A DNA stretch of 32,000 nt, taken from Nitrososphaerota archaeon (GTDB lineage Archaea > Thermoproteota > Nitrososphaeria > Nitrososphaerales > UBA57). Made by a program: the position numbers and the translations under genes. The notes under the pieces were generated by a model, which ran no database searches, was not told where the DNA came from, and was given only the letters and a program-made list of their open reading frames with translations. Of the stretch, positions 1 to 32,000 are shown one piece after another (positions within the stretch are counted from its first letter, which is position 1; every line of letters begins with the position of its first letter). The DNA lies in NCBI GenBank assembly GCA_016871995.1, contig VHBL01000007.1, positions 1 through 32,000 on the forward strand, in the 5' to 3' direction.

Positions 1-20
1 GAGCAGAGTGTTGACCTAAA

Positions 21-2171
21 ATGAGTCAAAATGGTTTAGGCAAGTCTGCGGCAGTAATAGTTGCGGCAATCCTCTTATTCTCTGTGTTTTCTGTATTGAC
101 ACTCTCCATAAAGCCTGCAGAAGCTCAGGCACAACTCCCTCGAGAACAAAGGAACTGGGAATATCTAAATGGAGATGCATGGGGACAGAACTACAACCCC
201 CAAAACCAGCTCAACAAAGACAATGTGCAGTTCTTAGAGCTTAAATGGATCTATCCAATACCAACAGTAACTCAGCAAGCTAATAGGCTTCAGGGATTCG
301 CCTCTGTTGCTGAGGGGTCTATGGCCCCGCCCCTTGTCGTAGACGGAGTCGTCTACACAGTCCTCAATAGCAAGATGATACTTGCACTGGATGCAAAGAC
401 AGGGAAAGAACTTTGGAGATACATATCTTCATTTGACAACAGGAACATAAATAGTTCATTACCCGTGATAACAGGTTATCAGTTAGGCCACACTCACGGC
501 ATACACTATGTCGATGGAAAGATATGGATGAACGACTTTGGATGCAAAGTAAGTGCAATAGATGCGAAGACTGGCAAGTCAGTAATGAACTACACTAACT
601 TATGCAGAGAGATTCCAATGGACAGCCCTCAAGGAATGGGCATTCCAACGAACTCTGGCTTTTACGCTGGTGCTGGAGGACATCCTCCTGCCTTCTATAA
701 CAGGGGTAACATAATGATCTGGTCAATCGGCGGAGCGGCTGAAGGGACCTGGGGCGGAAGGTCATATGTTGCAGGTCACGATATTACGACGGGTCAGCTG
801 AAATGGAGATTTTTCTACATCCCACCATGCGGAGATCCAGCAACATGCAAGCCTCTATTCCAAAGGGAGAAGCAAGAATGGGGCAACTGGCTAGTACAAA
901 ATTGCAATAAGATATGGATACAAGCCATAAGATCATGCACACTAGATCAGGATCTATTAAGAAACGACTTTGGAAACATGAGGTTCAACTCTGGAGTAAG
1001 CAATGTGTGGGGAACTTATGTAGTTGACCAAGAAACTGGCATAGTCTACTTTGGAACTGCGCAGGCAGGGCCAGACTGGAATGCAACGCATGCACCTGGC
1101 TTCAGACTGTTCGGAGCTTCAGTAATAGCACTTAATGCTGGAACAGGAGAGCTTGTATGGGCACATCAGACTACAGCACGGGACCTATGGGACTATGACT
1201 GCTCATGGAATACAGTACTTGCAAATGCAAAGATAAAGGGACAGAATAAGAAAGTAGTCATAAAGGGTTGCAAGAACGGAGTTGTACACGTACTAGATGC
1301 GGCTACAGGAGAGCTGATACACTTCCTGCAGAGTCCTGACATAAAGAGAACGCCTGAGCAGTTGTTAGGTAATAGGGAATGGGGTGGTATAACCTACGAT
1401 CCAAGGAGTAAGGAGCTTATGACGAAGCCGTGGACTAATTACCCAAGCAAAGATCCATTCTGGATGAACTGCCCAGTCACCGGGTGCCTCGAGTCAGACA
1501 TTGCATATGATCCAACAAGGAACATGGTGTATGCGGGTACCTATAATGCACCTACATGGAGCAGAGTTACAAACGTTGACCACAGAGGAGCGAGCTTAGG
1601 AGGACAAATAAATCCGGCTGGTTTTCCTGCACCATACTCACCAAAGATCAACTCAACAATCAATGCTTGGGACCTAGACACTGGTCAATTGAAATGGAAA
1701 TATTTCATCAATGATAAAGGCTTCAGAGGAGGAGTGTTGGTCAGCGGAGGACTAGTATGGTTCGCTGCAGTAGACGGAATCGCGAGAGCTCTAGATGCTG
1801 ATACTGGAAAAGTCCTCTATGAGCAAAACCTTGGTATTTCGACATTAATTCAACCAACAATAGCCGCAGATGCTGATGGCAAGGTGAAGCTCTTCAGAGT
1901 TGTTGGAGGGCGTGCACTTGGCGCACTCCTTGGTCCTGGCGTAGGGTCAGATGTACCTGGAGCAATAATGGCCTATGGTCTAAGCGACAATATTCCAGCA
2001 CCAAAGGAAGTCATAAAGGAAGTACCAAAGGAAGTCATAAAGGAAGTACCAAAGGAAGTCATAAAGGAAGTAACAGTGGAGACGGTTTCTCCGATATCCT
2101 ACGCTATAGTAGGGATAGGAATCATCGTAGCTGTAGTAGGTATAGTAGCATCAAGAAGAAAGAAGGCATAG
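21..2171 (+). CDS. PQQ-dependent (quinoprotein) dehydrogenase-like beta-propeller protein with N-terminal signal/anchor and C-terminal TM anchor
   Basis: 716-aa ORF. N-terminal hydrophobic segment AAVIVAAILLFSVFSVLTL. NWEYLNGDAWGQNYNPQNQLNKDNVQFLELKW resembles the conserved N-terminus of methanol/ethanol-family quinoprotein dehydrogenases. Recurrent blade motifs ALDAKTGKELW, AIDAKTGKSV, LDAATGELI, AWDLDTGQLKW, ALDADTGKVLY. C-terminal (KEVIKEVP)n linker, hydrophobic helix and RRKKA tail. Confidence 0.75.
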   Translation: MSQNGLGKSAAVIVAAILLFSVFSVLTLSIKPAEAQAQLPREQRNWEYLNGDAWGQNYNPQNQLNKDNVQFLELKWIYPIPTVTQQANRLQGFASVAEGSMAPPLVVDGVVYTVLNSKMILALDAKTGKELWRYISSFDNRNINSSLPVITGYQLGHTHGIHYVDGKIWMNDFGCKVSAIDAKTGKSVMNYTNLCREIPMDSPQGMGIPTNSGFYAGAGGHPPAFYNRGNIMIWSIGGAAEGTWGGRSYVAGHDITTGQLKWRFFYIPPCGDPATCKPLFQREKQEWGNWLVQNCNKIWIQAIRSCTLDQDLLRNDFGNMRFNSGVSNVWGTYVVDQETGIVYFGTAQAGPDWNATHAPGFRLFGASVIALNAGTGELVWAHQTTARDLWDYDCSWNTVLANAKIKGQNKKVVIKGCKNGVVHVLDAATGELIHFLQSPDIKRTPEQLLGNREWGGITYDPRSKELMTKPWTNYPSKDPFWMNCPVTGCLESDIAYDPTRNMVYAGTYNAPTWSRVTNVDHRGASLGGQINPAGFPAPYSPKINSTINAWDLDTGQLKWKYFINDKGFRGGVLVSGGLVWFAAVDGIARALDADTGKVLYEQNLGISTLIQPTIAADADGKVKLFRVVGGRALGALLGPGVGSDVPGAIMAYGLSDNIPAPKEVIKEVPKEVIKEVPKEVIKEVTVETVSPISYAIVGIGIIVAVVGIVASRRKKA
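2001..2072 (+). repeat. Perfect 3 x 24-bp in-frame tandem repeat (ccaaaggaagtcataaaggaagta) encoding PKEVIKEV x3
   Basis: Three identical 24-bp units read directly at 2001-2024, 2025-2048 and 2049-2072. Each unit is itself two diverged 12-bp subunits. It lies in the linker before the C-terminal TM helix of the PQQ-type dehydrogenase. Confidence 0.95.
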
Positions 2172-2178
2172 CAGAAGA

Positions 2179-2206
2179 GCCCCGAAGAGGGGCACCTATT
2201 ATTTTT
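2179..2206 (+). terminator. Putative terminator: GC hairpin plus T-rich tract downstream of the dehydrogenase gene
   Basis: gcccc-gaaga-ggggc stem-loop (2179-2193) followed by acctattatttttc, 8 nt after the stop codon. Confidence 0.45.
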
Positions 2207-2257
2207 CAAACGCTTTTCCGTTCGTAGTAATATGTCGTAATTTGCGATTATTTTTGG

Positions 2258-2297
2258 TGGACCGGGAGGTATTTGAATATGTTTAGGTTCAAATACC
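2258..2297. repeat. Distal att site: tRNA-Ala 3'-end copy (2258-2277) overlapping a perfect 10-bp inverted repeat (2268-2277 / 2288-2297)
   Basis: 12/12 identity to 11327-11338 and 18/20 to 11327-11346. ggtatttgaa-N10-ttcaaatacc palindrome read directly. Confidence 0.65.
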
Positions 2298-2498
2298 TTA
2301 CTTTTAGAGGTAATTTATGATATGTCAGTATGTCAGTTAAGGGTTAAATGGGTTTGATTCTTGCTTATTCTAACAATCAGAGCAATTTCTGAAGGGGTAT
2401 ATATAGGGGTTGGCGGATTGTAGTCTAAGGTCGCTTATCCTCTAGGTCTTTGACTTCCTTAATTTTGGATTTCCTCATTCGTCTTCTAATGTCAAGAC

Positions 2499-3083
2499 CT
2501 ACTCAGCCCGAGGCTTTTGGGTATTCAATTCTAAGAGTTTTAGTTTGCTCTCATAATACTTGTCCATATCAGGAACCTTCGCAAGGATATCCACCAATAG
2601 AAGGGACTGCTGCATTATACCCAAACTTATTACATGTAGCCTTATCGGATCGTGGCTCAGGGGTGTCTCTGATTTCCTTGAAATCAGCATATCTCGTAAA
2701 ATAGAATTTGTAAGCATGTCAACCATGTCCCTCCAATATCTGCTATCACCTTCTCCCCTGCGAAGATGCTCGGCTATTTTGGTTCGGTTATGCACAACTC
2801 TTACGAGTCTTGCACCGAGTTCTATCAACCATTGGCTATATCCATCCTTGGAGAACTCATAAACAGCGTTTGGAGGAAAGACCTTCTCTTTGTGCCTTAA
2901 AATGACACCTTCTTTTTCAAGCCAGTCAAGATACTTTCGCAGTGATGCGGTTCCTATACCCTTCCCCTTCTCTTGAATCTCCCGCCAAGGTTTAGGCTTC
3001 CCATCAGAAAATAATTTTAGAATGAAGTTCATAATACGGTTTTCATCAGAAAGAACCCTCTCTTCAAGATTGGTCATTTCCAT
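2499..3083 (-). CDS. Winged-helix DNA-binding protein (element-encoded regulator)
   Basis: The ORF-track start at 3113 is TTG, so I prefer the ATG at 3083 (MEMTNLEER...). N-terminal ILKLFSDGKPKPWREIQEKGKGIGTASLRKYLDWLEKEGVILRH looks like a wHTH recognition helix plus wing. It is divergent from the RHH gene. Confidence 0.5.
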   Translation of the reverse strand: MEMTNLEERVLSDENRIMNFILKLFSDGKPKPWREIQEKGKGIGTASLRKYLDWLEKEGVILRHKEKVFPPNAVYEFSKDGYSQWLIELGARLVRVVHNRTKIAEHLRRGEGDSRYWRDMVDMLTNSILRDMLISRKSETPLSHDPIRLHVISLGIMQQSLLLVDILAKVPDMDKYYESKLKLLELNTQKPRAE

Positions 3084-3156
3084 AAATGGCTCATATTTCA
3101 GTATCAAAAACAAACTTTATAAACATGTTGTTTTCATATTTCAGCATCGAAAACAA
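3084..3156. promoter_or_regulatory. Divergent promoter/operator: palindromic TATA box tttataaa (3116-3123) flanked by two 24-bp direct repeats
   Basis: tcatatttcagtatcaaaaacaaa (3091-3114) and tcatatttcagcatcgaaaacaaa (3134-3157) match at 22/24. The TATA box lies 33 nt from the minus-strand ATG (3083) and 34 nt from the plus-strand ATG (3157). Confidence 0.5.
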
Positions 3157-3318
3157 ATGAAAAAGCAAACCGAATACATCACCCTGTGTTTAGACATGGA
3201 GACTTTCAAGCGCCTCGAGGCCCGAGCAGAGCAGGAAGAAAGAAAACCGGGGCAGCTTGCACGATTGATTTTGAAAAAAGTGCTTGGAACCGAAGAGGAG
3301 GTTGCAATCGCAGCATGA
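3157..3318 (+). CDS. Ribbon-helix-helix (CopG/Arc/MetJ-like) protein
   Basis: 53 aa from the internal ATG: MKKQTEYITLCLDMETFKRLEARAEQEERKPGQLARLILKKVL. This is a beta-strand/helix/helix pattern typical of RHH. The upstream part of track ORF 3022-3318 overlaps the divergent gene and promoter. Confidence 0.6.
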   Translation: MKKQTEYITLCLDMETFKRLEARAEQEERKPGQLARLILKKVLGTEEEVAIAA

Positions 3319-3542
3319 AGGTTTCACTCGCGAGGACGAAGGGCTACGTTTCGAAATTACCAGTGTCGACTTTCAAAAACATCATTTTGGCCGAGCGTGA
3401 TGAAATTGAGCTCTCTGACCTGATTTCGAAACTTGAAACTTGGGAAATTCTACTCAATCAAGAAATGAGCTTTCGGGAGAAGTCCGGTTCAACGAAACTT
3501 CTCCCGGCTGCAGAGCCGGTTTCTTTAGGAGGCCCTGTGTAA
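3315..3542 (+). CDS. Hypothetical protein (75 aa), translationally coupled to the RHH gene
   Basis: ATGA overlap: the start at 3315-3317 overlaps the RHH stop at 3316-3318. No recognisable motif. Confidence 0.45.
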   Translation: MKVSLARTKGYVSKLPVSTFKNIILAERDEIELSDLISKLETWEILLNQEMSFREKSGSTKLLPAAEPVSLGGPV

Positions 3543-3543
3543 A

Positions 3544-4374
3544 GTGTTTACAGTCAATGCTGATATTAAAACGTTAACGCTTCAGGGGTTCATTAAGCTC
3601 TATCTTGAGTGGGGTATTTCTTTTGTACCTCTAATATACAAAGACAAAGCTCCGGCTCTTCAAGAAGGCGAGATTTACAAGTATCGGAAGAGGCAACCCA
3701 ACGAACAAGAGATAAAAAGATGGTTTTACAATGGCTCGCAACATGGCATAGCTGCTGTTTGTGGTTTCAATAACTTAGTATGCTTGGATTTTGACGATCG
3801 GAAGACATTCGAAGCCTACATAGCTGGAAGGCCCTTACCAGAAACTTTCATAACAAAGAGTGCCAGAGGCGTCCATCTTTACTTCATCAACGATAAGCCA
3901 ATTGGTAGTATGAGATACGAGGGCTTGAAAGTCGAACTGCTGGGGGCGTGGCATCTTTCAACGCTTCCGCCCTCTTTGCATCCTTCTGGCATTCAACATT
4001 CAATACTCAACATGCGTCCGATCAAATCGGTATTTGGAATTGAGACGGCATTTAACGCATTTGCAAAGTCTCAGGGTATAGACACTAAGAAATCTTCTAA
4101 GGCCATCACAAAGGCAGATTTAACGGGAATCGTCCCTGAGGGGATTAGGCACGAAACGGCAAAGAATTATGCTAAGCACCTCATTAGAGGCTTAAAACTA
4201 GATAGTACAACGTCTCTGTTCGAGCTTCAACGCTGGAATGAGAAGCATTGCGTACCTCCCCTTCCTGAAGGGGAACTCATAGACCTAGTACGGTATTTCA
4301 GCTCGAAGCAAAGGCAGATTTCTGCAGATTTGACCGAGGAGTTTGCAAAAAGGAGGGGTAGCTTTGCAGAGTGA
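3544..4374 (+). CDS. Bifunctional DNA primase-polymerase (AEP prim-pol domain)
   Basis: GISFVPL...KAP, LVCLDFDD (DxD metal site) and ARGVHLYF (sGxGxHxYF-like) in the order expected for Prim-Pol/pRN1-type AEP domains. GTG start 1 nt after the upstream stop. Confidence 0.7.
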   Translation: MFTVNADIKTLTLQGFIKLYLEWGISFVPLIYKDKAPALQEGEIYKYRKRQPNEQEIKRWFYNGSQHGIAAVCGFNNLVCLDFDDRKTFEAYIAGRPLPETFITKSARGVHLYFINDKPIGSMRYEGLKVELLGAWHLSTLPPSLHPSGIQHSILNMRPIKSVFGIETAFNAFAKSQGIDTKKSSKAITKADLTGIVPEGIRHETAKNYAKHLIRGLKLDSTTSLFELQRWNEKHCVPPLPEGELIDLVRYFSSKQRQISADLTEEFAKRRGSFAE

Positions 4375-5701
4375 ACTTTCCACAATCGCTTTGACAGAAG
4401 ACACTAAACCATATGAAGTTGCAGAGGCATACCTTCAAGCAGCTTTTGTAAAGACATTTTTTGACTCGAGTGAGATAGTCCTCTATCACGAAAAAGGGGT
4501 TTATGTTAGAAACGCCGAATGGATAATTGCAAAGGACATCGAAGAGGTCTTTCATAAGAAGAAGTTAGATAAACTTCTGACTAACAACTTCCTTACTGAA
4601 GTTCTAGGTCATATAAGGAGGAGAACTTATGTTAACCGCTCAGAGTTTGATAAAGAGCCTTTTATTCTTAATCTAAAGAATGGATTACTCAATGTACAAA
4701 CAGGGGAATTTACAAAGCACAGTCCTGAGCATCTCTCTTTAGTACAGTTTCAGGTTGAATACAATCCGAAGGCGAATTGCCTTAAGATAGCAAAGTTCCT
4801 TTCAGAAGTGTTATTCCCTGACGATCTCCAATGTGTACAAGAATACGTTGGTTTCTGTTTATGGAAAGAGTACACGGTTGCAAAGGCTCTCTTACTCGTT
4901 GGAGAAGGTGGAAACGGGAAGTCAACTTTCATTTTATTGATTAAGGCATTAATCGGAAGTGAAAATACCTCCTCAGTTTCACTTCAAGAATTGGAATATA
5001 ACAGATTTGCGAAAGCAGATTTGTACGGAAAGCTAGCTAACCTCTATGCAGATCTTCCTGATGAAGCTCTAAAGAGCGCTGGGGTTTTCAAAATGTTGAC
5101 CGGCAAAGATCCAATAAGGGGAGAGTACAAATTCAGAAATTCCTTTCCCTTTGTCAATCTTGCAAAGTTGATTTTTAGTGCTAATAAGGTTCCAGAGTCA
5201 TATGAAGATACGACAGCATTCTTTCGGCGTTGGATAATTATTCTATTTCCTTTTACATTCATAGGCAAGAATGAGAACAAAGACCTCGTCAATGAGCTGA
5301 CAACGGAAGAGGAGCTTTCAGGCTTCTTGAATTGGGCTTTAGAAGGGCTGCAAAGACTTAGAGCTAACGGTTGGAACTTCAGTAATAGTAGGAGCGTAGA
5401 AGAGGTCAGGGAAGAGTACATTCGAAAATCCTCCCCGATACAAGCTTTCATCATGGATTGTATTGATATTGATAGTTATAGCGAAATTCCGAAAAAACAG
5501 CTATTCGATAAGTTTCTTGAGTACTGTAAGAGCAAGAAACTACCTGCTCCTTCAGATCAGACCTTTTTCAAGAAATTACCTCGATTTGTCAACATAACTG
5601 ACACTAGGCCGGAGGTTGGCGGAAAGAGAGTTCCCTGTTTCAAAGGGATCAAACTAAAGGAAGAGGAGGGCGTAAGAAACGCTCAAGCAAAGATTAGTTA
5701 A
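4343..5701 (+). CDS. D5/P4-type SF3 helicase (phage/plasmid primase C-terminal domain)
   Basis: Walker A LLVGEGGNGKST. Downstream KLANLYADLPDE then RGEYKFRNSFPF, typical of D5_N/primase-C families. The start is ambiguous: TTG at 4343, or TTG at 4364 which lies 8 nt after ggagggg. Confidence 0.75.
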   Translation: MQKGGVALQSELSTIALTEDTKPYEVAEAYLQAAFVKTFFDSSEIVLYHEKGVYVRNAEWIIAKDIEEVFHKKKLDKLLTNNFLTEVLGHIRRRTYVNRSEFDKEPFILNLKNGLLNVQTGEFTKHSPEHLSLVQFQVEYNPKANCLKIAKFLSEVLFPDDLQCVQEYVGFCLWKEYTVAKALLLVGEGGNGKSTFILLIKALIGSENTSSVSLQELEYNRFAKADLYGKLANLYADLPDEALKSAGVFKMLTGKDPIRGEYKFRNSFPFVNLAKLIFSANKVPESYEDTTAFFRRWIIILFPFTFIGKNENKDLVNELTTEEELSGFLNWALEGLQRLRANGWNFSNSRSVEEVREEYIRKSSPIQAFIMDCIDIDSYSEIPKKQLFDKFLEYCKSKKLPAPSDQTFFKKLPRFVNITDTRPEVGGKRVPCFKGIKLKEEEGVRNAQAKIS

Positions 5702-5712
5702 CTCTTCTGACA

Positions 5713-5811
5713 TTAAGATAGGAAAAACCCCTGACAGAGTTGACAGGGTTGACGGAACTAGGGTTTTTGCGTCAGGGCTGTCAGGGCTGTCAACCCATTT
5801 CCCTATCTTAA
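5713..5811. repeat. 99-bp composite palindrome: outer 10-bp IR enclosing 3 forward + 3 inverted 9-bp iterons (YTGACRG core)
   Basis: ttaagatagg (5713-5722) pairs with cctatcttaa (5802-5811). Forward units are ccctgacag, agttgacag, ggttgacgg (5729-5755). Inverted units are gcgtcaggg, ctgtcaggg, ctgtcaacc (5769-5795). The spacer is 13 bp. Confidence 0.8.
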
Positions 5812-6053
5812 GTTCCGAAAGCCCAAAGGCTAACCCTTCAACCTTAGACTATTGGATCCAAAGTCCGAAACTTAACGCTAGGTTAACTCTAATCAAAGAA
5901 AAACCCTCTAAACTTAACGGGTTAACTATTCCTTCCTTCAGGCTAGGAATAAAATGCTCTGAGCATAAAGACCTTCAATATAACAATCCAATTTCATGGA
6001 GAGATCACTACCTCTTAACGCATGGCTTGATATTTGAAGAGGAGCAAAGTTAG

Positions 6054-6293
6054 ATGCCGAAAGCTAGGCTTGAAAGCGAAGGCAGTTATGAGAGATGGCT
6101 TAGTCAGGTTGCGAAGTTTAGCAATCGCTTTAGCCCTTACAAAATTCCCAGAACAAAGGAGCATGGAATAAGGAAGAGGCCGAAGCCTGAGCATGAAGCT
6201 ACAATCAGATACGAATGTAAGCCATGTGATCTAACCTTTCAGAATTTAGATTTGTACGAGATTCACAATGCGCTCAAGCATAAAGCAGGATAG
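6054..6293 (+). CDS. C2H2 zinc-finger protein
   Basis: YECKPCDLTFQNLDLYEIHNALKH is a classical C-x2-C-x12-H-x4-H finger. gaggag lies upstream of the ATG. Confidence 0.6.
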   Translation: MPKARLESEGSYERWLSQVAKFSNRFSPYKIPRTKEHGIRKRPKPEHEATIRYECKPCDLTFQNLDLYEIHNALKHKAG

Positions 6294-6969
6294 TGTTAGC
6301 AAATTGCAAACAATCAAGAATAAACGCAAAGGAAAGATGCTCCAACCTGAGGTTGCTCAAAAATGGGAAGCTCTGAAGCAATCTCTAAACTTCAGATCGG
6401 ATAACGAATTTGCCAATGCTCTTTTAGAAACTCAGAAGGATCGCTTAGTCCCCTTTGTCAGCCATGAAACTGTATTTAATTCACCTGCTCCAACTCTCAT
6501 AATTGGGGAGCCGGGTTCAAGAAAAACAACCTTAGTTAAGCAGTTAATCCCTTCAATTCGAAATTCTATCCTATGCATTGATCCCCATAGCGAGTACTTA
6601 GAATTGGAGCAGTTCAACGGGAAGGGAGAGGTTGTTAGCAAAGTCCCCTTAGGTTTCGAAATACTGAAGGGTTCGATGATTGACTTTAGCAGGAAACAAC
6701 GATTGAGGTTTATCCCTTCACAAAACCCCTTTGTTTCTGAAGCTGAGACAACTAGCCTCTTTATGAGTTTGAATGAAAGCAGGGAAAAAATGAAGGGTTG
6801 GACTCTAATCGTTGACGAATGTCATAGGTTCTCAGGTAATAGTTTATTCCGAAGCTTCATAACAGAGAGTAGAAAGTATTCGATAAAGTCAATTTTGATA
6901 ACTGCTGATTATGCGAAGTTTGAAGGGTTGGGCTATTTCCTAAGGCCTGCTCCAATTGGAAGGGCTTGA
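6268..6969 (+). CDS. HerA/FtsK-like P-loop ATPase with deviant Walker A
   Basis: IIGEPGSRKTT (Walker A with R in place of the second conserved G), CIDPHSEY (HerA/DUF87-like DphgEY) and LIVDECHRF (Walker B). The ATG at 6337 is an alternative start that avoids overlap with the preceding gene. Confidence 0.6.
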   Translation: MRSSIKQDSVSKLQTIKNKRKGKMLQPEVAQKWEALKQSLNFRSDNEFANALLETQKDRLVPFVSHETVFNSPAPTLIIGEPGSRKTTLVKQLIPSIRNSILCIDPHSEYLELEQFNGKGEVVSKVPLGFEILKGSMIDFSRKQRLRFIPSQNPFVSEAETTSLFMSLNESREKMKGWTLIVDECHRFSGNSLFRSFITESRKYSIKSILITADYAKFEGLGYFLRPAPIGRA

Positions 6970-7278
6970 ATGTTTCCAATCGTCATATCCCCTGAAATTA
7001 CAATAGTCATCTTCGGCGTGATAGTCTTACTTACCCTTCTGTTTCTTCAATCCCTAATATCAGGGTTCGGCTTAAGGGCCATTACTCGTTTCATTGTGGC
7101 AATCTTGACCCTGCTCGGTTTTGCACTGGGCCTGATGCCATTTATCCTGAACTCAGCAGGCTCTTCGATGGAGCTTTCAATTTTTACTCTGGTCTTTTTA
7201 TCAATTGGCCTTTCGGTGTCTAGCTTCGCTTTGAGTTTTTTGATAATAAGACCCTCTGCCAGTCATGCCAGAGCCTAG
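6970..7278 (+). CDS. Small integral membrane protein (about 3 TM helices)
   Basis: The ATG immediately follows the ATPase TGA. 102 aa, almost entirely hydrophobic segments. Confidence 0.5.
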   Translation: MFPIVISPEITIVIFGVIVLLTLLFLQSLISGFGLRAITRFIVAILTLLGFALGLMPFILNSAGSSMELSIFTLVFLSIGLSVSSFALSFLIIRPSASHARA

Positions 7279-7471
7279 AATTTTAGTTAATAGCTGATCT
7301 AAGAAGGGGTACTATCACACGTACACACACTAATAGCAAATCTCAATCAAAATTTGTTATTTTGTTCGTGATCTGTCAAATTCAAAAATTCCGTCTAGCT
7401 GTGGATTGACCAAATCAAATTCAGCAGTTAACTTTCAAATCTTATCAGGCGACAAAAAGAATTGCCCAAAG

Positions 7472-7650
7472 ATGTTAAAGATGGTAAAGATGCCGAACAA
7501 CCGTCTGTTAGCATTATTTAATTAGTTGTGGTATATTGAGCGTCGCCCAATCAAACAATCCTAAAGTTAACCGAAGCTCTGTCAATGATTGATGTTGACG
7601 ATGTGGGTGAACAAGAAGAGATTGCCCGTCTATAGATATATTATTTCTAT
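7472..7650 (+). repeat. Direct repeat copy 1 (upstream of methyltransferase-like gene), containing two micro-ORFs
   Basis: 38-bp block 7561-7598 is identical to 8857-8894. 23-bp block 7628-7650 is identical to 8924-8946, with the same 67-bp spacing. Micro-ORFs: 7472-7525 (MLKMVKMPNNRLLALFN) and 7585-7635 (MIDVDDVGEQEEIARL). Confidence 0.85.
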
Positions 7651-7721
7651 ATTGGTAGTTGTCGGGCTAGTTTGGAGAATGAGTATGTTTTTATTTTTGT
7701 TGTCAAGTAGATGTAAAAGAC

Positions 7722-8684
7722 ATGGATAACGCTCTAATTAACAAAATTGAAGGCTCTCTTCTAAAATTAAGAATGTATCAAGCGCAGAGAACTCTCAGCA
7801 TAGAAAAATATTGGCAAATGACATCTTTTACAAAGTTAAGGAGTCGGTTCTCGGAAAAATATGCTTATGCTAACAGATACGATTGTTCGGCTTTCATGTT
7901 AGACTTTTGGAATAAAAAATGCCTTGAACTAGAAAAGAGATTCCTTCCATACCCCCCCTTTTCTTTTCTAAGGGACAAGACAATCAGAGCCACAATGAAT
8001 ATATCTGAAGGTTATGCTTTCTGGCTCTTACAAAAGTATCTCCAATTCCTAGAAACGAGACTTTCTGAAGATTACCTATCGAATATGCTTCAAGAAGATT
8101 ATGTTGGAGAGCAAATCATTCTTAATTCAAAATACATGACTTCGTATGAAACTGTCCAGCATCTTTATCACTTCTTAAAATTAGCTGATTTTGGATGCAA
8201 AATAGATGATGTATCAAGCGTTGTAGAATGGGGAGGAGGATATGGTGATATGGCGAAGCTTTTTGTCAGAATGAACTCAAATAGAAACGTCAGCTATACA
8301 ATAATAGATATTCCCATAATGTCCTGCCTTCAATGGCTTTATCTTTCAAGTATTTTTGGTGAAGGGAAGGTTAAGATTATCCAAGACAGAGGTGAGCGAA
8401 TTGATAACGGGAAAATAAATTTGCTTCCTATATCTCTGGTTGAAAAATGCGATATTAACGCTGATCTATTCATATCTACATGGGCTTTAAGCGAATGTAC
8501 TAATTATGCTCAAGATTACGTGGTCAATAAGAACTGGTTCAACGCTAGAAACATCTTGCTCGCCTATCAATATAACACTTCAGAGGTTCCAAATGCTGAA
8601 AGGTTAGGCAGGTTAGCAGAGCAAAGTGGAGCAAATGTGCAAGAAATGGAGATAGTGCCAAGACATCATTATGCTTTTCGGTAA
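7722..8684 (+). CDS. Putative class I SAM-dependent methyltransferase (sugar O-methyltransferase-like), cargo gene
   Basis: 320-aa ORF. VVEWGGGYGDMAKLF resembles SAM-binding motif I (E/DxGxGxG), followed by an acidic residue about 20 aa later (IIDIP). AT-rich relative to its surroundings. Assigned by motif only. Confidence 0.45.
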   Translation: MDNALINKIEGSLLKLRMYQAQRTLSIEKYWQMTSFTKLRSRFSEKYAYANRYDCSAFMLDFWNKKCLELEKRFLPYPPFSFLRDKTIRATMNISEGYAFWLLQKYLQFLETRLSEDYLSNMLQEDYVGEQIILNSKYMTSYETVQHLYHFLKLADFGCKIDDVSSVVEWGGGYGDMAKLFVRMNSNRNVSYTIIDIPIMSCLQWLYLSSIFGEGKVKIIQDRGERIDNGKINLLPISLVEKCDINADLFISTWALSECTNYAQDYVVNKNWFNARNILLAYQYNTSEVPNAERLGRLAEQSGANVQEMEIVPRHHYAFR

Positions 8685-8771
8685 CGGGGTTCAATTTAGG
8701 CTATTTCTACCACATGGTAAATATTGAATGTATAAATCTAATTAGAAGGCAGAAGATAGTACCTGTTAATA

Positions 8772-8946
8772 ATGGGACTGATGGGATTGGTGGAAATCCC
8801 GAACAACCTGCTAGGTAGATTTAATTAATTAGTTATGGTGGGACAATCAAACTATTCTAAAGTTAACCGAAGCTCTGTCAATGATTGATGTTGATGATGT
8901 TGACGAAGGGGACGATGATGCCGGTCTATAGATATATTATTTCTAT
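8772..8946 (+). repeat. Direct repeat copy 2 (downstream of methyltransferase-like gene), containing two micro-ORFs
   Basis: See copy 1. Micro-ORFs: 8772-8828 (MGLMGLVEIPNNLLGRFN) and 8881-8931 (MIDVDDVDEGDDDAGL). Confidence 0.85.
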
Positions 8947-9131
8947 GCTGATAATAGTTTGATTAGTTAACTTAGTGCAAAGTCCCTAGTATAGTCAGGC
9001 TCAAACCCTAGCTGACAAAGGCATGTTTCGGCATGGGTCCCCCTAGCCAAACAAAGAGGAAATTGGTTAACTCTTATTCAATATTCTCCTAGAAACTTAA
9101 CTTTAATAACCTGCAGGGACTATATCAAATC

Positions 9132-9746
9132 ATGCAAAGTCATTTAGTTTTGAAGGGAGCAGAAGAGCTGATTAAGGAAGAGCTAGGGGATAATCCTGCT
9201 CAGGATCAGAAGGTCAAGGTTTATGCTTCTCATTTAGCAGATAGATGCACTCAGTTATCAGGGGAAACATGGACTTCTAAGAACTGCACAAACTCTTTGC
9301 GATCTTACGGGCTTTGGGATAGCGAACGGTTTCCAACTTTGCAGGGGAAATACGGCTTCTACGTTTTAGTTTCTTTGAATGACCTAAAGCAATTGAACCT
9401 CTGGGAGTGCTATGTATGCAATAGCAGGATCGTCAAAGGTCAGGGTAATGTTTGGCCTCATATCTTTGAATGTTGGGTAGAAGGGGTTTCCTGCTCTAAT
9501 TTATATTGTAATACCGTTGTTAAATCCTATGAAGAGGTACTTGAACATGAAAAAAATTGTCAGGTTTCTTTTATACCCTATAACTATGGTAGTTGCCCTG
9601 CCTGCAATGCGAAAATAAAACTATCAGAAATCAGAAGGCATGTCAATCAATGCAAAGATATCTTATCATGGGAGGAGCCTGAGCAACCTAGCACAAAGGA
9701 AACAGAAACCCCTAGCATAATCGAAGTTAAGAATGAAGCGCCCTAG
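9132..9746 (+). CDS. Cysteine-rich protein with three C2HC-type zinc-finger-like motifs
   Basis: CYVCNSRIVKGQGNVWPHIFEC, CSNLYCNTVVKSYEEVLEHEKNC and CPACNAKIKLSEIRRHVNQC each follow a C-x2-4-C-x12-H-x3-C pattern. Confidence 0.55.
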   Translation: MQSHLVLKGAEELIKEELGDNPAQDQKVKVYASHLADRCTQLSGETWTSKNCTNSLRSYGLWDSERFPTLQGKYGFYVLVSLNDLKQLNLWECYVCNSRIVKGQGNVWPHIFECWVEGVSCSNLYCNTVVKSYEEVLEHEKNCQVSFIPYNYGSCPACNAKIKLSEIRRHVNQCKDILSWEEPEQPSTKETETPSIIEVKNEAP

Positions 9747-9792
9747 AAGAGTCAATCAGGATCTTCTAGCCATAATGCAAAGGTACGGGATT

Positions 9793-9946
9793 AGTGAAGA
9801 TGGTGAAGTTAGTGAAGGCAGTGAAGGTAAAAAACACCCCCCATTATTTCCAGAAGTTCGTCAATTAACTAATAAAGATTCGTCAGAAAAAACAGGGGAG
9901 GCTCTGGGAAGTTCACCACCTTCACCAAGTTCAGTAACTTCAGTAG
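9793..9946. repeat. Inverted arrays of 9-bp-phased GTGAAG hexamers (4 forward at 9793-9828, 4 inverted at 9911-9946)
   Basis: Forward: agtgaagat ggtgaagtt agtgaaggc agtgaaggt. Inverted: gttcaccac cttcaccaa gttcagtaa cttcagtag. Spacer 82 bp. The arrays lie just outside the integrase 3' end. Confidence 0.8.
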
Positions 9947-9952
9947 ATAAAG

Positions 9953-11272
9953 TCAGGAAGGCAGTTTGATGATCGCTTTATCGTTAGGGATATGCGTTGC
10001 AAATTCCCAACCCTGCAATATGTAATTCTCCAATTCGTTAAGAGGAATAACCTTCTGCCTTGATCCATTACCCGTTAACATCTCTCTGTACTTCTTAGCG
10101 ATAAGCTCCTGAAACTCTTTGCTAGTTATGTTTGCCAAATCTAGTTTAGCGATCTCCCCTTCTGAATAACCTAAATCTGCCAATAGAGCAGCTCTAAACC
10201 CTCCTCTAACATCTTGCTGAGAGCTGATAACCCTAGTCTGCAAATATTCCTTTGAAGCTTTAGCATAGGAAGCTCTCATATCCTCTATTACGCTCTCAGG
10301 TAGTTTGTGCTTATTCGTTGTGTACCTAGCTTCGATATCCCCTTTATGTCCCATGAAAAAGACCCTATAATCTCTTAGAATGAGGCCCTTACTCTCAGCT
10401 AACATCATTTCAGTATCAAAATAACTTCTTAGAACATAGGGCCTCCATGAAAAACCTGCTTCCCTTATGGGACCTCTGAGAGCATCACCAATATTGTTAG
10501 ACCTGATAAACGGCCTGTCAGCTGCTTTGAATGTTGGTGATTTCGCTTTAATGAGAGGGGACTCTGGATCGAATTTACTAGTACCATTCCCCCTTAACCT
10601 GCTCTCAAGATAGTCTTTGAGATATTCGCAAGCCTCTTCATTCAGGAAGCTAAAGTATTGATGTCTTGCTTTGCTAAGTTGCGATCTGACAATAACCCTA
10701 GCAGGAATAACCGTAAAATTGACCTCTGACCCCTTGATCTCAAGCTCAGGAATATCCATAACTCTGAGTCCGTCAGAGCCGTCATAATTGCCAATACTTT
10801 CAAGCCTAAGGCCTGCAAAGCACACTAAGGAGGCCGTTGTCTTAACCTTCGGATCGGCAAAGGATAGTATCTTAACCAATTCCTTCTGAGTTGGGACTCT
10901 CTCTTCCTTCAGTGAAGGGGTTTCGTCAGCTCCTTTGACCTTGATTTTTCTTTTAACTTCAATCCCATGATGAGAGAGCCATGACTTTACATTCTTTAAC
11001 CTGCTTTCAACATAAGAGCCTGCATATTTCTGCCTCTCCATAGAGCTGACATAATCCATAAGGAGATTATAGAGGTCCTGCTCATTCAGCTTCAAAAGGT
11101 CTTTAGGTTGCTTTCTAACATTCTGACAGAAGTTTCCTAGTCCACGAAGATAAACGTCAGCTGTTGTTATTGCACCCCTAGCAACATTCTCATACCATCT
11201 TTTGATATCAGGGTCTTTAAGGAGGGCTTGATGTTCACCTTTGCCTTTTTCCCTATACTTCCCCTTAGCCAT
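9953..11272 (-). CDS. Tyrosine recombinase/integrase (non-partitioning type)
   Basis: AGLRLES (Arg I), YVLRSYF (Arg II region) and MGHKGDIEARY (His/Tyr nucleophile). Adjacent to the target tRNA. I prefer the ATG at 11272 (MAKGKYREK...), because the track start at 11368 reads through the tRNA gene. Confidence 0.85.
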   Translation of the reverse strand: MAKGKYREKGKGEHQALLKDPDIKRWYENVARGAITTADVYLRGLGNFCQNVRKQPKDLLKLNEQDLYNLLMDYVSSMERQKYAGSYVESRLKNVKSWLSHHGIEVKRKIKVKGADETPSLKEERVPTQKELVKILSFADPKVKTTASLVCFAGLRLESIGNYDGSDGLRVMDIPELEIKGSEVNFTVIPARVIVRSQLSKARHQYFSFLNEEACEYLKDYLESRLRGNGTSKFDPESPLIKAKSPTFKAADRPFIRSNNIGDALRGPIREAGFSWRPYVLRSYFDTEMMLAESKGLILRDYRVFFMGHKGDIEARYTTNKHKLPESVIEDMRASYAKASKEYLQTRVISSQQDVRGGFRAALLADLGYSEGEIAKLDLANITSKEFQELIAKKYREMLTGNGSRQKVIPLNELENYILQGWEFATHIPNDKAIIKLPS

Positions 11273-11326
11273 AACACTAAGTCTAAAAGATTGCACTAGA
11301 TAAGGGTATCTGAACCCGTTTATAGA

Positions 11327-11400
11327 TGGACCGGGAGGGATTCGAACCCTCGACCCCCACCATGCCAAAGTGGTATCCTACCAGGCTAGACGACCGGCCC
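11327..11400 (-). tRNA. tRNA-Ala (anticodon GGC)
   Basis: Manual cloverleaf: GGGCCGG/CCGGTCC acceptor with the G3:U70 alanine identity pair, anticodon loop TTGGCAT, T-arm GAGGG-TTCGAAT-CCCTC, discriminator A, no encoded CCA. Confidence 0.9.
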
Positions 11401-11514
11401 ATGTTCAGAAAGTGATCTTAAAGCGCGTTTTGGAGTCCTTATTTGGTTTTTCTAATCCAATCGAAACTTAGCCCTAGTGTAGTTGTACATTTTTGACTGC
11501 AAATAAGATTAATT

Positions 11515-11874
11515 ATGCGGTACCCAATTGGTGAGACCATGACCGAACGAAGAGAGATCCCTGTCAAGATGAGATATTCAGACAAGTTCAGCAGCATTTA
11601 TGCGACTGGCGCAGTTGGAGGCTTCAACGGCTATGATTTTCGCATAGCGTTTTTTGTCGATAGAGTTATCCATGCAGAAGATCCGAGCATGCTCCCTACT
11701 GGAGTCAGGGAGATTCAAACGGAGGTTCTGCTTTCGCTCAGGGCTGCAAAAGAACTTAGGGACTGGCTTGATGCCAATGTCAGGGAGATAGAGAAATCGA
11801 TGGGCGAGATTAAGAAACCCGAAGAGGGCCAGCCTGTAAGGGCCGTTGACAGCACAACAAAGCCGTATGCATAA
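11515..11874 (+). CDS. Small conserved protein, DUF3467-like
   Basis: 119 aa. SSIYATGAVGGFNGYDFRIAFFVD resembles the DUF3467 core as I recall it. The stop overlaps the helicase start (TAATG at 11872-11876). Confidence 0.45.
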   Translation: MRYPIGETMTERREIPVKMRYSDKFSSIYATGAVGGFNGYDFRIAFFVDRVIHAEDPSMLPTGVREIQTEVLLSLRAAKELRDWLDANVREIEKSMGEIKKPEEGQPVRAVDSTTKPYA

Positions 11875-14447
11875 TGCTCCAAAGGTACCGCTGCCCACAG
11901 TGCAAATCAAAACTAGAAATTAGGAGGCTCTTTGACCTAAGGTATCTCCTGAACTGCTCGAAATGTGGCATCTCTGCTATCGTGCTCCCCCCTATTGATA
12001 GTCAGGATGAAGCCTACCTTTCTTTCCTTGGCTCCTATGACAGAAGAGAACTATCAAATGATCTAAAATACCAAGAGGTTCTGCAGCAAGAAAAAGTTGT
12101 ACGCAAAGAAGAAGACATTCGAAGGCTAGTAGAGGATGCTGGAACAACCCTGGACAGAATTCCTGCACCACTCCGAGACGCCCTTTTTTCAAAGAATGAT
12201 TATGTTGTAAATTATAGGATATTCGAGCCACAGGAGCCGAAATTAGGCTGCAGGCCAGAAGAGATTCCTTCAATCGTGCCTCTATCTCCTTCCCTTAAAG
12301 ACGCAGGGATTGACAGGTTCTACAAGTTTCAGGAAGAATCGTGCAAAGAGGTCTTGGAAGGGAAGAATGTAGTCATAGTGGCTCCAACGGGAGCAGGAAA
12401 AACGGAAGCTTTCGCCTGCCCAATAATAGCCAAGGTACACCAAGAGGTTTCAGAAGCAAAATTAGCAGGAATGGTAAGAAAGCGTGTCAGAGCTTTATTC
12501 ATTTATCCCACAAAGGCACTAACAAGGGATCAAGTTCCCAAGATACAAAACCTTGCAGCTCCTCTTGGAGTAAGGACTGCCATATTTGACGGAGATACTC
12601 CAAAGATAGAGAGGGACAGGATAATTGAAGAGCCTCCAGACATTCTAGCAACTAATTTCGATACAATACATGCTCACCTAATGAACAGGACAAAACTCTC
12701 CTTCATGCTAAGAAGCGTAAGGTACCTTGTCGTCGATGAGATCCACTCGTACTCAGGCACCTTTGGCACCAATGTATACTTTATACTAAAAAGATTGGAA
12801 AGGGTTTGCGGAGGATTCCAATGGGTGGCAGCCTCAGCGACGATAGAGAATCCAAAGGAGTTTACCCAGCAACTATTTGGCGAGGAGTCAGAGCTTATCG
12901 AATCAGGTCAGCTGCGACGCAGCAGAATGCACTTCACAATGCTCTTCCCAAGTCTCCGCTCACATAGGTCGCTAGCCCTTGACCTTGTGGAAAAGACTGC
13001 AAAGAGTAACTATGGCACGATAGTGTTTTCGTCATCGCATTTAGGCACAGAATTAACTGCCTTCTACGGCCGAAAAAAAGGAATCAACATCGCTGTTCAC
13101 AGGGCAGGTCTGCTGGCAAGTTTCAGAAAGACGGTAGAGGAGAACTTCAAGAAAGGTCTGCTAACAGCAATAGCAGCGACGCCTACACTTGAACTTGGCA
13201 TAGATATTGGCAGAGTGGATGCTGTAGTTTCAGACCTTGTCCCTGTAACAAGATTGATACAGAGGACAGGTAGAGCTGGGAGGAGAGGACAAGAGAGTCT
13301 GGCATTTTTGGTGCTCAGGGATAGCGACCCCATAAGCCAGTATTACAAGAACCACCCAGAGGATTATTTTGATGACGTAGAGCCTGGTTATATCGATCCC
13401 TTTAACCCTGTAATTGCTGACTTTCACCTCCTTGCAGCTTCGCTTGATGAGCCTTTGAAATCCAGTGAATTTGCAGAATACGTAGGTAATCTTGAAAGAC
13501 TACAAAAGTCCTTTTTGCTCAAGGAAATCCGCGGTAGATTATTCCCAGATTACAAGGAAGTCAGAAAGCTCCTGCAGAAATACGACATAAGGGGAATCGG
13601 TGAGAGTGTAGCGATAAGATTTGCAAACAAGACGATCGGAGAAAGGAATATGCCTCTGGCAATGGAGGAGCTTCACAAAGATGCTATCTATTTCCTTGCT
13701 GGCACACGTTATCGGTCGAAGAAGTTTGAATTCAATGGAGGAGCAGGTTATGCAGAGGTTGAACGCATATCCCCAAACTATCCATACTACACTAAGGCCC
13801 TGCTGGACGAATGGCCAACGGTAACGCAGGTCTTTGAAACCAAGAGCGTGAAGGATATCGAGGTTTCTTACTGCAATCTGCTGATAGAGAAGAAGGTTGT
13901 TGGCTATGTGAATATAGAAATCGGGAAGGAACTTGCGAGGGGGGAGAGAGTAATGCTAGAGGATCCTTTGTCGTACAAATTTGCGACAAAAGGCTTCGTC
14001 TTTAGAGCGCCAATGCCTAAGAATGCTCTGGAGAATGCCGAGGAAGAGGAAGTTGACAAGACCGCCATGAGCGCATTTCACGCAACTGAGCACGTCATAA
14101 TTGAAGGCTCTAATATGATTACTGGAGGGGCATCGCAAGACATGGGAGGGATTTCGCTAGGCACTTCTGGTCTTATCTTCGTCCACGACGGGACTCCTGG
14201 CGGGAATGGCGCATCAAAAGCACTGTACGACAGGCTCGATAAGGCATATGAGCGAGGGTTAAAGATTCTTTCAGAATGTCAGTGTACTTCCATCAGTGGA
14301 TGCCCAAGGTGCACCTATTCGTACAGATGCGGCAATAACAACGAGTTTCTGCACAAACTTGCAGCCAAGGAGGTGCTGGAAAGAATATTGGATGGGGAAA
14401 CTACCAACATTATTGAGCCTATGCTAGGTGAGAAGGCCATAGTCTAG
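11874..14447 (+). CDS. COG1205 (YprA/MrfA-type) DEAD/DEAH-box helicase with N-terminal Zn-ribbon and C-terminal DUF1998 Cys cluster
   Basis: CPQCKSK...CSKCG ribbon. Helicase motifs APTGAGKTEAF (I), PTKALTRDQ (Ia), VVDEIH (II), SAT (III), QRTGRAGRRG (VI). C-terminal FHATEH...CQCTSISGCPRCTYSYRCGNNNEFLHK is the DUF1998 four-Cys metal site. Confidence 0.85.
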   Translation: MLQRYRCPQCKSKLEIRRLFDLRYLLNCSKCGISAIVLPPIDSQDEAYLSFLGSYDRRELSNDLKYQEVLQQEKVVRKEEDIRRLVEDAGTTLDRIPAPLRDALFSKNDYVVNYRIFEPQEPKLGCRPEEIPSIVPLSPSLKDAGIDRFYKFQEESCKEVLEGKNVVIVAPTGAGKTEAFACPIIAKVHQEVSEAKLAGMVRKRVRALFIYPTKALTRDQVPKIQNLAAPLGVRTAIFDGDTPKIERDRIIEEPPDILATNFDTIHAHLMNRTKLSFMLRSVRYLVVDEIHSYSGTFGTNVYFILKRLERVCGGFQWVAASATIENPKEFTQQLFGEESELIESGQLRRSRMHFTMLFPSLRSHRSLALDLVEKTAKSNYGTIVFSSSHLGTELTAFYGRKKGINIAVHRAGLLASFRKTVEENFKKGLLTAIAATPTLELGIDIGRVDAVVSDLVPVTRLIQRTGRAGRRGQESLAFLVLRDSDPISQYYKNHPEDYFDDVEPGYIDPFNPVIADFHLLAASLDEPLKSSEFAEYVGNLERLQKSFLLKEIRGRLFPDYKEVRKLLQKYDIRGIGESVAIRFANKTIGERNMPLAMEELHKDAIYFLAGTRYRSKKFEFNGGAGYAEVERISPNYPYYTKALLDEWPTVTQVFETKSVKDIEVSYCNLLIEKKVVGYVNIEIGKELARGERVMLEDPLSYKFATKGFVFRAPMPKNALENAEEEEVDKTAMSAFHATEHVIIEGSNMITGGASQDMGGISLGTSGLIFVHDGTPGGNGASKALYDRLDKAYERGLKILSECQCTSISGCPRCTYSYRCGNNNEFLHKLAAKEVLERILDGETTNIIEPMLGEKAIV

Positions 14448-14497
14448 CAATGCAGGGTTTAGAAGGATTAATATGTAACTTTGAAATTAACGCAATC

Positions 14498-14788
14498 ATG
14501 TCCCTCTTCATAAGGCTACTGAGGTTCACGCCAGAAGGTGCCAAGGGGCTGAAACAGTTTGCTGCAAGGCGGGCAGAGTTTGCAAAATCGGCCAGCAAGC
14601 TAGGTATCAAAGTTGTTGGAGAATATGTCACCACAGGTAGATACGACCTGATAACCATCCTTGACGCTCCAAATCTTGATGCAGTGCTAAAGCTGAGCGC
14701 AAAGGTTGCAGCTACTGGAAGGACGACGTCAGAAACACTGTCTGCCGTGACTGCTAAGCAGTTCGAGAAACTCGCAAAGTCTGCTTGA
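14498..14788 (+). CDS. GYD-domain protein
   Basis: MSLFIRLLRFTPEGAKGLKQ...VVGEYVTTGRYDLITILDAPN fits the GYD family pattern (GxYD, then the D.P motif). The internal ATG is preferred over the track start at 14450. Confidence 0.65.
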   Translation: MSLFIRLLRFTPEGAKGLKQFAARRAEFAKSASKLGIKVVGEYVTTGRYDLITILDAPNLDAVLKLSAKVAATGRTTSETLSAVTAKQFEKLAKSA

Positions 14789-14789
14789 T

Positions 14790-14984
14790 CTACTTTAGCT
14801 TGGCGTACAAGGTTACAAAGCCAGAGACTATCATTGTAATTGCTATAAAATAGAATACTGGAGAAACCTGCGGAGCTACCGGAGAAGTTGCTGTAAGCGC
14901 AACCAATATGGCCCCTAATACTAAGAACATCAAGCCTACAAATTTCACTAATGTGTTAAGGCGTTTTTCAACTATACTTGACAT
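14790..14984 (-). CDS. Small membrane protein (2 TM)
   Basis: 64-aa ORF with two hydrophobic helices. No overlap with neighbours. Confidence 0.4.
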   Translation of the reverse strand: MSSIVEKRLNTLVKFVGLMFLVLGAILVALTATSPVAPQVSPVFYFIAITMIVSGFVTLYAKLK

Positions 14985-15061
14985 TTTTTGACAGATAGGC
15001 TACACTGGATGCTATATTTAACATTGCTTGCCAAGACACAATCTTAAATTCCAACATTCTG

Positions 15062-15802
15062 ATGCTGTGTAATATGGAGGAACAGAAGCATCCACTTACA
15101 AGGCGGCAGTTCATCCAGAGGCTCAGGCGCTTGGGTTTGAGTAGGTATCAGGACAAACATCCCTTTACGGTGATACTCAACCAAGGCAAGCTGACAAAGA
15201 CGCAGCTGCAGGCCTATATTCTGAATTGGTACTATTTTGAAAAGATGATACCGCAGAAGGATGCTGGAATCATATCCAATTGCCCTATACCAGAAGTTAG
15301 AAGGATATGGGTTTCAAGGATTCTTCGCCATGATGGGTATGGCGATATTGAGGGTGCGACGGAAGGCTGGCTAAGGCTGTGCTTGGCCGCAGGGATAGAC
15401 CGTAATACTGTAATGAGGGCCCGGTTCCTGCCTGGAGTTAGGCTTGCAATAGATTCCTATGTCCAATACACAAAATCCAAAACATGGCTTGAGGGAATAG
15501 CAACATCGCTTACGCAAGTATTTCTGCCGAGACTTGTTGAAAGAAGGGTGAATGCTTTTGTGAAACATTATGAGGACTATGTTTCTCCCAAAGGTTTGGA
15601 GTATTTTATGTCCCTGCAGAATGCTGCGAAAGAGGGCAGCAAGATGGCCCTTGATTTAGTTCTTCGCTACGCTGCGACGAGAGAAGCGCAAGATATGGTT
15701 ACCAACGCTGTACTGTATATGGACGATGTCCTGTGGAGCATACTTGATGCGATATATTCTGCTTACGTTGTCAGGAGTGCATCTCTGTCAGCCTCCATAT
15801 GA
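15062..15802 (+). CDS. pqqC: PqqC-like protein (pyrroloquinoline-quinone synthase / TENA-THI4 fold)
   Basis: HPFTVILNQGKLTKTQLQAYILNWYYFEKMIPQKDAGIISNCP closely follows the PqqC N-terminal signature (hPF...G.L...ql..W..NrYyyq..IP.KDa.ilsnc). Confidence 0.65.
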   Translation: MLCNMEEQKHPLTRRQFIQRLRRLGLSRYQDKHPFTVILNQGKLTKTQLQAYILNWYYFEKMIPQKDAGIISNCPIPEVRRIWVSRILRHDGYGDIEGATEGWLRLCLAAGIDRNTVMRARFLPGVRLAIDSYVQYTKSKTWLEGIATSLTQVFLPRLVERRVNAFVKHYEDYVSPKGLEYFMSLQNAAKEGSKMALDLVLRYAATREAQDMVTNAVLYMDDVLWSILDAIYSAYVVRSASLSASI

Positions 15803-16043
15803 TCTAGTACTGTTCTACCTAAAGATCCTCAGGTTAGCCTCTGCAGACGGGGGTTACAATATGAAGCCAGAATGAATACTCCTGTACTAGTGTCCTCCTC
15901 TCCCGGCATGAGAGGGGGATGCTACGCTGTTAATTCCTTCCCTGCATTTTTTGCGATGAATTGTTGGGTAGAGTACTTTACTCGAGTAAGAGTTACTAAA
16001 ACGTATCACATGAGCAATATTTTCCGTGTTTTTGTATTTAAAC

Positions 16044-16508
16044 TCAAAAAGTCGGATTTGAATTTCCGCCTGAAAGAGCGATTTCTATTACTTTTTTTGT
16101 GTTGGACGCATTTAGTGCCTTTTCATCCATAAAGAAAATCTCCCATATGTGCCCGTCTAGGTCTTCGAAACTGCGCCCGTACATCCATCCATGGTCTTGC
16201 GACTTTCTAGGCTCTTTGCCGCCTGCATCCAATGCCAATTTTATCATCTTGTCTACCTTTGCCCTGCTTTCAATAGATAGCGCGATCAGCACCTCTGTAC
16301 TTTTCTTAGCATCAGAAACCTCCTTGTTTGTGAATGTCTTGAAGAACTTTTCAACCAAGAGCATTACGAATATGTCATCAGCGACGATCATGCACGTTGC
16401 ATTCTTATCAGTAAATTGGGGGTTAAACTTGAATCCGAGTTTGGTGAAGAACTTTATTGTCTTGTTGAGATTCTTAACAGGTAGATTGACAAATATTTGT
16501 TTTACCAT
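16044..16508 (-). CDS. VOC (glyoxalase/bleomycin-resistance/dioxygenase) family protein
   Basis: IFVNLPVKNLNKTIKFFTKLGFKF ... SFEDLDGHIWEIFFMD is typical of the VOC beta-alpha-beta-beta-beta module. Confidence 0.75.
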   Translation of the reverse strand: MVKQIFVNLPVKNLNKTIKFFTKLGFKFNPQFTDKNATCMIVADDIFVMLLVEKFFKTFTNKEVSDAKKSTEVLIALSIESRAKVDKMIKLALDAGGKEPRKSQDHGWMYGRSFEDLDGHIWEIFFMDEKALNASNTKKVIEIALSGGNSNPTF

Positions 16509-16612
16509 AGCATTTTAGAGTAGTCAATCTATAAAACTTTTGGAAAAAGTTGCCTTTTTGCAACAAAGGCCTCCCGATTCGAATTGTATGCATTACAAGC
16601 CATCTCTATTTT

Positions 16613-17572
16613 CTAATAATCAGAGAGTCTCTTACCAGATTTCTGAAGAAATATCTTTAGTTCATTCAATGTTGGCACACTACGCGCTCCTTGCTTTGTG
16701 GTCGATACTGCCGCAACCAAATTAGCAAACCTGCAAGCGTCAACAAATCTTTTCTTATCAATCAGCGCAGAAATTAGTGCAGCAGAGAATGCATCACCGG
16801 CTCCGGTAGTATCTATTGCATGAACATCAACCGGCACCTTGATTTCTTTTGTGTGGCTTTCGTTGATTATGCAGCCATCTTTTCCTAAAGTTACTACGAC
16901 AAGTCTGGGGCCGTAATCCCTGATGATCTTGAAACTTTCCTGTATGTCGTCACTATTGGTGAAGACCTTTACTTCTTCCGAATTTAATTTCAGAATAGTA
17001 GTATAAGTAAGAATCTTTCTGAACTTTTCAATGCCTTTTACCGCAAATTTGAAGCCCGGATCGAATAGAACGCTTACGCCAGTCTGTGATGCATATTTTG
17101 CGGCGACTTCAAGTATCTCTACTGCTTCGTTATTTACGATGCTATGCAATGAAAGGAACGTCGAATTTTGTATATAGTCTTTTTTTACATCGCTCTTTGA
17201 AAAGGTCGACTGCACTCCACCATTTAGATACAAAATTCTCTGGCCCTTTTTGTTGACTATGGCTATTGCCATGCTAGAGCTGTTCTGCTCTATTTTTGCG
17301 CCGCTGATGTCGACTCCTTCCCTCTTGAATTCATCAATCAGAAATTTGCCAAAGTTGTCATTGCCTATCTTTCCGATAAAGCCAGATTTTTTCCCAAGCC
17401 TGCGGACACCGACGGCGACGTTTGCAGCAGAACCACCTCCTTGCAGTTCACTTTTCTCAGTTGTTGCCTCTTGGTCGGATTTTGCAAAATCTTTTACGTA
17501 CAGCATGAGGTCTATGTTTGCTGCACCAATTGAAACTAAATCTAGCACAGTATCATCACTGACCACATGCAA
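16613..17572 (-). CDS. PfkB-family carbohydrate/nucleoside kinase
   Basis: GGGSAANVAVG (PfkB signature 1 region) and DTTGAGDAFSAALI (PfkB signature 2). Confidence 0.85.
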   Translation of the reverse strand: MHVVSDDTVLDLVSIGAANIDLMLYVKDFAKSDQEATTEKSELQGGGSAANVAVGVRRLGKKSGFIGKIGNDNFGKFLIDEFKREGVDISGAKIEQNSSSMAIAIVNKKGQRILYLNGGVQSTFSKSDVKKDYIQNSTFLSLHSIVNNEAVEILEVAAKYASQTGVSVLFDPGFKFAVKGIEKFRKILTYTTILKLNSEEVKVFTNSDDIQESFKIIRDYGPRLVVVTLGKDGCIINESHTKEIKVPVDVHAIDTTGAGDAFSAALISALIDKKRFVDACRFANLVAAVSTTKQGARSVPTLNELKIFLQKSGKRLSDY

Positions 17573-17710
17573 TAAAATCCTTACCGATGTTCATCTCAGC
17601 GGTGTCTTTGTAGTGAGCCAAGGCGCAATCGCTGATGTTAGAAGTCATTTTGGACACTTAATAAATCCAAATCATAAGTATATACCGAGCAAAACTCAAC
17701 GGGTGATTGT

Positions 17711-18652
17711 ATGGGGACCACGCATAAGGTAATTTTTGGTAATTCGCTGAACATGAAAGAGTTGCGGAGGAACAGTATTCATTTGGTAGTAACTTCTCCG
17801 CCATATTTTAACGCGCCTTTCGATTATCCAGATTTTTTCAAAACCTACAAGGATTTTCTAGCACTTATCAAAGGTATGGCGAAGGAGCTTAAACGAGTAG
17901 TCGCACCGGGCAGAGTTTGTTGCTTTGTTGTAGATGACATGCTTGTGGACGGTGAAAAGTTCCCTGTTGTTTCAGATGTTACACAAATAATGACACGATC
18001 AGGTTTCAGATATCGAGACAGAATAGTTTGGATAAAGCCCAAAGGCTATGTTAGGATTAGTCGGAGAAGCGGAGTTCTGTTGCAACATCCCTATCCGATG
18101 TATTTCTATCCTGACAACATGCAAGAAAGCATCCTTATCTTCCAAAAGGGGAAGTTTGATTATTCTTATCTTAAAACTCTGCCTGCTGAGGTCTTGGCTA
18201 GATCAAAGATAGATGTCAAGGAGTTCAATCTTACGGATGCGCCCTTTATGGTTTGGGACGACCTAAGCGGGGAGGAAAGAAAACCTATTCCAAACACGTG
18301 GCGGATCACTAATGTTCTGCCGATGAAAGGACGTTTGGAAGAGGGTGTGGCTGCCTTCCCCGGAGAAATCGCTAGACGGCTGGTAAAGCTGTTTACATTT
18401 ATTGGAGAGACTGTGCTTGACCCATTTGCAGGCTCGGGCACCACGCTCAAGGTTGCAAAAGAGTTAGGAAGGAATTCGGTTGGTTATGAAATTGATTTGG
18501 AGCTTAAGCCAGTCATCGCAGAAAAACTTGGACTTGAACAAGCTACACTTTCGAACGACGCAGTCGAGTTTCTAGAAAGAGATGATGCGGGTCATTTCCG
18601 AACCACCCTACAGGAAAAAGTGGAGCATAAAGAGAGTGTCGCTACAAGATGA
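17711..18652 (+). CDS. N4-cytosine/N6-adenine DNA methyltransferase (N6_N4_Mtase family, beta class)
   Basis: The catalytic VVTSPPYFNAP (S/DPPY) motif is N-terminal and the SAM motif VLDPFAGSGTTLKVA is C-terminal. This order is typical of beta-class amino-MTases. Confidence 0.85.
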   Translation: MGTTHKVIFGNSLNMKELRRNSIHLVVTSPPYFNAPFDYPDFFKTYKDFLALIKGMAKELKRVVAPGRVCCFVVDDMLVDGEKFPVVSDVTQIMTRSGFRYRDRIVWIKPKGYVRISRRSGVLLQHPYPMYFYPDNMQESILIFQKGKFDYSYLKTLPAEVLARSKIDVKEFNLTDAPFMVWDDLSGEERKPIPNTWRITNVLPMKGRLEEGVAAFPGEIARRLVKLFTFIGETVLDPFAGSGTTLKVAKELGRNSVGYEIDLELKPVIAEKLGLEQATLSNDAVEFLERDDAGHFRTTLQEKVEHKESVATR

Positions 18653-18841
18653 GCGCATCAGAATAACTGCTGAAATTACTGGTATAAAATATGTTCCGAA
18701 ACTTGGAAGGACGCTACACGAATTTTATATCTCATCACTGGCGGAGGCACTTTCGACAGATGTGTCGTTTTTTAGAAACGGATGATTGTACGTTAAGGGT
18801 TTATCTTGGATTTGGGCTGATTCTGGCGATGTTTTTTGTAG

Positions 18842-18916
18842 TGGGCCAGGGCGGACTTGAACCACCGACCTTCGCTGTGTAAGAGCGATGTCCTAACCAA
18901 GCTAGACGACTGGCCC
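18842..18916 (-). tRNA. tRNA-Val (anticodon TAC)
   Basis: Manual cloverleaf: GGGCCAG/CTGGCCC acceptor, anticodon stem TCGCT/AGCGA, loop CTTACAC, T-arm GGTGG-TTCAAGT-CCGCC, discriminator A. Confidence 0.9.
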
Positions 18917-18980
18917 GAGCTGAGCCAGAACTTGCATTTTCTAATAAGCATTCTAACTTCATATTTTATTTCTGCAGGTC

Positions 18981-20444
18981 TTATTTCTTTATCCTGAAGC
19001 AAAGGCGTTTGATTTTGAACTCCCCGGGTGAAAGCTTGCAGAGCCAATCATGCACCCTCTGCCTGAGCTCCACCGCTATGTCCATGGTAATGCTGAGTTC
19101 TTCATCGGTAAAGTCTCCATGCGGGCTAATTATCTTGAGAATTCCGCTTGCAAGTTTCCTGATGCTCTTTTCGTCGCGAATCCCGAGATTTCCTCCCTCT
19201 GCTGAAAGTTCTACCCTCTCGGCAATATGGTGCTGAAAGTCTTCCTTCCTTAGCTGGTTCATGACCTCGCAGAAATACTGCGAAACGAATCCGTAACTCT
19301 TTGAAAGATGCAGATCGCTCTGCATGATCTTTGGCAGTTCCCAGCCAGGGATGAATCCGTGAATCCTATCGACAAAAGCAGAATCCCGCATGCATTCAGG
19401 AATGACCCCTGAAAATTCTTCGCCAGGCAGGTTTCCCTTCACCTCTATATTACCCATGAAGACGAGCGAGCACGTGCTTCTGACGCGCTTTAGCATGCCT
19501 CTTTCAAATTCGCCACTCTCCATGTAGTCTTTCAGTTTGCCCATCATCTCCTCAGGGTTTGCGAACTCGATCTTGCTTATTTCATCGAAGACTACGCATT
19601 CCCTGACCCCTATCTCCCCCAGAGTCTTGAAGTTGCCATGATAGAATAACACTGCAGGGCTGACCTTTCCCCCTGAAAAGAGCCTTGTATAGTATGAAAT
19701 ATTCTTGAAAAGAAACGATTTGCCTGTGGCTCTTGGTCCGAGCTCCAAGACGTTTACGTTCTGCTCGACCAGCGGGATGAGCCTCGAAAGCAGAAGCAGC
19801 TTCTGCCTGCGTGAATAGACTTCTGGGTTGAGCCCTATTGTATTGATTATTGAGGACATCCACTCTTCAGTTGAAAAATGCTTCCTCTTCCCGTTGAACT
19901 CCTCTATGTTGAAAGTAGAATACTGGAGGGGTTCGAACTCGGTCATGATGATTGGGGAGTTCAGCTCCTGCTGGGTTCCGTAGTTGAACTCTGGTGAATA
20001 ATTTATTGTAGCAACTCCCCAAATGCCCGCCTCGAGAAGGTCTTTTTGCTTCTCGAGTAGGGATGCCCTGATTCTTGCATTGTAAATGCCCAGGCACGGC
20101 ACTTCGACTCTGTGAATGCCATTTTTGATATCTACGCGTACCTTGAATTCGTCCAAAAGCGTGTATTGGCCTTTAGTAAATAGCTCGTGCAGGACCCTGT
20201 CCTTCATCTTAGCTTCAGGGTAGTAGCGATTGACAAACTTGGCCATTTCTGCAAGGTCCTTGGGCTTGACACTGTCTCCGCAGAAACGCTTGATAGCAGA
20301 CTCGGCTATGAATCTTGGCAGTCTGCTAACCTCACGCAGCTCGTAAAGTTTCTTGTTGACTATCTGGTCAGGGAAGTTCCTCTTGAGCTTCGAATCTAGA
20401 AGCTCCTGAGGGCTCTTCACTGACTGGGTAATCGTGGCTGGCAC
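18981..20444 (-). CDS. BrxL-like AAA+ ATPase, short form without Lon-protease domain (TIGR02688-like)
   Basis: RRQKLLLLSRLIPLVEQNVNVLELGPRATGKSFLF...LFSGGKVSPAVLFYH...VVFDEISKI...KDYMESGEFERG...CSLVFMGNIE matches my recollection of the conserved BrxL ATPase core (ELGPRGTGKS, SGG.T.A.LF, FDE, KDYMESG.F.RG). At 487 aa it is too short to include a Lon protease domain. Confidence 0.65.
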   Translation of the reverse strand: MPATITQSVKSPQELLDSKLKRNFPDQIVNKKLYELREVSRLPRFIAESAIKRFCGDSVKPKDLAEMAKFVNRYYPEAKMKDRVLHELFTKGQYTLLDEFKVRVDIKNGIHRVEVPCLGIYNARIRASLLEKQKDLLEAGIWGVATINYSPEFNYGTQQELNSPIIMTEFEPLQYSTFNIEEFNGKRKHFSTEEWMSSIINTIGLNPEVYSRRQKLLLLSRLIPLVEQNVNVLELGPRATGKSFLFKNISYYTRLFSGGKVSPAVLFYHGNFKTLGEIGVRECVVFDEISKIEFANPEEMMGKLKDYMESGEFERGMLKRVRSTCSLVFMGNIEVKGNLPGEEFSGVIPECMRDSAFVDRIHGFIPGWELPKIMQSDLHLSKSYGFVSQYFCEVMNQLRKEDFQHHIAERVELSAEGGNLGIRDEKSIRKLASGILKIISPHGDFTDEELSITMDIAVELRQRVHDWLCKLSPGEFKIKRLCFRIKK

Positions 20445-20531
20445 TGGCTACAAGTTATGGCAGCGGTTTATTTGGCGGTGATTCGATCTCCTTTAACAAA
20501 ATTGTCAAGCTGGGCCAAGTTAGACATGCTG

Positions 20532-21539
20532 TCAATATTCGAACCTGCTTACCAGATAGTCTGACAGCTTCAGAAGTTTCTTTCCAGCTTCGCTTGGTAT
20601 CTGCAGTATCCCTGCCCTAGCCTTCTCTGCATATTCTCTGGCAAGCTTGTTGGCATATTCAATTGAGCCTGCTTGTCTGAATACTCCCTTGGCGTGGTTG
20701 ATCTTCTCTTCTCTAGGCTCTTCCTTTCCCATCAGCTTGTATATGCTCTGCAACTGCTGCTTTGAGCCATTATTGATAAGGTGCAAAACCAAGATGTTCT
20801 TCTTCCCGTGAATTATGTTGTTGAAGATTGGCTTTCCTATCTTGGACGGGTTACCCATGATATCCAGCATGTCGTCGAATATCTGGTAGGCTATCCCAAG
20901 GTTCTCCCCGATGCTGTAGAATAATTGGATATCTTCGTTGGTGCCTCTGCCGACTACTGCTCCGCAGGCTGCAGGCCCTGCCAAGAGAGCCCCGGTCTTG
21001 TTTCTGACCATTTCTATGTACTCTTCGATCGTCGTTTCGTCTTTCCTTGCAAGCTCTAAATCCAAAAATTCGCCAATGACCGTCGCCTTCGACGCAGCCC
21101 CGGCAATCTTGAGAATGTCATAAACTGCGCCTTCAGGAAGGTCAAAGTTCTTGTACTGCGAAAGTAGCGTATAGGTTTCGGATATCAAAAGGTCGCAGAC
21201 CAGTATTGCCATGACTTCTCCACTTTCTGTATGCACGGTCGGAAGGCCCCTTCTCCTGTTTGCCCGGTCTATAATGTCGTCTTGGACTAGTGCTGCCGCA
21301 TGTCCTATCTCATAGCTTACCGCCAGAGGGATAGCAGGTCTGTAATCGCCGCAGCATGCCTCGCAGGATAGGAGGCTGAGCATGGCACGTATTCGTTTCC
21401 CTTTGGAGACAGCTTTCCGTGCTATTGCATGGATCACGTAATTCTCGGGAAACAACTCTTCGATCTTGCTGTTTATTGCATCACGGTACTCTGCAAATTC
21501 CTTATCGTAGATAGCCCGAGACACGAAGTTGCCCACCAT
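20532..21539 (-). CDS. Polyprenyl (geranylgeranyl) diphosphate synthase
   Basis: First aspartate-rich motif LVQDDIIDRANRRRG and second FDDMLD, plus the KT motif GKTGALL-like (NKTGALL). Confidence 0.85.
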   Translation of the reverse strand: MVGNFVSRAIYDKEFAEYRDAINSKIEELFPENYVIHAIARKAVSKGKRIRAMLSLLSCEACCGDYRPAIPLAVSYEIGHAAALVQDDIIDRANRRRGLPTVHTESGEVMAILVCDLLISETYTLLSQYKNFDLPEGAVYDILKIAGAASKATVIGEFLDLELARKDETTIEEYIEMVRNKTGALLAGPAACGAVVGRGTNEDIQLFYSIGENLGIAYQIFDDMLDIMGNPSKIGKPIFNNIIHGKKNILVLHLINNGSKQQLQSIYKLMGKEEPREEKINHAKGVFRQAGSIEYANKLAREYAEKARAGILQIPSEAGKKLLKLSDYLVSRFEY

Positions 21540-21713
21540 TAAGCAGTATATTAGGATAATCAGATGCTTGTATTATCTTAATTTCGGCGTTCAAGCCAGA
21601 TGAACTGTTATACACGTTGTTCAGCGGATTTTATCTTATGGAAATTCAACCTGCCAAAGAATTTTATTAAAAGATTTAAATCAATGCCAAAAGGCTCGTC
21701 ATTAGGATAACAC

Positions 21714-22445
21714 ATGTTTCCAGCAGCCGCAGGTTATGACAGAGCCATTACTGTCTTCTCGCCTGACGGGAGGCTCTACCAAGTGGAATATGCCATAGAG
21801 ACTGTCAGAAGGGGAAGTTTAGCCGTAGGCGTCAAGACCAAGCAAGGCGTAGTCTTGGCAGTAGACGAGAAGCCTAGGAAGTTGCAGACATCAGGAGTCA
21901 CTCAAAAGATATTCCAAGTTGATGATCACCTTGGCGTTGCAGCTGCAGGATATATCCCAGATGCAAGAATCCAAGTAGACCAAGCAAGGGTAGTTGCCCA
22001 GAGCAACAGGCTCATTTACGATGAGCCAGTGGATGTTGAAGTTTTGGCAAAGAGGATAGCCGATCTGTCCCAGCAGTTTACGCAGTATGCAGGGGTCAGG
22101 CCATTCGGAGTTTCGCTGATAATCTCAGGCGTCGACAGAAATGGACCTCAGTTATTCTTGACAGACCCCAGCGGCAACTATGTAGGCTATAATGCAGTAG
22201 CGATAGGTGCTGGAAGCGACCAAGTTACAGAGTTCTTCGAGCAGAAATATGCAGATGACATAAGCGTAGACAATGCCTGCATTCTGGCAATAGAGGCGAT
22301 TTACCTAGTCAGCGAAGACAAGACAGGAACCAAGCATATCAAGATGGCCTTCATAGATGCTGATACGAAGAAGATGCGAAGGTTTACCGAGAAGGAAATA
22401 GAAAAGTATGCTGAAAAGGCCAAGAAGCCGGCTCCACCTAGCTAG
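21714..22445 (+). CDS. psmA: Proteasome subunit alpha
   Basis: YDRAITVFSPDGRLYQVEYA is the alpha-subunit signature. The length of 243 aa is typical. Confidence 0.95.
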   Translation: MFPAAAGYDRAITVFSPDGRLYQVEYAIETVRRGSLAVGVKTKQGVVLAVDEKPRKLQTSGVTQKIFQVDDHLGVAAAGYIPDARIQVDQARVVAQSNRLIYDEPVDVEVLAKRIADLSQQFTQYAGVRPFGVSLIISGVDRNGPQLFLTDPSGNYVGYNAVAIGAGSDQVTEFFEQKYADDISVDNACILAIEAIYLVSEDKTGTKHIKMAFIDADTKKMRRFTEKEIEKYAEKAKKPAPPS

Positions 22446-22858
22446 AGCCTCTTCCTGTGCTCAGTCCTGATGCAGGCATCCATAACGACCTCAATACCAG
22501 CAACTCTAGCCTGCTTAGCTGCTTCTTCATTTACTATCCCTAGCTGCATCCATATTGCAAGAGGCTTTTTTGTAAGATTCTTCAGCTTTATCGCATCGTC
22601 AACGACTGGAGGAACATCGTTAGGCCGCCTGAATATGTTGATAACATCAATTCTCTTTTTTAGGTCGTCGGGTATTGCCAGCAATGATGGGTATGATCTT
22701 AAACCCATGATCTCTTCCGCAGTGGGATTGACGGGAATTATTTCGTAGCCATGCTCCCTCATGTATATGGAAACTGAATGGCTTTCTTTCGATGGATCTT
22801 TTGAGAATCCTACAACAGCTATGGTCTTCATGCGCTTTAAGATCGAGTCTATGCTCAC
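22442..22858 (-). CDS. CoA-binding domain protein (YccU/YneT-like)
   Basis: IAVVGFSKDPSKESHSVSIYMREHGYEIIPVNP ... VWMQ-like IWMQLG. 138 aa. Confidence 0.8.
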   Translation of the reverse strand: MSIDSILKRMKTIAVVGFSKDPSKESHSVSIYMREHGYEIIPVNPTAEEIMGLRSYPSLLAIPDDLKKRIDVINIFRRPNDVPPVVDDAIKLKNLTKKPLAIWMQLGIVNEEAAKQARVAGIEVVMDACIRTEHRKRL

Positions 22859-22932
22859 AGAACTAATTTCATTTGAAATTATTTATCGTTTAGTGTGCAA
22901 GGTTATATTCAGCGTAGAATATGCTGTGCTAA

Positions 22933-23676
22933 ATGCGGCTCAAGGGTAAGGTTGCCATTGTAACTGGCTCAGCAAGGGGGATAGGCAGAGCAATAGCTCT
23001 GGAGTTTGCAAAGGAAGGCGCATCTGTAATAGTGAATTATTCAAAATCAAAGACTGCTGCTGAAGAGCTTGCCAAGAGCATAGGGAGCAAAGCCATAGCA
23101 GTCAAAGCTGATGTTTCAAAGAAGGAAGACGCTGAAAGATTATTGGCTTCAGCCAAGAAATTCGGAAGGCTTGACATACTTGTAAACAATGCAGGTCATT
23201 CTTCAGATAAAGTGTGGTTTGCCAAGCTTGACGATATAGATGATGTGTTATGGTATTCAGCGCTTGACATTGATCTGAAGGGGACGTTCCTCTGCTCAAG
23301 AGCCGCATCAAAGATAATGCTCAAGCAGGGCTCTGGAAAGATAGTCAACGTTTCGTCCATACCTGCGCTCGTCGGCGACGAAAGAGGTCTAGTGTATACA
23401 GTCGCTAAAGCTGGCGTGCTGGGGCTTACAAAGGCTCTAGCGAGGATGTTGGCACCGAAGATTCAGGTCAACGCAATGGTTCTCGGGAGTATCAAGACTG
23501 GATGGATAGACTGGCTAGACAATAAGGAGCTCGATGAAATAATGTTAGGAATACCGCTGAAGAGGCTCGGGAAGCCAGAAGACGTGGCTAAGTTGGCAGT
23601 GTTTTTGGCAAGCAGTGATTCCGATTTTATCACCGGGCAGAGTGTAGTAATCGACGGCGGAGAAACTATGTCCTAG
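22933..23676 (+). CDS. Short-chain dehydrogenase/reductase (FabG-like)
   Basis: TGSARGIGRAIA (TGxxxGIG), NNAG, and the catalytic YTVAK (YxxxK). Confidence 0.9.
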   Translation: MRLKGKVAIVTGSARGIGRAIALEFAKEGASVIVNYSKSKTAAEELAKSIGSKAIAVKADVSKKEDAERLLASAKKFGRLDILVNNAGHSSDKVWFAKLDDIDDVLWYSALDIDLKGTFLCSRAASKIMLKQGSGKIVNVSSIPALVGDERGLVYTVAKAGVLGLTKALARMLAPKIQVNAMVLGSIKTGWIDWLDNKELDEIMLGIPLKRLGKPEDVAKLAVFLASSDSDFITGQSVVIDGGETMS

Positions 23677-23697
23677 TCGAGCAGTTCAGGGTACAAT

Positions 23698-24984
23698 ATG
23701 GCAAGTGAGCTATTCAATTTTGCATCAGTGATATTCTTCGCAGTATATGCGTTGATCATATTCAGAAATCTGAAGCGAATAAACTTGCCAGTATGGGCCA
23801 TAATGTTTGCAGGTGCAGTTGCGACAATATTCCTCCATGGGATTTCCCTCAAAGACGCTTATGCGGCTATAAACCTTGACGTGATCTTCTTCCTGATAGG
23901 GATGTTCTCCATTGTTGCAGGGCTGGAGGCTTCAGGCCTGTTGCAGTACTTCACCATACGGATACTTTCGTTTGCAGGCTCTCCCCAAAGATTGCTGCTG
24001 TTCATCCTTGTTGTTCTGGGAACAATGTCTGCATTTTTGATGAACGATACTATTGCTGTAGTTGCAACGCCTATCATGATAGGGTTTGCCAGAGCCATGA
24101 AGGTTAGGTCTTCTCCCTTTCTTATCACACTTGCGTTTGCGGTTAGCATAGGCAGCACGATGACTCCTATGGGTAATCCACAAAACCTACTAATTGCATT
24201 GGATAGCGGCATTGAACGGCCTTTCTTTGACTTTGTCAGGCTACTCGCTATCCCCACAATCATAAACTACTTCCTGACATATATCGTTCTCAAATTCTAC
24301 TATAGGAGCGATCTCCAGAATGCTTCAAAACCTGCTGACCTCTCTCTTGTCCAGACTATAACTGACATGAAGCTTGCCAAGGCTTCGGGAATAGTTACTC
24401 TCTTTACGATTGTCGGATTTTTGGTATTGAACATTGCAAAGAATCTGGGATTTGAGACGGAATTGAACTTTGGCACAGTTGCTCTGTTGGGCTCAGCAAT
24501 CCTCTATGCAATAAGCCCAAAGAGGAGGGAGATCATAAGAGGAGTCAACTGGAGCATAATAATATTCTTCATATCGATGTTCATAGTCATGCAGAGCGTC
24601 TGGAATGCTGGACTAATAGCTCTTTTGGCTTCGTATCTCCCTCCACTAACCCATACGGAATCTCTTTCCACAATTCTGAGCATTGTCGGTGCCAGCGTAA
24701 TCCTGAGCCAAGTTATGAGCAACGTTCCATTTGTTGCAGTTTACATTAACCTGATGAAGAGTTTGGGTTTCAATTCTATGGATGTAGAGGCATGGGTAGC
24801 TCTTGCTGGCGCATCGACTCTAGCAGGGAACCTGACAATACTCGGGGCCGCGAGCACGATAATAATACTCGAAGTAGCCGAAGAGAAGGGCCATACTTTC
24901 AGCTTCTATGAATTCTTCAAGATAGGCTCTATCGTCACATTGGTCAACATTACTGTCCTTGTCTTGTGGCTGGTTCTCATTTGA
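23698..24984 (+). CDS. ArsB/NhaD-superfamily anion permease
   Basis: 428 aa with about 10-12 TM segments. TPMGNPQNLLIA is the conserved GNPxN loop of this permease superfamily. Confidence 0.65.
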   Translation: MASELFNFASVIFFAVYALIIFRNLKRINLPVWAIMFAGAVATIFLHGISLKDAYAAINLDVIFFLIGMFSIVAGLEASGLLQYFTIRILSFAGSPQRLLLFILVVLGTMSAFLMNDTIAVVATPIMIGFARAMKVRSSPFLITLAFAVSIGSTMTPMGNPQNLLIALDSGIERPFFDFVRLLAIPTIINYFLTYIVLKFYYRSDLQNASKPADLSLVQTITDMKLAKASGIVTLFTIVGFLVLNIAKNLGFETELNFGTVALLGSAILYAISPKRREIIRGVNWSIIIFFISMFIVMQSVWNAGLIALLASYLPPLTHTESLSTILSIVGASVILSQVMSNVPFVAVYINLMKSLGFNSMDVEAWVALAGASTLAGNLTILGAASTIIILEVAEEKGHTFSFYEFFKIGSIVTLVNITVLVLWLVLI

Positions 24985-25025
24985 AATTTAAAGGCTAATT
25001 AATTGCGCCATCAGCTCCAAGGCGA

Positions 25026-25847
25026 ATGAGCGCCGAAGCAGCACAGCAGGAAATTCCCGAAGAAGGAGAAGTGGTAATCGCGTCTGTAAGGGAGATTACC
25101 GATCATGGCGCTTATGTTACTCTAGATGAATACGGAAATCTTCCCGCATTCTTGCACAAGTCTGAAATTACTACTGGCTGGGTAAAGCATATAGAACGTT
25201 ATGTGAAGGTAGGCCAGAAGGCAGTTCTCAAGGTCGTAAGAATAAACAAGATAAGAAGACAGGTAGATCTCTCGCTCAGGCAGGTCTCTGGCGAGGAGAG
25301 AAAGGAGAAACTTATCCAAGTTAAGAAGCATGAAAAAGCTAGAGGCATTCTCGAGATAGTCAAGCACAAGGCACAACTTAACGATGCTGAGAGTGCGAAA
25401 TATGTGGAGATGCTCGAGGAAGGGTTCGATTCTACCTACGATGCCCTTGAGCAGGCTGCAAGGACAGGCGCTGATGTTCTTAAGAAGATCGACTTGCCAG
25501 CAAAATATGTTGAAATCTTAGCAGATGTTGCAAAGGAAAAGATAGTCTTCCCAACTGTCGAGGTGAAAGGAGTCATCGAAATCAGGATTGATCAGCCTGC
25601 AGGAATTAACATAATAAAAGAGGCTCTTACGAATGCACGGTCAGTCAAGACTGGAGGCTCGAAGGTTATTGTGACGTATATGGGAGCACCAAAGTACAGA
25701 ATTGTTGTTGAAGCTGAAAACTACAAGATTGCCGAGAAGGCCCTTGAGCAGGCTGTAGAGAAGGCTAGAGACATTATACAGAAGAAGAAAGGTCAGTTTG
25801 GCTTTGGCAGAATAGACAGGAAGAAGGGCATTGAGCAGGCTTCTTAG
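25026..25847 (+). CDS. Translation initiation factor aIF2 alpha subunit
   Basis: N-terminal S1 domain PEEGEVVIASVREITDHGAYVTLDEYGNLPAFLHKSEI..., then VDLSLRQVS. The length and the downstream Nop10 gene match the conserved archaeal arrangement. Confidence 0.9.
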   Translation: MSAEAAQQEIPEEGEVVIASVREITDHGAYVTLDEYGNLPAFLHKSEITTGWVKHIERYVKVGQKAVLKVVRINKIRRQVDLSLRQVSGEERKEKLIQVKKHEKARGILEIVKHKAQLNDAESAKYVEMLEEGFDSTYDALEQAARTGADVLKKIDLPAKYVEILADVAKEKIVFPTVEVKGVIEIRIDQPAGINIIKEALTNARSVKTGGSKVIVTYMGAPKYRIVVEAENYKIAEKALEQAVEKARDIIQKKKGQFGFGRIDRKKGIEQAS

Positions 25848-26010
25848 GAAATGCTCCAGCTGCAGCACTTACACGTTTCAAGATATATGTCCTAAATGTA
25901 GCACCAGGACAGTGTCTCCTCATCCTCCAAAGTTCTCTCCAGATGATAAGTATGCGCGAATGAGGATAGCAGAACGCTACTCGGAGACAAAAACAGAAAA
26001 CAACATATAG
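25831..26010 (+). CDS. nop10: H/ACA RNP protein Nop10 (not in the ORF track; probable TTG start)
   Basis: My translation of this frame gives (M)SRLLRKCSSCSTYTFQDICPKCSTRTVSPHPPKFSPDDKYARMRIAERY..., ending at TAG 26008-26010. It carries the Nop10 Zn-ribbon (CxxC...CxxC) and the HP.KFSP.D.Y motif. The frame has no in-frame ATG start codon, and the TTG at 25831 follows an in-frame stop at 25813. Confidence 0.8.
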   Translation: MSRLLRKCSSCSTYTFQDICPKCSTRTVSPHPPKFSPDDKYARMRIAERYSETKTENNI

Positions 26011-26048
26011 CCCATCTATTAGAATCATTCTAACACTGTAGAGCAATT

Positions 26049-26846
26049 TTGACACAGAACCCGCGTTCGATATACGATGAGCCCCCAAGACGGCACAGTA
26101 CGAAGAAAGGGCAGGTCAGAGAGGCTATAATCAAAGCCCTGTCGCAGGAACCACATACGGTAAGCGAGCTTTCACGAATCCTCAGAGTTTCTAAACCAAC
26201 GATAAACTACCACATAAACGAACTTACTAGAAGGGGGTCGATTAGAGTTGCGCAAGTGCAAGTCGGCAAGACGGGAGTATTAAGCAAATTTTATGCCCTG
26301 AAGCCCGGGACACTTTTCATCTCATCAAATCCCGAAACTGACGAGCAGTACCTCCAGACCCTTACTTATTTGTTTGAAAGAAAAAAACTCCAGCTGACAC
26401 TTGCAGAGGATGAACCTTTAGGTCCTCAACTCAAGGAAATTCTTTACCACGCCTTCAAGTTGCTGGCAAAGGTTTCTTTTAACAGGCACAGTGACATTTT
26501 GTACAAGCACGGCTTCTCCATAGGGCTCGATGTAGTAAGTAAGAAAATCGAAGGCGGCTCGGTTAAGGAAACTCTTGGGAACCTGAAAAAATTTTGGATT
26601 GACAATCAGATGGGAGATCTGCAAGTCTCTGCTGAGAGGGGTTACAGACCTGCAGTGTATCTGCATAACTGCATGGATTCGTACGAAACCAGAGATATAG
26701 GAGGACCCCTGTGCTTCTTGATCAAAGGCATCATAGATGGCGCTCTGGCAGGAAAGTTCGGCAGCAGATACGAAACTGGCAAATACGAATTTAATGAAGC
26801 TGACTTGCTTCCTTGCAGGTTTCAGATTTTGAAAAAGAAACACTAG
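26049..26846 (+). CDS. ArsR-type wHTH transcriptional regulator with a C-terminal V4R-like domain
   Basis: IIKALSQEPHTVSELSRILRVSKPTINYHINELTRRGSI is an ArsR-type HTH. The C-terminal part with LHNCMD...GPLCFLIKGIIDGAL resembles V4R sensor domains (weak). TTG start. Confidence 0.6.
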   Translation: MTQNPRSIYDEPPRRHSTKKGQVREAIIKALSQEPHTVSELSRILRVSKPTINYHINELTRRGSIRVAQVQVGKTGVLSKFYALKPGTLFISSNPETDEQYLQTLTYLFERKKLQLTLAEDEPLGPQLKEILYHAFKLLAKVSFNRHSDILYKHGFSIGLDVVSKKIEGGSVKETLGNLKKFWIDNQMGDLQVSAERGYRPAVYLHNCMDSYETRDIGGPLCFLIKGIIDGALAGKFGSRYETGKYEFNEADLLPCRFQILKKKH

Positions 26847-27049
26847 AAAAATATATCGAGGGCCTGTCGCAACCGCTCATCCGTAGTTATAAGAAATTGT
26901 TAAGAATGACACCGAGGGCCTCCCCAAGCCCCCGGTGACCCTCACTCGACTATAGCACGGCAATCGTCCTACGTCAGTATAACTTCGTAGATATAGATGC
27001 AATATAAACCCCAGAGACAGTTTTCAGAGGTGATTATCAAAGTTGATAG

Positions 27050-27174
27050 TGCCGGGGGTGGGTATTTCGTCTTCAGATTTCGAACCCACGACCTCCAGAT
27101 TATGAGTTACGCCCAATTTTTGTGGAGGCTGGCGCTCTAACCAGGCTGAGCTCTCGAGCAGTTAGAACCCCGGC
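27050..27174 (-). tRNA. tRNA with anticodon CAT (elongator Met or Ile2) interrupted by three introns
   Basis: Removing about 14 nt (between positions 8 and 9), about 21 nt (30/31) and about 15 nt (T-loop) gives a canonical 75-nt cloverleaf: GCCGGGG-TA-GCTC-AGCCTGGTTA-GAGC-G-CCAGA-CTCATAA-TCTGG-AGGTC-GTGGG-TTCGAAA-CCCAC-CCCCGGC-A. The alternative 5' end at 27185 uses a duplicated GCCGGGG. Confidence 0.75.
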
Positions 27175-27223
27175 TGCGCCCCGGCATAGGCAACTCAAAG
27201 CAAGTCGGTTTAAAATCATTCCC

Positions 27224-29044
27224 TTACAATATAGTTGCTAGCAGGAACATTAGAACGGCTATTGATGCAAGAGCTATCCCACCCTTTCTTGCTATTCTAG
27301 TCACGTTGTCTAGCGCTACCGAAAAATCTGACAGCAATTTACCTCCGACAACCTTAACATCTGTTTCCATGCCACTTATCCTAAAGTCGCTTTCAACCAT
27401 CTTTGAGGAAGCAATTTTGATCAATTTGTTCAATGTCGAAGATATGTCATTAATTTTTGTTAGTCCGCCTAGCGCATCATATCCATTTTCATTCATGACC
27501 TTCGCTGCATTGAAATGGGTGTCGGTAGTGCATATCTCTATTACGTTGACATCCTTAATCTGCTCCAGCAGTTTCTCCCTGAAACCTATCGATGCATTGT
27601 TCGAGTCAAAACTTATCAACGAATGCAGAATACCATCAATTTCAAAGACAATAAGGCAAATCCCAGCAGGCCCGATGTCTGCTTTCAATCCGATATGCAG
27701 TTCGGAAGAGTGCGCGTAGCCTATCTTGAACGGTTTCTGCTTTGCAGGCCTTAATTTTTGGAGCACAGCGCTTGCAGCCTCTATTGTTGAGTTGCACTCG
27801 TCTTCGGTGGGAGGCTTGCCCAGAGAGTTGTGGGCATCCACAACAAAAGCTCCTCTGTATCCTAACTCAAGAGCCTTCCTCTCCACAGTTTCCTTAACTG
27901 ACTGCGGAAAGTCTTCCATGCCGTGTGGTGCGAGAGTGATTATGACGAAGGCAAAATCGCCAAATGCCATTCCTGTTACAGTAGCCTTACCTACTGTATT
28001 TTTCAGGGGGAGGGTGCAAGTATTACCAATTCCAAGAGTCCTCAGATCTTGGAGTGATGAAATGAATTTCTCAACGGCACTCCTTGACGGAAGGTTTAGG
28101 TCGTGTCCCGAAACTCCATGCAGAACCAGAGAAGAATAGCCGTTACTCGTGAACCATTCCTGCAATTCGTATGGAAGATTACTACTACCTATCGGATAAA
28201 AAGGTCCGGGATGTATTTCGGGAACTACTACTGTGGGTTTCTTGCTCCCTTGCAGGAACGTAATGATCTTTGTCTTTACTTTTGCTGTGGTTGACGCTTC
28301 TTCAAAAATTTCTTCGAAAAGTTTTGCCTTGTTTTCAGTCCACGCCTGCAGGAATGCCCGTAGGAGTTTTAGAGGGGATTCTCTTAGAAATCCTCTCCCT
28401 GTCCTGTTAACTTGAATCAAATATGCAACTGCGGACACTGCAAGAATCGATCCGAGGATAAAAGCCTGGGCAGAAATAAGTAATGTGTAATTGTCAACGA
28501 ATACAGCAAGCATCTGAACAACGGGTTGTATAAAGGCAACAGCAAAACCATGCGCAATCTTTTCAAAGAAGACCGATGCAAGAACTACTATCCTCAAGGC
28601 TATTGCGACGAACATCCCGTACAAAGTCATGGAGTAAAACTTCTGAGGAGCAGAAGTTGCGAAAGAGGTCAGCATGCCTACAAGCACAGGTACTATCCAT
28701 AGCACGTTTGAGATTGCCGTTATCATTATCAAACGCCTGAAAGTTGCGACTGGATTATTTCTAAGCAGCAGCATTTCAAGACCTACGGAGAAGAACATCG
28801 CAGCGACCATTGTTACAAATGTTATGACATCGGAGAGAGCAAAACCTGCCATGCTCCTGATCAGGACGAAGATCGCTAATGCAGAGGCTATGGCTGCAGA
28901 TGTAGCAACTTTAGTCGAAGGGAGAGTGAACAGGAGATTATACCGTCTACGAATGTTGGTTGTAGAGTCCAACGGAATTCCTTGCGCTACTAGATTCTTA
29001 AGAAGACTCGCATGAGTATTGAGACTACAATAAGCGATAAGCAC
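27224..29044 (-). CDS. Large archaeal membrane protein (DUF2070-like)
   Basis: 606 aa. The N-terminal ~200 aa form multiple TM helices, followed by a large soluble region and a C-terminal TM (GGIALASIAVLMFLLATIL). The architecture matches my recollection of DUF2070, but no diagnostic motif was verified. Confidence 0.5.
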   Translation of the reverse strand: MLIAYCSLNTHASLLKNLVAQGIPLDSTTNIRRRYNLLFTLPSTKVATSAAIASALAIFVLIRSMAGFALSDVITFVTMVAAMFFSVGLEMLLLRNNPVATFRRLIMITAISNVLWIVPVLVGMLTSFATSAPQKFYSMTLYGMFVAIALRIVVLASVFFEKIAHGFAVAFIQPVVQMLAVFVDNYTLLISAQAFILGSILAVSAVAYLIQVNRTGRGFLRESPLKLLRAFLQAWTENKAKLFEEIFEEASTTAKVKTKIITFLQGSKKPTVVVPEIHPGPFYPIGSSNLPYELQEWFTSNGYSSLVLHGVSGHDLNLPSRSAVEKFISSLQDLRTLGIGNTCTLPLKNTVGKATVTGMAFGDFAFVIITLAPHGMEDFPQSVKETVERKALELGYRGAFVVDAHNSLGKPPTEDECNSTIEAASAVLQKLRPAKQKPFKIGYAHSSELHIGLKADIGPAGICLIVFEIDGILHSLISFDSNNASIGFREKLLEQIKDVNVIEICTTDTHFNAAKVMNENGYDALGGLTKINDISSTLNKLIKIASSKMVESDFRISGMETDVKVVGGKLLSDFSVALDNVTRIARKGGIALASIAVLMFLLATIL

Positions 29045-29251
29045 AGGGCGATCACAATTTCAGGCCTTACCCTGACGCCTGTCTGGGTTTCGTCTTCAAA
29101 GAACCTCATGAGCCCTGCGCTGGATGCAGGTAGAGGAGTTTCCTTCTTCTTTTTGCTGCTCATTACCGAGCACCATAAACAGGTCTTTTCTTAAATATGT
29201 TTGCTTAGGCGGAAGAAAAACCGAGGTAGTAGGGTGCTCCTACCACCATTT

Positions 29252-29890
29252 CTACTGAGGGAAGTTCAGCTCACCTACGCTCTGTGTAGGCAGGTCTGGG
29301 AGCTTCGAAGCCATCTTCTGCTCTGCTAACACTGCCGCTTCCGATAGTATCTTTTCTGCTTCCTCGTTGCTGGGCTCTATGTTGGCAAAGAATCCTCCTA
29401 GCTGTCCTGCATCCGTCACTATTCCGTTCAACATGCTACCTATCTCCGAAATCTCTGATCCTGCTTCTGGCATTATGCCTTCAATGTTCTTTCTTATGCT
29501 CTTGATCACTCCTACTGTAGGCGATAGAGTTGAGACTACGTCGCCGAACTCCTGCACCGTCCCGAGCCTGAGGTTGATCTGCTCCATGACGAGCTTTACC
29601 TGGGTTATGTTGTTGGACATCTTTCTGACTTCTGCTAGTTCGTTAGAGTATGCCGAGGCTCTCTCTTGATCGTGCTTCTGCAATGATACGACTACTTGCT
29701 TGAATAGGTTAGAGTCCTTCTCCTTGAGCTGTTTCGTCTTCGAGTCAAGTCTGTTCAGTAAGCCGTTTATCGACTGCTGTGTCGTGCCTAGCTTGTCCCG
29801 CAAAGGCTGCTGGGGTGTTAGCGAACTCCGCAATCTGCTAGCTATAGGCTCCTTGTCGCTCTTGGCCCATTTGTTGTTAAAGGCTGGCAT
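29252..29890 (-). CDS. cdvB: ESCRT-III (Snf7/CdvB-family) protein
   Basis: 212 aa of predicted long helices. NNKW near the N-terminus, KLFKQVV-type helix, SNELAEVRK...QINLRLGTVQEFGDVVSTLSPTVGVIKSIR, as in thaumarchaeal CdvB paralogs. Which paralog it is remains unknown. Confidence 0.75.
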   Translation of the reverse strand: MPAFNNKWAKSDKEPIASRLRSSLTPQQPLRDKLGTTQQSINGLLNRLDSKTKQLKEKDSNLFKQVVVSLQKHDQERASAYSNELAEVRKMSNNITQVKLVMEQINLRLGTVQEFGDVVSTLSPTVGVIKSIRKNIEGIMPEAGSEISEIGSMLNGIVTDAGQLGGFFANIEPSNEEAEKILSEAAVLAEQKMASKLPDLPTQSVGELNFPQ

Positions 29891-29972
29891 TTACGCTCAC
29901 CTATGTGGAAATGTAAATCGGATAAACACCGCAAAATTAACTTCGTTAAACCAAAAGGTCAACTTTGTTCTG

Positions 29973-30509
29973 TTATGCTAGGGCCTTTCTCGCCTTGCTG
30001 ATGCAGCCAACCTTGGGGCTGAACCATAGAGTAAAGCCCAAGTTTGCAACTGAAATCAAAAGCAGAAGCAGGCCTGCAACATTTGTGGTGTCTTTGAGAA
30101 GTATTATTATTGGAACTGCAAAGGGCGTCACCATGGAGGCGAGCGGGCCTGCAAGGTACATTGCTGCAAAACCTGTCTTACCTGTTCTGCTTCTTTTTCT
30201 ATCAATTTTCAGTCCTAGCACAAACAGCATCTTCTTGAACGGATCTGGTATTGCTTCGAGCTTGATTATGTCTGATCTCCCAAGATAGTAGTGGCTGAAC
30301 CTTACTCCTGCAACCATTCCCACCAAGAAATGAGCTAAGTCATGAGTGAAGAACCAGAATAAAAACCAGCACAGCAGGCCTAAAACGACAAGATAATTTC
30401 CAAAAGGCAGGCTTGCCAAGAGAATGATGCTGAATAATGTGGTTATAATGCAGAAAAATGTTCCTAGAAGGACATTTAACTGGAATCTTGCCTTCTGCAC
30501 CTTCTCCAT
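29973..30509 (-). CDS. Integral membrane protein with an HDLAH motif
   Basis: 178 aa with about 5 hydrophobic helices. FTHDLAHFLVG lies at a helix end. Confidence 0.5.
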   Translation of the reverse strand: MEKVQKARFQLNVLLGTFFCIITTLFSIILLASLPFGNYLVVLGLLCWFLFWFFTHDLAHFLVGMVAGVRFSHYYLGRSDIIKLEAIPDPFKKMLFVLGLKIDRKRSRTGKTGFAAMYLAGPLASMVTPFAVPIIILLKDTTNVAGLLLLLISVANLGFTLWFSPKVGCISKARKALA

Positions 30510-30531
30510 TAATAAAATGGAGAATAAGAAA

Positions 30532-31134
30532 TTATTGTGCTGTTGGAGCTGCCTGTGGAGGATTTTCTGGAATAGAGAAGAAGGCTACAACCTGCAGTAT
30601 GGCAGCAACGAAGATCACCAAAAAGCCGACCAAGACGATTGTTAGAACTGCTCCGATAAGATAAAGCAGCGCTGCTGTGCCGAACATCTTTACGTTAAGG
30701 CCCGAAGCGATTGAATCGAAGCTTTTCTTCAGAAAGACGCCTGATACTATGAATGCTATCCAGATTATCACTAGGCCTGCTATAATCGGCCCGAGAAAGT
30801 TCATGCTCATGAAATCACTAGGTTGGAACCGCCCCGGCATCATGTTTCCCTGAAACATCCCTGGCCCGAAGAAGGAAAGCATCCCTACAACCCCTACAAC
30901 TATGCCTGCTACAATACCTGCAATGGCCGCTACAACGGAGATTATCGCGTTGTTAAAGACAGACTTGTTGTTCAAAGCGTCAGAAATGGATTTGATTGCT
31001 ACCAGCATCAGAACGAAGCCAAATATTTCAAGAGCAGGGCCAGCAAGAGGAACTATCCCCAAAAGAACCAGAATAGAACCTATACCGCCCATAGTTTTGG
31101 CTTGTGATAAAGAGCCCATACTATACCCCTGCAC
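30532..31134 (-). CDS. Archaeal membrane protein (DUF996-like)
   Basis: AKTMGGIGSILVLLGIVPLAGPALEIFGFVLMLVAIKSISD resembles the DUF996 N-terminal pattern. 200 aa with 5-6 TM. Confidence 0.55.
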   Translation of the reverse strand: MQGYSMGSLSQAKTMGGIGSILVLLGIVPLAGPALEIFGFVLMLVAIKSISDALNNKSVFNNAIISVVAAIAGIVAGIVVGVVGMLSFFGPGMFQGNMMPGRFQPSDFMSMNFLGPIIAGLVIIWIAFIVSGVFLKKSFDSIASGLNVKMFGTAALLYLIGAVLTIVLVGFLVIFVAAILQVVAFFSIPENPPQAAPTAQ

Positions 31135-31163
31135 AACGTTAGTTGAAAAACCTTGTATTTTAT

Positions 31164-32000
31164 TTATGGCAAGAACTTGGGATCAATAGTGTCCTCAGCT
31201 TTAACCGGGATCAAGTTCGAAGGTATAGCACCATAATCAATAGCATACTGCCAACTGTTCCTTATCGCTGTAGATAGTTCCGCTCCGCTCATCCTTGGCG
31301 TCCAGTCTAACTGGCTTAGAGCTTTTTCTGCCAGATCCCTAGTGGTGTTTGTTCTTTTGATGTACAGATCAGCAGCATAGCTCGGGTTCTCCTGCAAGTG
31401 CTTGACAGTTTCCAGCGTAGCCTTGACGAACCTCTTGACGAGATCAGGGTTCTTCTGGATCATATCATCTGTAGCCCATATGACAAAGGAGGAGTGGGGT
31501 CTGGGCACAACATCAGAAACGAATACGAGTATTCGTAATTCTCCTGAATCGACCAGCCTTAGAACTGCGGGGTCAGAGCTTGTGAATGCGTCAACTCTTC
31601 CATCGCGTAATGCAGTTACCAGATTGGCTGTATTCCCAAGCGAAACAAGTTGAGGCTTTATACCGAACCTGCTTGTCACATAGGAAGTTATCCTTGCTGT
31701 AGCGGAATTGTTGGAGGAGACTCCAACGTTCTTGCCATTCAGATCTTCTATGACTTTTATCGGCCCCTCTGCTTTGACGAAAATCTTCTGAGGAACATTG
31801 CCGACATAGCTCGCAACTATCTTTACTGGTACGCCTGCTGACATCGCTGAAAGTGGCTCGTTTGTAGATGAGAGGCCCATCTTGATGCCCGAAGCTAACT
31901 GACGTTCTATTTCAGCGGCAGTGAATCCGCGTCGAGTTATAACGAATTGTGGGTCTAGCCCATTGCTCGCCCAGATGCCTTTCTCCTTCCCAGCATCGAT
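31164..32000 (-). CDS. ABC-transporter substrate-binding protein, NMT1/SsuA-like (5' end beyond the window)
   Basis: The frame stays open upstream of the track ATG (31880) to the window edge: IDAGKEKGIWASNGLDPQFVITRRGFTAAEIERQLASGIKMGLS... DLNGKNVGVSS and ALRDGRVDAFTS are typical of the nitrate/sulfonate/bicarbonate SBP family. Confidence 0.65.
   Translation of the reverse strand: MDAGKEKGIWASNGLDPQFVITRRGFTAAEIERQLASGIKMGLSSTNEPLSAMSAGVPVKIVASYVGNVPQKIFVKAEGPIKVIEDLNGKNVGVSSNNSATARITSYVTSRFGIKPQLVSLGNTANLVTALRDGRVDAFTSSDPAVLRLVDSGELRILVFVSDVVPRPHSSFVIWATDDMIQKNPDLVKRFVKATLETVKHLQENPSYAADLYIKRTNTTRDLAEKALSQLDWTPRMSGAELSTAIRNSWQYAIDYGAIPSNLIPVKAEDTIDPKFLP

Follow-up and report, generated by a model that had tools for sequence, protein, structure and literature searches.

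A probable plasmid-like cryptic integrated element at a tRNA-Ala(GGC) gene of a mesophilic thaumarchaeon

Positions 2270-11326 of the 32,000-nt stretch of DNA analysed (the window) are, with a probability of about two in three, an integrative, self-replicating, plasmid-like cryptic integrated element (CIE) of Thaumarchaeota, and the element is probably still functional. That this interval of 9,057 bp is integrated mobile DNA bounded by a tRNA-derived direct repeat is supported. A first-pass annotation had proposed a cryptic integrated element in tRNA-Ala, and this is upheld by the att core, an unsplit adjoining integrase, a replication module, composition, and the lack of virion or conjugation genes. 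No capsid, terminase or conjugation genes were recognised in four HMM libraries (Pfam, PHROGs, NCBIfam and PADLOC), in agreement with that annotation; for orf75, zf79, memb102, zf204 and orf78 this covers profile matches, which a very divergent virion protein could have escaped. The element is genuine but fairly typical of the cryptic integrated elements known from these archaea; a rare small ATPase is the only gene that sets it apart. The ends of the element and its target are as follows:

2258-2269, no strand: attL core, a 12-nt copy of the tRNA-Ala end, from the repeat search
2270-2407, no strand: conserved left arm of 138 nt, common to variant elements with differing interiors
9953-11272, minus strand: tyrosine integrase of 439 aa, unsplit by integration, recognised from motifs and homologues
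11327-11338, no strand: attR core, the final 12 nt of the intact tRNA-Ala, from the repeat search
11327-11400, minus strand: tRNA-Ala(GGC), the integration target, intact and with its 3' trailer now provided by the element

The tRNA-Ala(GGC) gene was found by ARAGORN and Rfam, the latter giving the span, and has the pair G3:U70 and the discriminator A73 at 11327. Its last 12 nt, TGGACCGGGAGG, had been reported to recur at the left end, and this was confirmed: the 12-mer is confined to exactly two sites in the window and has no match in 100 dinucleotide-preserving shuffles. The reported 18/20 identity of the extended repeat was reproduced, with the similarity of the left copy reaching 2277, and block-carrying relatives have both flanking repeats (L097). 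In the orientation of the tRNA, CCA and AAAATAA come after the left copy, and a related tRNA-Ala gene in L005 has an equal trailer (CCA and AAAATA), whereas the intact tRNA-Ala is followed by TCTATAAAC instead. The left flank is thus the original trailer of the tRNA, in line with what insertion at a tRNA 3' end predicts. The CCA and A-rich trailer of the left copy is a detail absent from the first-pass annotation. GC content is 40.5% inside the element and 45.4% in the rest of the window, and the tetranucleotide distance to the host profile differs about twofold (24-27 inside versus 11-16 outside). Composition shifts stepwise at both repeats, and the AT-richness previously noted by eye is borne out. 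The left arm contains a perfect 11-nt inverted repeat (2267-2277 and 2288-2298) and a tandem TATGTCAG present twice at 2321-2336, and similarity among variants ends at about 2396-2407.

The integrase possesses the motifs box I GLRLE (R156), K201, YVLR (R282), GH (H309) and RY (Y317), whose catalytic residues are invariant in 28 homologues, and has a conserved C-terminal extension. It is full length, as expected from the earlier description of an intact tyrosine integrase adjoining the tRNA. Its match to PF00589 (2.5e-4) falls under the cut-off, and many homologues do carry PF00589. The integrase family is large, and 49 of 69 homologous loci have a co-oriented tRNA that ends before the integrase, at a median distance of 36 nt against 54 nt in the window; the tRNAs at those loci span 25 anticodons. 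Family neighbours in other genomes include resolvases, restriction-modification genes and TFIIB but no capsid genes, and no family member was found in IMG/VR, phage records or plasmid records. From this anatomy, the integrase would recombine attP, just upstream of int, with the 12-nt 3' end of the host tRNA-Ala(GGC) gene. Integration would rebuild the tRNA at the integrase end and leave a 12-nt tRNA fragment with the original CCA trailer at the far end.

The replication module and its regulators occupy the left part of the element:

2499-3083, minus strand: putative winged-helix regulator, divergent from the replication operon (HxlR, 9e-4, below cut-off; phrog_2030, 6e-4)
3091-3157, no strand: two 24-nt direct repeats in the divergent promoter region, a candidate operator
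3157-3318, plus strand: RHH-like (CopG-like) protein of 53 aa, first gene of the replication operon, recognised by eye only
3315-3542, plus strand: 75-aa protein with no function assigned, with weak homologues only
3544-4374, plus strand: prim-pol (archaeo-eukaryotic primase; PF09250, 1e-13)
4343-5701, plus strand: D5_N and SF3 helicase (P4-family primase C-terminal domain; DUF5906, 4e-21; TIGR01613, 4e-61)
5715-5810, no strand: imperfect palindrome of 96 nt, a candidate replication origin, from DNA folding

The profile matches bear out the prim-pol and D5-like SF3 helicase of the first-pass annotation, and both proteins are homologous to Rep of pHEN7: the prim-pol shares 29% identity with the Rep prim-pol domain (E 6e-9) and the helicase matches the helicase half (E 2e-37). 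The prim-pol has a C-terminal PriCT-1-like region, recognised by eye. Gene callers place the helicase start at 4364. Weak homologues of the 75-aa protein lie beside related integrases in L048, L027 and L028 (E 1e-5 to 3e-5). Beginning 14 nt past the helicase stop codon, the palindrome consists of three plus three inverted 9-nt iterons (consensus about NNYTGACAG) flanking a T-rich spacer, and its predicted DNA fold (-18.3 kcal/mol, z -3.3) was equalled by none of 200 shuffles. The 24-nt direct repeats are 92% identical with a spacing of 43 nt. Of the two regulators assigned earlier, the winged-helix protein is retained on its weak HxlR match, and the RHH protein, for which no HMM match was found, on inspection by eye.

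This arrangement resembles that of the pRN plasmids of Sulfolobales (pRN1 and pHEN7), in which an RHH-type repressor is followed by the replication protein(s) and a stem-loop of ~100 nt lies directly downstream of the rep gene. The 53-aa gene is analogous in position to pRN1 orf56, and the pRN1 stem-loop is an essential origin (PMC4234260); a stem-loop was found in the matching placement in pHEN7. Unlike in the pRN family, the Rep function is divided between two genes, the RHH protein has no similarity to pHEN7 CopG detectable by BLASTP, and the host is an uncultured, mesophilic thaumarchaeon. No homologue of PlrA was found in the element, and its integrase, in contrast to that of integrative pRN relatives, is not of the SSV type, which integration splits. 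By analogy with pRN1, an excised circle of ~9.07 kb may replicate from the iteron stem-loop behind the helicase gene with the prim-pol and D5/SF3 helicase that it encodes, controlled by the RHH-like repressor and the divergent winged-helix regulator.

The remaining genes, apart from the ATPase and its neighbour, encode zinc-finger proteins, a putative cargo protein and a doubtful product:

6054-6293, plus strand: C2H2-type zinc-finger protein of 79 aa, the finger recognised by eye, overlapping the ATPase start by 26 nt
7482-7672, no strand: ~190-nt direct repeat, upstream copy, flanking the methyltransferase gene
7722-8684, plus strand: class-I SAM methyltransferase-like cargo gene, sugar-O-methyltransferase-like (TIGR04371, 1.3e-10)
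8788-8968, no strand: ~190-nt direct repeat, downstream copy, 82% identical
9132-9746, plus strand: cysteine-rich 204-aa protein with C2HC zinc fingers (zf_C2HC_14, PF18574, 3.7e-6)
9733-9969, plus strand: 78-aa ORF of doubtful reality, with a 9-nt tandem repeat inside, missing in variant E3

Only the C2HC part of the earlier zinc-finger assignment gained a profile match; the C2H2 protein has none in Pfam or PHROGs. The 204-aa protein shows 84% amino-acid identity in variant E3. The methyltransferase-like cargo proposed previously scores just below the TIGR04371 cut-off (41.3 bits against 44). At 36%, its GC content is the lowest in the element; variant E3 lacks the gene, which would be exchangeable cargo. 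The upstream copy of the repeat contains an acidic 16-codon micro-ORF and a TATA-like A/T stretch.

The closest described elements are the CIEs of Thaumarchaeota, such as CalSub-E1, NitKor_MY1-E1 and NitAQ6f-E4, which, in the available text of Krupovic 2019 (PMC6563490), share the host phylum, a tyrosine integrase, insertion at tRNA 3' ends and the lack of virus or conjugation hallmark genes. Their att sites are short direct repeats of 8-26 bp (median 17 bp), compared with 12 bp here, and they encode small RHH, winged-helix and zinc-binding proteins with a prim-pol and SF3 helicase, which in CalSub-E1 are separate genes as here. The likeness is one of description rather than sequence. The class is defined by exclusion. 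It has no signature gene, unlike the present element, whose ATPase is common to four related elements, and no mention of a small ATPase gene for CIEs was found in that text.

The ATPase and its neighbour are the following:

6268-6969, plus strand: small P-loop ATPase whose ASCE core is preceded by an N-terminal beta-alpha-alpha (RHH-like) region
6970-7278, plus strand: integral membrane protein of 102 aa with 3-4 hydrophobic helices, starting directly after the ATPase stop

The ASCE core most closely resembles the FtsK-HerA group, and besides the integrase the ATPase is the sole gene common to the other small elements L009, L089 and L103. Its P-loop had been called deviant, which is an overstatement: relatives have the canonical GxxxxGKT and the window copy differs only by R for the second G. 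In a viral structure library its model is closest in fold to small packaging ATPases from viruses that form capsids, and this speaks against a plain plasmid. The ATPase would be the family's signature gene and, in the most tentative step of the proposed mechanism, most likely moves or segregates element DNA.

Two other roles for the ATPase carry different readings of the element. It is unlikely that the element is an unrecognised type of provirus or helper-dependent satellite, in which the ATPase is a packaging motor like A32/B204 of membrane-containing icosahedral viruses, the membrane protein is part of the packaging vertex or virion membrane, and the capsid either escapes detection through divergence or is taken from a helper virus. 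The predicted fold is consistent with this, as the top BFVD hits are a Corticoviridae NTPase, the Haloarcula virus PH1 ATPase, an STIV protein (TMt 0.63) and a number of A32-like packaging ATPases (E 2e-6 to 1e-3), and the first ATPase model retrieved STIV and STIV2 B204 from the PDB. The Varidnaviria packaging ATPases (STIV B204, vaccinia A32-like and PRD1 P9, of the FtsK-HerA superfamily) are likewise small, stand-alone P-loop proteins of ~200 aa. The large conjugative ATPases have roughly 500-900 aa, and the size of the present protein (about 200-230 aa, no added domains) suits viral packaging better; PRD1 also has small membrane packaging proteins, comparable to the gene beside the ATPase. 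A match to phrog_2666 ("terminase large subunit", 4e-7) points the same way, as do the double-jelly-roll proviruses of Thaumarchaeota in PMC6563490, whose maps include HxlR regulators along with zinc-binding proteins. However, TM-scores are low (at most 0.46 against the query) with no sequence-level family membership, the N-terminal RHH-like region is an addition relative to the viral proteins, and the better model retrieves generic ASCE ATPases from the PDB (ClpB, HerA, VirB4 and RecQ). No major capsid protein was detected in the element, where the sole ORF of suitable length encodes the methyltransferase-like protein and no jelly-roll gene adjoins the ATPase, nor is there a capsid candidate in L089, of just 6 kb. 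Searches of IMG/VR and of phage records gave no member of the ATPase or the integrase family. Because of the pRN-type replicon build and the absence of the integrase family from IMG/VR, the evidence leans towards a plasmid-like rather than virus-like element.

A still less probable reading is that the element is minimal and either self-transmissible or mobilisable. Its ATPase would then translocate DNA as a single protein, as Streptomyces TraB does on integrative elements such as pSAM2, or couple DNA to the transfer pore of another element. The pSAM2-type actinomycete elements are ~10 kb and have a tyrosine integrase that acts at a tRNA 3' end, with attP beside int; they encode a replication protein of their own, regulators, small membrane proteins and one FtsK-like ATPase that transfers the DNA. 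The gene set here (int, prim-pol replication, regulators, one ATPase and one small membrane protein) parallels theirs. Repeated weak matches to VirB4, VirD4, TrwB and CedD models, the NCBI name of a 55%-identical homologue, HerA and VirB4/TrwK among the best PDB matches of the predicted fold, and retention of the ATPase as the lone non-integrase gene across four element variants are in line with transfer. Yet the matches are all far under family cut-offs and mostly confined to the P-loop, and the ATPase lacks a transmembrane segment and has no partner proteins for a pore or pilus. Conservation does not extend to the membrane protein, which is absent beside the ATPase in L009 and L089, and neither a relaxase nor a clt-like site was recognised in the element. 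The parallel with pSAM2, from another domain of life, is an analogy only; the transmembrane and winged-helix domains of TraB are missing from the present ATPase.

The preferred reading of a mobile, plasmid-like element also has to accommodate its occurrence in near-identical hosts. The empty site and circular junction suggested as checks in the first-pass annotation were sought and neither was found, the empty site being absent from a JGI junction scan and from 11/11 contigs with an identical flanking helicase. Since the integrase adjoins the tRNA in all 11, excision is put forward only as something of which the element may still be capable, and in this population the integrase end may have become fixed. 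A genomic island that is fixed and has lost its mobility, with a vertically inherited integrase end and an interior changed by ordinary homologous recombination alone, would suit these absences, the 99.9-100% identity of the L097 element and right flank to the window, and the several assemblies that break exactly at the integrase 3' end, but it is the least probable of the explanations considered, given that every ORF is intact, the att cores are identical, the integrase catalytic residues are conserved, and at least three differing interiors between the same two ends are more easily explained by replacement by related circular elements. The variants in these hosts have equal ends (the 138-nt arm and integrase) and differing interiors, which points to recent turnover. 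L092 is 100% identical to the window through 2407 and different beyond, L003 diverges beyond the integrase, and L103, with 99.5% DNA identity in the integrase region, has another ATPase allele and no methyltransferase gene.

The 9.06-kb element at 2270-11326 is inserted in a tRNA-Ala(GGC) gene on the minus strand, which was called by ARAGORN and Rfam with a functional span of 11327-11400, a G3:U70 identity pair and its discriminator base at 11327. The last 12 nt of this tRNA (plus-strand TGGACCGGGAGG) occur in two exact copies in the 32 kb, at 2258-2269 (attL) and 11327-11338 (attR), and have no match in any of 100 shuffled sequences; when the repeat is extended, 18/20 positions agree, with the core exact at 12/12. 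The first-pass annotation had proposed a tRNA-derived repeat at both ends of an AT-richer interval, and both claims hold: the repeat is real and unique in the window, and the computed GC content is 40.5% for the element versus 45.4% for the remainder of the window, with a tetranucleotide distance to the host profile of 24-27 versus 11-16 in the flanks. On the tRNA strand, the left copy runs on as CCA-AAAATAATCGC and the intact tRNA-Ala as TCTATAAAC. The tRNA-Ala gene of L005, a contig from another metagenome without synteny to the window, has an identical CCA-AAAATA trailer, and the strain variant L097 has CCA-AGAATAATCAC. The trailer common to the left copy, L005 and L097 indicates that the left flank is the original downstream sequence of the tRNA, which, judged from sequence, is what recombination inside the 12-nt core would be expected to leave. 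The site therefore has the layout of a tRNA-gene insertion, in which the far boundary is marked by a directly repeated tRNA 3' end and the host trailer lies beyond it.

On excision, the attP junction is predicted to read ...CCGTTTATAGA|TGGACCGGGAGG|TATTTGAATATG... and the attB junction ...GATTATTTTTGG|TGGACCGGGAGG|GATTCGAACC.... One degenerate pattern covering attL, attR, attB and attP was scanned against JGI metagenomes and IMG/VR and yielded, besides the occupied site, only unrelated tRNA-Ala genes, with no empty site or excised circle, and all 11 of 11 contigs bearing the identical flanking helicase are occupied. The search for an empty site in related genomes and metagenomes that the first-pass annotation had suggested was negative in JGI metagenomes and IMG/VR. 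We infer that the element is probably still mobile. Its main features are as follows.

5715-5810, no strand assigned: candidate origin, an imperfect palindrome of 96 nt starting 14 nt after the helicase stop codon
6054-7278, plus strand: second operon, encoding a C2H2-type zinc-finger protein, a small ATPase and a 102-aa membrane protein with 3-4 helices
9953-11272, minus strand: integrase, a diverged tyrosine recombinase of 439 aa

The integrase itself scores below threshold against PF00589 (21.3 bits, cut-off 27.1), and many of its homologues carry this domain. More than 2,253 homologues were found at E <=1e-5, the best 120 of which are 52-62% identical, and the 439-aa protein aligns with homologues over 96-99% of its length. 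R156 (GLRLE), K201, R282 (YVLR), H309 and Y317 are invariant across an alignment of 28 homologues, with the Y of the YVLR motif replacing the usual H throughout the family; the catalytic R-K-H-R-H/W-Y set and boxes I and II of the tyrosine recombinase superfamily are present. The att core is separate from the int gene, 54 nt before the int start at 11272, and the gene is therefore not split on integration, unlike those of SSV-type integrases. The intact integrase adjoining the tRNA, as read initially, is full length with conserved catalytic residues.

A scan of GTDB genomes identified 276 loci of the integrase family, of which 80 (L009-L088) were fetched; the hosts of the 276 are mostly Bathyarchaeia, with Hadarchaeota, Thermoplasmata, Methanomassiliicoccales, Nitrososphaeria and further lineages also represented. 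Upstream sequence was sufficient at 69 loci; at 49 of these, the integrase is preceded by a co-oriented tRNA whose end lies 14-90 nt away (median 36 nt), and these 49 tRNAs have 25 anticodons. The ORFs downstream of family integrases are chiefly resolvases, restriction-modification methylases, TFIIB and SMC-like ATPases, with no virion genes among them, and the element has essentially no genes in common with the 80 loci. No family member was found in IMG/VR, phage records or plasmid records. Downstream of 46 related integrases, few plausible tRNA-derived repeats lie within 10 kb (L052, L047 and L012), suggesting that the majority of relatives either are larger or carry imperfect att sites. The closest relative of the integrase (62% identity; L009, GCA_964644785.1) is preceded, at 7090-7130, by only a 3' fragment of a tRNA, GTTCGTGGGTTCAAATCCCACCGGGCCCGC, at which ARAGORN calls no tRNA; this fragment adjoins an N6_N4 methyltransferase gene syntenic with window 17710-18651.

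The replication genes comprise a prim-pol gene (3544-4374; PF09250, 1e-13) and, directly after it, a helicase gene (4343-5701; D5_N/DUF5906; TIGR01613, 4e-61), whose products are homologues of the N-terminal and the C-terminal half, respectively, of Rep from the Sulfolobus pRN-family plasmid pHEN7. They are preceded by a 53-aa RHH-like ORF and a 75-aa ORF; the former has no HMM match and no BLASTP similarity to pHEN7 CopG, and occupies the position expected for a repressor. A wHTH-like gene is divergent from the replication genes across two 24-nt repeats. The 15-mer ATTTCAGTATCAAAA, found in these divergent promoter repeats at 3095-3109 and 3138-3152, recurs exactly inside the integrase gene at 10407-10421, and may be a shared regulator-binding site or a chance recurrence.

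The candidate origin contains 3 + 3 inverted TGACAG-type iterons, and its fold has a z of -3.3 relative to shuffles, 0/200 of which were as good. The minimal replicon of pRN1 consists of the RHH-rep operon and a ~100-nt stem-loop downstream of rep that is needed for replication (PMC4234260). A comparable stem-loop is present in pHEN7. By likeness to these two stem-loops, we interpret 3084-5810 as a replicon of pRN-like type in which Rep is split, with a candidate origin. Members of the pRN family encode prim-pol and SF3 helicase in one Rep polypeptide, whereas the element uses two genes; the ~100-nt stem-loop origin that follows rep in the pRN family has a structural counterpart at 5715-5810, and no PlrA-like match, PlrA being a protein of the pRN family, was seen in the element.

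The ATPase of the second operon (6268-6969) belongs to a rare family, which accounts for 113 of 1.84 billion cluster representatives, most of them 200-280 aa long. Its Walker A motif is GEPGSRKT, as opposed to GxxxxGKT in relatives, and its Walker B motif is IVDECHRF; the family consensus motifs are TGxPGSGKT and EEAHRF. DUF87/HerA is matched by 27/52 family members (best E 3e-8), and the other sequence matches, namely VirB4, VirD4/TrwB, CedD and phrog_2666 "terminase large subunit", are to the P-loop only, as are those from sequence searches of the PDB. Two AF2 models, with pLDDT of 68 and then 82, the second built from nine sequences, were compared with the PDB and BFVD using Foldseek. In the model with pLDDT 82, an N-terminal beta-alpha-alpha region, which we read as RHH-like, precedes an ASCE core. 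The best fold matches in the PDB are ClpB NBD1, Sulfolobus HerA (TMq 0.44), VirB4/TrwK and assorted RecA-fold ATPases, with generic ASCE ATPases scoring similarly, and the best in the viral library are packaging ATPases of Corticoviridae, haloarchaeal virus PH1, STIV and the A32-like group (E 2e-6 to 1e-3, TM-scores versus the query <=0.46). On thin sequence evidence and fold matches that are not decisive, the ATPase resembles the FtsK-HerA group; it may package, transfer or segregate DNA, packaging and transfer roles both being compatible with these data. No relatives were found in phage records, plasmid records or IMG/VR. Distant family members (~22% identity) are encoded immediately downstream of large proteins with a ParB_N domain at L093 8562-10708 and L096 1200-4280, on 25-39 kb contigs of mobile elements; L093 encodes a D5-like primase, with no structural genes recognised in a PHROGs scan, and L096 encodes a DUF87/HerA ATPase.

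Besides the integrase, the ATPase is the only gene common to three other small elements (L009, L089 and L103), which marks it as part of the backbone and not as cargo. Related elements do not retain the membrane protein beside it. The ATPase of L009 is 59% identical. At L089 (GCA_024860875.1, JACPSZ010000001.1; 7260-13316), a 6,041-bp element sits at the 3' end of an EF-2 gene, flanked by the 16-nt repeat ATTCTGTATCGAT[A/G]AA, and carries a distantly related integrase of 25% identity with the same C-terminal extension, a homologue of the small ATPase (54% identical), wHTH genes and a gene for an HNH-like protein, with no recognisable replication gene.

The methyltransferase-like ORF at 7722-8684 (320 aa) matches the TIGR04371 sugar O-methyltransferase model at 1.3e-10 (41.3 bits versus a cut-off of 44), and has the lowest GC content within the element. 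It is bracketed by a direct repeat of ~190 nt (7482-7672 and 8788-8968; 82% identical, with a 38-nt exact core) and for this reason looks like exchangeable cargo. A 16-codon acidic micro-ORF (MIDVDDV...L*) and, after it, a TATA-like stretch are retained in both copies of the repeat; a structured RNA in the repeat was rejected (z -2.0 to +0.1). The zinc-finger protein encoded at 9132-9746 carries a C2HC finger.

Other assemblies were compared with the window. One contig (L098) is 100% identical over window 1237-9431, and L097 is 99.9% identical in the element and 100% in the right flank, with six mismatches to the window within 2310-2395 of the 138-nt left arm (2270-2407). Up to 2407, L092, which shares its ENA sample with L097, shows 100% identity, and it then carries a different wHTH-like gene. 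The host flank and integrase have been retained in L103 and L003, whose interior beyond the integrase differs: it holds an ortholog of the C2HC protein at 84% identity, lacks a methyltransferase and carries the L089-type ATPase allele. Eight contigs (L104 and six similar ones, and L002) stop within ~130 nt of the integrase 3' end, which suggests co-existing variants in those samples. Together, the variant contigs indicate conservation of the two ends, namely the 138-nt arm with its core and the integrase with its tRNA, and exchange of the interior between them. Misassembly could account for some of these joins, but the six differences between the arms of L097 and the window speak against a simple mis-join at k = 141.

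The first-pass annotation had described an integrated element in tRNA-Ala with no recognisable capsid or conjugation genes. The insertion is real, the interpretation is supported, and no capsid, portal, terminase, spike, relaxase or type IV secretion family is matched in the element in Pfam, PHROGs, NCBIfam or PADLOC. A provirus of Varidnaviria type would place a jelly-roll capsid gene beside an A32/FtsK-HerA ATPase; the ATPase here neighbours a zinc-finger protein and a membrane protein, profile searches detect no capsid family, and the methyltransferase-like ORF was rejected as a hidden capsid on account of its TIGR04371 match. An integrative conjugative element would encode VirB4 and VirD4 ATPases, a pore and a pilus; the VirB4/VirD4-type matches are sub-threshold, at P-loop level and from the one small ATPase, and no other component was found. 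A defence system was rejected, as PADLOC returned nothing meaningful.

An integrase and defined boundaries without virus, casposon or conjugation hallmark genes are the attributes of cryptic integrated elements (CIEs). Those of Thaumarchaeota have short att sites (median 17 bp) and tRNA 3' targets, and include prim-pol/SF3 replicons with split genes (PMC6563490). The element fits this group, and the NCBI host label is "Thaumarchaeota / Nitrososphaerota archaeon" (MBM3898478, MBM3898481, MBM3898483). Elements of this type are already described (PMC6563490); what is added to the first reading is the pRN-like replicon reading with its candidate origin, the family-wide tRNA-integrase geometry, the conserved-ends/variable-middle structure and the ATPase as a shared backbone gene. 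It is conceivable, and in our estimation rather improbable, that the ATPase and a tRNA- or EF-2-targeting integrase mark out an as yet undescribed family of archaeal elements 6-9 kb in size (the present one, L009, L089 and L103) that spreads without capsid or conjugation genes of its own. Such elements might travel as satellites, whose own sequence-specific packaging motor would load DNA into the membrane-containing capsid of a helper virus, or might rely on DNA transfer driven by a single ATPase.

The element contributes a small replicon with clear boundaries to the sparse mobile-element catalogue of uncultured, mesophilic Nitrososphaerota, and its RHH-like gene, prim-pol, helicase and stem-loop are compact enough to try as a vector backbone in archaea without genetic tools. 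Also brought to notice are a large integrase family in which the tRNA-then-integrase geometry is fixed and a rare small ATPase that accompanies the integrase in several very small elements; the current view of archaeal mobile elements is unaffected by either observation.

Genes for PfkB, a glyoxalase-like protein and an N6_N4 DNA methyltransferase lie in a second, milder low-GC (~0.40-0.42) and tetranucleotide-deviant stretch at 15000-19000, whose end is at tRNA-Val(TAC), next to a solitary BrxL-like gene; a second island at this tRNA was rejected, as a search for copies of the tRNA-Val 3' end gave none. Left of attL, the PQQ beta-propeller gene (142-2257) is 80.8% identical to that of L097, with the surrounding sequence 100% identical at 1-127 and 99.9-100% identical from ~2396 onward. 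From this comparison, the divergence of the gene looks like allelic replacement or single-gene diversification beside the integration site.

Follow-up and report, generated by a model that had tools for sequence, protein, structure and literature searches.

A pair of direct repeats brackets a methyltransferase gene in the 32,000-nucleotide stretch of archaeal DNA analyzed here (the window), and the explanation that we favor, at roughly even confidence, is that these repeats are duplicated noncoding junction or control DNA at a recombination hotspot where versions of a gene are swapped. The repeats sit in the accessory region of an integrated element. The duplication was probably created by recombination, and the repeats may be able to mediate the loss or gain of the gene between them. 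The features of the locus are listed in Table 1.

Table 1. Features of the integrated element and the repeat locus, with positions numbered from the first nucleotide of the window
Feature	Position	Strand	Remarks
Integrated element, ~9.1 kb	2258-11338		Holds the repeats; tRNA-Ala target
att repeats, 12 bp	2258-2269 and 11327-11338		TGGACCGGGAGG; the latter is the 3' end of tRNA-Ala
isl192	2499-3077	-	Divergently transcribed; candidate wHTH regulator of the element
Prim-Pol	3544-4374		Within the element
D5-like helicase	4364-5701		Within the element
Two copies of composite motif	5868-5931		AAACTTAACG..GTTAACT; helicase-isl79 spacer; same motif family as the GTTAAC of the 38-bp block
102-aa hydrophobic orphan ORF	6970-7278	+	Upstream of copy A; absent from sister elements (no tblastn match in L098)
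Repeat copy A	7472-7650		Upstream of the methyltransferase gene; extra, more diverged paralogue
Perfect 38-bp block, copy A	7561-7598		GTTAAC at 7566-7571; palindrome TCAATGATTGA
Variable 29-bp segment, copy A	7599-7627		Purine rich; GAN-type triplet periodicity
Perfect 23-bp block, copy A	7628-7650		TATA-like; inverted repeat ATAGA-N9-TCTAT
Methyltransferase gene	7722-8684	+	SAM-dependent (sugar) O-methyltransferase-like; AT-rich allele, GC 0.364
Repeat copy B	8772-8946		Between methyltransferase and zinc-finger genes; positional orthologue of the single spacer module of sister elements
Perfect 38-bp block, copy B	8857-8894		GTTAAC at 8862-8867
Variable 29-bp segment, copy B	8895-8923		
Perfect 23-bp block, copy B	8924-8946		
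Zinc-finger promoter-proximal region	9005-9131	+	TATA-like CTTTAATAAC at ~-30; outside the repeat
C2HC zinc-finger protein gene	9132-9746	+	Downstream of copy B; 84% identical in sister elements
Tyrosine integrase	9953-11272	-	Weak Phage_integrase and XerD matches

Direct repeats of about 175 bp around the methyltransferase gene, as described in the original prediction, were recovered both as collinear repeat families (D1, D4, and D6) and by pairwise alignment. A permutation test placed significant similarity within the tabulated limits only; similarity of the flanks on either side was not significant, and a longer repeat, reaching leftward to ~7425 or rightward to ~7672, was rejected on the same test. 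The perfect 38-bp and 23-bp blocks were confirmed, with the same 67-bp spacing in both copies, and the many differences said to lie between them amount to 12 of 29 bases with no indel. Each block occurs exactly twice in the window, even with three mismatches allowed (0 occurrences expected), and nhmmer found no third copy of the repeat there. Independent assemblies (ENA, JGI, and Logan) are 100% identical across the locus, and the Logan unitigs stop exactly k-1 = 30 nt inside the 38-bp block; breaks at that distance are expected for a true repeat. A search for further copies of the two blocks, proposed with the original prediction and carried out with exact and degenerate DNA queries, returned none in 23 kb of host flank, 80 thaumarchaeal loci, 185,579 genomes, and the viral and metagenome collections, the metagenome collection being incomplete for this lake (its scan missed a JGI contig known to contain the repeat). 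Zero matches were obtained when the blocks were compared by blastn with phage and plasmid collections.

The divergence between the copies is uneven, and this unevenness is real, beyond chance (P < 1e-3). In the comparison of A with B, which rests on these two copies only, there are 27 differences over 132 gap-free columns; given that number, an identical run of at least 38 has a permutation probability of 8e-4, and an additional second run of at least 23 was seen in 0 of 200,000 permutations. Perfect blocks around a 29-bp segment that is 41% diverged look unlike the outcome of simple duplication and drift, and such a pattern would have to come from selection acting on the blocks or from conversion in short, discontinuous tracts.

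The host is a freshwater, ammonia-oxidizing thaumarchaeon: archaeal markers are encoded in the window (proteasome alpha, aIF2alpha, Snf7/CdvB, and DUF2070), and a flanking helicase is 88% identical to a protein from a Thaumarchaeota MAG. Because the host is archaeal, a near-consensus sigma-70 promoter match in the 38-bp block (TTGACA-16-TAGAAT, minus strand) was discarded as irrelevant; matches of this kind mislead unless the domain of life of the host is checked. The element is missing from the two nearest genomes (L007 and L008), whose homology to the window begins at ~11.5 kb. It has the makeup of a cryptic integrated element (CIE), with an integrase, att repeats, a tRNA target, and a replication module and with no virion or conjugation genes, and its own tRNA-targeting integrase is the only recombinase present. 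The helicase had no match in viral contigs, and no defense-system or phage-family assignment was found for the cargo.

The bracketed gene had been called methyltransferase-like, and this assignment holds. Its product matched TIGR04371 at an E value of 1.3e-10 (just under the cut-off of that model), and the top Foldseek PDB matches of its AlphaFold model (pLDDT 94) were SAM-dependent O-methyltransferases, with a probability of 1.0. P0003 was considered as a third methyltransferase allele and set aside, as it sits in an unrelated glycan-biosynthesis-like cluster without the repeat module. When three abutting small proteins were searched as one concatenated query, a single weak match was obtained and the window's own proteins were not returned either, which makes this search weak evidence for orphans.

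Sister elements occupy the same chromosomal site, with a flank that is 99.9% identical and an integrase that is 99.3% identical. Identity to the window element is 84% for the zinc-finger protein, 50 to 68% for the ATPase, and 49% (amino acids) for the methyltransferase. The methyltransferase slot, which lies between the ATPase and zinc-finger genes, is filled in the sisters by a xenologous allele (GC of 0.608 versus 0.364), and these elements have a single spacer module and no 102-aa gene. Both element types co-occur in sample 3300020200. The samples in which the window element is present are JGI 3300020193, 3300020197, 3300020198, 3300020200, and 3300020221; SRR16108667, SRR16108672, and SRR16108673; SRR7052762; SRR7985589; and the runs of ERZ27247963. 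Furthermore, the sister spacer is a mosaic with breakpoints: L098 and L096 differ in a swapped segment of ~100 to 127 bp, to either side of which their identity is 99.6%, and the L098 version of that segment matches the right flank of copy B at 28 of 29 positions. The sister spacers are strongly diverged from the repeat, the homology of their left and middle parts being weak (nhmmer E values of ~1e-3 to 1e-2). The zinc-finger-proximal 125 bp are ~90% conserved in 4/4 sister spacers, whereas the sequence upstream of that region is not. The 23-bp block is not conserved in the sisters and the first block is heavily altered; a family-wide constraint on the blocks is therefore unsupported. Throughout its length, copy B is nearer than copy A to the L096 and L098 spacers (z = 3.7, 6.0, and 12.1 for the left, middle, and right parts, respectively).

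In the explanation that we prefer, the accessory region would be a site of recombination between coexisting element variants, where the methyltransferase slot is refilled with unrelated alleles and the adjoining spacer becomes a patchwork. The AT-rich methyltransferase allele would have come to lie between two copies of the spacer, of which B is the resident, orthologous one and A the extra paralogue. The duplicated segment includes AT-rich, TATA-like sequence and a single GTTAAC, a motif that recurs across the element and is a putative operator, and its 38-bp and 23-bp blocks would provide homology enough for further recombination, by which the 1,296-bp unit could be deleted or circularized. 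The idea that the repeats are recombination boundaries was among the options raised in the original prediction. The allele swap and the mosaic spacer in the sisters speak for it, but the deletion product that it predicts was not found: neither a variant lacking the 1,296-bp unit nor a circular junction was present among the available contigs, which were identical, too short, or broken at the repeat for reasons of assembly. Integration of a mini-circle by a single crossover, which predicts that the left part of copy A and the right part of copy B are resident, was rejected, as the left, middle, and right parts of copy B all resemble the sister spacers more than those of copy A do. GC content was uninformative for the mini-circle model.

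A regulatory component is suggested by the distribution of GTTAAC, which occurs 11 times in the island against 1.6 expected, a number reached in 0 of 300 simulations. The three large spacers contain or border 8 of the 11 sites, whereas 23 kb of host DNA has only 1 site. The motif pair in the helicase-isl79 spacer is 93% conserved in L098, and in the same sister the composite TTAAC-N1-7-GTTAAC is intact at the site equivalent to the 38-bp block (TTAACGGTTAAC). GTTAAC is a putative operator for an element-encoded regulator, and isl192, which has weak matches to HxlR (E = 9e-4), Csa3, and phrog_2030 (a transcriptional regulator family), may be the protein that binds it. Operator repeats are familiar from regulators of other mobile elements, examples being the F55 sites of SSV1 and the stoperators of mycobacteriophages. 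The likeness lies in an element-specific rGTTAACTcT or TTAAC-N-GTTAAC that recurs in several intergenic regions and is kept in the sister elements; however, the repeat described here is far longer than an operator, and the binding is putative.

Several other readings of the repeat were weighed against this background. It could be a selected promoter/operator, or promoter plus insulator, of which each copy controls the gene downstream; proteins would bind to the two blocks, whose 67-bp phasing is fixed, and the 29-mer would be a free spacer. Such a role would fit the patchy conservation far above chance, the element-wide motif inside the 38-bp block, the TATA-like 23-bp block with its inverted repeat, the same block spacing in copies A and B, and the presence of candidate element-encoded DNA-binding proteins. 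By sequence, however, both flanked genes have their own TATA-like box ~30 nt upstream of the ATG, a distance typical of the host (range, -28 to -42); these boxes, including that of the methyltransferase gene (TTTTTATTTTT, at -35 to -25), fall outside the repeat, and the distance from the 23-bp block to the ATG is unequal (82 nt for the methyltransferase versus 196 nt for the zinc-finger gene). In addition, the same zinc-finger gene in the sisters does without the 23-bp block and with an altered first block while the 125 bp next to it are kept, and no terminator-like structure or T5 tract is common to both copies. We consider this role unlikely, and the promoter/leader shared by the two genes that was originally put forward is largely unsupported, although a putative regulatory motif (GTTAAC) is present. 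The micro-ORFs gave rise to a different proposal, namely, that ORF1 (17/18 aa; 7472-7525 and 8772-8828) and the acidic ORF2 (16 aa; 7585-7635 and 8881-8931) are translated into leader or regulatory peptides or enzyme substrates. Their translations are as originally given, both are open in both copies, the 29-mer keeps a G-first triplet periodicity and an acidic character, 6 of the 12 differences fall at third codon positions (two are synonymous and two change E to D), and a TATAAAT lies 40 nt upstream of the ORF1 ATG in copy B. That preservation of frame would be nontrivial is nevertheless a claim that fails, since the start and stop of ORF2 lie in identical blocks with no indel between them and only ~9 codons must avoid stops; the probability that ORF2 is open in both copies is 0.25 to 0.33. 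The +1 frame is likewise open in both, "conserved" micro-ORFs exist in all three plus-strand frames, and the distribution of ORF2 differences over codon positions (3/3/6) is not significant. The codon alignment of ORF1 has 7 nonsynonymous changes versus 1 synonymous change, with identity limited to contiguous DNA motifs, and its TATA-like box ~40 nt upstream is convincing in copy B only, in a flank that is not homologous between the copies. ORF2 has neither a Shine-Dalgarno sequence nor a TATA box at the usual leaderless distance of the host, whereas internal genes of the island have AGGAGG. Examination of additional copies, as suggested at the outset, was possible in the sister spacers, which have no ORF1 and no start codon in the frame of ORF2 and in which the frames are related to one another differently. 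Degenerate-codon DNA scans for micro-ORF homologues gave 0 matches, and a search of 1.84 billion proteins with the ORF2-frame peptide gave one, a spurious eukaryote-like tandem-repeat protein. We attach very little credence to small-peptide genes; the micro-ORFs would instead be by-products of DNA identity, and apparent micro-ORF conservation in near-identical DNA misleads unless the chance expectation is checked. The candidate peptides read MIDVDDVGEQEEIARL and MLKMVKMPNNRLLALFN.

It is also very unlikely that the ~120-nt core (first block, variable 29-mer, and second block) is a small RNA in which the blocks form a scaffold and the 29-mer confers specificity, even though the layout of conserved scaffold and variable insert, a closing helix with two compensatory pairs in RNAalifold, and a perfect 12-bp inverted repeat around the copy B core would suit one. 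Consensus folding, carried out on both strands, gave weak structures (-11.8 and -6.9 kcal/mol), single-sequence z-scores range from -0.2 to -2.0, the covariation was matched by 111 of 500 shuffles, and the compensatory pairs have their 3' partners outside the significant A/B homology, where the right arm in copy B also lies. The scaffold is not conserved in the sister copies. With the Rfam 15 covariance models only two tRNAs reached the gathering score in the window, and the core matched no family even at E values of up to 10, the best score in the region being that of snoR113 (18.7 bits against a cut-off of 47). The variable 29-mers showed no complementarity or match elsewhere in the window, and a guide or antisense role for them was dropped for want of a target there. 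Almost no credence, finally, is given to the repeats as attC-like sites of a cluster of attC sites lacking an integron integrase (CALIN), as att sites of a nested mini-element, or as two MITE insertions. The repeat-ORF-repeat-ORF arrangement in one orientation, repeats of ~120 to 180 bp, and an inverted pair in copy B resembling R''/R' recall integrons, which like CALINs are on record in archaea (Ghaly et al. 2022, PMC9668308). The copy B core is bounded by ATCAAAC...GTTTGAT (6/7 each versus RYYYAAC/GTTRRRY) and has a VCR-like length of ~121 bp, and a tyrosine recombinase is encoded nearby. In contrast to attC sites, there is no near-full-length bulged hairpin in single-stranded DNA (the 131-nt fold reaches -10 to -11 kcal/mol and leaves most of the interior unpaired), copy A has no terminal stem and matches the core-site consensus at only 4/7 at its right end, and the sole recombinase is the element's tRNA-targeting enzyme, not an integron integrase. 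Moreover, the repeated unit and the inverted repeat have different ends: on the left, the A/B homology reaches ~75 bp beyond the supposed end, and the right arm of copy B, outside that homology, is shared with L098 as ordinary flank. A MITE is contradicted by the lack of a target-site duplication and by an inverted repeat that occurs in copy B only and not at the ends of the unit. On the grounds of single-stranded DNA folding, repeat boundaries, and copy number (two copies only), the attC and MITE readings were rejected.

The locus reveals no new kind of system. The earlier statement that no described system has this layout was too strong, as T4-type phages offer a close functional analogue in their promoter-early stem-loop (PeSL) cassettes (PMC2839356). 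These mobile regulatory cassettes (Arbiol et al. 2010, PMC2839356; Comeau et al. 2014, PMC4122927) number ~50 per genome; they contain a stable terminator stem-loop and, directly before the gene, a sigma-70 promoter that has been tested, and their mini-circles have been demonstrated (PMC2839356; PMC4122927). In both cases the mobile genome has a hyperplastic region where accessory or ORFan genes lie between conserved intergenic motifs of ~100 bp or more. In comparisons of close relatives, the bracketed gene is found inserted, deleted, or replaced, and homology between the flanking copies, which also contain transcription signals, is the proposed substrate for excision and insertion. At the present locus, the repeat is found on both sides of the methyltransferase gene, in a region that is hypervariable between sister elements. 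Unlike PeSLs, however, the module occurs as two copies in 32 kb of an archaeal element, neither copy has a stable or shared stem-loop or an intrinsic-terminator-like site, the flanked genes have predicted TATA boxes that the repeat does not include, and no product of excision was seen. Judged by these likenesses and differences, the module appears functionally analogous to PeSLs but is not a member of the PeSL family.

The element itself resembles the thaumarchaeal CIEs surveyed by Krupovic et al. (2019, PMC6563490) in its tyrosine integrase, short att repeats, tRNA target, Prim-Pol/helicase, and methyltransferase cargo. That survey deals with gene content and att sites, and the passages of it that were searched contain no mention of repeated intergenic modules flanking cargo or of allele swapping within a population. 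A stronger version of the PeSL comparison would make the module an archaeal counterpart, that is, a portable control and recombination cassette that includes the operator (GTTAAC) of the element's own regulator and whose blocks are kept as protein-binding or crossover sites; we regard this as distinctly unlikely. If it were true, small thaumarchaeal elements would capture accessory genes and swap them among coexisting strains, and alternative sugar O-methyltransferase alleles might remodel cell-surface glycans. If our preferred explanation of spacer duplication at a gene-swapping hotspot is correct, the locus would be a clean, small, natural example of accessory-gene exchange in the poorly known mobile elements of ammonia-oxidizing archaea. 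Within the same lake population, at the same tRNA-Ala site and with 99%-identical integrases, unrelated methyltransferase alleles (36% versus 61% GC) lie beside a patchwork spacer. Since these variants with swapped alleles coexist, cargo swapping driven by recombination in thaumarchaea would be directly testable from the read-level data of existing metagenomes.

The two direct repeats that flank the methyltransferase-like gene are a real feature, and one with an ordinary explanation. A repeat search (collinear direct-repeat families at about 7482-7672 and 8788-8968) and concordant alignments showed that the original prediction had placed both copies, A and B, accurately; in a permutation test of successive segments, significant similarity was limited to these two intervals, and the adjoining segments on both sides gave no significant similarity. 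The starts of the perfect 38-bp and 23-bp blocks lie 67 bp apart in both copies, and each block occurs exactly twice in the window with up to 3 mismatches allowed, while 12 of the 29 bases between them differ. The 132 gap-free columns contain 27 differences; at that density, a run of at least 38 identical positions has a P value of 8e-4, and such a run plus a second of at least 23 arose in 0/200,000 permutations; the uneven divergence is not due to chance. No third copy was found in the window with a two-copy nhmmer profile, and direct searches of all collections with the two blocks gave no matches. The independent ENA, JGI, and Logan assemblies are 100% identical; Logan unitigs end exactly 30 nt (k-1) inside the 38-bp block, which in a de Bruijn graph marks a true repeat as opposed to biological variants.

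Coordinates of the features discussed
Feature	Position	Remark
Integrated element	2258-11338	~9.1 kb
att direct repeat TGGACCGGGAGG	2258-2269; 11327-11338	12 bp exact, 18/22 extended; second is the 3' end of tRNA-Ala(GGC)
Repeat copies A; B	7472-7650; 8772-8946	
38-bp block	7561-7598; 8857-8894	
23-bp block	7628-7650; 8924-8946	
Sigma-70-like match	7558-7585; 8854-8881	minus strand
Methyltransferase gene	7722-8684	sister alleles: L096 12401-13354 (-), L098 1521-2465
ORF1	7472-7525; 8772-8828	
ORF2	7585-7635; 8881-8931	
GTTAAC, element	3573, 4631, 5697, 5882, 5921, 7427, 7566, 8862, 8966, 9066, 10074	
GTTAAC, host	28406	
isl192/isl53 TATA region	3078-3156	
Helicase-isl79 spacer	5702-6053	
Inverted repeats GTTGACAGGGTTGAC / GTCAGGGCTGTCAAC	5739-5794	around T-rich center
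AAACTTAACG..GTTAACT, twice	5868-5931	
CCCTAG	8984, 9006, 9041	CTAGGG at ~5759
Conserved DNA 5' of zinc-finger gene	9005-9131	
78-aa ORF	9733-9969	9-bp tandem repeats, 9791-9826
tRNA-Val	18841-18916	

The repeats sit inside an integrated element that encodes a tyrosine integrase, a Prim-Pol, a D5-like helicase, and a small ATPase. It is absent from the two nearest genomes, whose homology to the window begins only at ~11.5 kb, and it is an ordinary member of the published "cryptic integrated elements" (CIE) of Thaumarchaeota (PMC6563490). A bacterial origin of the window is ruled out by archaeal gene content (proteasome alpha subunit, aIF2alpha, Snf7/CdvB, and DUF2070) and Nitrososphaerota relatives: the chromosomal DEAD/MZB helicase adjoining the element is 88% identical to a homologue from a groundwater Thaumarchaeota MAG, all related loci (80/80) are from Nitrososphaerota, and the named relatives of the element helicase are Nitrososphaerales "P4-family primases." Because the host is not bacterial, the near-consensus sigma-70 match in each 38-bp block (TTGACA-16-TAGAAT, 11/12), although striking enough to mislead, is meaningless as a promoter and was dropped.

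Searches with the small proteins abutting the repeats gave no lead to related elements; sister elements (L096 and L098) were reached through the integrase's 90%-identity cluster. They occupy the same chromosomal site in the same population, and sample 3300020200 holds both element types. Identity to the window is 99.9% for the host flank, 99.3% for the integrase, 84% for the zinc-finger protein, 50 to 68% for the ATPase, and 49% for the methyltransferase, whose GC content is 0.608 in the sisters versus 0.364 in the window. The sister gene order is ATPase, 89 bp, methyltransferase, ~400-bp spacer, zinc-finger gene, and integrase; the 102-aa gene is absent, and nothing repeat-like lies 5' of the methyltransferase. 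This order and the divergent allele argue that the methyltransferase occupies a resident slot of the element family, refilled by a xenologous allele, and is not repeat-defined cargo. The enzyme assignment itself was borne out by a match to TIGR04371 ("putative sugar O-methyltransferase"; E=1.3e-10, slightly below the family cutoff) and by an AlphaFold model (pLDDT 94.4) whose top PDB matches are SAM-dependent O-methyltransferases (probability 1.0); with 298 homologues, the closest 50% identical, it is a real and widespread protein. The cluster that holds a third allele, P0003 (locus L101), is unrelated and glycan-biosynthesis-like.

The repeat has a recognizable relative in the single spacer of the sisters (nhmmer E=1.5e-6 for L098 and ~1e-3 to 1e-2 for L096 and two further loci, L099 and L100); this spacer lacks the 23-bp block and, of the 38-bp block, keeps only GTTAAC, GCTCTG, and ATGATGTTGA. 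Similarity to the sister spacers (z scores for left, middle, and right parts) is 3.7, 6.0, and 12.1 for copy B and 1.3, 2.8, and 2.1 for copy A; since B is closer in all three parts, we infer that it is the positional orthologue of the sister spacer and that A is an extra paralogue. L098 and L096 are 99.6% identical on either side of the spacer, within which a ~100- to 127-bp segment is swapped; the L098 version matches the flank directly right of copy B at 28/29 positions. The last ~125 bp before the zinc-finger start, including its TATA-like box, are ~90% conserved in every variant. CCCTAG occurs three times within 60 bp to the right of copy B, and part of that stretch, CCCTAGCTGACAAAGGCAT, is conserved in the sister spacers. 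At least two more variants (L095, from JGI 3300020221, and L097, from SRR7052762) diverge from the window just past the integrase, with 75 to 88% identity over the first 80 to 230 bp before the contigs end; the population thus has more cargo-region haplotypes than those compared. A 78-aa ORF overlapping the ends of the zinc-finger and integrase genes is probably not a conserved gene, because 42-bp and 79-bp deletions interrupt it in the sisters.

The original prediction took the preservation of two micro-ORF frames (ORF1, 17/18 codons; ORF2, 16 codons) as a nontrivial signal, a view that did not survive simulation. The ATG and stop of ORF2 both lie within the perfect blocks and the 29-mer is free of indels, so only ~9 stop-free codons are needed; ORF2 is open by chance with a P value of 0.50 to 0.58 per copy and 0.25 to 0.33 for both. 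The +1 frame is likewise open across the variable segment in both copies, and all three plus-strand frames yield "conserved" micro-ORFs: the two predicted, M/LSVAQSNNPKVNRSSVND versus MVGQSNYSKVNRSSVND, and a hydrophobic one of 46/25 aa. The ORF2 differences (3/3/6 over codon positions) show no significant positional bias. The ORF1 frame is made of 9-nt tandem units, with identity restricted to the contiguous DNA motifs CCGAACAACC and TTTAATTA, and its codon changes, read directly from the sequences, are 7 nonsynonymous and 1 synonymous. Real genes of the window have a TATA box 28 to 42 nt 5' of the ATG, and internal genes of the element's island have an AGGAGG-type Shine-Dalgarno sequence; neither was found for ORF2. 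Degenerate codon-level scans of metagenome and viral collections for EALSMIDVDD gave no match, and the single match of the stop-to-stop ORF2 frame among 1.84 billion proteins proved on inspection to be a spurious tandem-repeat protein. In the sister spacer, ORF1 is absent and the ORF2 frame has no start codon.

The element has 11 copies of the hexamer GTTAAC against 1.6 expected from a first-order Markov model (at least 11 in 0/300 simulations), and the 22.9 kb of host DNA has one against 3.7 expected; the host may avoid this palindrome. The three large spacers account for eight of the element's sites, counting those at spacer edges; each 38-bp block contains one of them, and the extended consensus is approximately rGTTAACTcT. 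A composite form, TTAAC-N1-7-GTTAAC, is found twice in the spacer between the helicase and isl79 genes (0.07 expected); L098 has it in the same two places and once more in the module, at the place taken by the 38-bp block in copies A and B, which carry a degenerate CTAAAGTTAAC there. The first block is thus a descendant of the element-wide motif, for which an operator function is plausible. Proteins that may bind it are isl192 (weak wHTH/regulator matches in Pfam, PADLOC, and PHROGs), the C2H2-like isl79, and the 204-aa C2HC protein. The isl192 (-) and isl53 (+) genes diverge from a common region with a palindromic TATA box, TTTATAAA, a layout typical of a regulator/operon switch. The helicase-isl79 spacer, whose GTTAACT-containing part is 93% conserved in L098, could be where replication of the Prim-Pol/helicase replicon starts or is controlled.

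The reading we favor, with about even confidence, is that the repeats are duplicated noncoding junction or control DNA in the element's accessory region, at a hotspot of recombination. The duplicated segment would carry the putative operator and AT-rich, TATA-like sequence, and in the window variant the methyltransferase allele, AT-rich and swapped in, would have one copy on either side. The perfect blocks would provide homology able to delete or circularize the 1,296-bp unit; no variant with the deletion foreseen in the original prediction was seen, and a simple mini-circle single-crossover model failed a partition test, copy B being closer to the sister spacers throughout. Perfect blocks around a 41%-diverged 29-mer could possibly reflect selection on two binding sites in this element lineage or, equally a possibility, conversion in short and discontinuous tracts, as known from work on Sulfolobus recombination.

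Other roles for the repeats fared poorly. A structured RNA was rejected: consensus folds are weak (-11.8 and -6.9 kcal/mol; z scores of -0.2 to -2.0), two "compensatory" pairs were equaled in 111/500 shuffles and have 3' partners outside the significant homology, and no Rfam family matched the repeats. The variable 29-mers have no target anywhere in the window, as a guide-like role would require. Copy B contains a perfect 12-bp inverted repeat resembling R''/R', and integrons occur in Archaea (PMC9668308); however, the locus lacks their defining features. Against an attC site or MITE, the single-stranded fold does no better than -10 to -11 kcal/mol and leaves its interior unpaired, copy A has no stem, one inverted-repeat arm falls beyond the limits of the repeat, and dispersed copies are lacking.

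Among known systems, the nearest in function is the PeSL cassette of T4-type phages, in which a repeated promoter/terminator motif brackets ORFans and mediates their shuffling (PMC2839356). Unlike PeSLs, which have ~50 copies and a terminator stem-loop, this locus has two copies and no stem-loop, and the promoters of the flanked genes lie outside the repeat; it is not a PeSL. Its value is modest, as a clean case, within one population, of an archaeal element swapping alleles of its cargo. In the host DNA at 17711-20444, close to tRNA-Val, are genes for an N6/N4 DNA methyltransferase and for a BrxL-like protein (BrxL_N and BrxL_ATPase), possibly a fragment of a BREX-type defense locus.

Follow-up and report, generated by a model that had tools for sequence, protein, structure and literature searches.

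The small DNA methyltransferase gene and the short BrxL-like ATPase gene that converge on a tRNA-Val gene in this archaeal contig are unrelated neighbours with separate histories, because the methyltransferase is missing from relatives that keep BrxL and because it lies in an insert with the stump of its own restriction endonuclease (REase) gene. The best explanation of the locus as a whole, to which we assign a probability of roughly 85%, is that the methyltransferase and the stump are what is left of a mobile type II restriction-modification (R-M) cassette, and that BrxL is an older, unrelated gene which this lineage has kept in place. An earlier note on this DNA had offered coincidental juxtaposition as one of several options, and this is the option supported by the presence/absence pattern and the R-M relic. 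The note had also placed the tRNA and both genes essentially where we find them in the window, the 32,000-nucleotide stretch of contig VHBL01000007.1 that was analysed (Table 1).

Table 1. Features of the locus and the evidence that defines them; coordinates are those of the window.
Feature	Coordinates	Strand	Evidence or boundary
Left imperfect direct repeat copy, TTTGTAGTGAGCCAAGGCG	17607..17625	.	PfkB-side insert boundary
Insert, 1209 bp; content is the methyltransferase gene and REase stump only	17626..18834	.	Comparison with syntenic L001
Beta-class DNA amino-methyltransferase (PF01555), intact, 313 aa	17711..18652	+	ORF call, Pfam, PADLOC, family alignment
Remnant of cognate type II REase gene, codons 1-39 only	18657..18773	+	tblastn
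Right direct repeat copy, TTTGTAGTGGGCCAGGGCG	18835..18853	.	6 nt of flank plus last 13 nt of tRNA-Val
tRNA-Val (anticodon TAC), intact	18841..18916	-	tRNA search; Rfam gives 18842-18916
Short BrxL-like AAA+ ATPase, 487 aa, solitary	18981..20444	-	TIGR02688, Pfam, structure match
Intergenic region upstream of BrxL, 87 nt, conserved block	20445..20531	-	Alignment A2

The methyltransferase gene is followed by the stump of an endonuclease gene

The methyltransferase ORF matches PF01555 (N6_N4_Mtase) with 137 bits against a cut-off of 26.7 and the PADLOC model MTase_II PDLC03353 with 219 bits; it carries both motifs by which the earlier note had correctly recognized its family, SPPY at residues 29-32 and DPFAGSGTT at residue 237. 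Of 100 columns with a conservation of at least 97% among 118 family members, the protein agrees with 99, and SPPY is common to all 119 sequences. The closest solved structure is 2ZIE. In beta-class methyltransferases, SPPY or SPPF rather than DPPY at motif IV goes with N4-cytosine specificity, and the SPPY motif suggests this specificity for the enzyme described here. Synonymous divergence (dS) from the nearest available homologues is saturated, so that we give no dN/dS for this gene. An IMG/VR scan, which as a single-protein scan covers close relatives only, returned no confirmed viral relatives.

A second gene once stood downstream. In two of the three closest methyltransferase homologues examined (82% and 78% identical), a gene for a 352-aa protein lies 4 bp downstream, and the full-length homologue matches the PADLOC model REase_II PDLC03572 with 337 bits over model positions 6-357 of 371; a sequence search found no solved structure for it. 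The stump in the window is 64% identical to residues 1-39 of the proteins of L088 and L093, two loci with the full REase gene (tblastn, E = 6e-11). Its start codon has been lost (ATG to ATC), its reading frame closes three codons past the end of homology, and a hairpin with a T-run (18768-18773), a terminator-like site, lies at its end (18754-18773). The earlier note had listed a restriction endonuclease among the genes absent from the window: this stands in that the locus has no intact cognate endonuclease gene, and needs amending for the 39 codons of a type II REase gene that remain.

Compared with type II R-M systems that use a PF01555 methyltransferase, the locus is alike in its MTase_II and REase_II matches and, in the relatives, in the M-then-R order with a 4-bp gap. 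It differs in that the R gene of the window is cut to 39 codons, which leaves modification without restriction. Judged from these sequences, the methyltransferase is an M gene that was orphaned when its type II R-M cassette decayed, because the REase stump lies downstream and homologues have the intact 352-aa REase. The intact enzyme probably still methylates its site in host DNA, and given that it is intact after the loss of the endonuclease, some selective benefit is possible.

The insert is bounded by a repeat of the tRNA-Val 3' end

The edges of the insert were set by comparison with L001, a relative from JGI 3300056725 whose BrxL is 90% identical. L001 is collinear with the window from DUF2070 to PfkB, and its BrxL, tRNA-Val and PfkB genes follow one another with nothing between. 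Exactly at these edges lie the copies of a 19-nt direct repeat with two mismatches, the left one repeating the tRNA-Val 3' end and its downstream flank in degenerate form. In 300 shuffles the longest repeat had 18 nt and arose once; no shuffle gave 19 nt. The repeat is short and imperfect. L001 has a single repeat copy, with both flank alignments overlapping at L001 11607-11630. The 3' end of the tRNA points toward the insert, and orthologous tRNA genes are present in L001 and L009. Between 17000 and 21000 we found no known RNA families other than tRNA. Bacterial-type promoter and terminator signals were set aside, their counts not exceeding those in shuffles and the scan being ill-suited to an archaeon.

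The insert resembles tRNA-targeted integrative elements in that it abuts a tRNA 3' end and is bounded by a repeat of that end, but it differs in that the repeat is degenerate and the 1209 bp hold no integrase, recombinase or other mobility gene. A second, larger element, which does have an integrase, sits at tRNA-Ala in the window. R-M units are able to insert with long target duplications. We infer the mode of insertion: the cassette may have integrated at the tRNA-Val 3' end or recombined out of it, and the event would have duplicated ~19-28 nt of target. The gene for the endonuclease would then have been deleted to its first 39 codons, with the methyltransferase kept and now an orphan.

The ATPase is a short BrxL

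The ATPase scores 469.4 bits against TIGR02688 (short BrxL; cut-off 329.3), covering model positions 1-448 of 449. It also matches the Pfam families BrxL_N and BrxL_ATPase; the Pfam scores are 366 bits for PF13337 and 83 bits for PF20442. Against the long-form model TIGR02653 it falls short, with 328 bits versus a cut-off of 628 and an alignment that ends at position 459 of 675. It aligns to residues 8-463 of Acinetobacter BrxL (8EMC, E = 5e-76) with Walker A and B conserved, and it stops at the equivalent of residue ~470, before the Lon-like C-terminal domain. The protein therefore pairs a BrxL N-terminal domain with an MCM-like AAA+ domain and has no Lon-like C-terminal domain; the earlier note had read the family correctly and had likewise seen no room for a Lon domain. 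The protein has every residue that is invariant in the family, with GPRATGKS and DEIS among them (G236, P237, T240, G241, K242, D287, E288 and others); the invariant columns come from the 20-sequence alignment A1 and their presence in the window protein is by construction. An IMG/VR scan with the BrxL alignment found no confirmed viral relatives, and a metagenome scan added only two more close relatives.

Acinetobacter BrxL forms a chambered ring that binds dsDNA in an ATP-dependent manner (PMC10164562). From its homology to this solved protein, the ATPase of the window is predicted to be an ATP-dependent, ring-forming, dsDNA-binding AAA+ protein of the MCM-like clade. The type 1 BREX protein (PDB 8EMC/8EMH) shares its N-terminal and AAA+ domains over the aligned region; in contrast to the window protein, it also has a Lon-like C-terminal domain (~498-679) for ring-ring dimerisation, and a BREX operon is absent at this locus. 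Lacking that domain, the window protein would be expected to form a single ring. Type 4 BrxL, as described in PMC12839542, joins an N-terminal DNA-binding region to an MCM-like AAA+ ATPase and lacks a C-terminal extension, which is also the domain composition of the window protein. The PglZ, BrxC and PAPS-reductase genes that stand beside BrxL in type 4 BREX, however, are found neither in the window nor in its syntenic relatives.

BrxL is inherited together with the GGPP synthase gene

All five close-relative contigs (three L001-type contigs counted once) keep the GGPP synthase-BrxL pair and lack the methyltransferase, the outcome of looking among relatives as the earlier note had suggested. 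BrxL occupies the same position in L001, L009, L095 and L096. The last three, with L009 from JACPSZ01 (~85% identical), lack both the methyltransferase and the REase. The dN/dS of BrxL is 0.062-0.064 versus 0.069-0.089 for the adjacent GGPP synthase, at dS of 0.85-1.4, and amino-acid identities run in parallel (0.90 and 0.84 for BrxL; 0.895 and 0.844 for GGPP synthase). In at least six contigs the BrxL ORF is full length with its invariant residues complete.

The region upstream of BrxL is also conserved: four genomes share an unchanged 28-nt core, GGCCCAGCTTGACAATTTTGTTAAAGGA, and an A/T-rich AAATAAA is found ~30 nt ahead of the start codon. In L001 the block remains joined to BrxL despite an upstream insertion. 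It is presumably a dedicated promoter or regulatory region. These comparisons show that BrxL is inherited vertically with GGPP synthase in this Nitrososphaerales lineage, under housekeeping-level constraint.

No BREX or other partner lies near BrxL

We looked for partners across the 32 kb of the window and ~10 kb either side in the relatives, and found no partner gene or remnant within 8.5-10 kb either side of BrxL. No match at E < 0.01 came from tblastn searches of the window, L001, L009 and L063 in which 14 partner proteins served as queries (type IIG, DUF1156, DUF499-like, DUF6079, PglZ, c15 and c20-c24); the DUF499, DUF6079, c6 and type IIG/PglX-like queries cover BrxC/PglY and PglX. A PglZ profile built from the survey loci described below had no match in the window, L001 or L009, and type IIG-like sequence was found in none of these three. 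Among the window ORFs scanned with Pfam and PADLOC there is no PglZ, PglX or BrxA/B/C. The earlier note had said as much and had called the flanks housekeeping, which they are, the genes around the locus including a PfkB kinase and a polyprenyl (GGPP) synthase. The window methyltransferase, a 313-aa PF01555 protein, is not PglX. Directly upstream of BrxL, across the 87-nt gap, is the GGPP synthase gene and not the type IIG gene of a type IIG-BrxL operon. We also considered an 857-aa helicase (11874-14447) as a BREX component; its 175-bit match to PADLOC BrxHI covers the SF2 core only, and NCBIfam identifies the full-length protein as MrfA/YprA-type (TIGR03817, DUF1998/MZB), so it is not BREX.

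Short BrxL genes elsewhere have other partners

At 48 short-BrxL loci with adequate flanks, taken from an archaea-dominated sample with simple ORF calls, a recurrent partner is present in 37: DUF1156/DUF499 in 13, a type IIG R-M gene in 12, PglZ in three and other recurrent unknowns in nine. The remaining 11 have none. The earlier note had held that short BrxL proteins normally sit next to PglZ-type genes; the pattern does occur, but in this archaea-dominated sample it is a minority arrangement, with those three loci of the 48. The type IIG, DUF1156/DUF499 and PglZ partners are large, co-directional with BrxL and immediately upstream of it, the type IIG partner being an REase-MTase fusion of ~1,200 aa with a gap to BrxL of about -26 to +7 nt. 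The large methyltransferase beside other short BrxLs was considered as PglX, for which it scores far too low (49 bits versus a cut-off of 400 for BREX-2, and 39 versus 500 for BREX-1); it matches the PADLOC type IIG model over its full length with 1191 bits. The operon of a type IIG R-M gene and a short BrxL is recurrent in our survey, L004 and L022 being natural examples, and we found no description of it in the literature searched. Nor did that literature yield a description of BrxL outside BREX or of BrxL with DUF499 or DUF1156.

In a neighbour-joining tree (no bootstrap support), the BrxL clades follow partner type. The solitary clade to which the window protein belongs is sister to BrxLs downstream of type IIG R-M genes (L004, L010 and L012), and at one of these, L010, the IIG gene adjoining BrxL is fragmented. 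A close member of the window methyltransferase family stands beside a short BrxL at none of the 86 other loci searched, only in this window, and the recurrence of the pair for which the earlier note had proposed to look was not seen.

What BrxL may do alone

We infer what BrxL does alone. Our reading, to which we give a little less than an even chance, is that it does its work with no partner next to it, as a DNA-engaging ATPase that acts by itself and is retained for a lineage-stable role; the role could be in defence or in DNA transactions. More tentatively, the Nitrososphaerales clade may be domesticated or autonomous and may work with no partner of the BREX, type IIG or DUF499 kind in any part of the genome. 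The short BrxL may then be a portable DNA-engaging motor that serves at least four kinds of methylation-based system: type IIG R-M, DUF1156/DUF499 (alone or together with a stand-alone PglZ), type-4-like BREX, and several unknown gene sets. If true, this would contradict the published limit of BrxL to BREX types 1 and 4.

With about the same low likelihood, the solitary BrxL would be functional in trans with a methylation-dependent restriction system (type IIG, DUF1156/DUF499 or BREX) encoded elsewhere. The partners at 37 of 48 loci and the clades that track partner type suggest that BrxL normally needs one, and in type 1 BREX it aids restriction only alongside other BREX proteins (PMC10164562, PMC12839542). 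Against this, the defence partners of BrxL normally share its operon, and a component tied to a mobile system with fast turnover would not usually be passed on vertically, at one fixed housekeeping locus, through several diverged genomes. The 8.5-10 kb examined on either side hold nothing suitable.

It is very improbable that the methyltransferase and BrxL form the two-gene defence or epigenetic module, or the minimal BREX, that the earlier note had raised. In such a module the methyltransferase would mark self and BrxL would act on unmarked DNA. Only 329 bp separate the two genes, short BrxLs are very often linked to some DNA methyltransferase (type IIG fusions, DUF1156 methyltransferases), and this methyltransferase is still intact after the loss of its endonuclease; from sequence alone, a functional interaction is possible. 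However, the five close-relative contigs keep BrxL under the same constraint without the insert, and the methyltransferase came with its own REase partner. The genes are convergent with a tRNA between them, whereas the type IIG, DUF1156/DUF499 and PglZ partners elsewhere are co-directional and immediately upstream, and a small beta-class PF01555 enzyme stands here in place of the large gamma-class or DUF1156 methyltransferases found elsewhere. The absence of close members of its family from the 86 other loci points the same way.

Equally hard to sustain is the idea, raised in the earlier note as a decayed BREX remnant, that a larger system (BREX or a type IIG-BrxL pair) has left the ATPase behind to decay, with its function lost: the sister relationship to type IIG-linked BrxLs makes the loss of a former partner plausible and L010 has its fragmented IIG gene, but a dN/dS of 0.06 over dS of 0.85-1.4 equals that of housekeeping neighbours, the ORF and its upstream region are conserved, and tblastn found no pseudogene fragments of a partner.

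Implications

That the methyltransferase and BrxL are neighbours of separate origin calls for caution, since adjacency across a tRNA hotspot can join genes of separate history. The locus also illustrates cleanly how a methyltransferase comes to be an orphan; the stump of the endonuclease gene and the marks left by the insertion can both still be seen. What remains beside them is a lone BrxL-family ATPase under housekeeping-level constraint in an archaeal lineage related to ammonia oxidisers, and its archaeal relatives stand mostly beside type IIG enzymes and DUF1156/DUF499 genes, not in BREX operons. A BrxL that functions on its own, outside BREX, or together with a type IIG enzyme that is a single polypeptide would, if true, be a much simpler system than type 1 BREX in which to study the role of the protein.

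Genes at the tRNA-Val locus

The methyltransferase (MTase), tRNA-Val and BrxL-like ATPase described in the earlier note were recovered at its positions by ORF calling, ARAGORN and Rfam, and HMM searches bear out both protein family assignments (see table). The window is archaeal: a proteasome alpha subunit, aIF2-alpha and DUF2070 are among its products, and its relatives carry the label Thaumarchaeota or Nitrososphaerales. The ATPase indeed lacks a Lon domain: its alignment to the solved Acinetobacter BrxL (8EMC; E = 5e-76) spans residues 8-463 of the latter, and the protein ends ahead of the Lon-like C-terminal domain present in that structure and does not pass the long-form model TIGR02653. 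All family-invariant residues, Walker A and Walker B among them, are kept.

BrxL is reported to be restricted to BREX types 1 and 4, and the type 4 protein to be a short form without any C-terminal extension (PMC10164562; PMC12839542), so the window protein, judged by its sequence and domain composition, belongs to the known short-BrxL family. Its locus, however, does not qualify as a BREX system by any of the tests; as the note had observed, housekeeping genes (PfkB kinase and polyprenyl synthase) flank the pair, and the window ORFs scanned gave no match to PglZ, PglX or BrxA/B/C. The solved BrxL forms a chambered ring of MCM-like architecture that binds dsDNA in an ATP-dependent manner and whose C-terminal domains make ring-ring contacts (PMC10164562); a BrxL without this domain would be expected to form single rings.

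Features of the window
Feature	Position	Strand	Remarks
PQQ-dependent dehydrogenase	21-2171		in part non-collinear with L001
tRNA-Ala repeat, distal copy	2257-2279		TGGACCGGGAGGtATTtGAAt; imperfect
Candidate integrated element	2257-11401		~9 kb
Prim-Pol	3544-4374		tRNA-Ala element
P4/D5-type primase-helicase	4343-5701		tRNA-Ala element
HerA/VirB4-like ATPase	6268-6969		tRNA-Ala element
Zinc-finger protein	9132-9746		tRNA-Ala element
Tyrosine-recombinase-like ORF	9953-11368		start inside tRNA-Ala gene
tRNA-Ala(GGC)	11325-11401	-	3' end repeat copy at 11327-11347
DEXH helicase, then GYD-domain protein	11874-14788		helicase 857 aa
PqqC/TENA-family protein	15062-15802		in part non-collinear with L001
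Direct repeat, left copy	17607-17625		TTTGTAGTGAGCCAAGGCG
DNA methyltransferase, 313 aa	17711-18652	+	Pfam N6_N4_Mtase (PF01555) 137 bits; PADLOC type II methyltransferase model 219 bits
Endonuclease remnant	18657-18773		39 codons
Direct repeat, right copy	18835-18853		TTTGTAGTGGGCCAGGGCG
tRNA-Val(TAC)	18841-18916	-	ARAGORN and Rfam agree
Short BrxL, 487 aa	18981-20444	-	NCBIfam short-BrxL model TIGR02688 469 bits (curated cut-off 329); Pfam BrxL_N and BrxL_ATPase
Conserved non-coding block	20445-20531		L001 9923-10000; L009 9894-9985; also L095

The methyltransferase lies on a decayed insert

In the nearest contig, L001 (BrxL protein 90% identical, DNA 82-89%), which is collinear with the window between DUF2070 and PfkB, the order is BrxL, tRNA-Val, PfkB, with no gene between the tRNA and PfkB. 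By BLASTN, window 16650-17625 and 18828-20522 map to adjoining, slightly overlapping L001 stretches; the window therefore has ~1.2 kb extra, and the overlap arises because an imperfect direct repeat bounds this insert. The right copy takes in the final 13 nt of tRNA-Val and 6 nt of flanking DNA, and a 19-nt match with at most 2 mismatches occurred in 0 of 300 shuffles (shuffle maximum 18). Among four further contigs of ~85%-identical relatives, L009, L095 and L096 retain GGPP synthase-BrxL, and neither the MTase nor its partner gene is present in these three.

The MTase family is large and well conserved (60-83% identity over many archaeal phyla). In two of the three close homologues examined (P0123, 82% identity; P0130, 78%), a gene of 352-353 aa lies 4 bp downstream of the MTase; its product, which has no Pfam match, aligns from end to end with a PADLOC model for type II restriction enzymes (337 bits). 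The third, P0134, is an orphan amid housekeeping genes. The peptide encoded directly after the window MTase is 64% identical to endonuclease residues 1-39 (E = 6e-11); its start codon is now ATC, the frame stops three codons past the end of homology, and a hairpin with a T-run is located at the truncation point. The MTase itself is intact, with one difference (V for I) over 100 columns whose conservation across 118 relatives is 97% or more. SPPY at motif IV, common to the whole family, is an indicator of N4-cytosine methylation and points to this as the predicted activity of the window enzyme.

The MTase is thus the survivor of a type II restriction-modification (R-M) cassette. With its order of repeat, M gene, R-gene stump and repeat/tRNA, the insert reads as a mobile R-M unit that has decayed at a tRNA hotspot; since no integrase is left in it, the mode of insertion is something we infer. 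A type II cassette would have inserted at the tRNA-Val 3' end and then decayed, orphaning the MTase.

The surroundings of tRNA-Val are a rearrangement hotspot in this lineage. In L009 (11446-14738) the tRNA is inverted relative to BrxL and 3.2 kb distant, with a Na+/H+ exchanger and a winged-helix gene between them, then a run of small ORFs. Synteny between the window and L001 breaks near 16650, and collinearity stops at the PfkB gene. A PQQ dehydrogenase also lies near the MTase-endonuclease pair of contig L093, probably by coincidence.

Elsewhere in the window, a probable integrated element occupies the tRNA-Ala gene, whose 3' end is imperfectly repeated at the far boundary; GC drops to 0.36-0.41 across it. 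The adjoining DEXH helicase, whose C-terminal part is an MrfA Zn-binding (DUF1998) domain, matches the PADLOC BrxHI, DruE and DrmA models over the helicase core only; its best full-length architecture is TIGR03817-like, under that model's cut-off, and it may serve either repair or defence.

The short BrxL is solitary and constrained

Pairwise Nei-Gojobori estimates among the window, L001 and L009 gave a dN/dS of 0.062-0.064 for BrxL (dS 0.85-1.44; amino acid identity of the window protein 0.90 to L001, 0.84 to L009), compared with 0.069-0.089 for the adjacent GGPP synthase (dS 0.74-1.13; identities 0.895 and 0.844) and 0.04-0.16 for other neighbouring genes. Genes inherited vertically together and held under purifying selection show this pattern; a remnant in decay does not. 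The flanking genes, GGPP synthase aside, vary among genomes, and all are housekeeping (O-methyltransferase and Na+/H+ exchanger in L009; PfkB and ABC transporters in L001). A tblastn search with 14 candidate partner proteins found no partner remnants in the window, L001, L009 or L063. In this Nitrososphaerales lineage BrxL is native, functional and solitary.

The conserved block upstream of BrxL contains, within ~80 nt of the start codon, a 28-nt core, GGCCCAGCTTGACAATTTTGTTAAAGGA, invariant in four genomes at dS around 1. Between the window and L009 the block is ~90% identical (by eye, alignment A2) versus ~80% for coding DNA; Rfam gave no match. In L001 it is still joined to BrxL despite extra DNA between it and GGPP synthase, and we regard it as BrxL's own putative regulatory region, perhaps a promoter with its operator, perhaps an element of the 5' UTR.

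Partners of short BrxL proteins

A 20-sequence alignment, used to scan a single genome from each GTDB species, returned 79 loci; their ORFs were called and clustered, and recurrent clusters annotated. Partners were counted in the 48 short-BrxL loci with at least 3.5 kb upstream and 1 kb downstream: a DUF1156 MTase with a DUF499 or DUF499-like ATPase (PADLOC HmaB/HmaC-like) in 13, a type IIG restriction-methyltransferase fusion of ~1,200 aa directly upstream in 12, other recurrent gene sets of unknown function in 9, DUF6079 with PglZ (BREX-like) in 3, and no recurrent partner in 11, among them the window, L001, L009 and L063. Where a type IIG, DUF1156/DUF499 or PglZ partner was identified, it reads in the same direction as BrxL and lies directly upstream of it, with type IIG-BrxL gaps of about -26 to +7 nt. 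Some DUF1156/DUF499 loci have a small stand-alone PglZ-like gene 3' of BrxL (hhalign 92%). A close relative of the window MTase adjoins short BrxL in the window only, which argues against a recurrent pairing; two distant PF01555 proteins were found in loci already having other partners. In a neighbour-joining tree without support values, BrxL clades track partner architecture, and the solitary clade has a type IIG-linked one (L004, L010, L012) as its sister.

The two-gene arrangement of type IIG fusion (PADLOC REase_MTase_IIG, PDLC03630, 1191 bits) followed by short BrxL recurs in archaea and two Thermotogaceae (L004 6588-11785; L022 6299-11413; L019-L021, L023-L025, L028, L029, L031, L033, L034, L055, L059). 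NCBIfam cut-offs exclude the fusion as PglX (39-49 bits on models with cut-offs of 400-500). Short BrxL is central in two related operon types. One (L035 3327-12752; also L036, L037, L039, L041, L042, L047, L053, L060, L071) runs DUF1156 MTase, 1,087-aa DUF499-like ATPase (hhalign 92% to DUF499), BrxL, and 272-aa and 172-aa proteins without assigned family; the other (L062 452-9835; also L011, L014, L017, L073) runs DUF1156 MTase, DUF499 (HmaC-like), BrxL, a 300-aa stand-alone PglZ-like protein (hhalign 92% to PglZ) and a 125-aa protein without assigned family. Both resemble 'DUF499-centred BREX-related systems' (PMC12839542), but have BrxL where those have a helicase.

In Thaumarchaeota and Bathyarchaeota (L006/L007/L008 7087-11425; L015 7081-11434), short BrxL is last in a four-gene operon whose other proteins (~210, 325 and 432 aa) match virtually no family; an SMC/AAA_15-like 827-aa gene adjoins it, and L006 additionally has a Type ISP R-M enzyme and an integrase close by. 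In L030, L032, L044 and L045 (Nitrososphaera and other Thaumarchaeota), a ~400-aa recurrent protein (cluster c24), whose sole match is a marginal SWIM zinc-finger, precedes a short BrxL of ~500 aa and may form another two-gene arrangement with it. L083 (Hodarchaeota; 1-17860) carries two diverged, mirror-image sets of a 1,300-aa protein, PglZ and short BrxL, tail to tail with the BrxL genes 95 nt apart. Our literature search, covering part of the journals, found no paper on BrxL with type IIG enzymes, with DUF1156/DUF499 or standing alone.

Interpretation

The earlier note weighed a two-gene module, a decayed BREX remnant and coincidence. Coincidence prevails: we put at roughly 85% the probability that two things lie side by side by chance, namely an MTase orphaned when a type II R-M cassette that had inserted at the tRNA-Val 3' end decayed, and a solitary, vertically inherited short BrxL. 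L001, L009, L095 and L096, which keep BrxL and lack the MTase, speak against a functional pairing, as does the MTase's own endonuclease stump alongside; the low BrxL dN/dS, the complete invariant residues and the lack of partner traces in the loci searched speak against a remnant.

As to what BrxL does, we tentatively lean towards a role independent of any neighbouring partner; that it works together with a system located elsewhere in the genome is less likely, and a non-functional BrxL is very improbable.

As first framed, the MTase-BrxL finding is ordinary; what retains interest is the solitary, constrained BrxL clade and the non-BREX company kept by archaeal short BrxLs.
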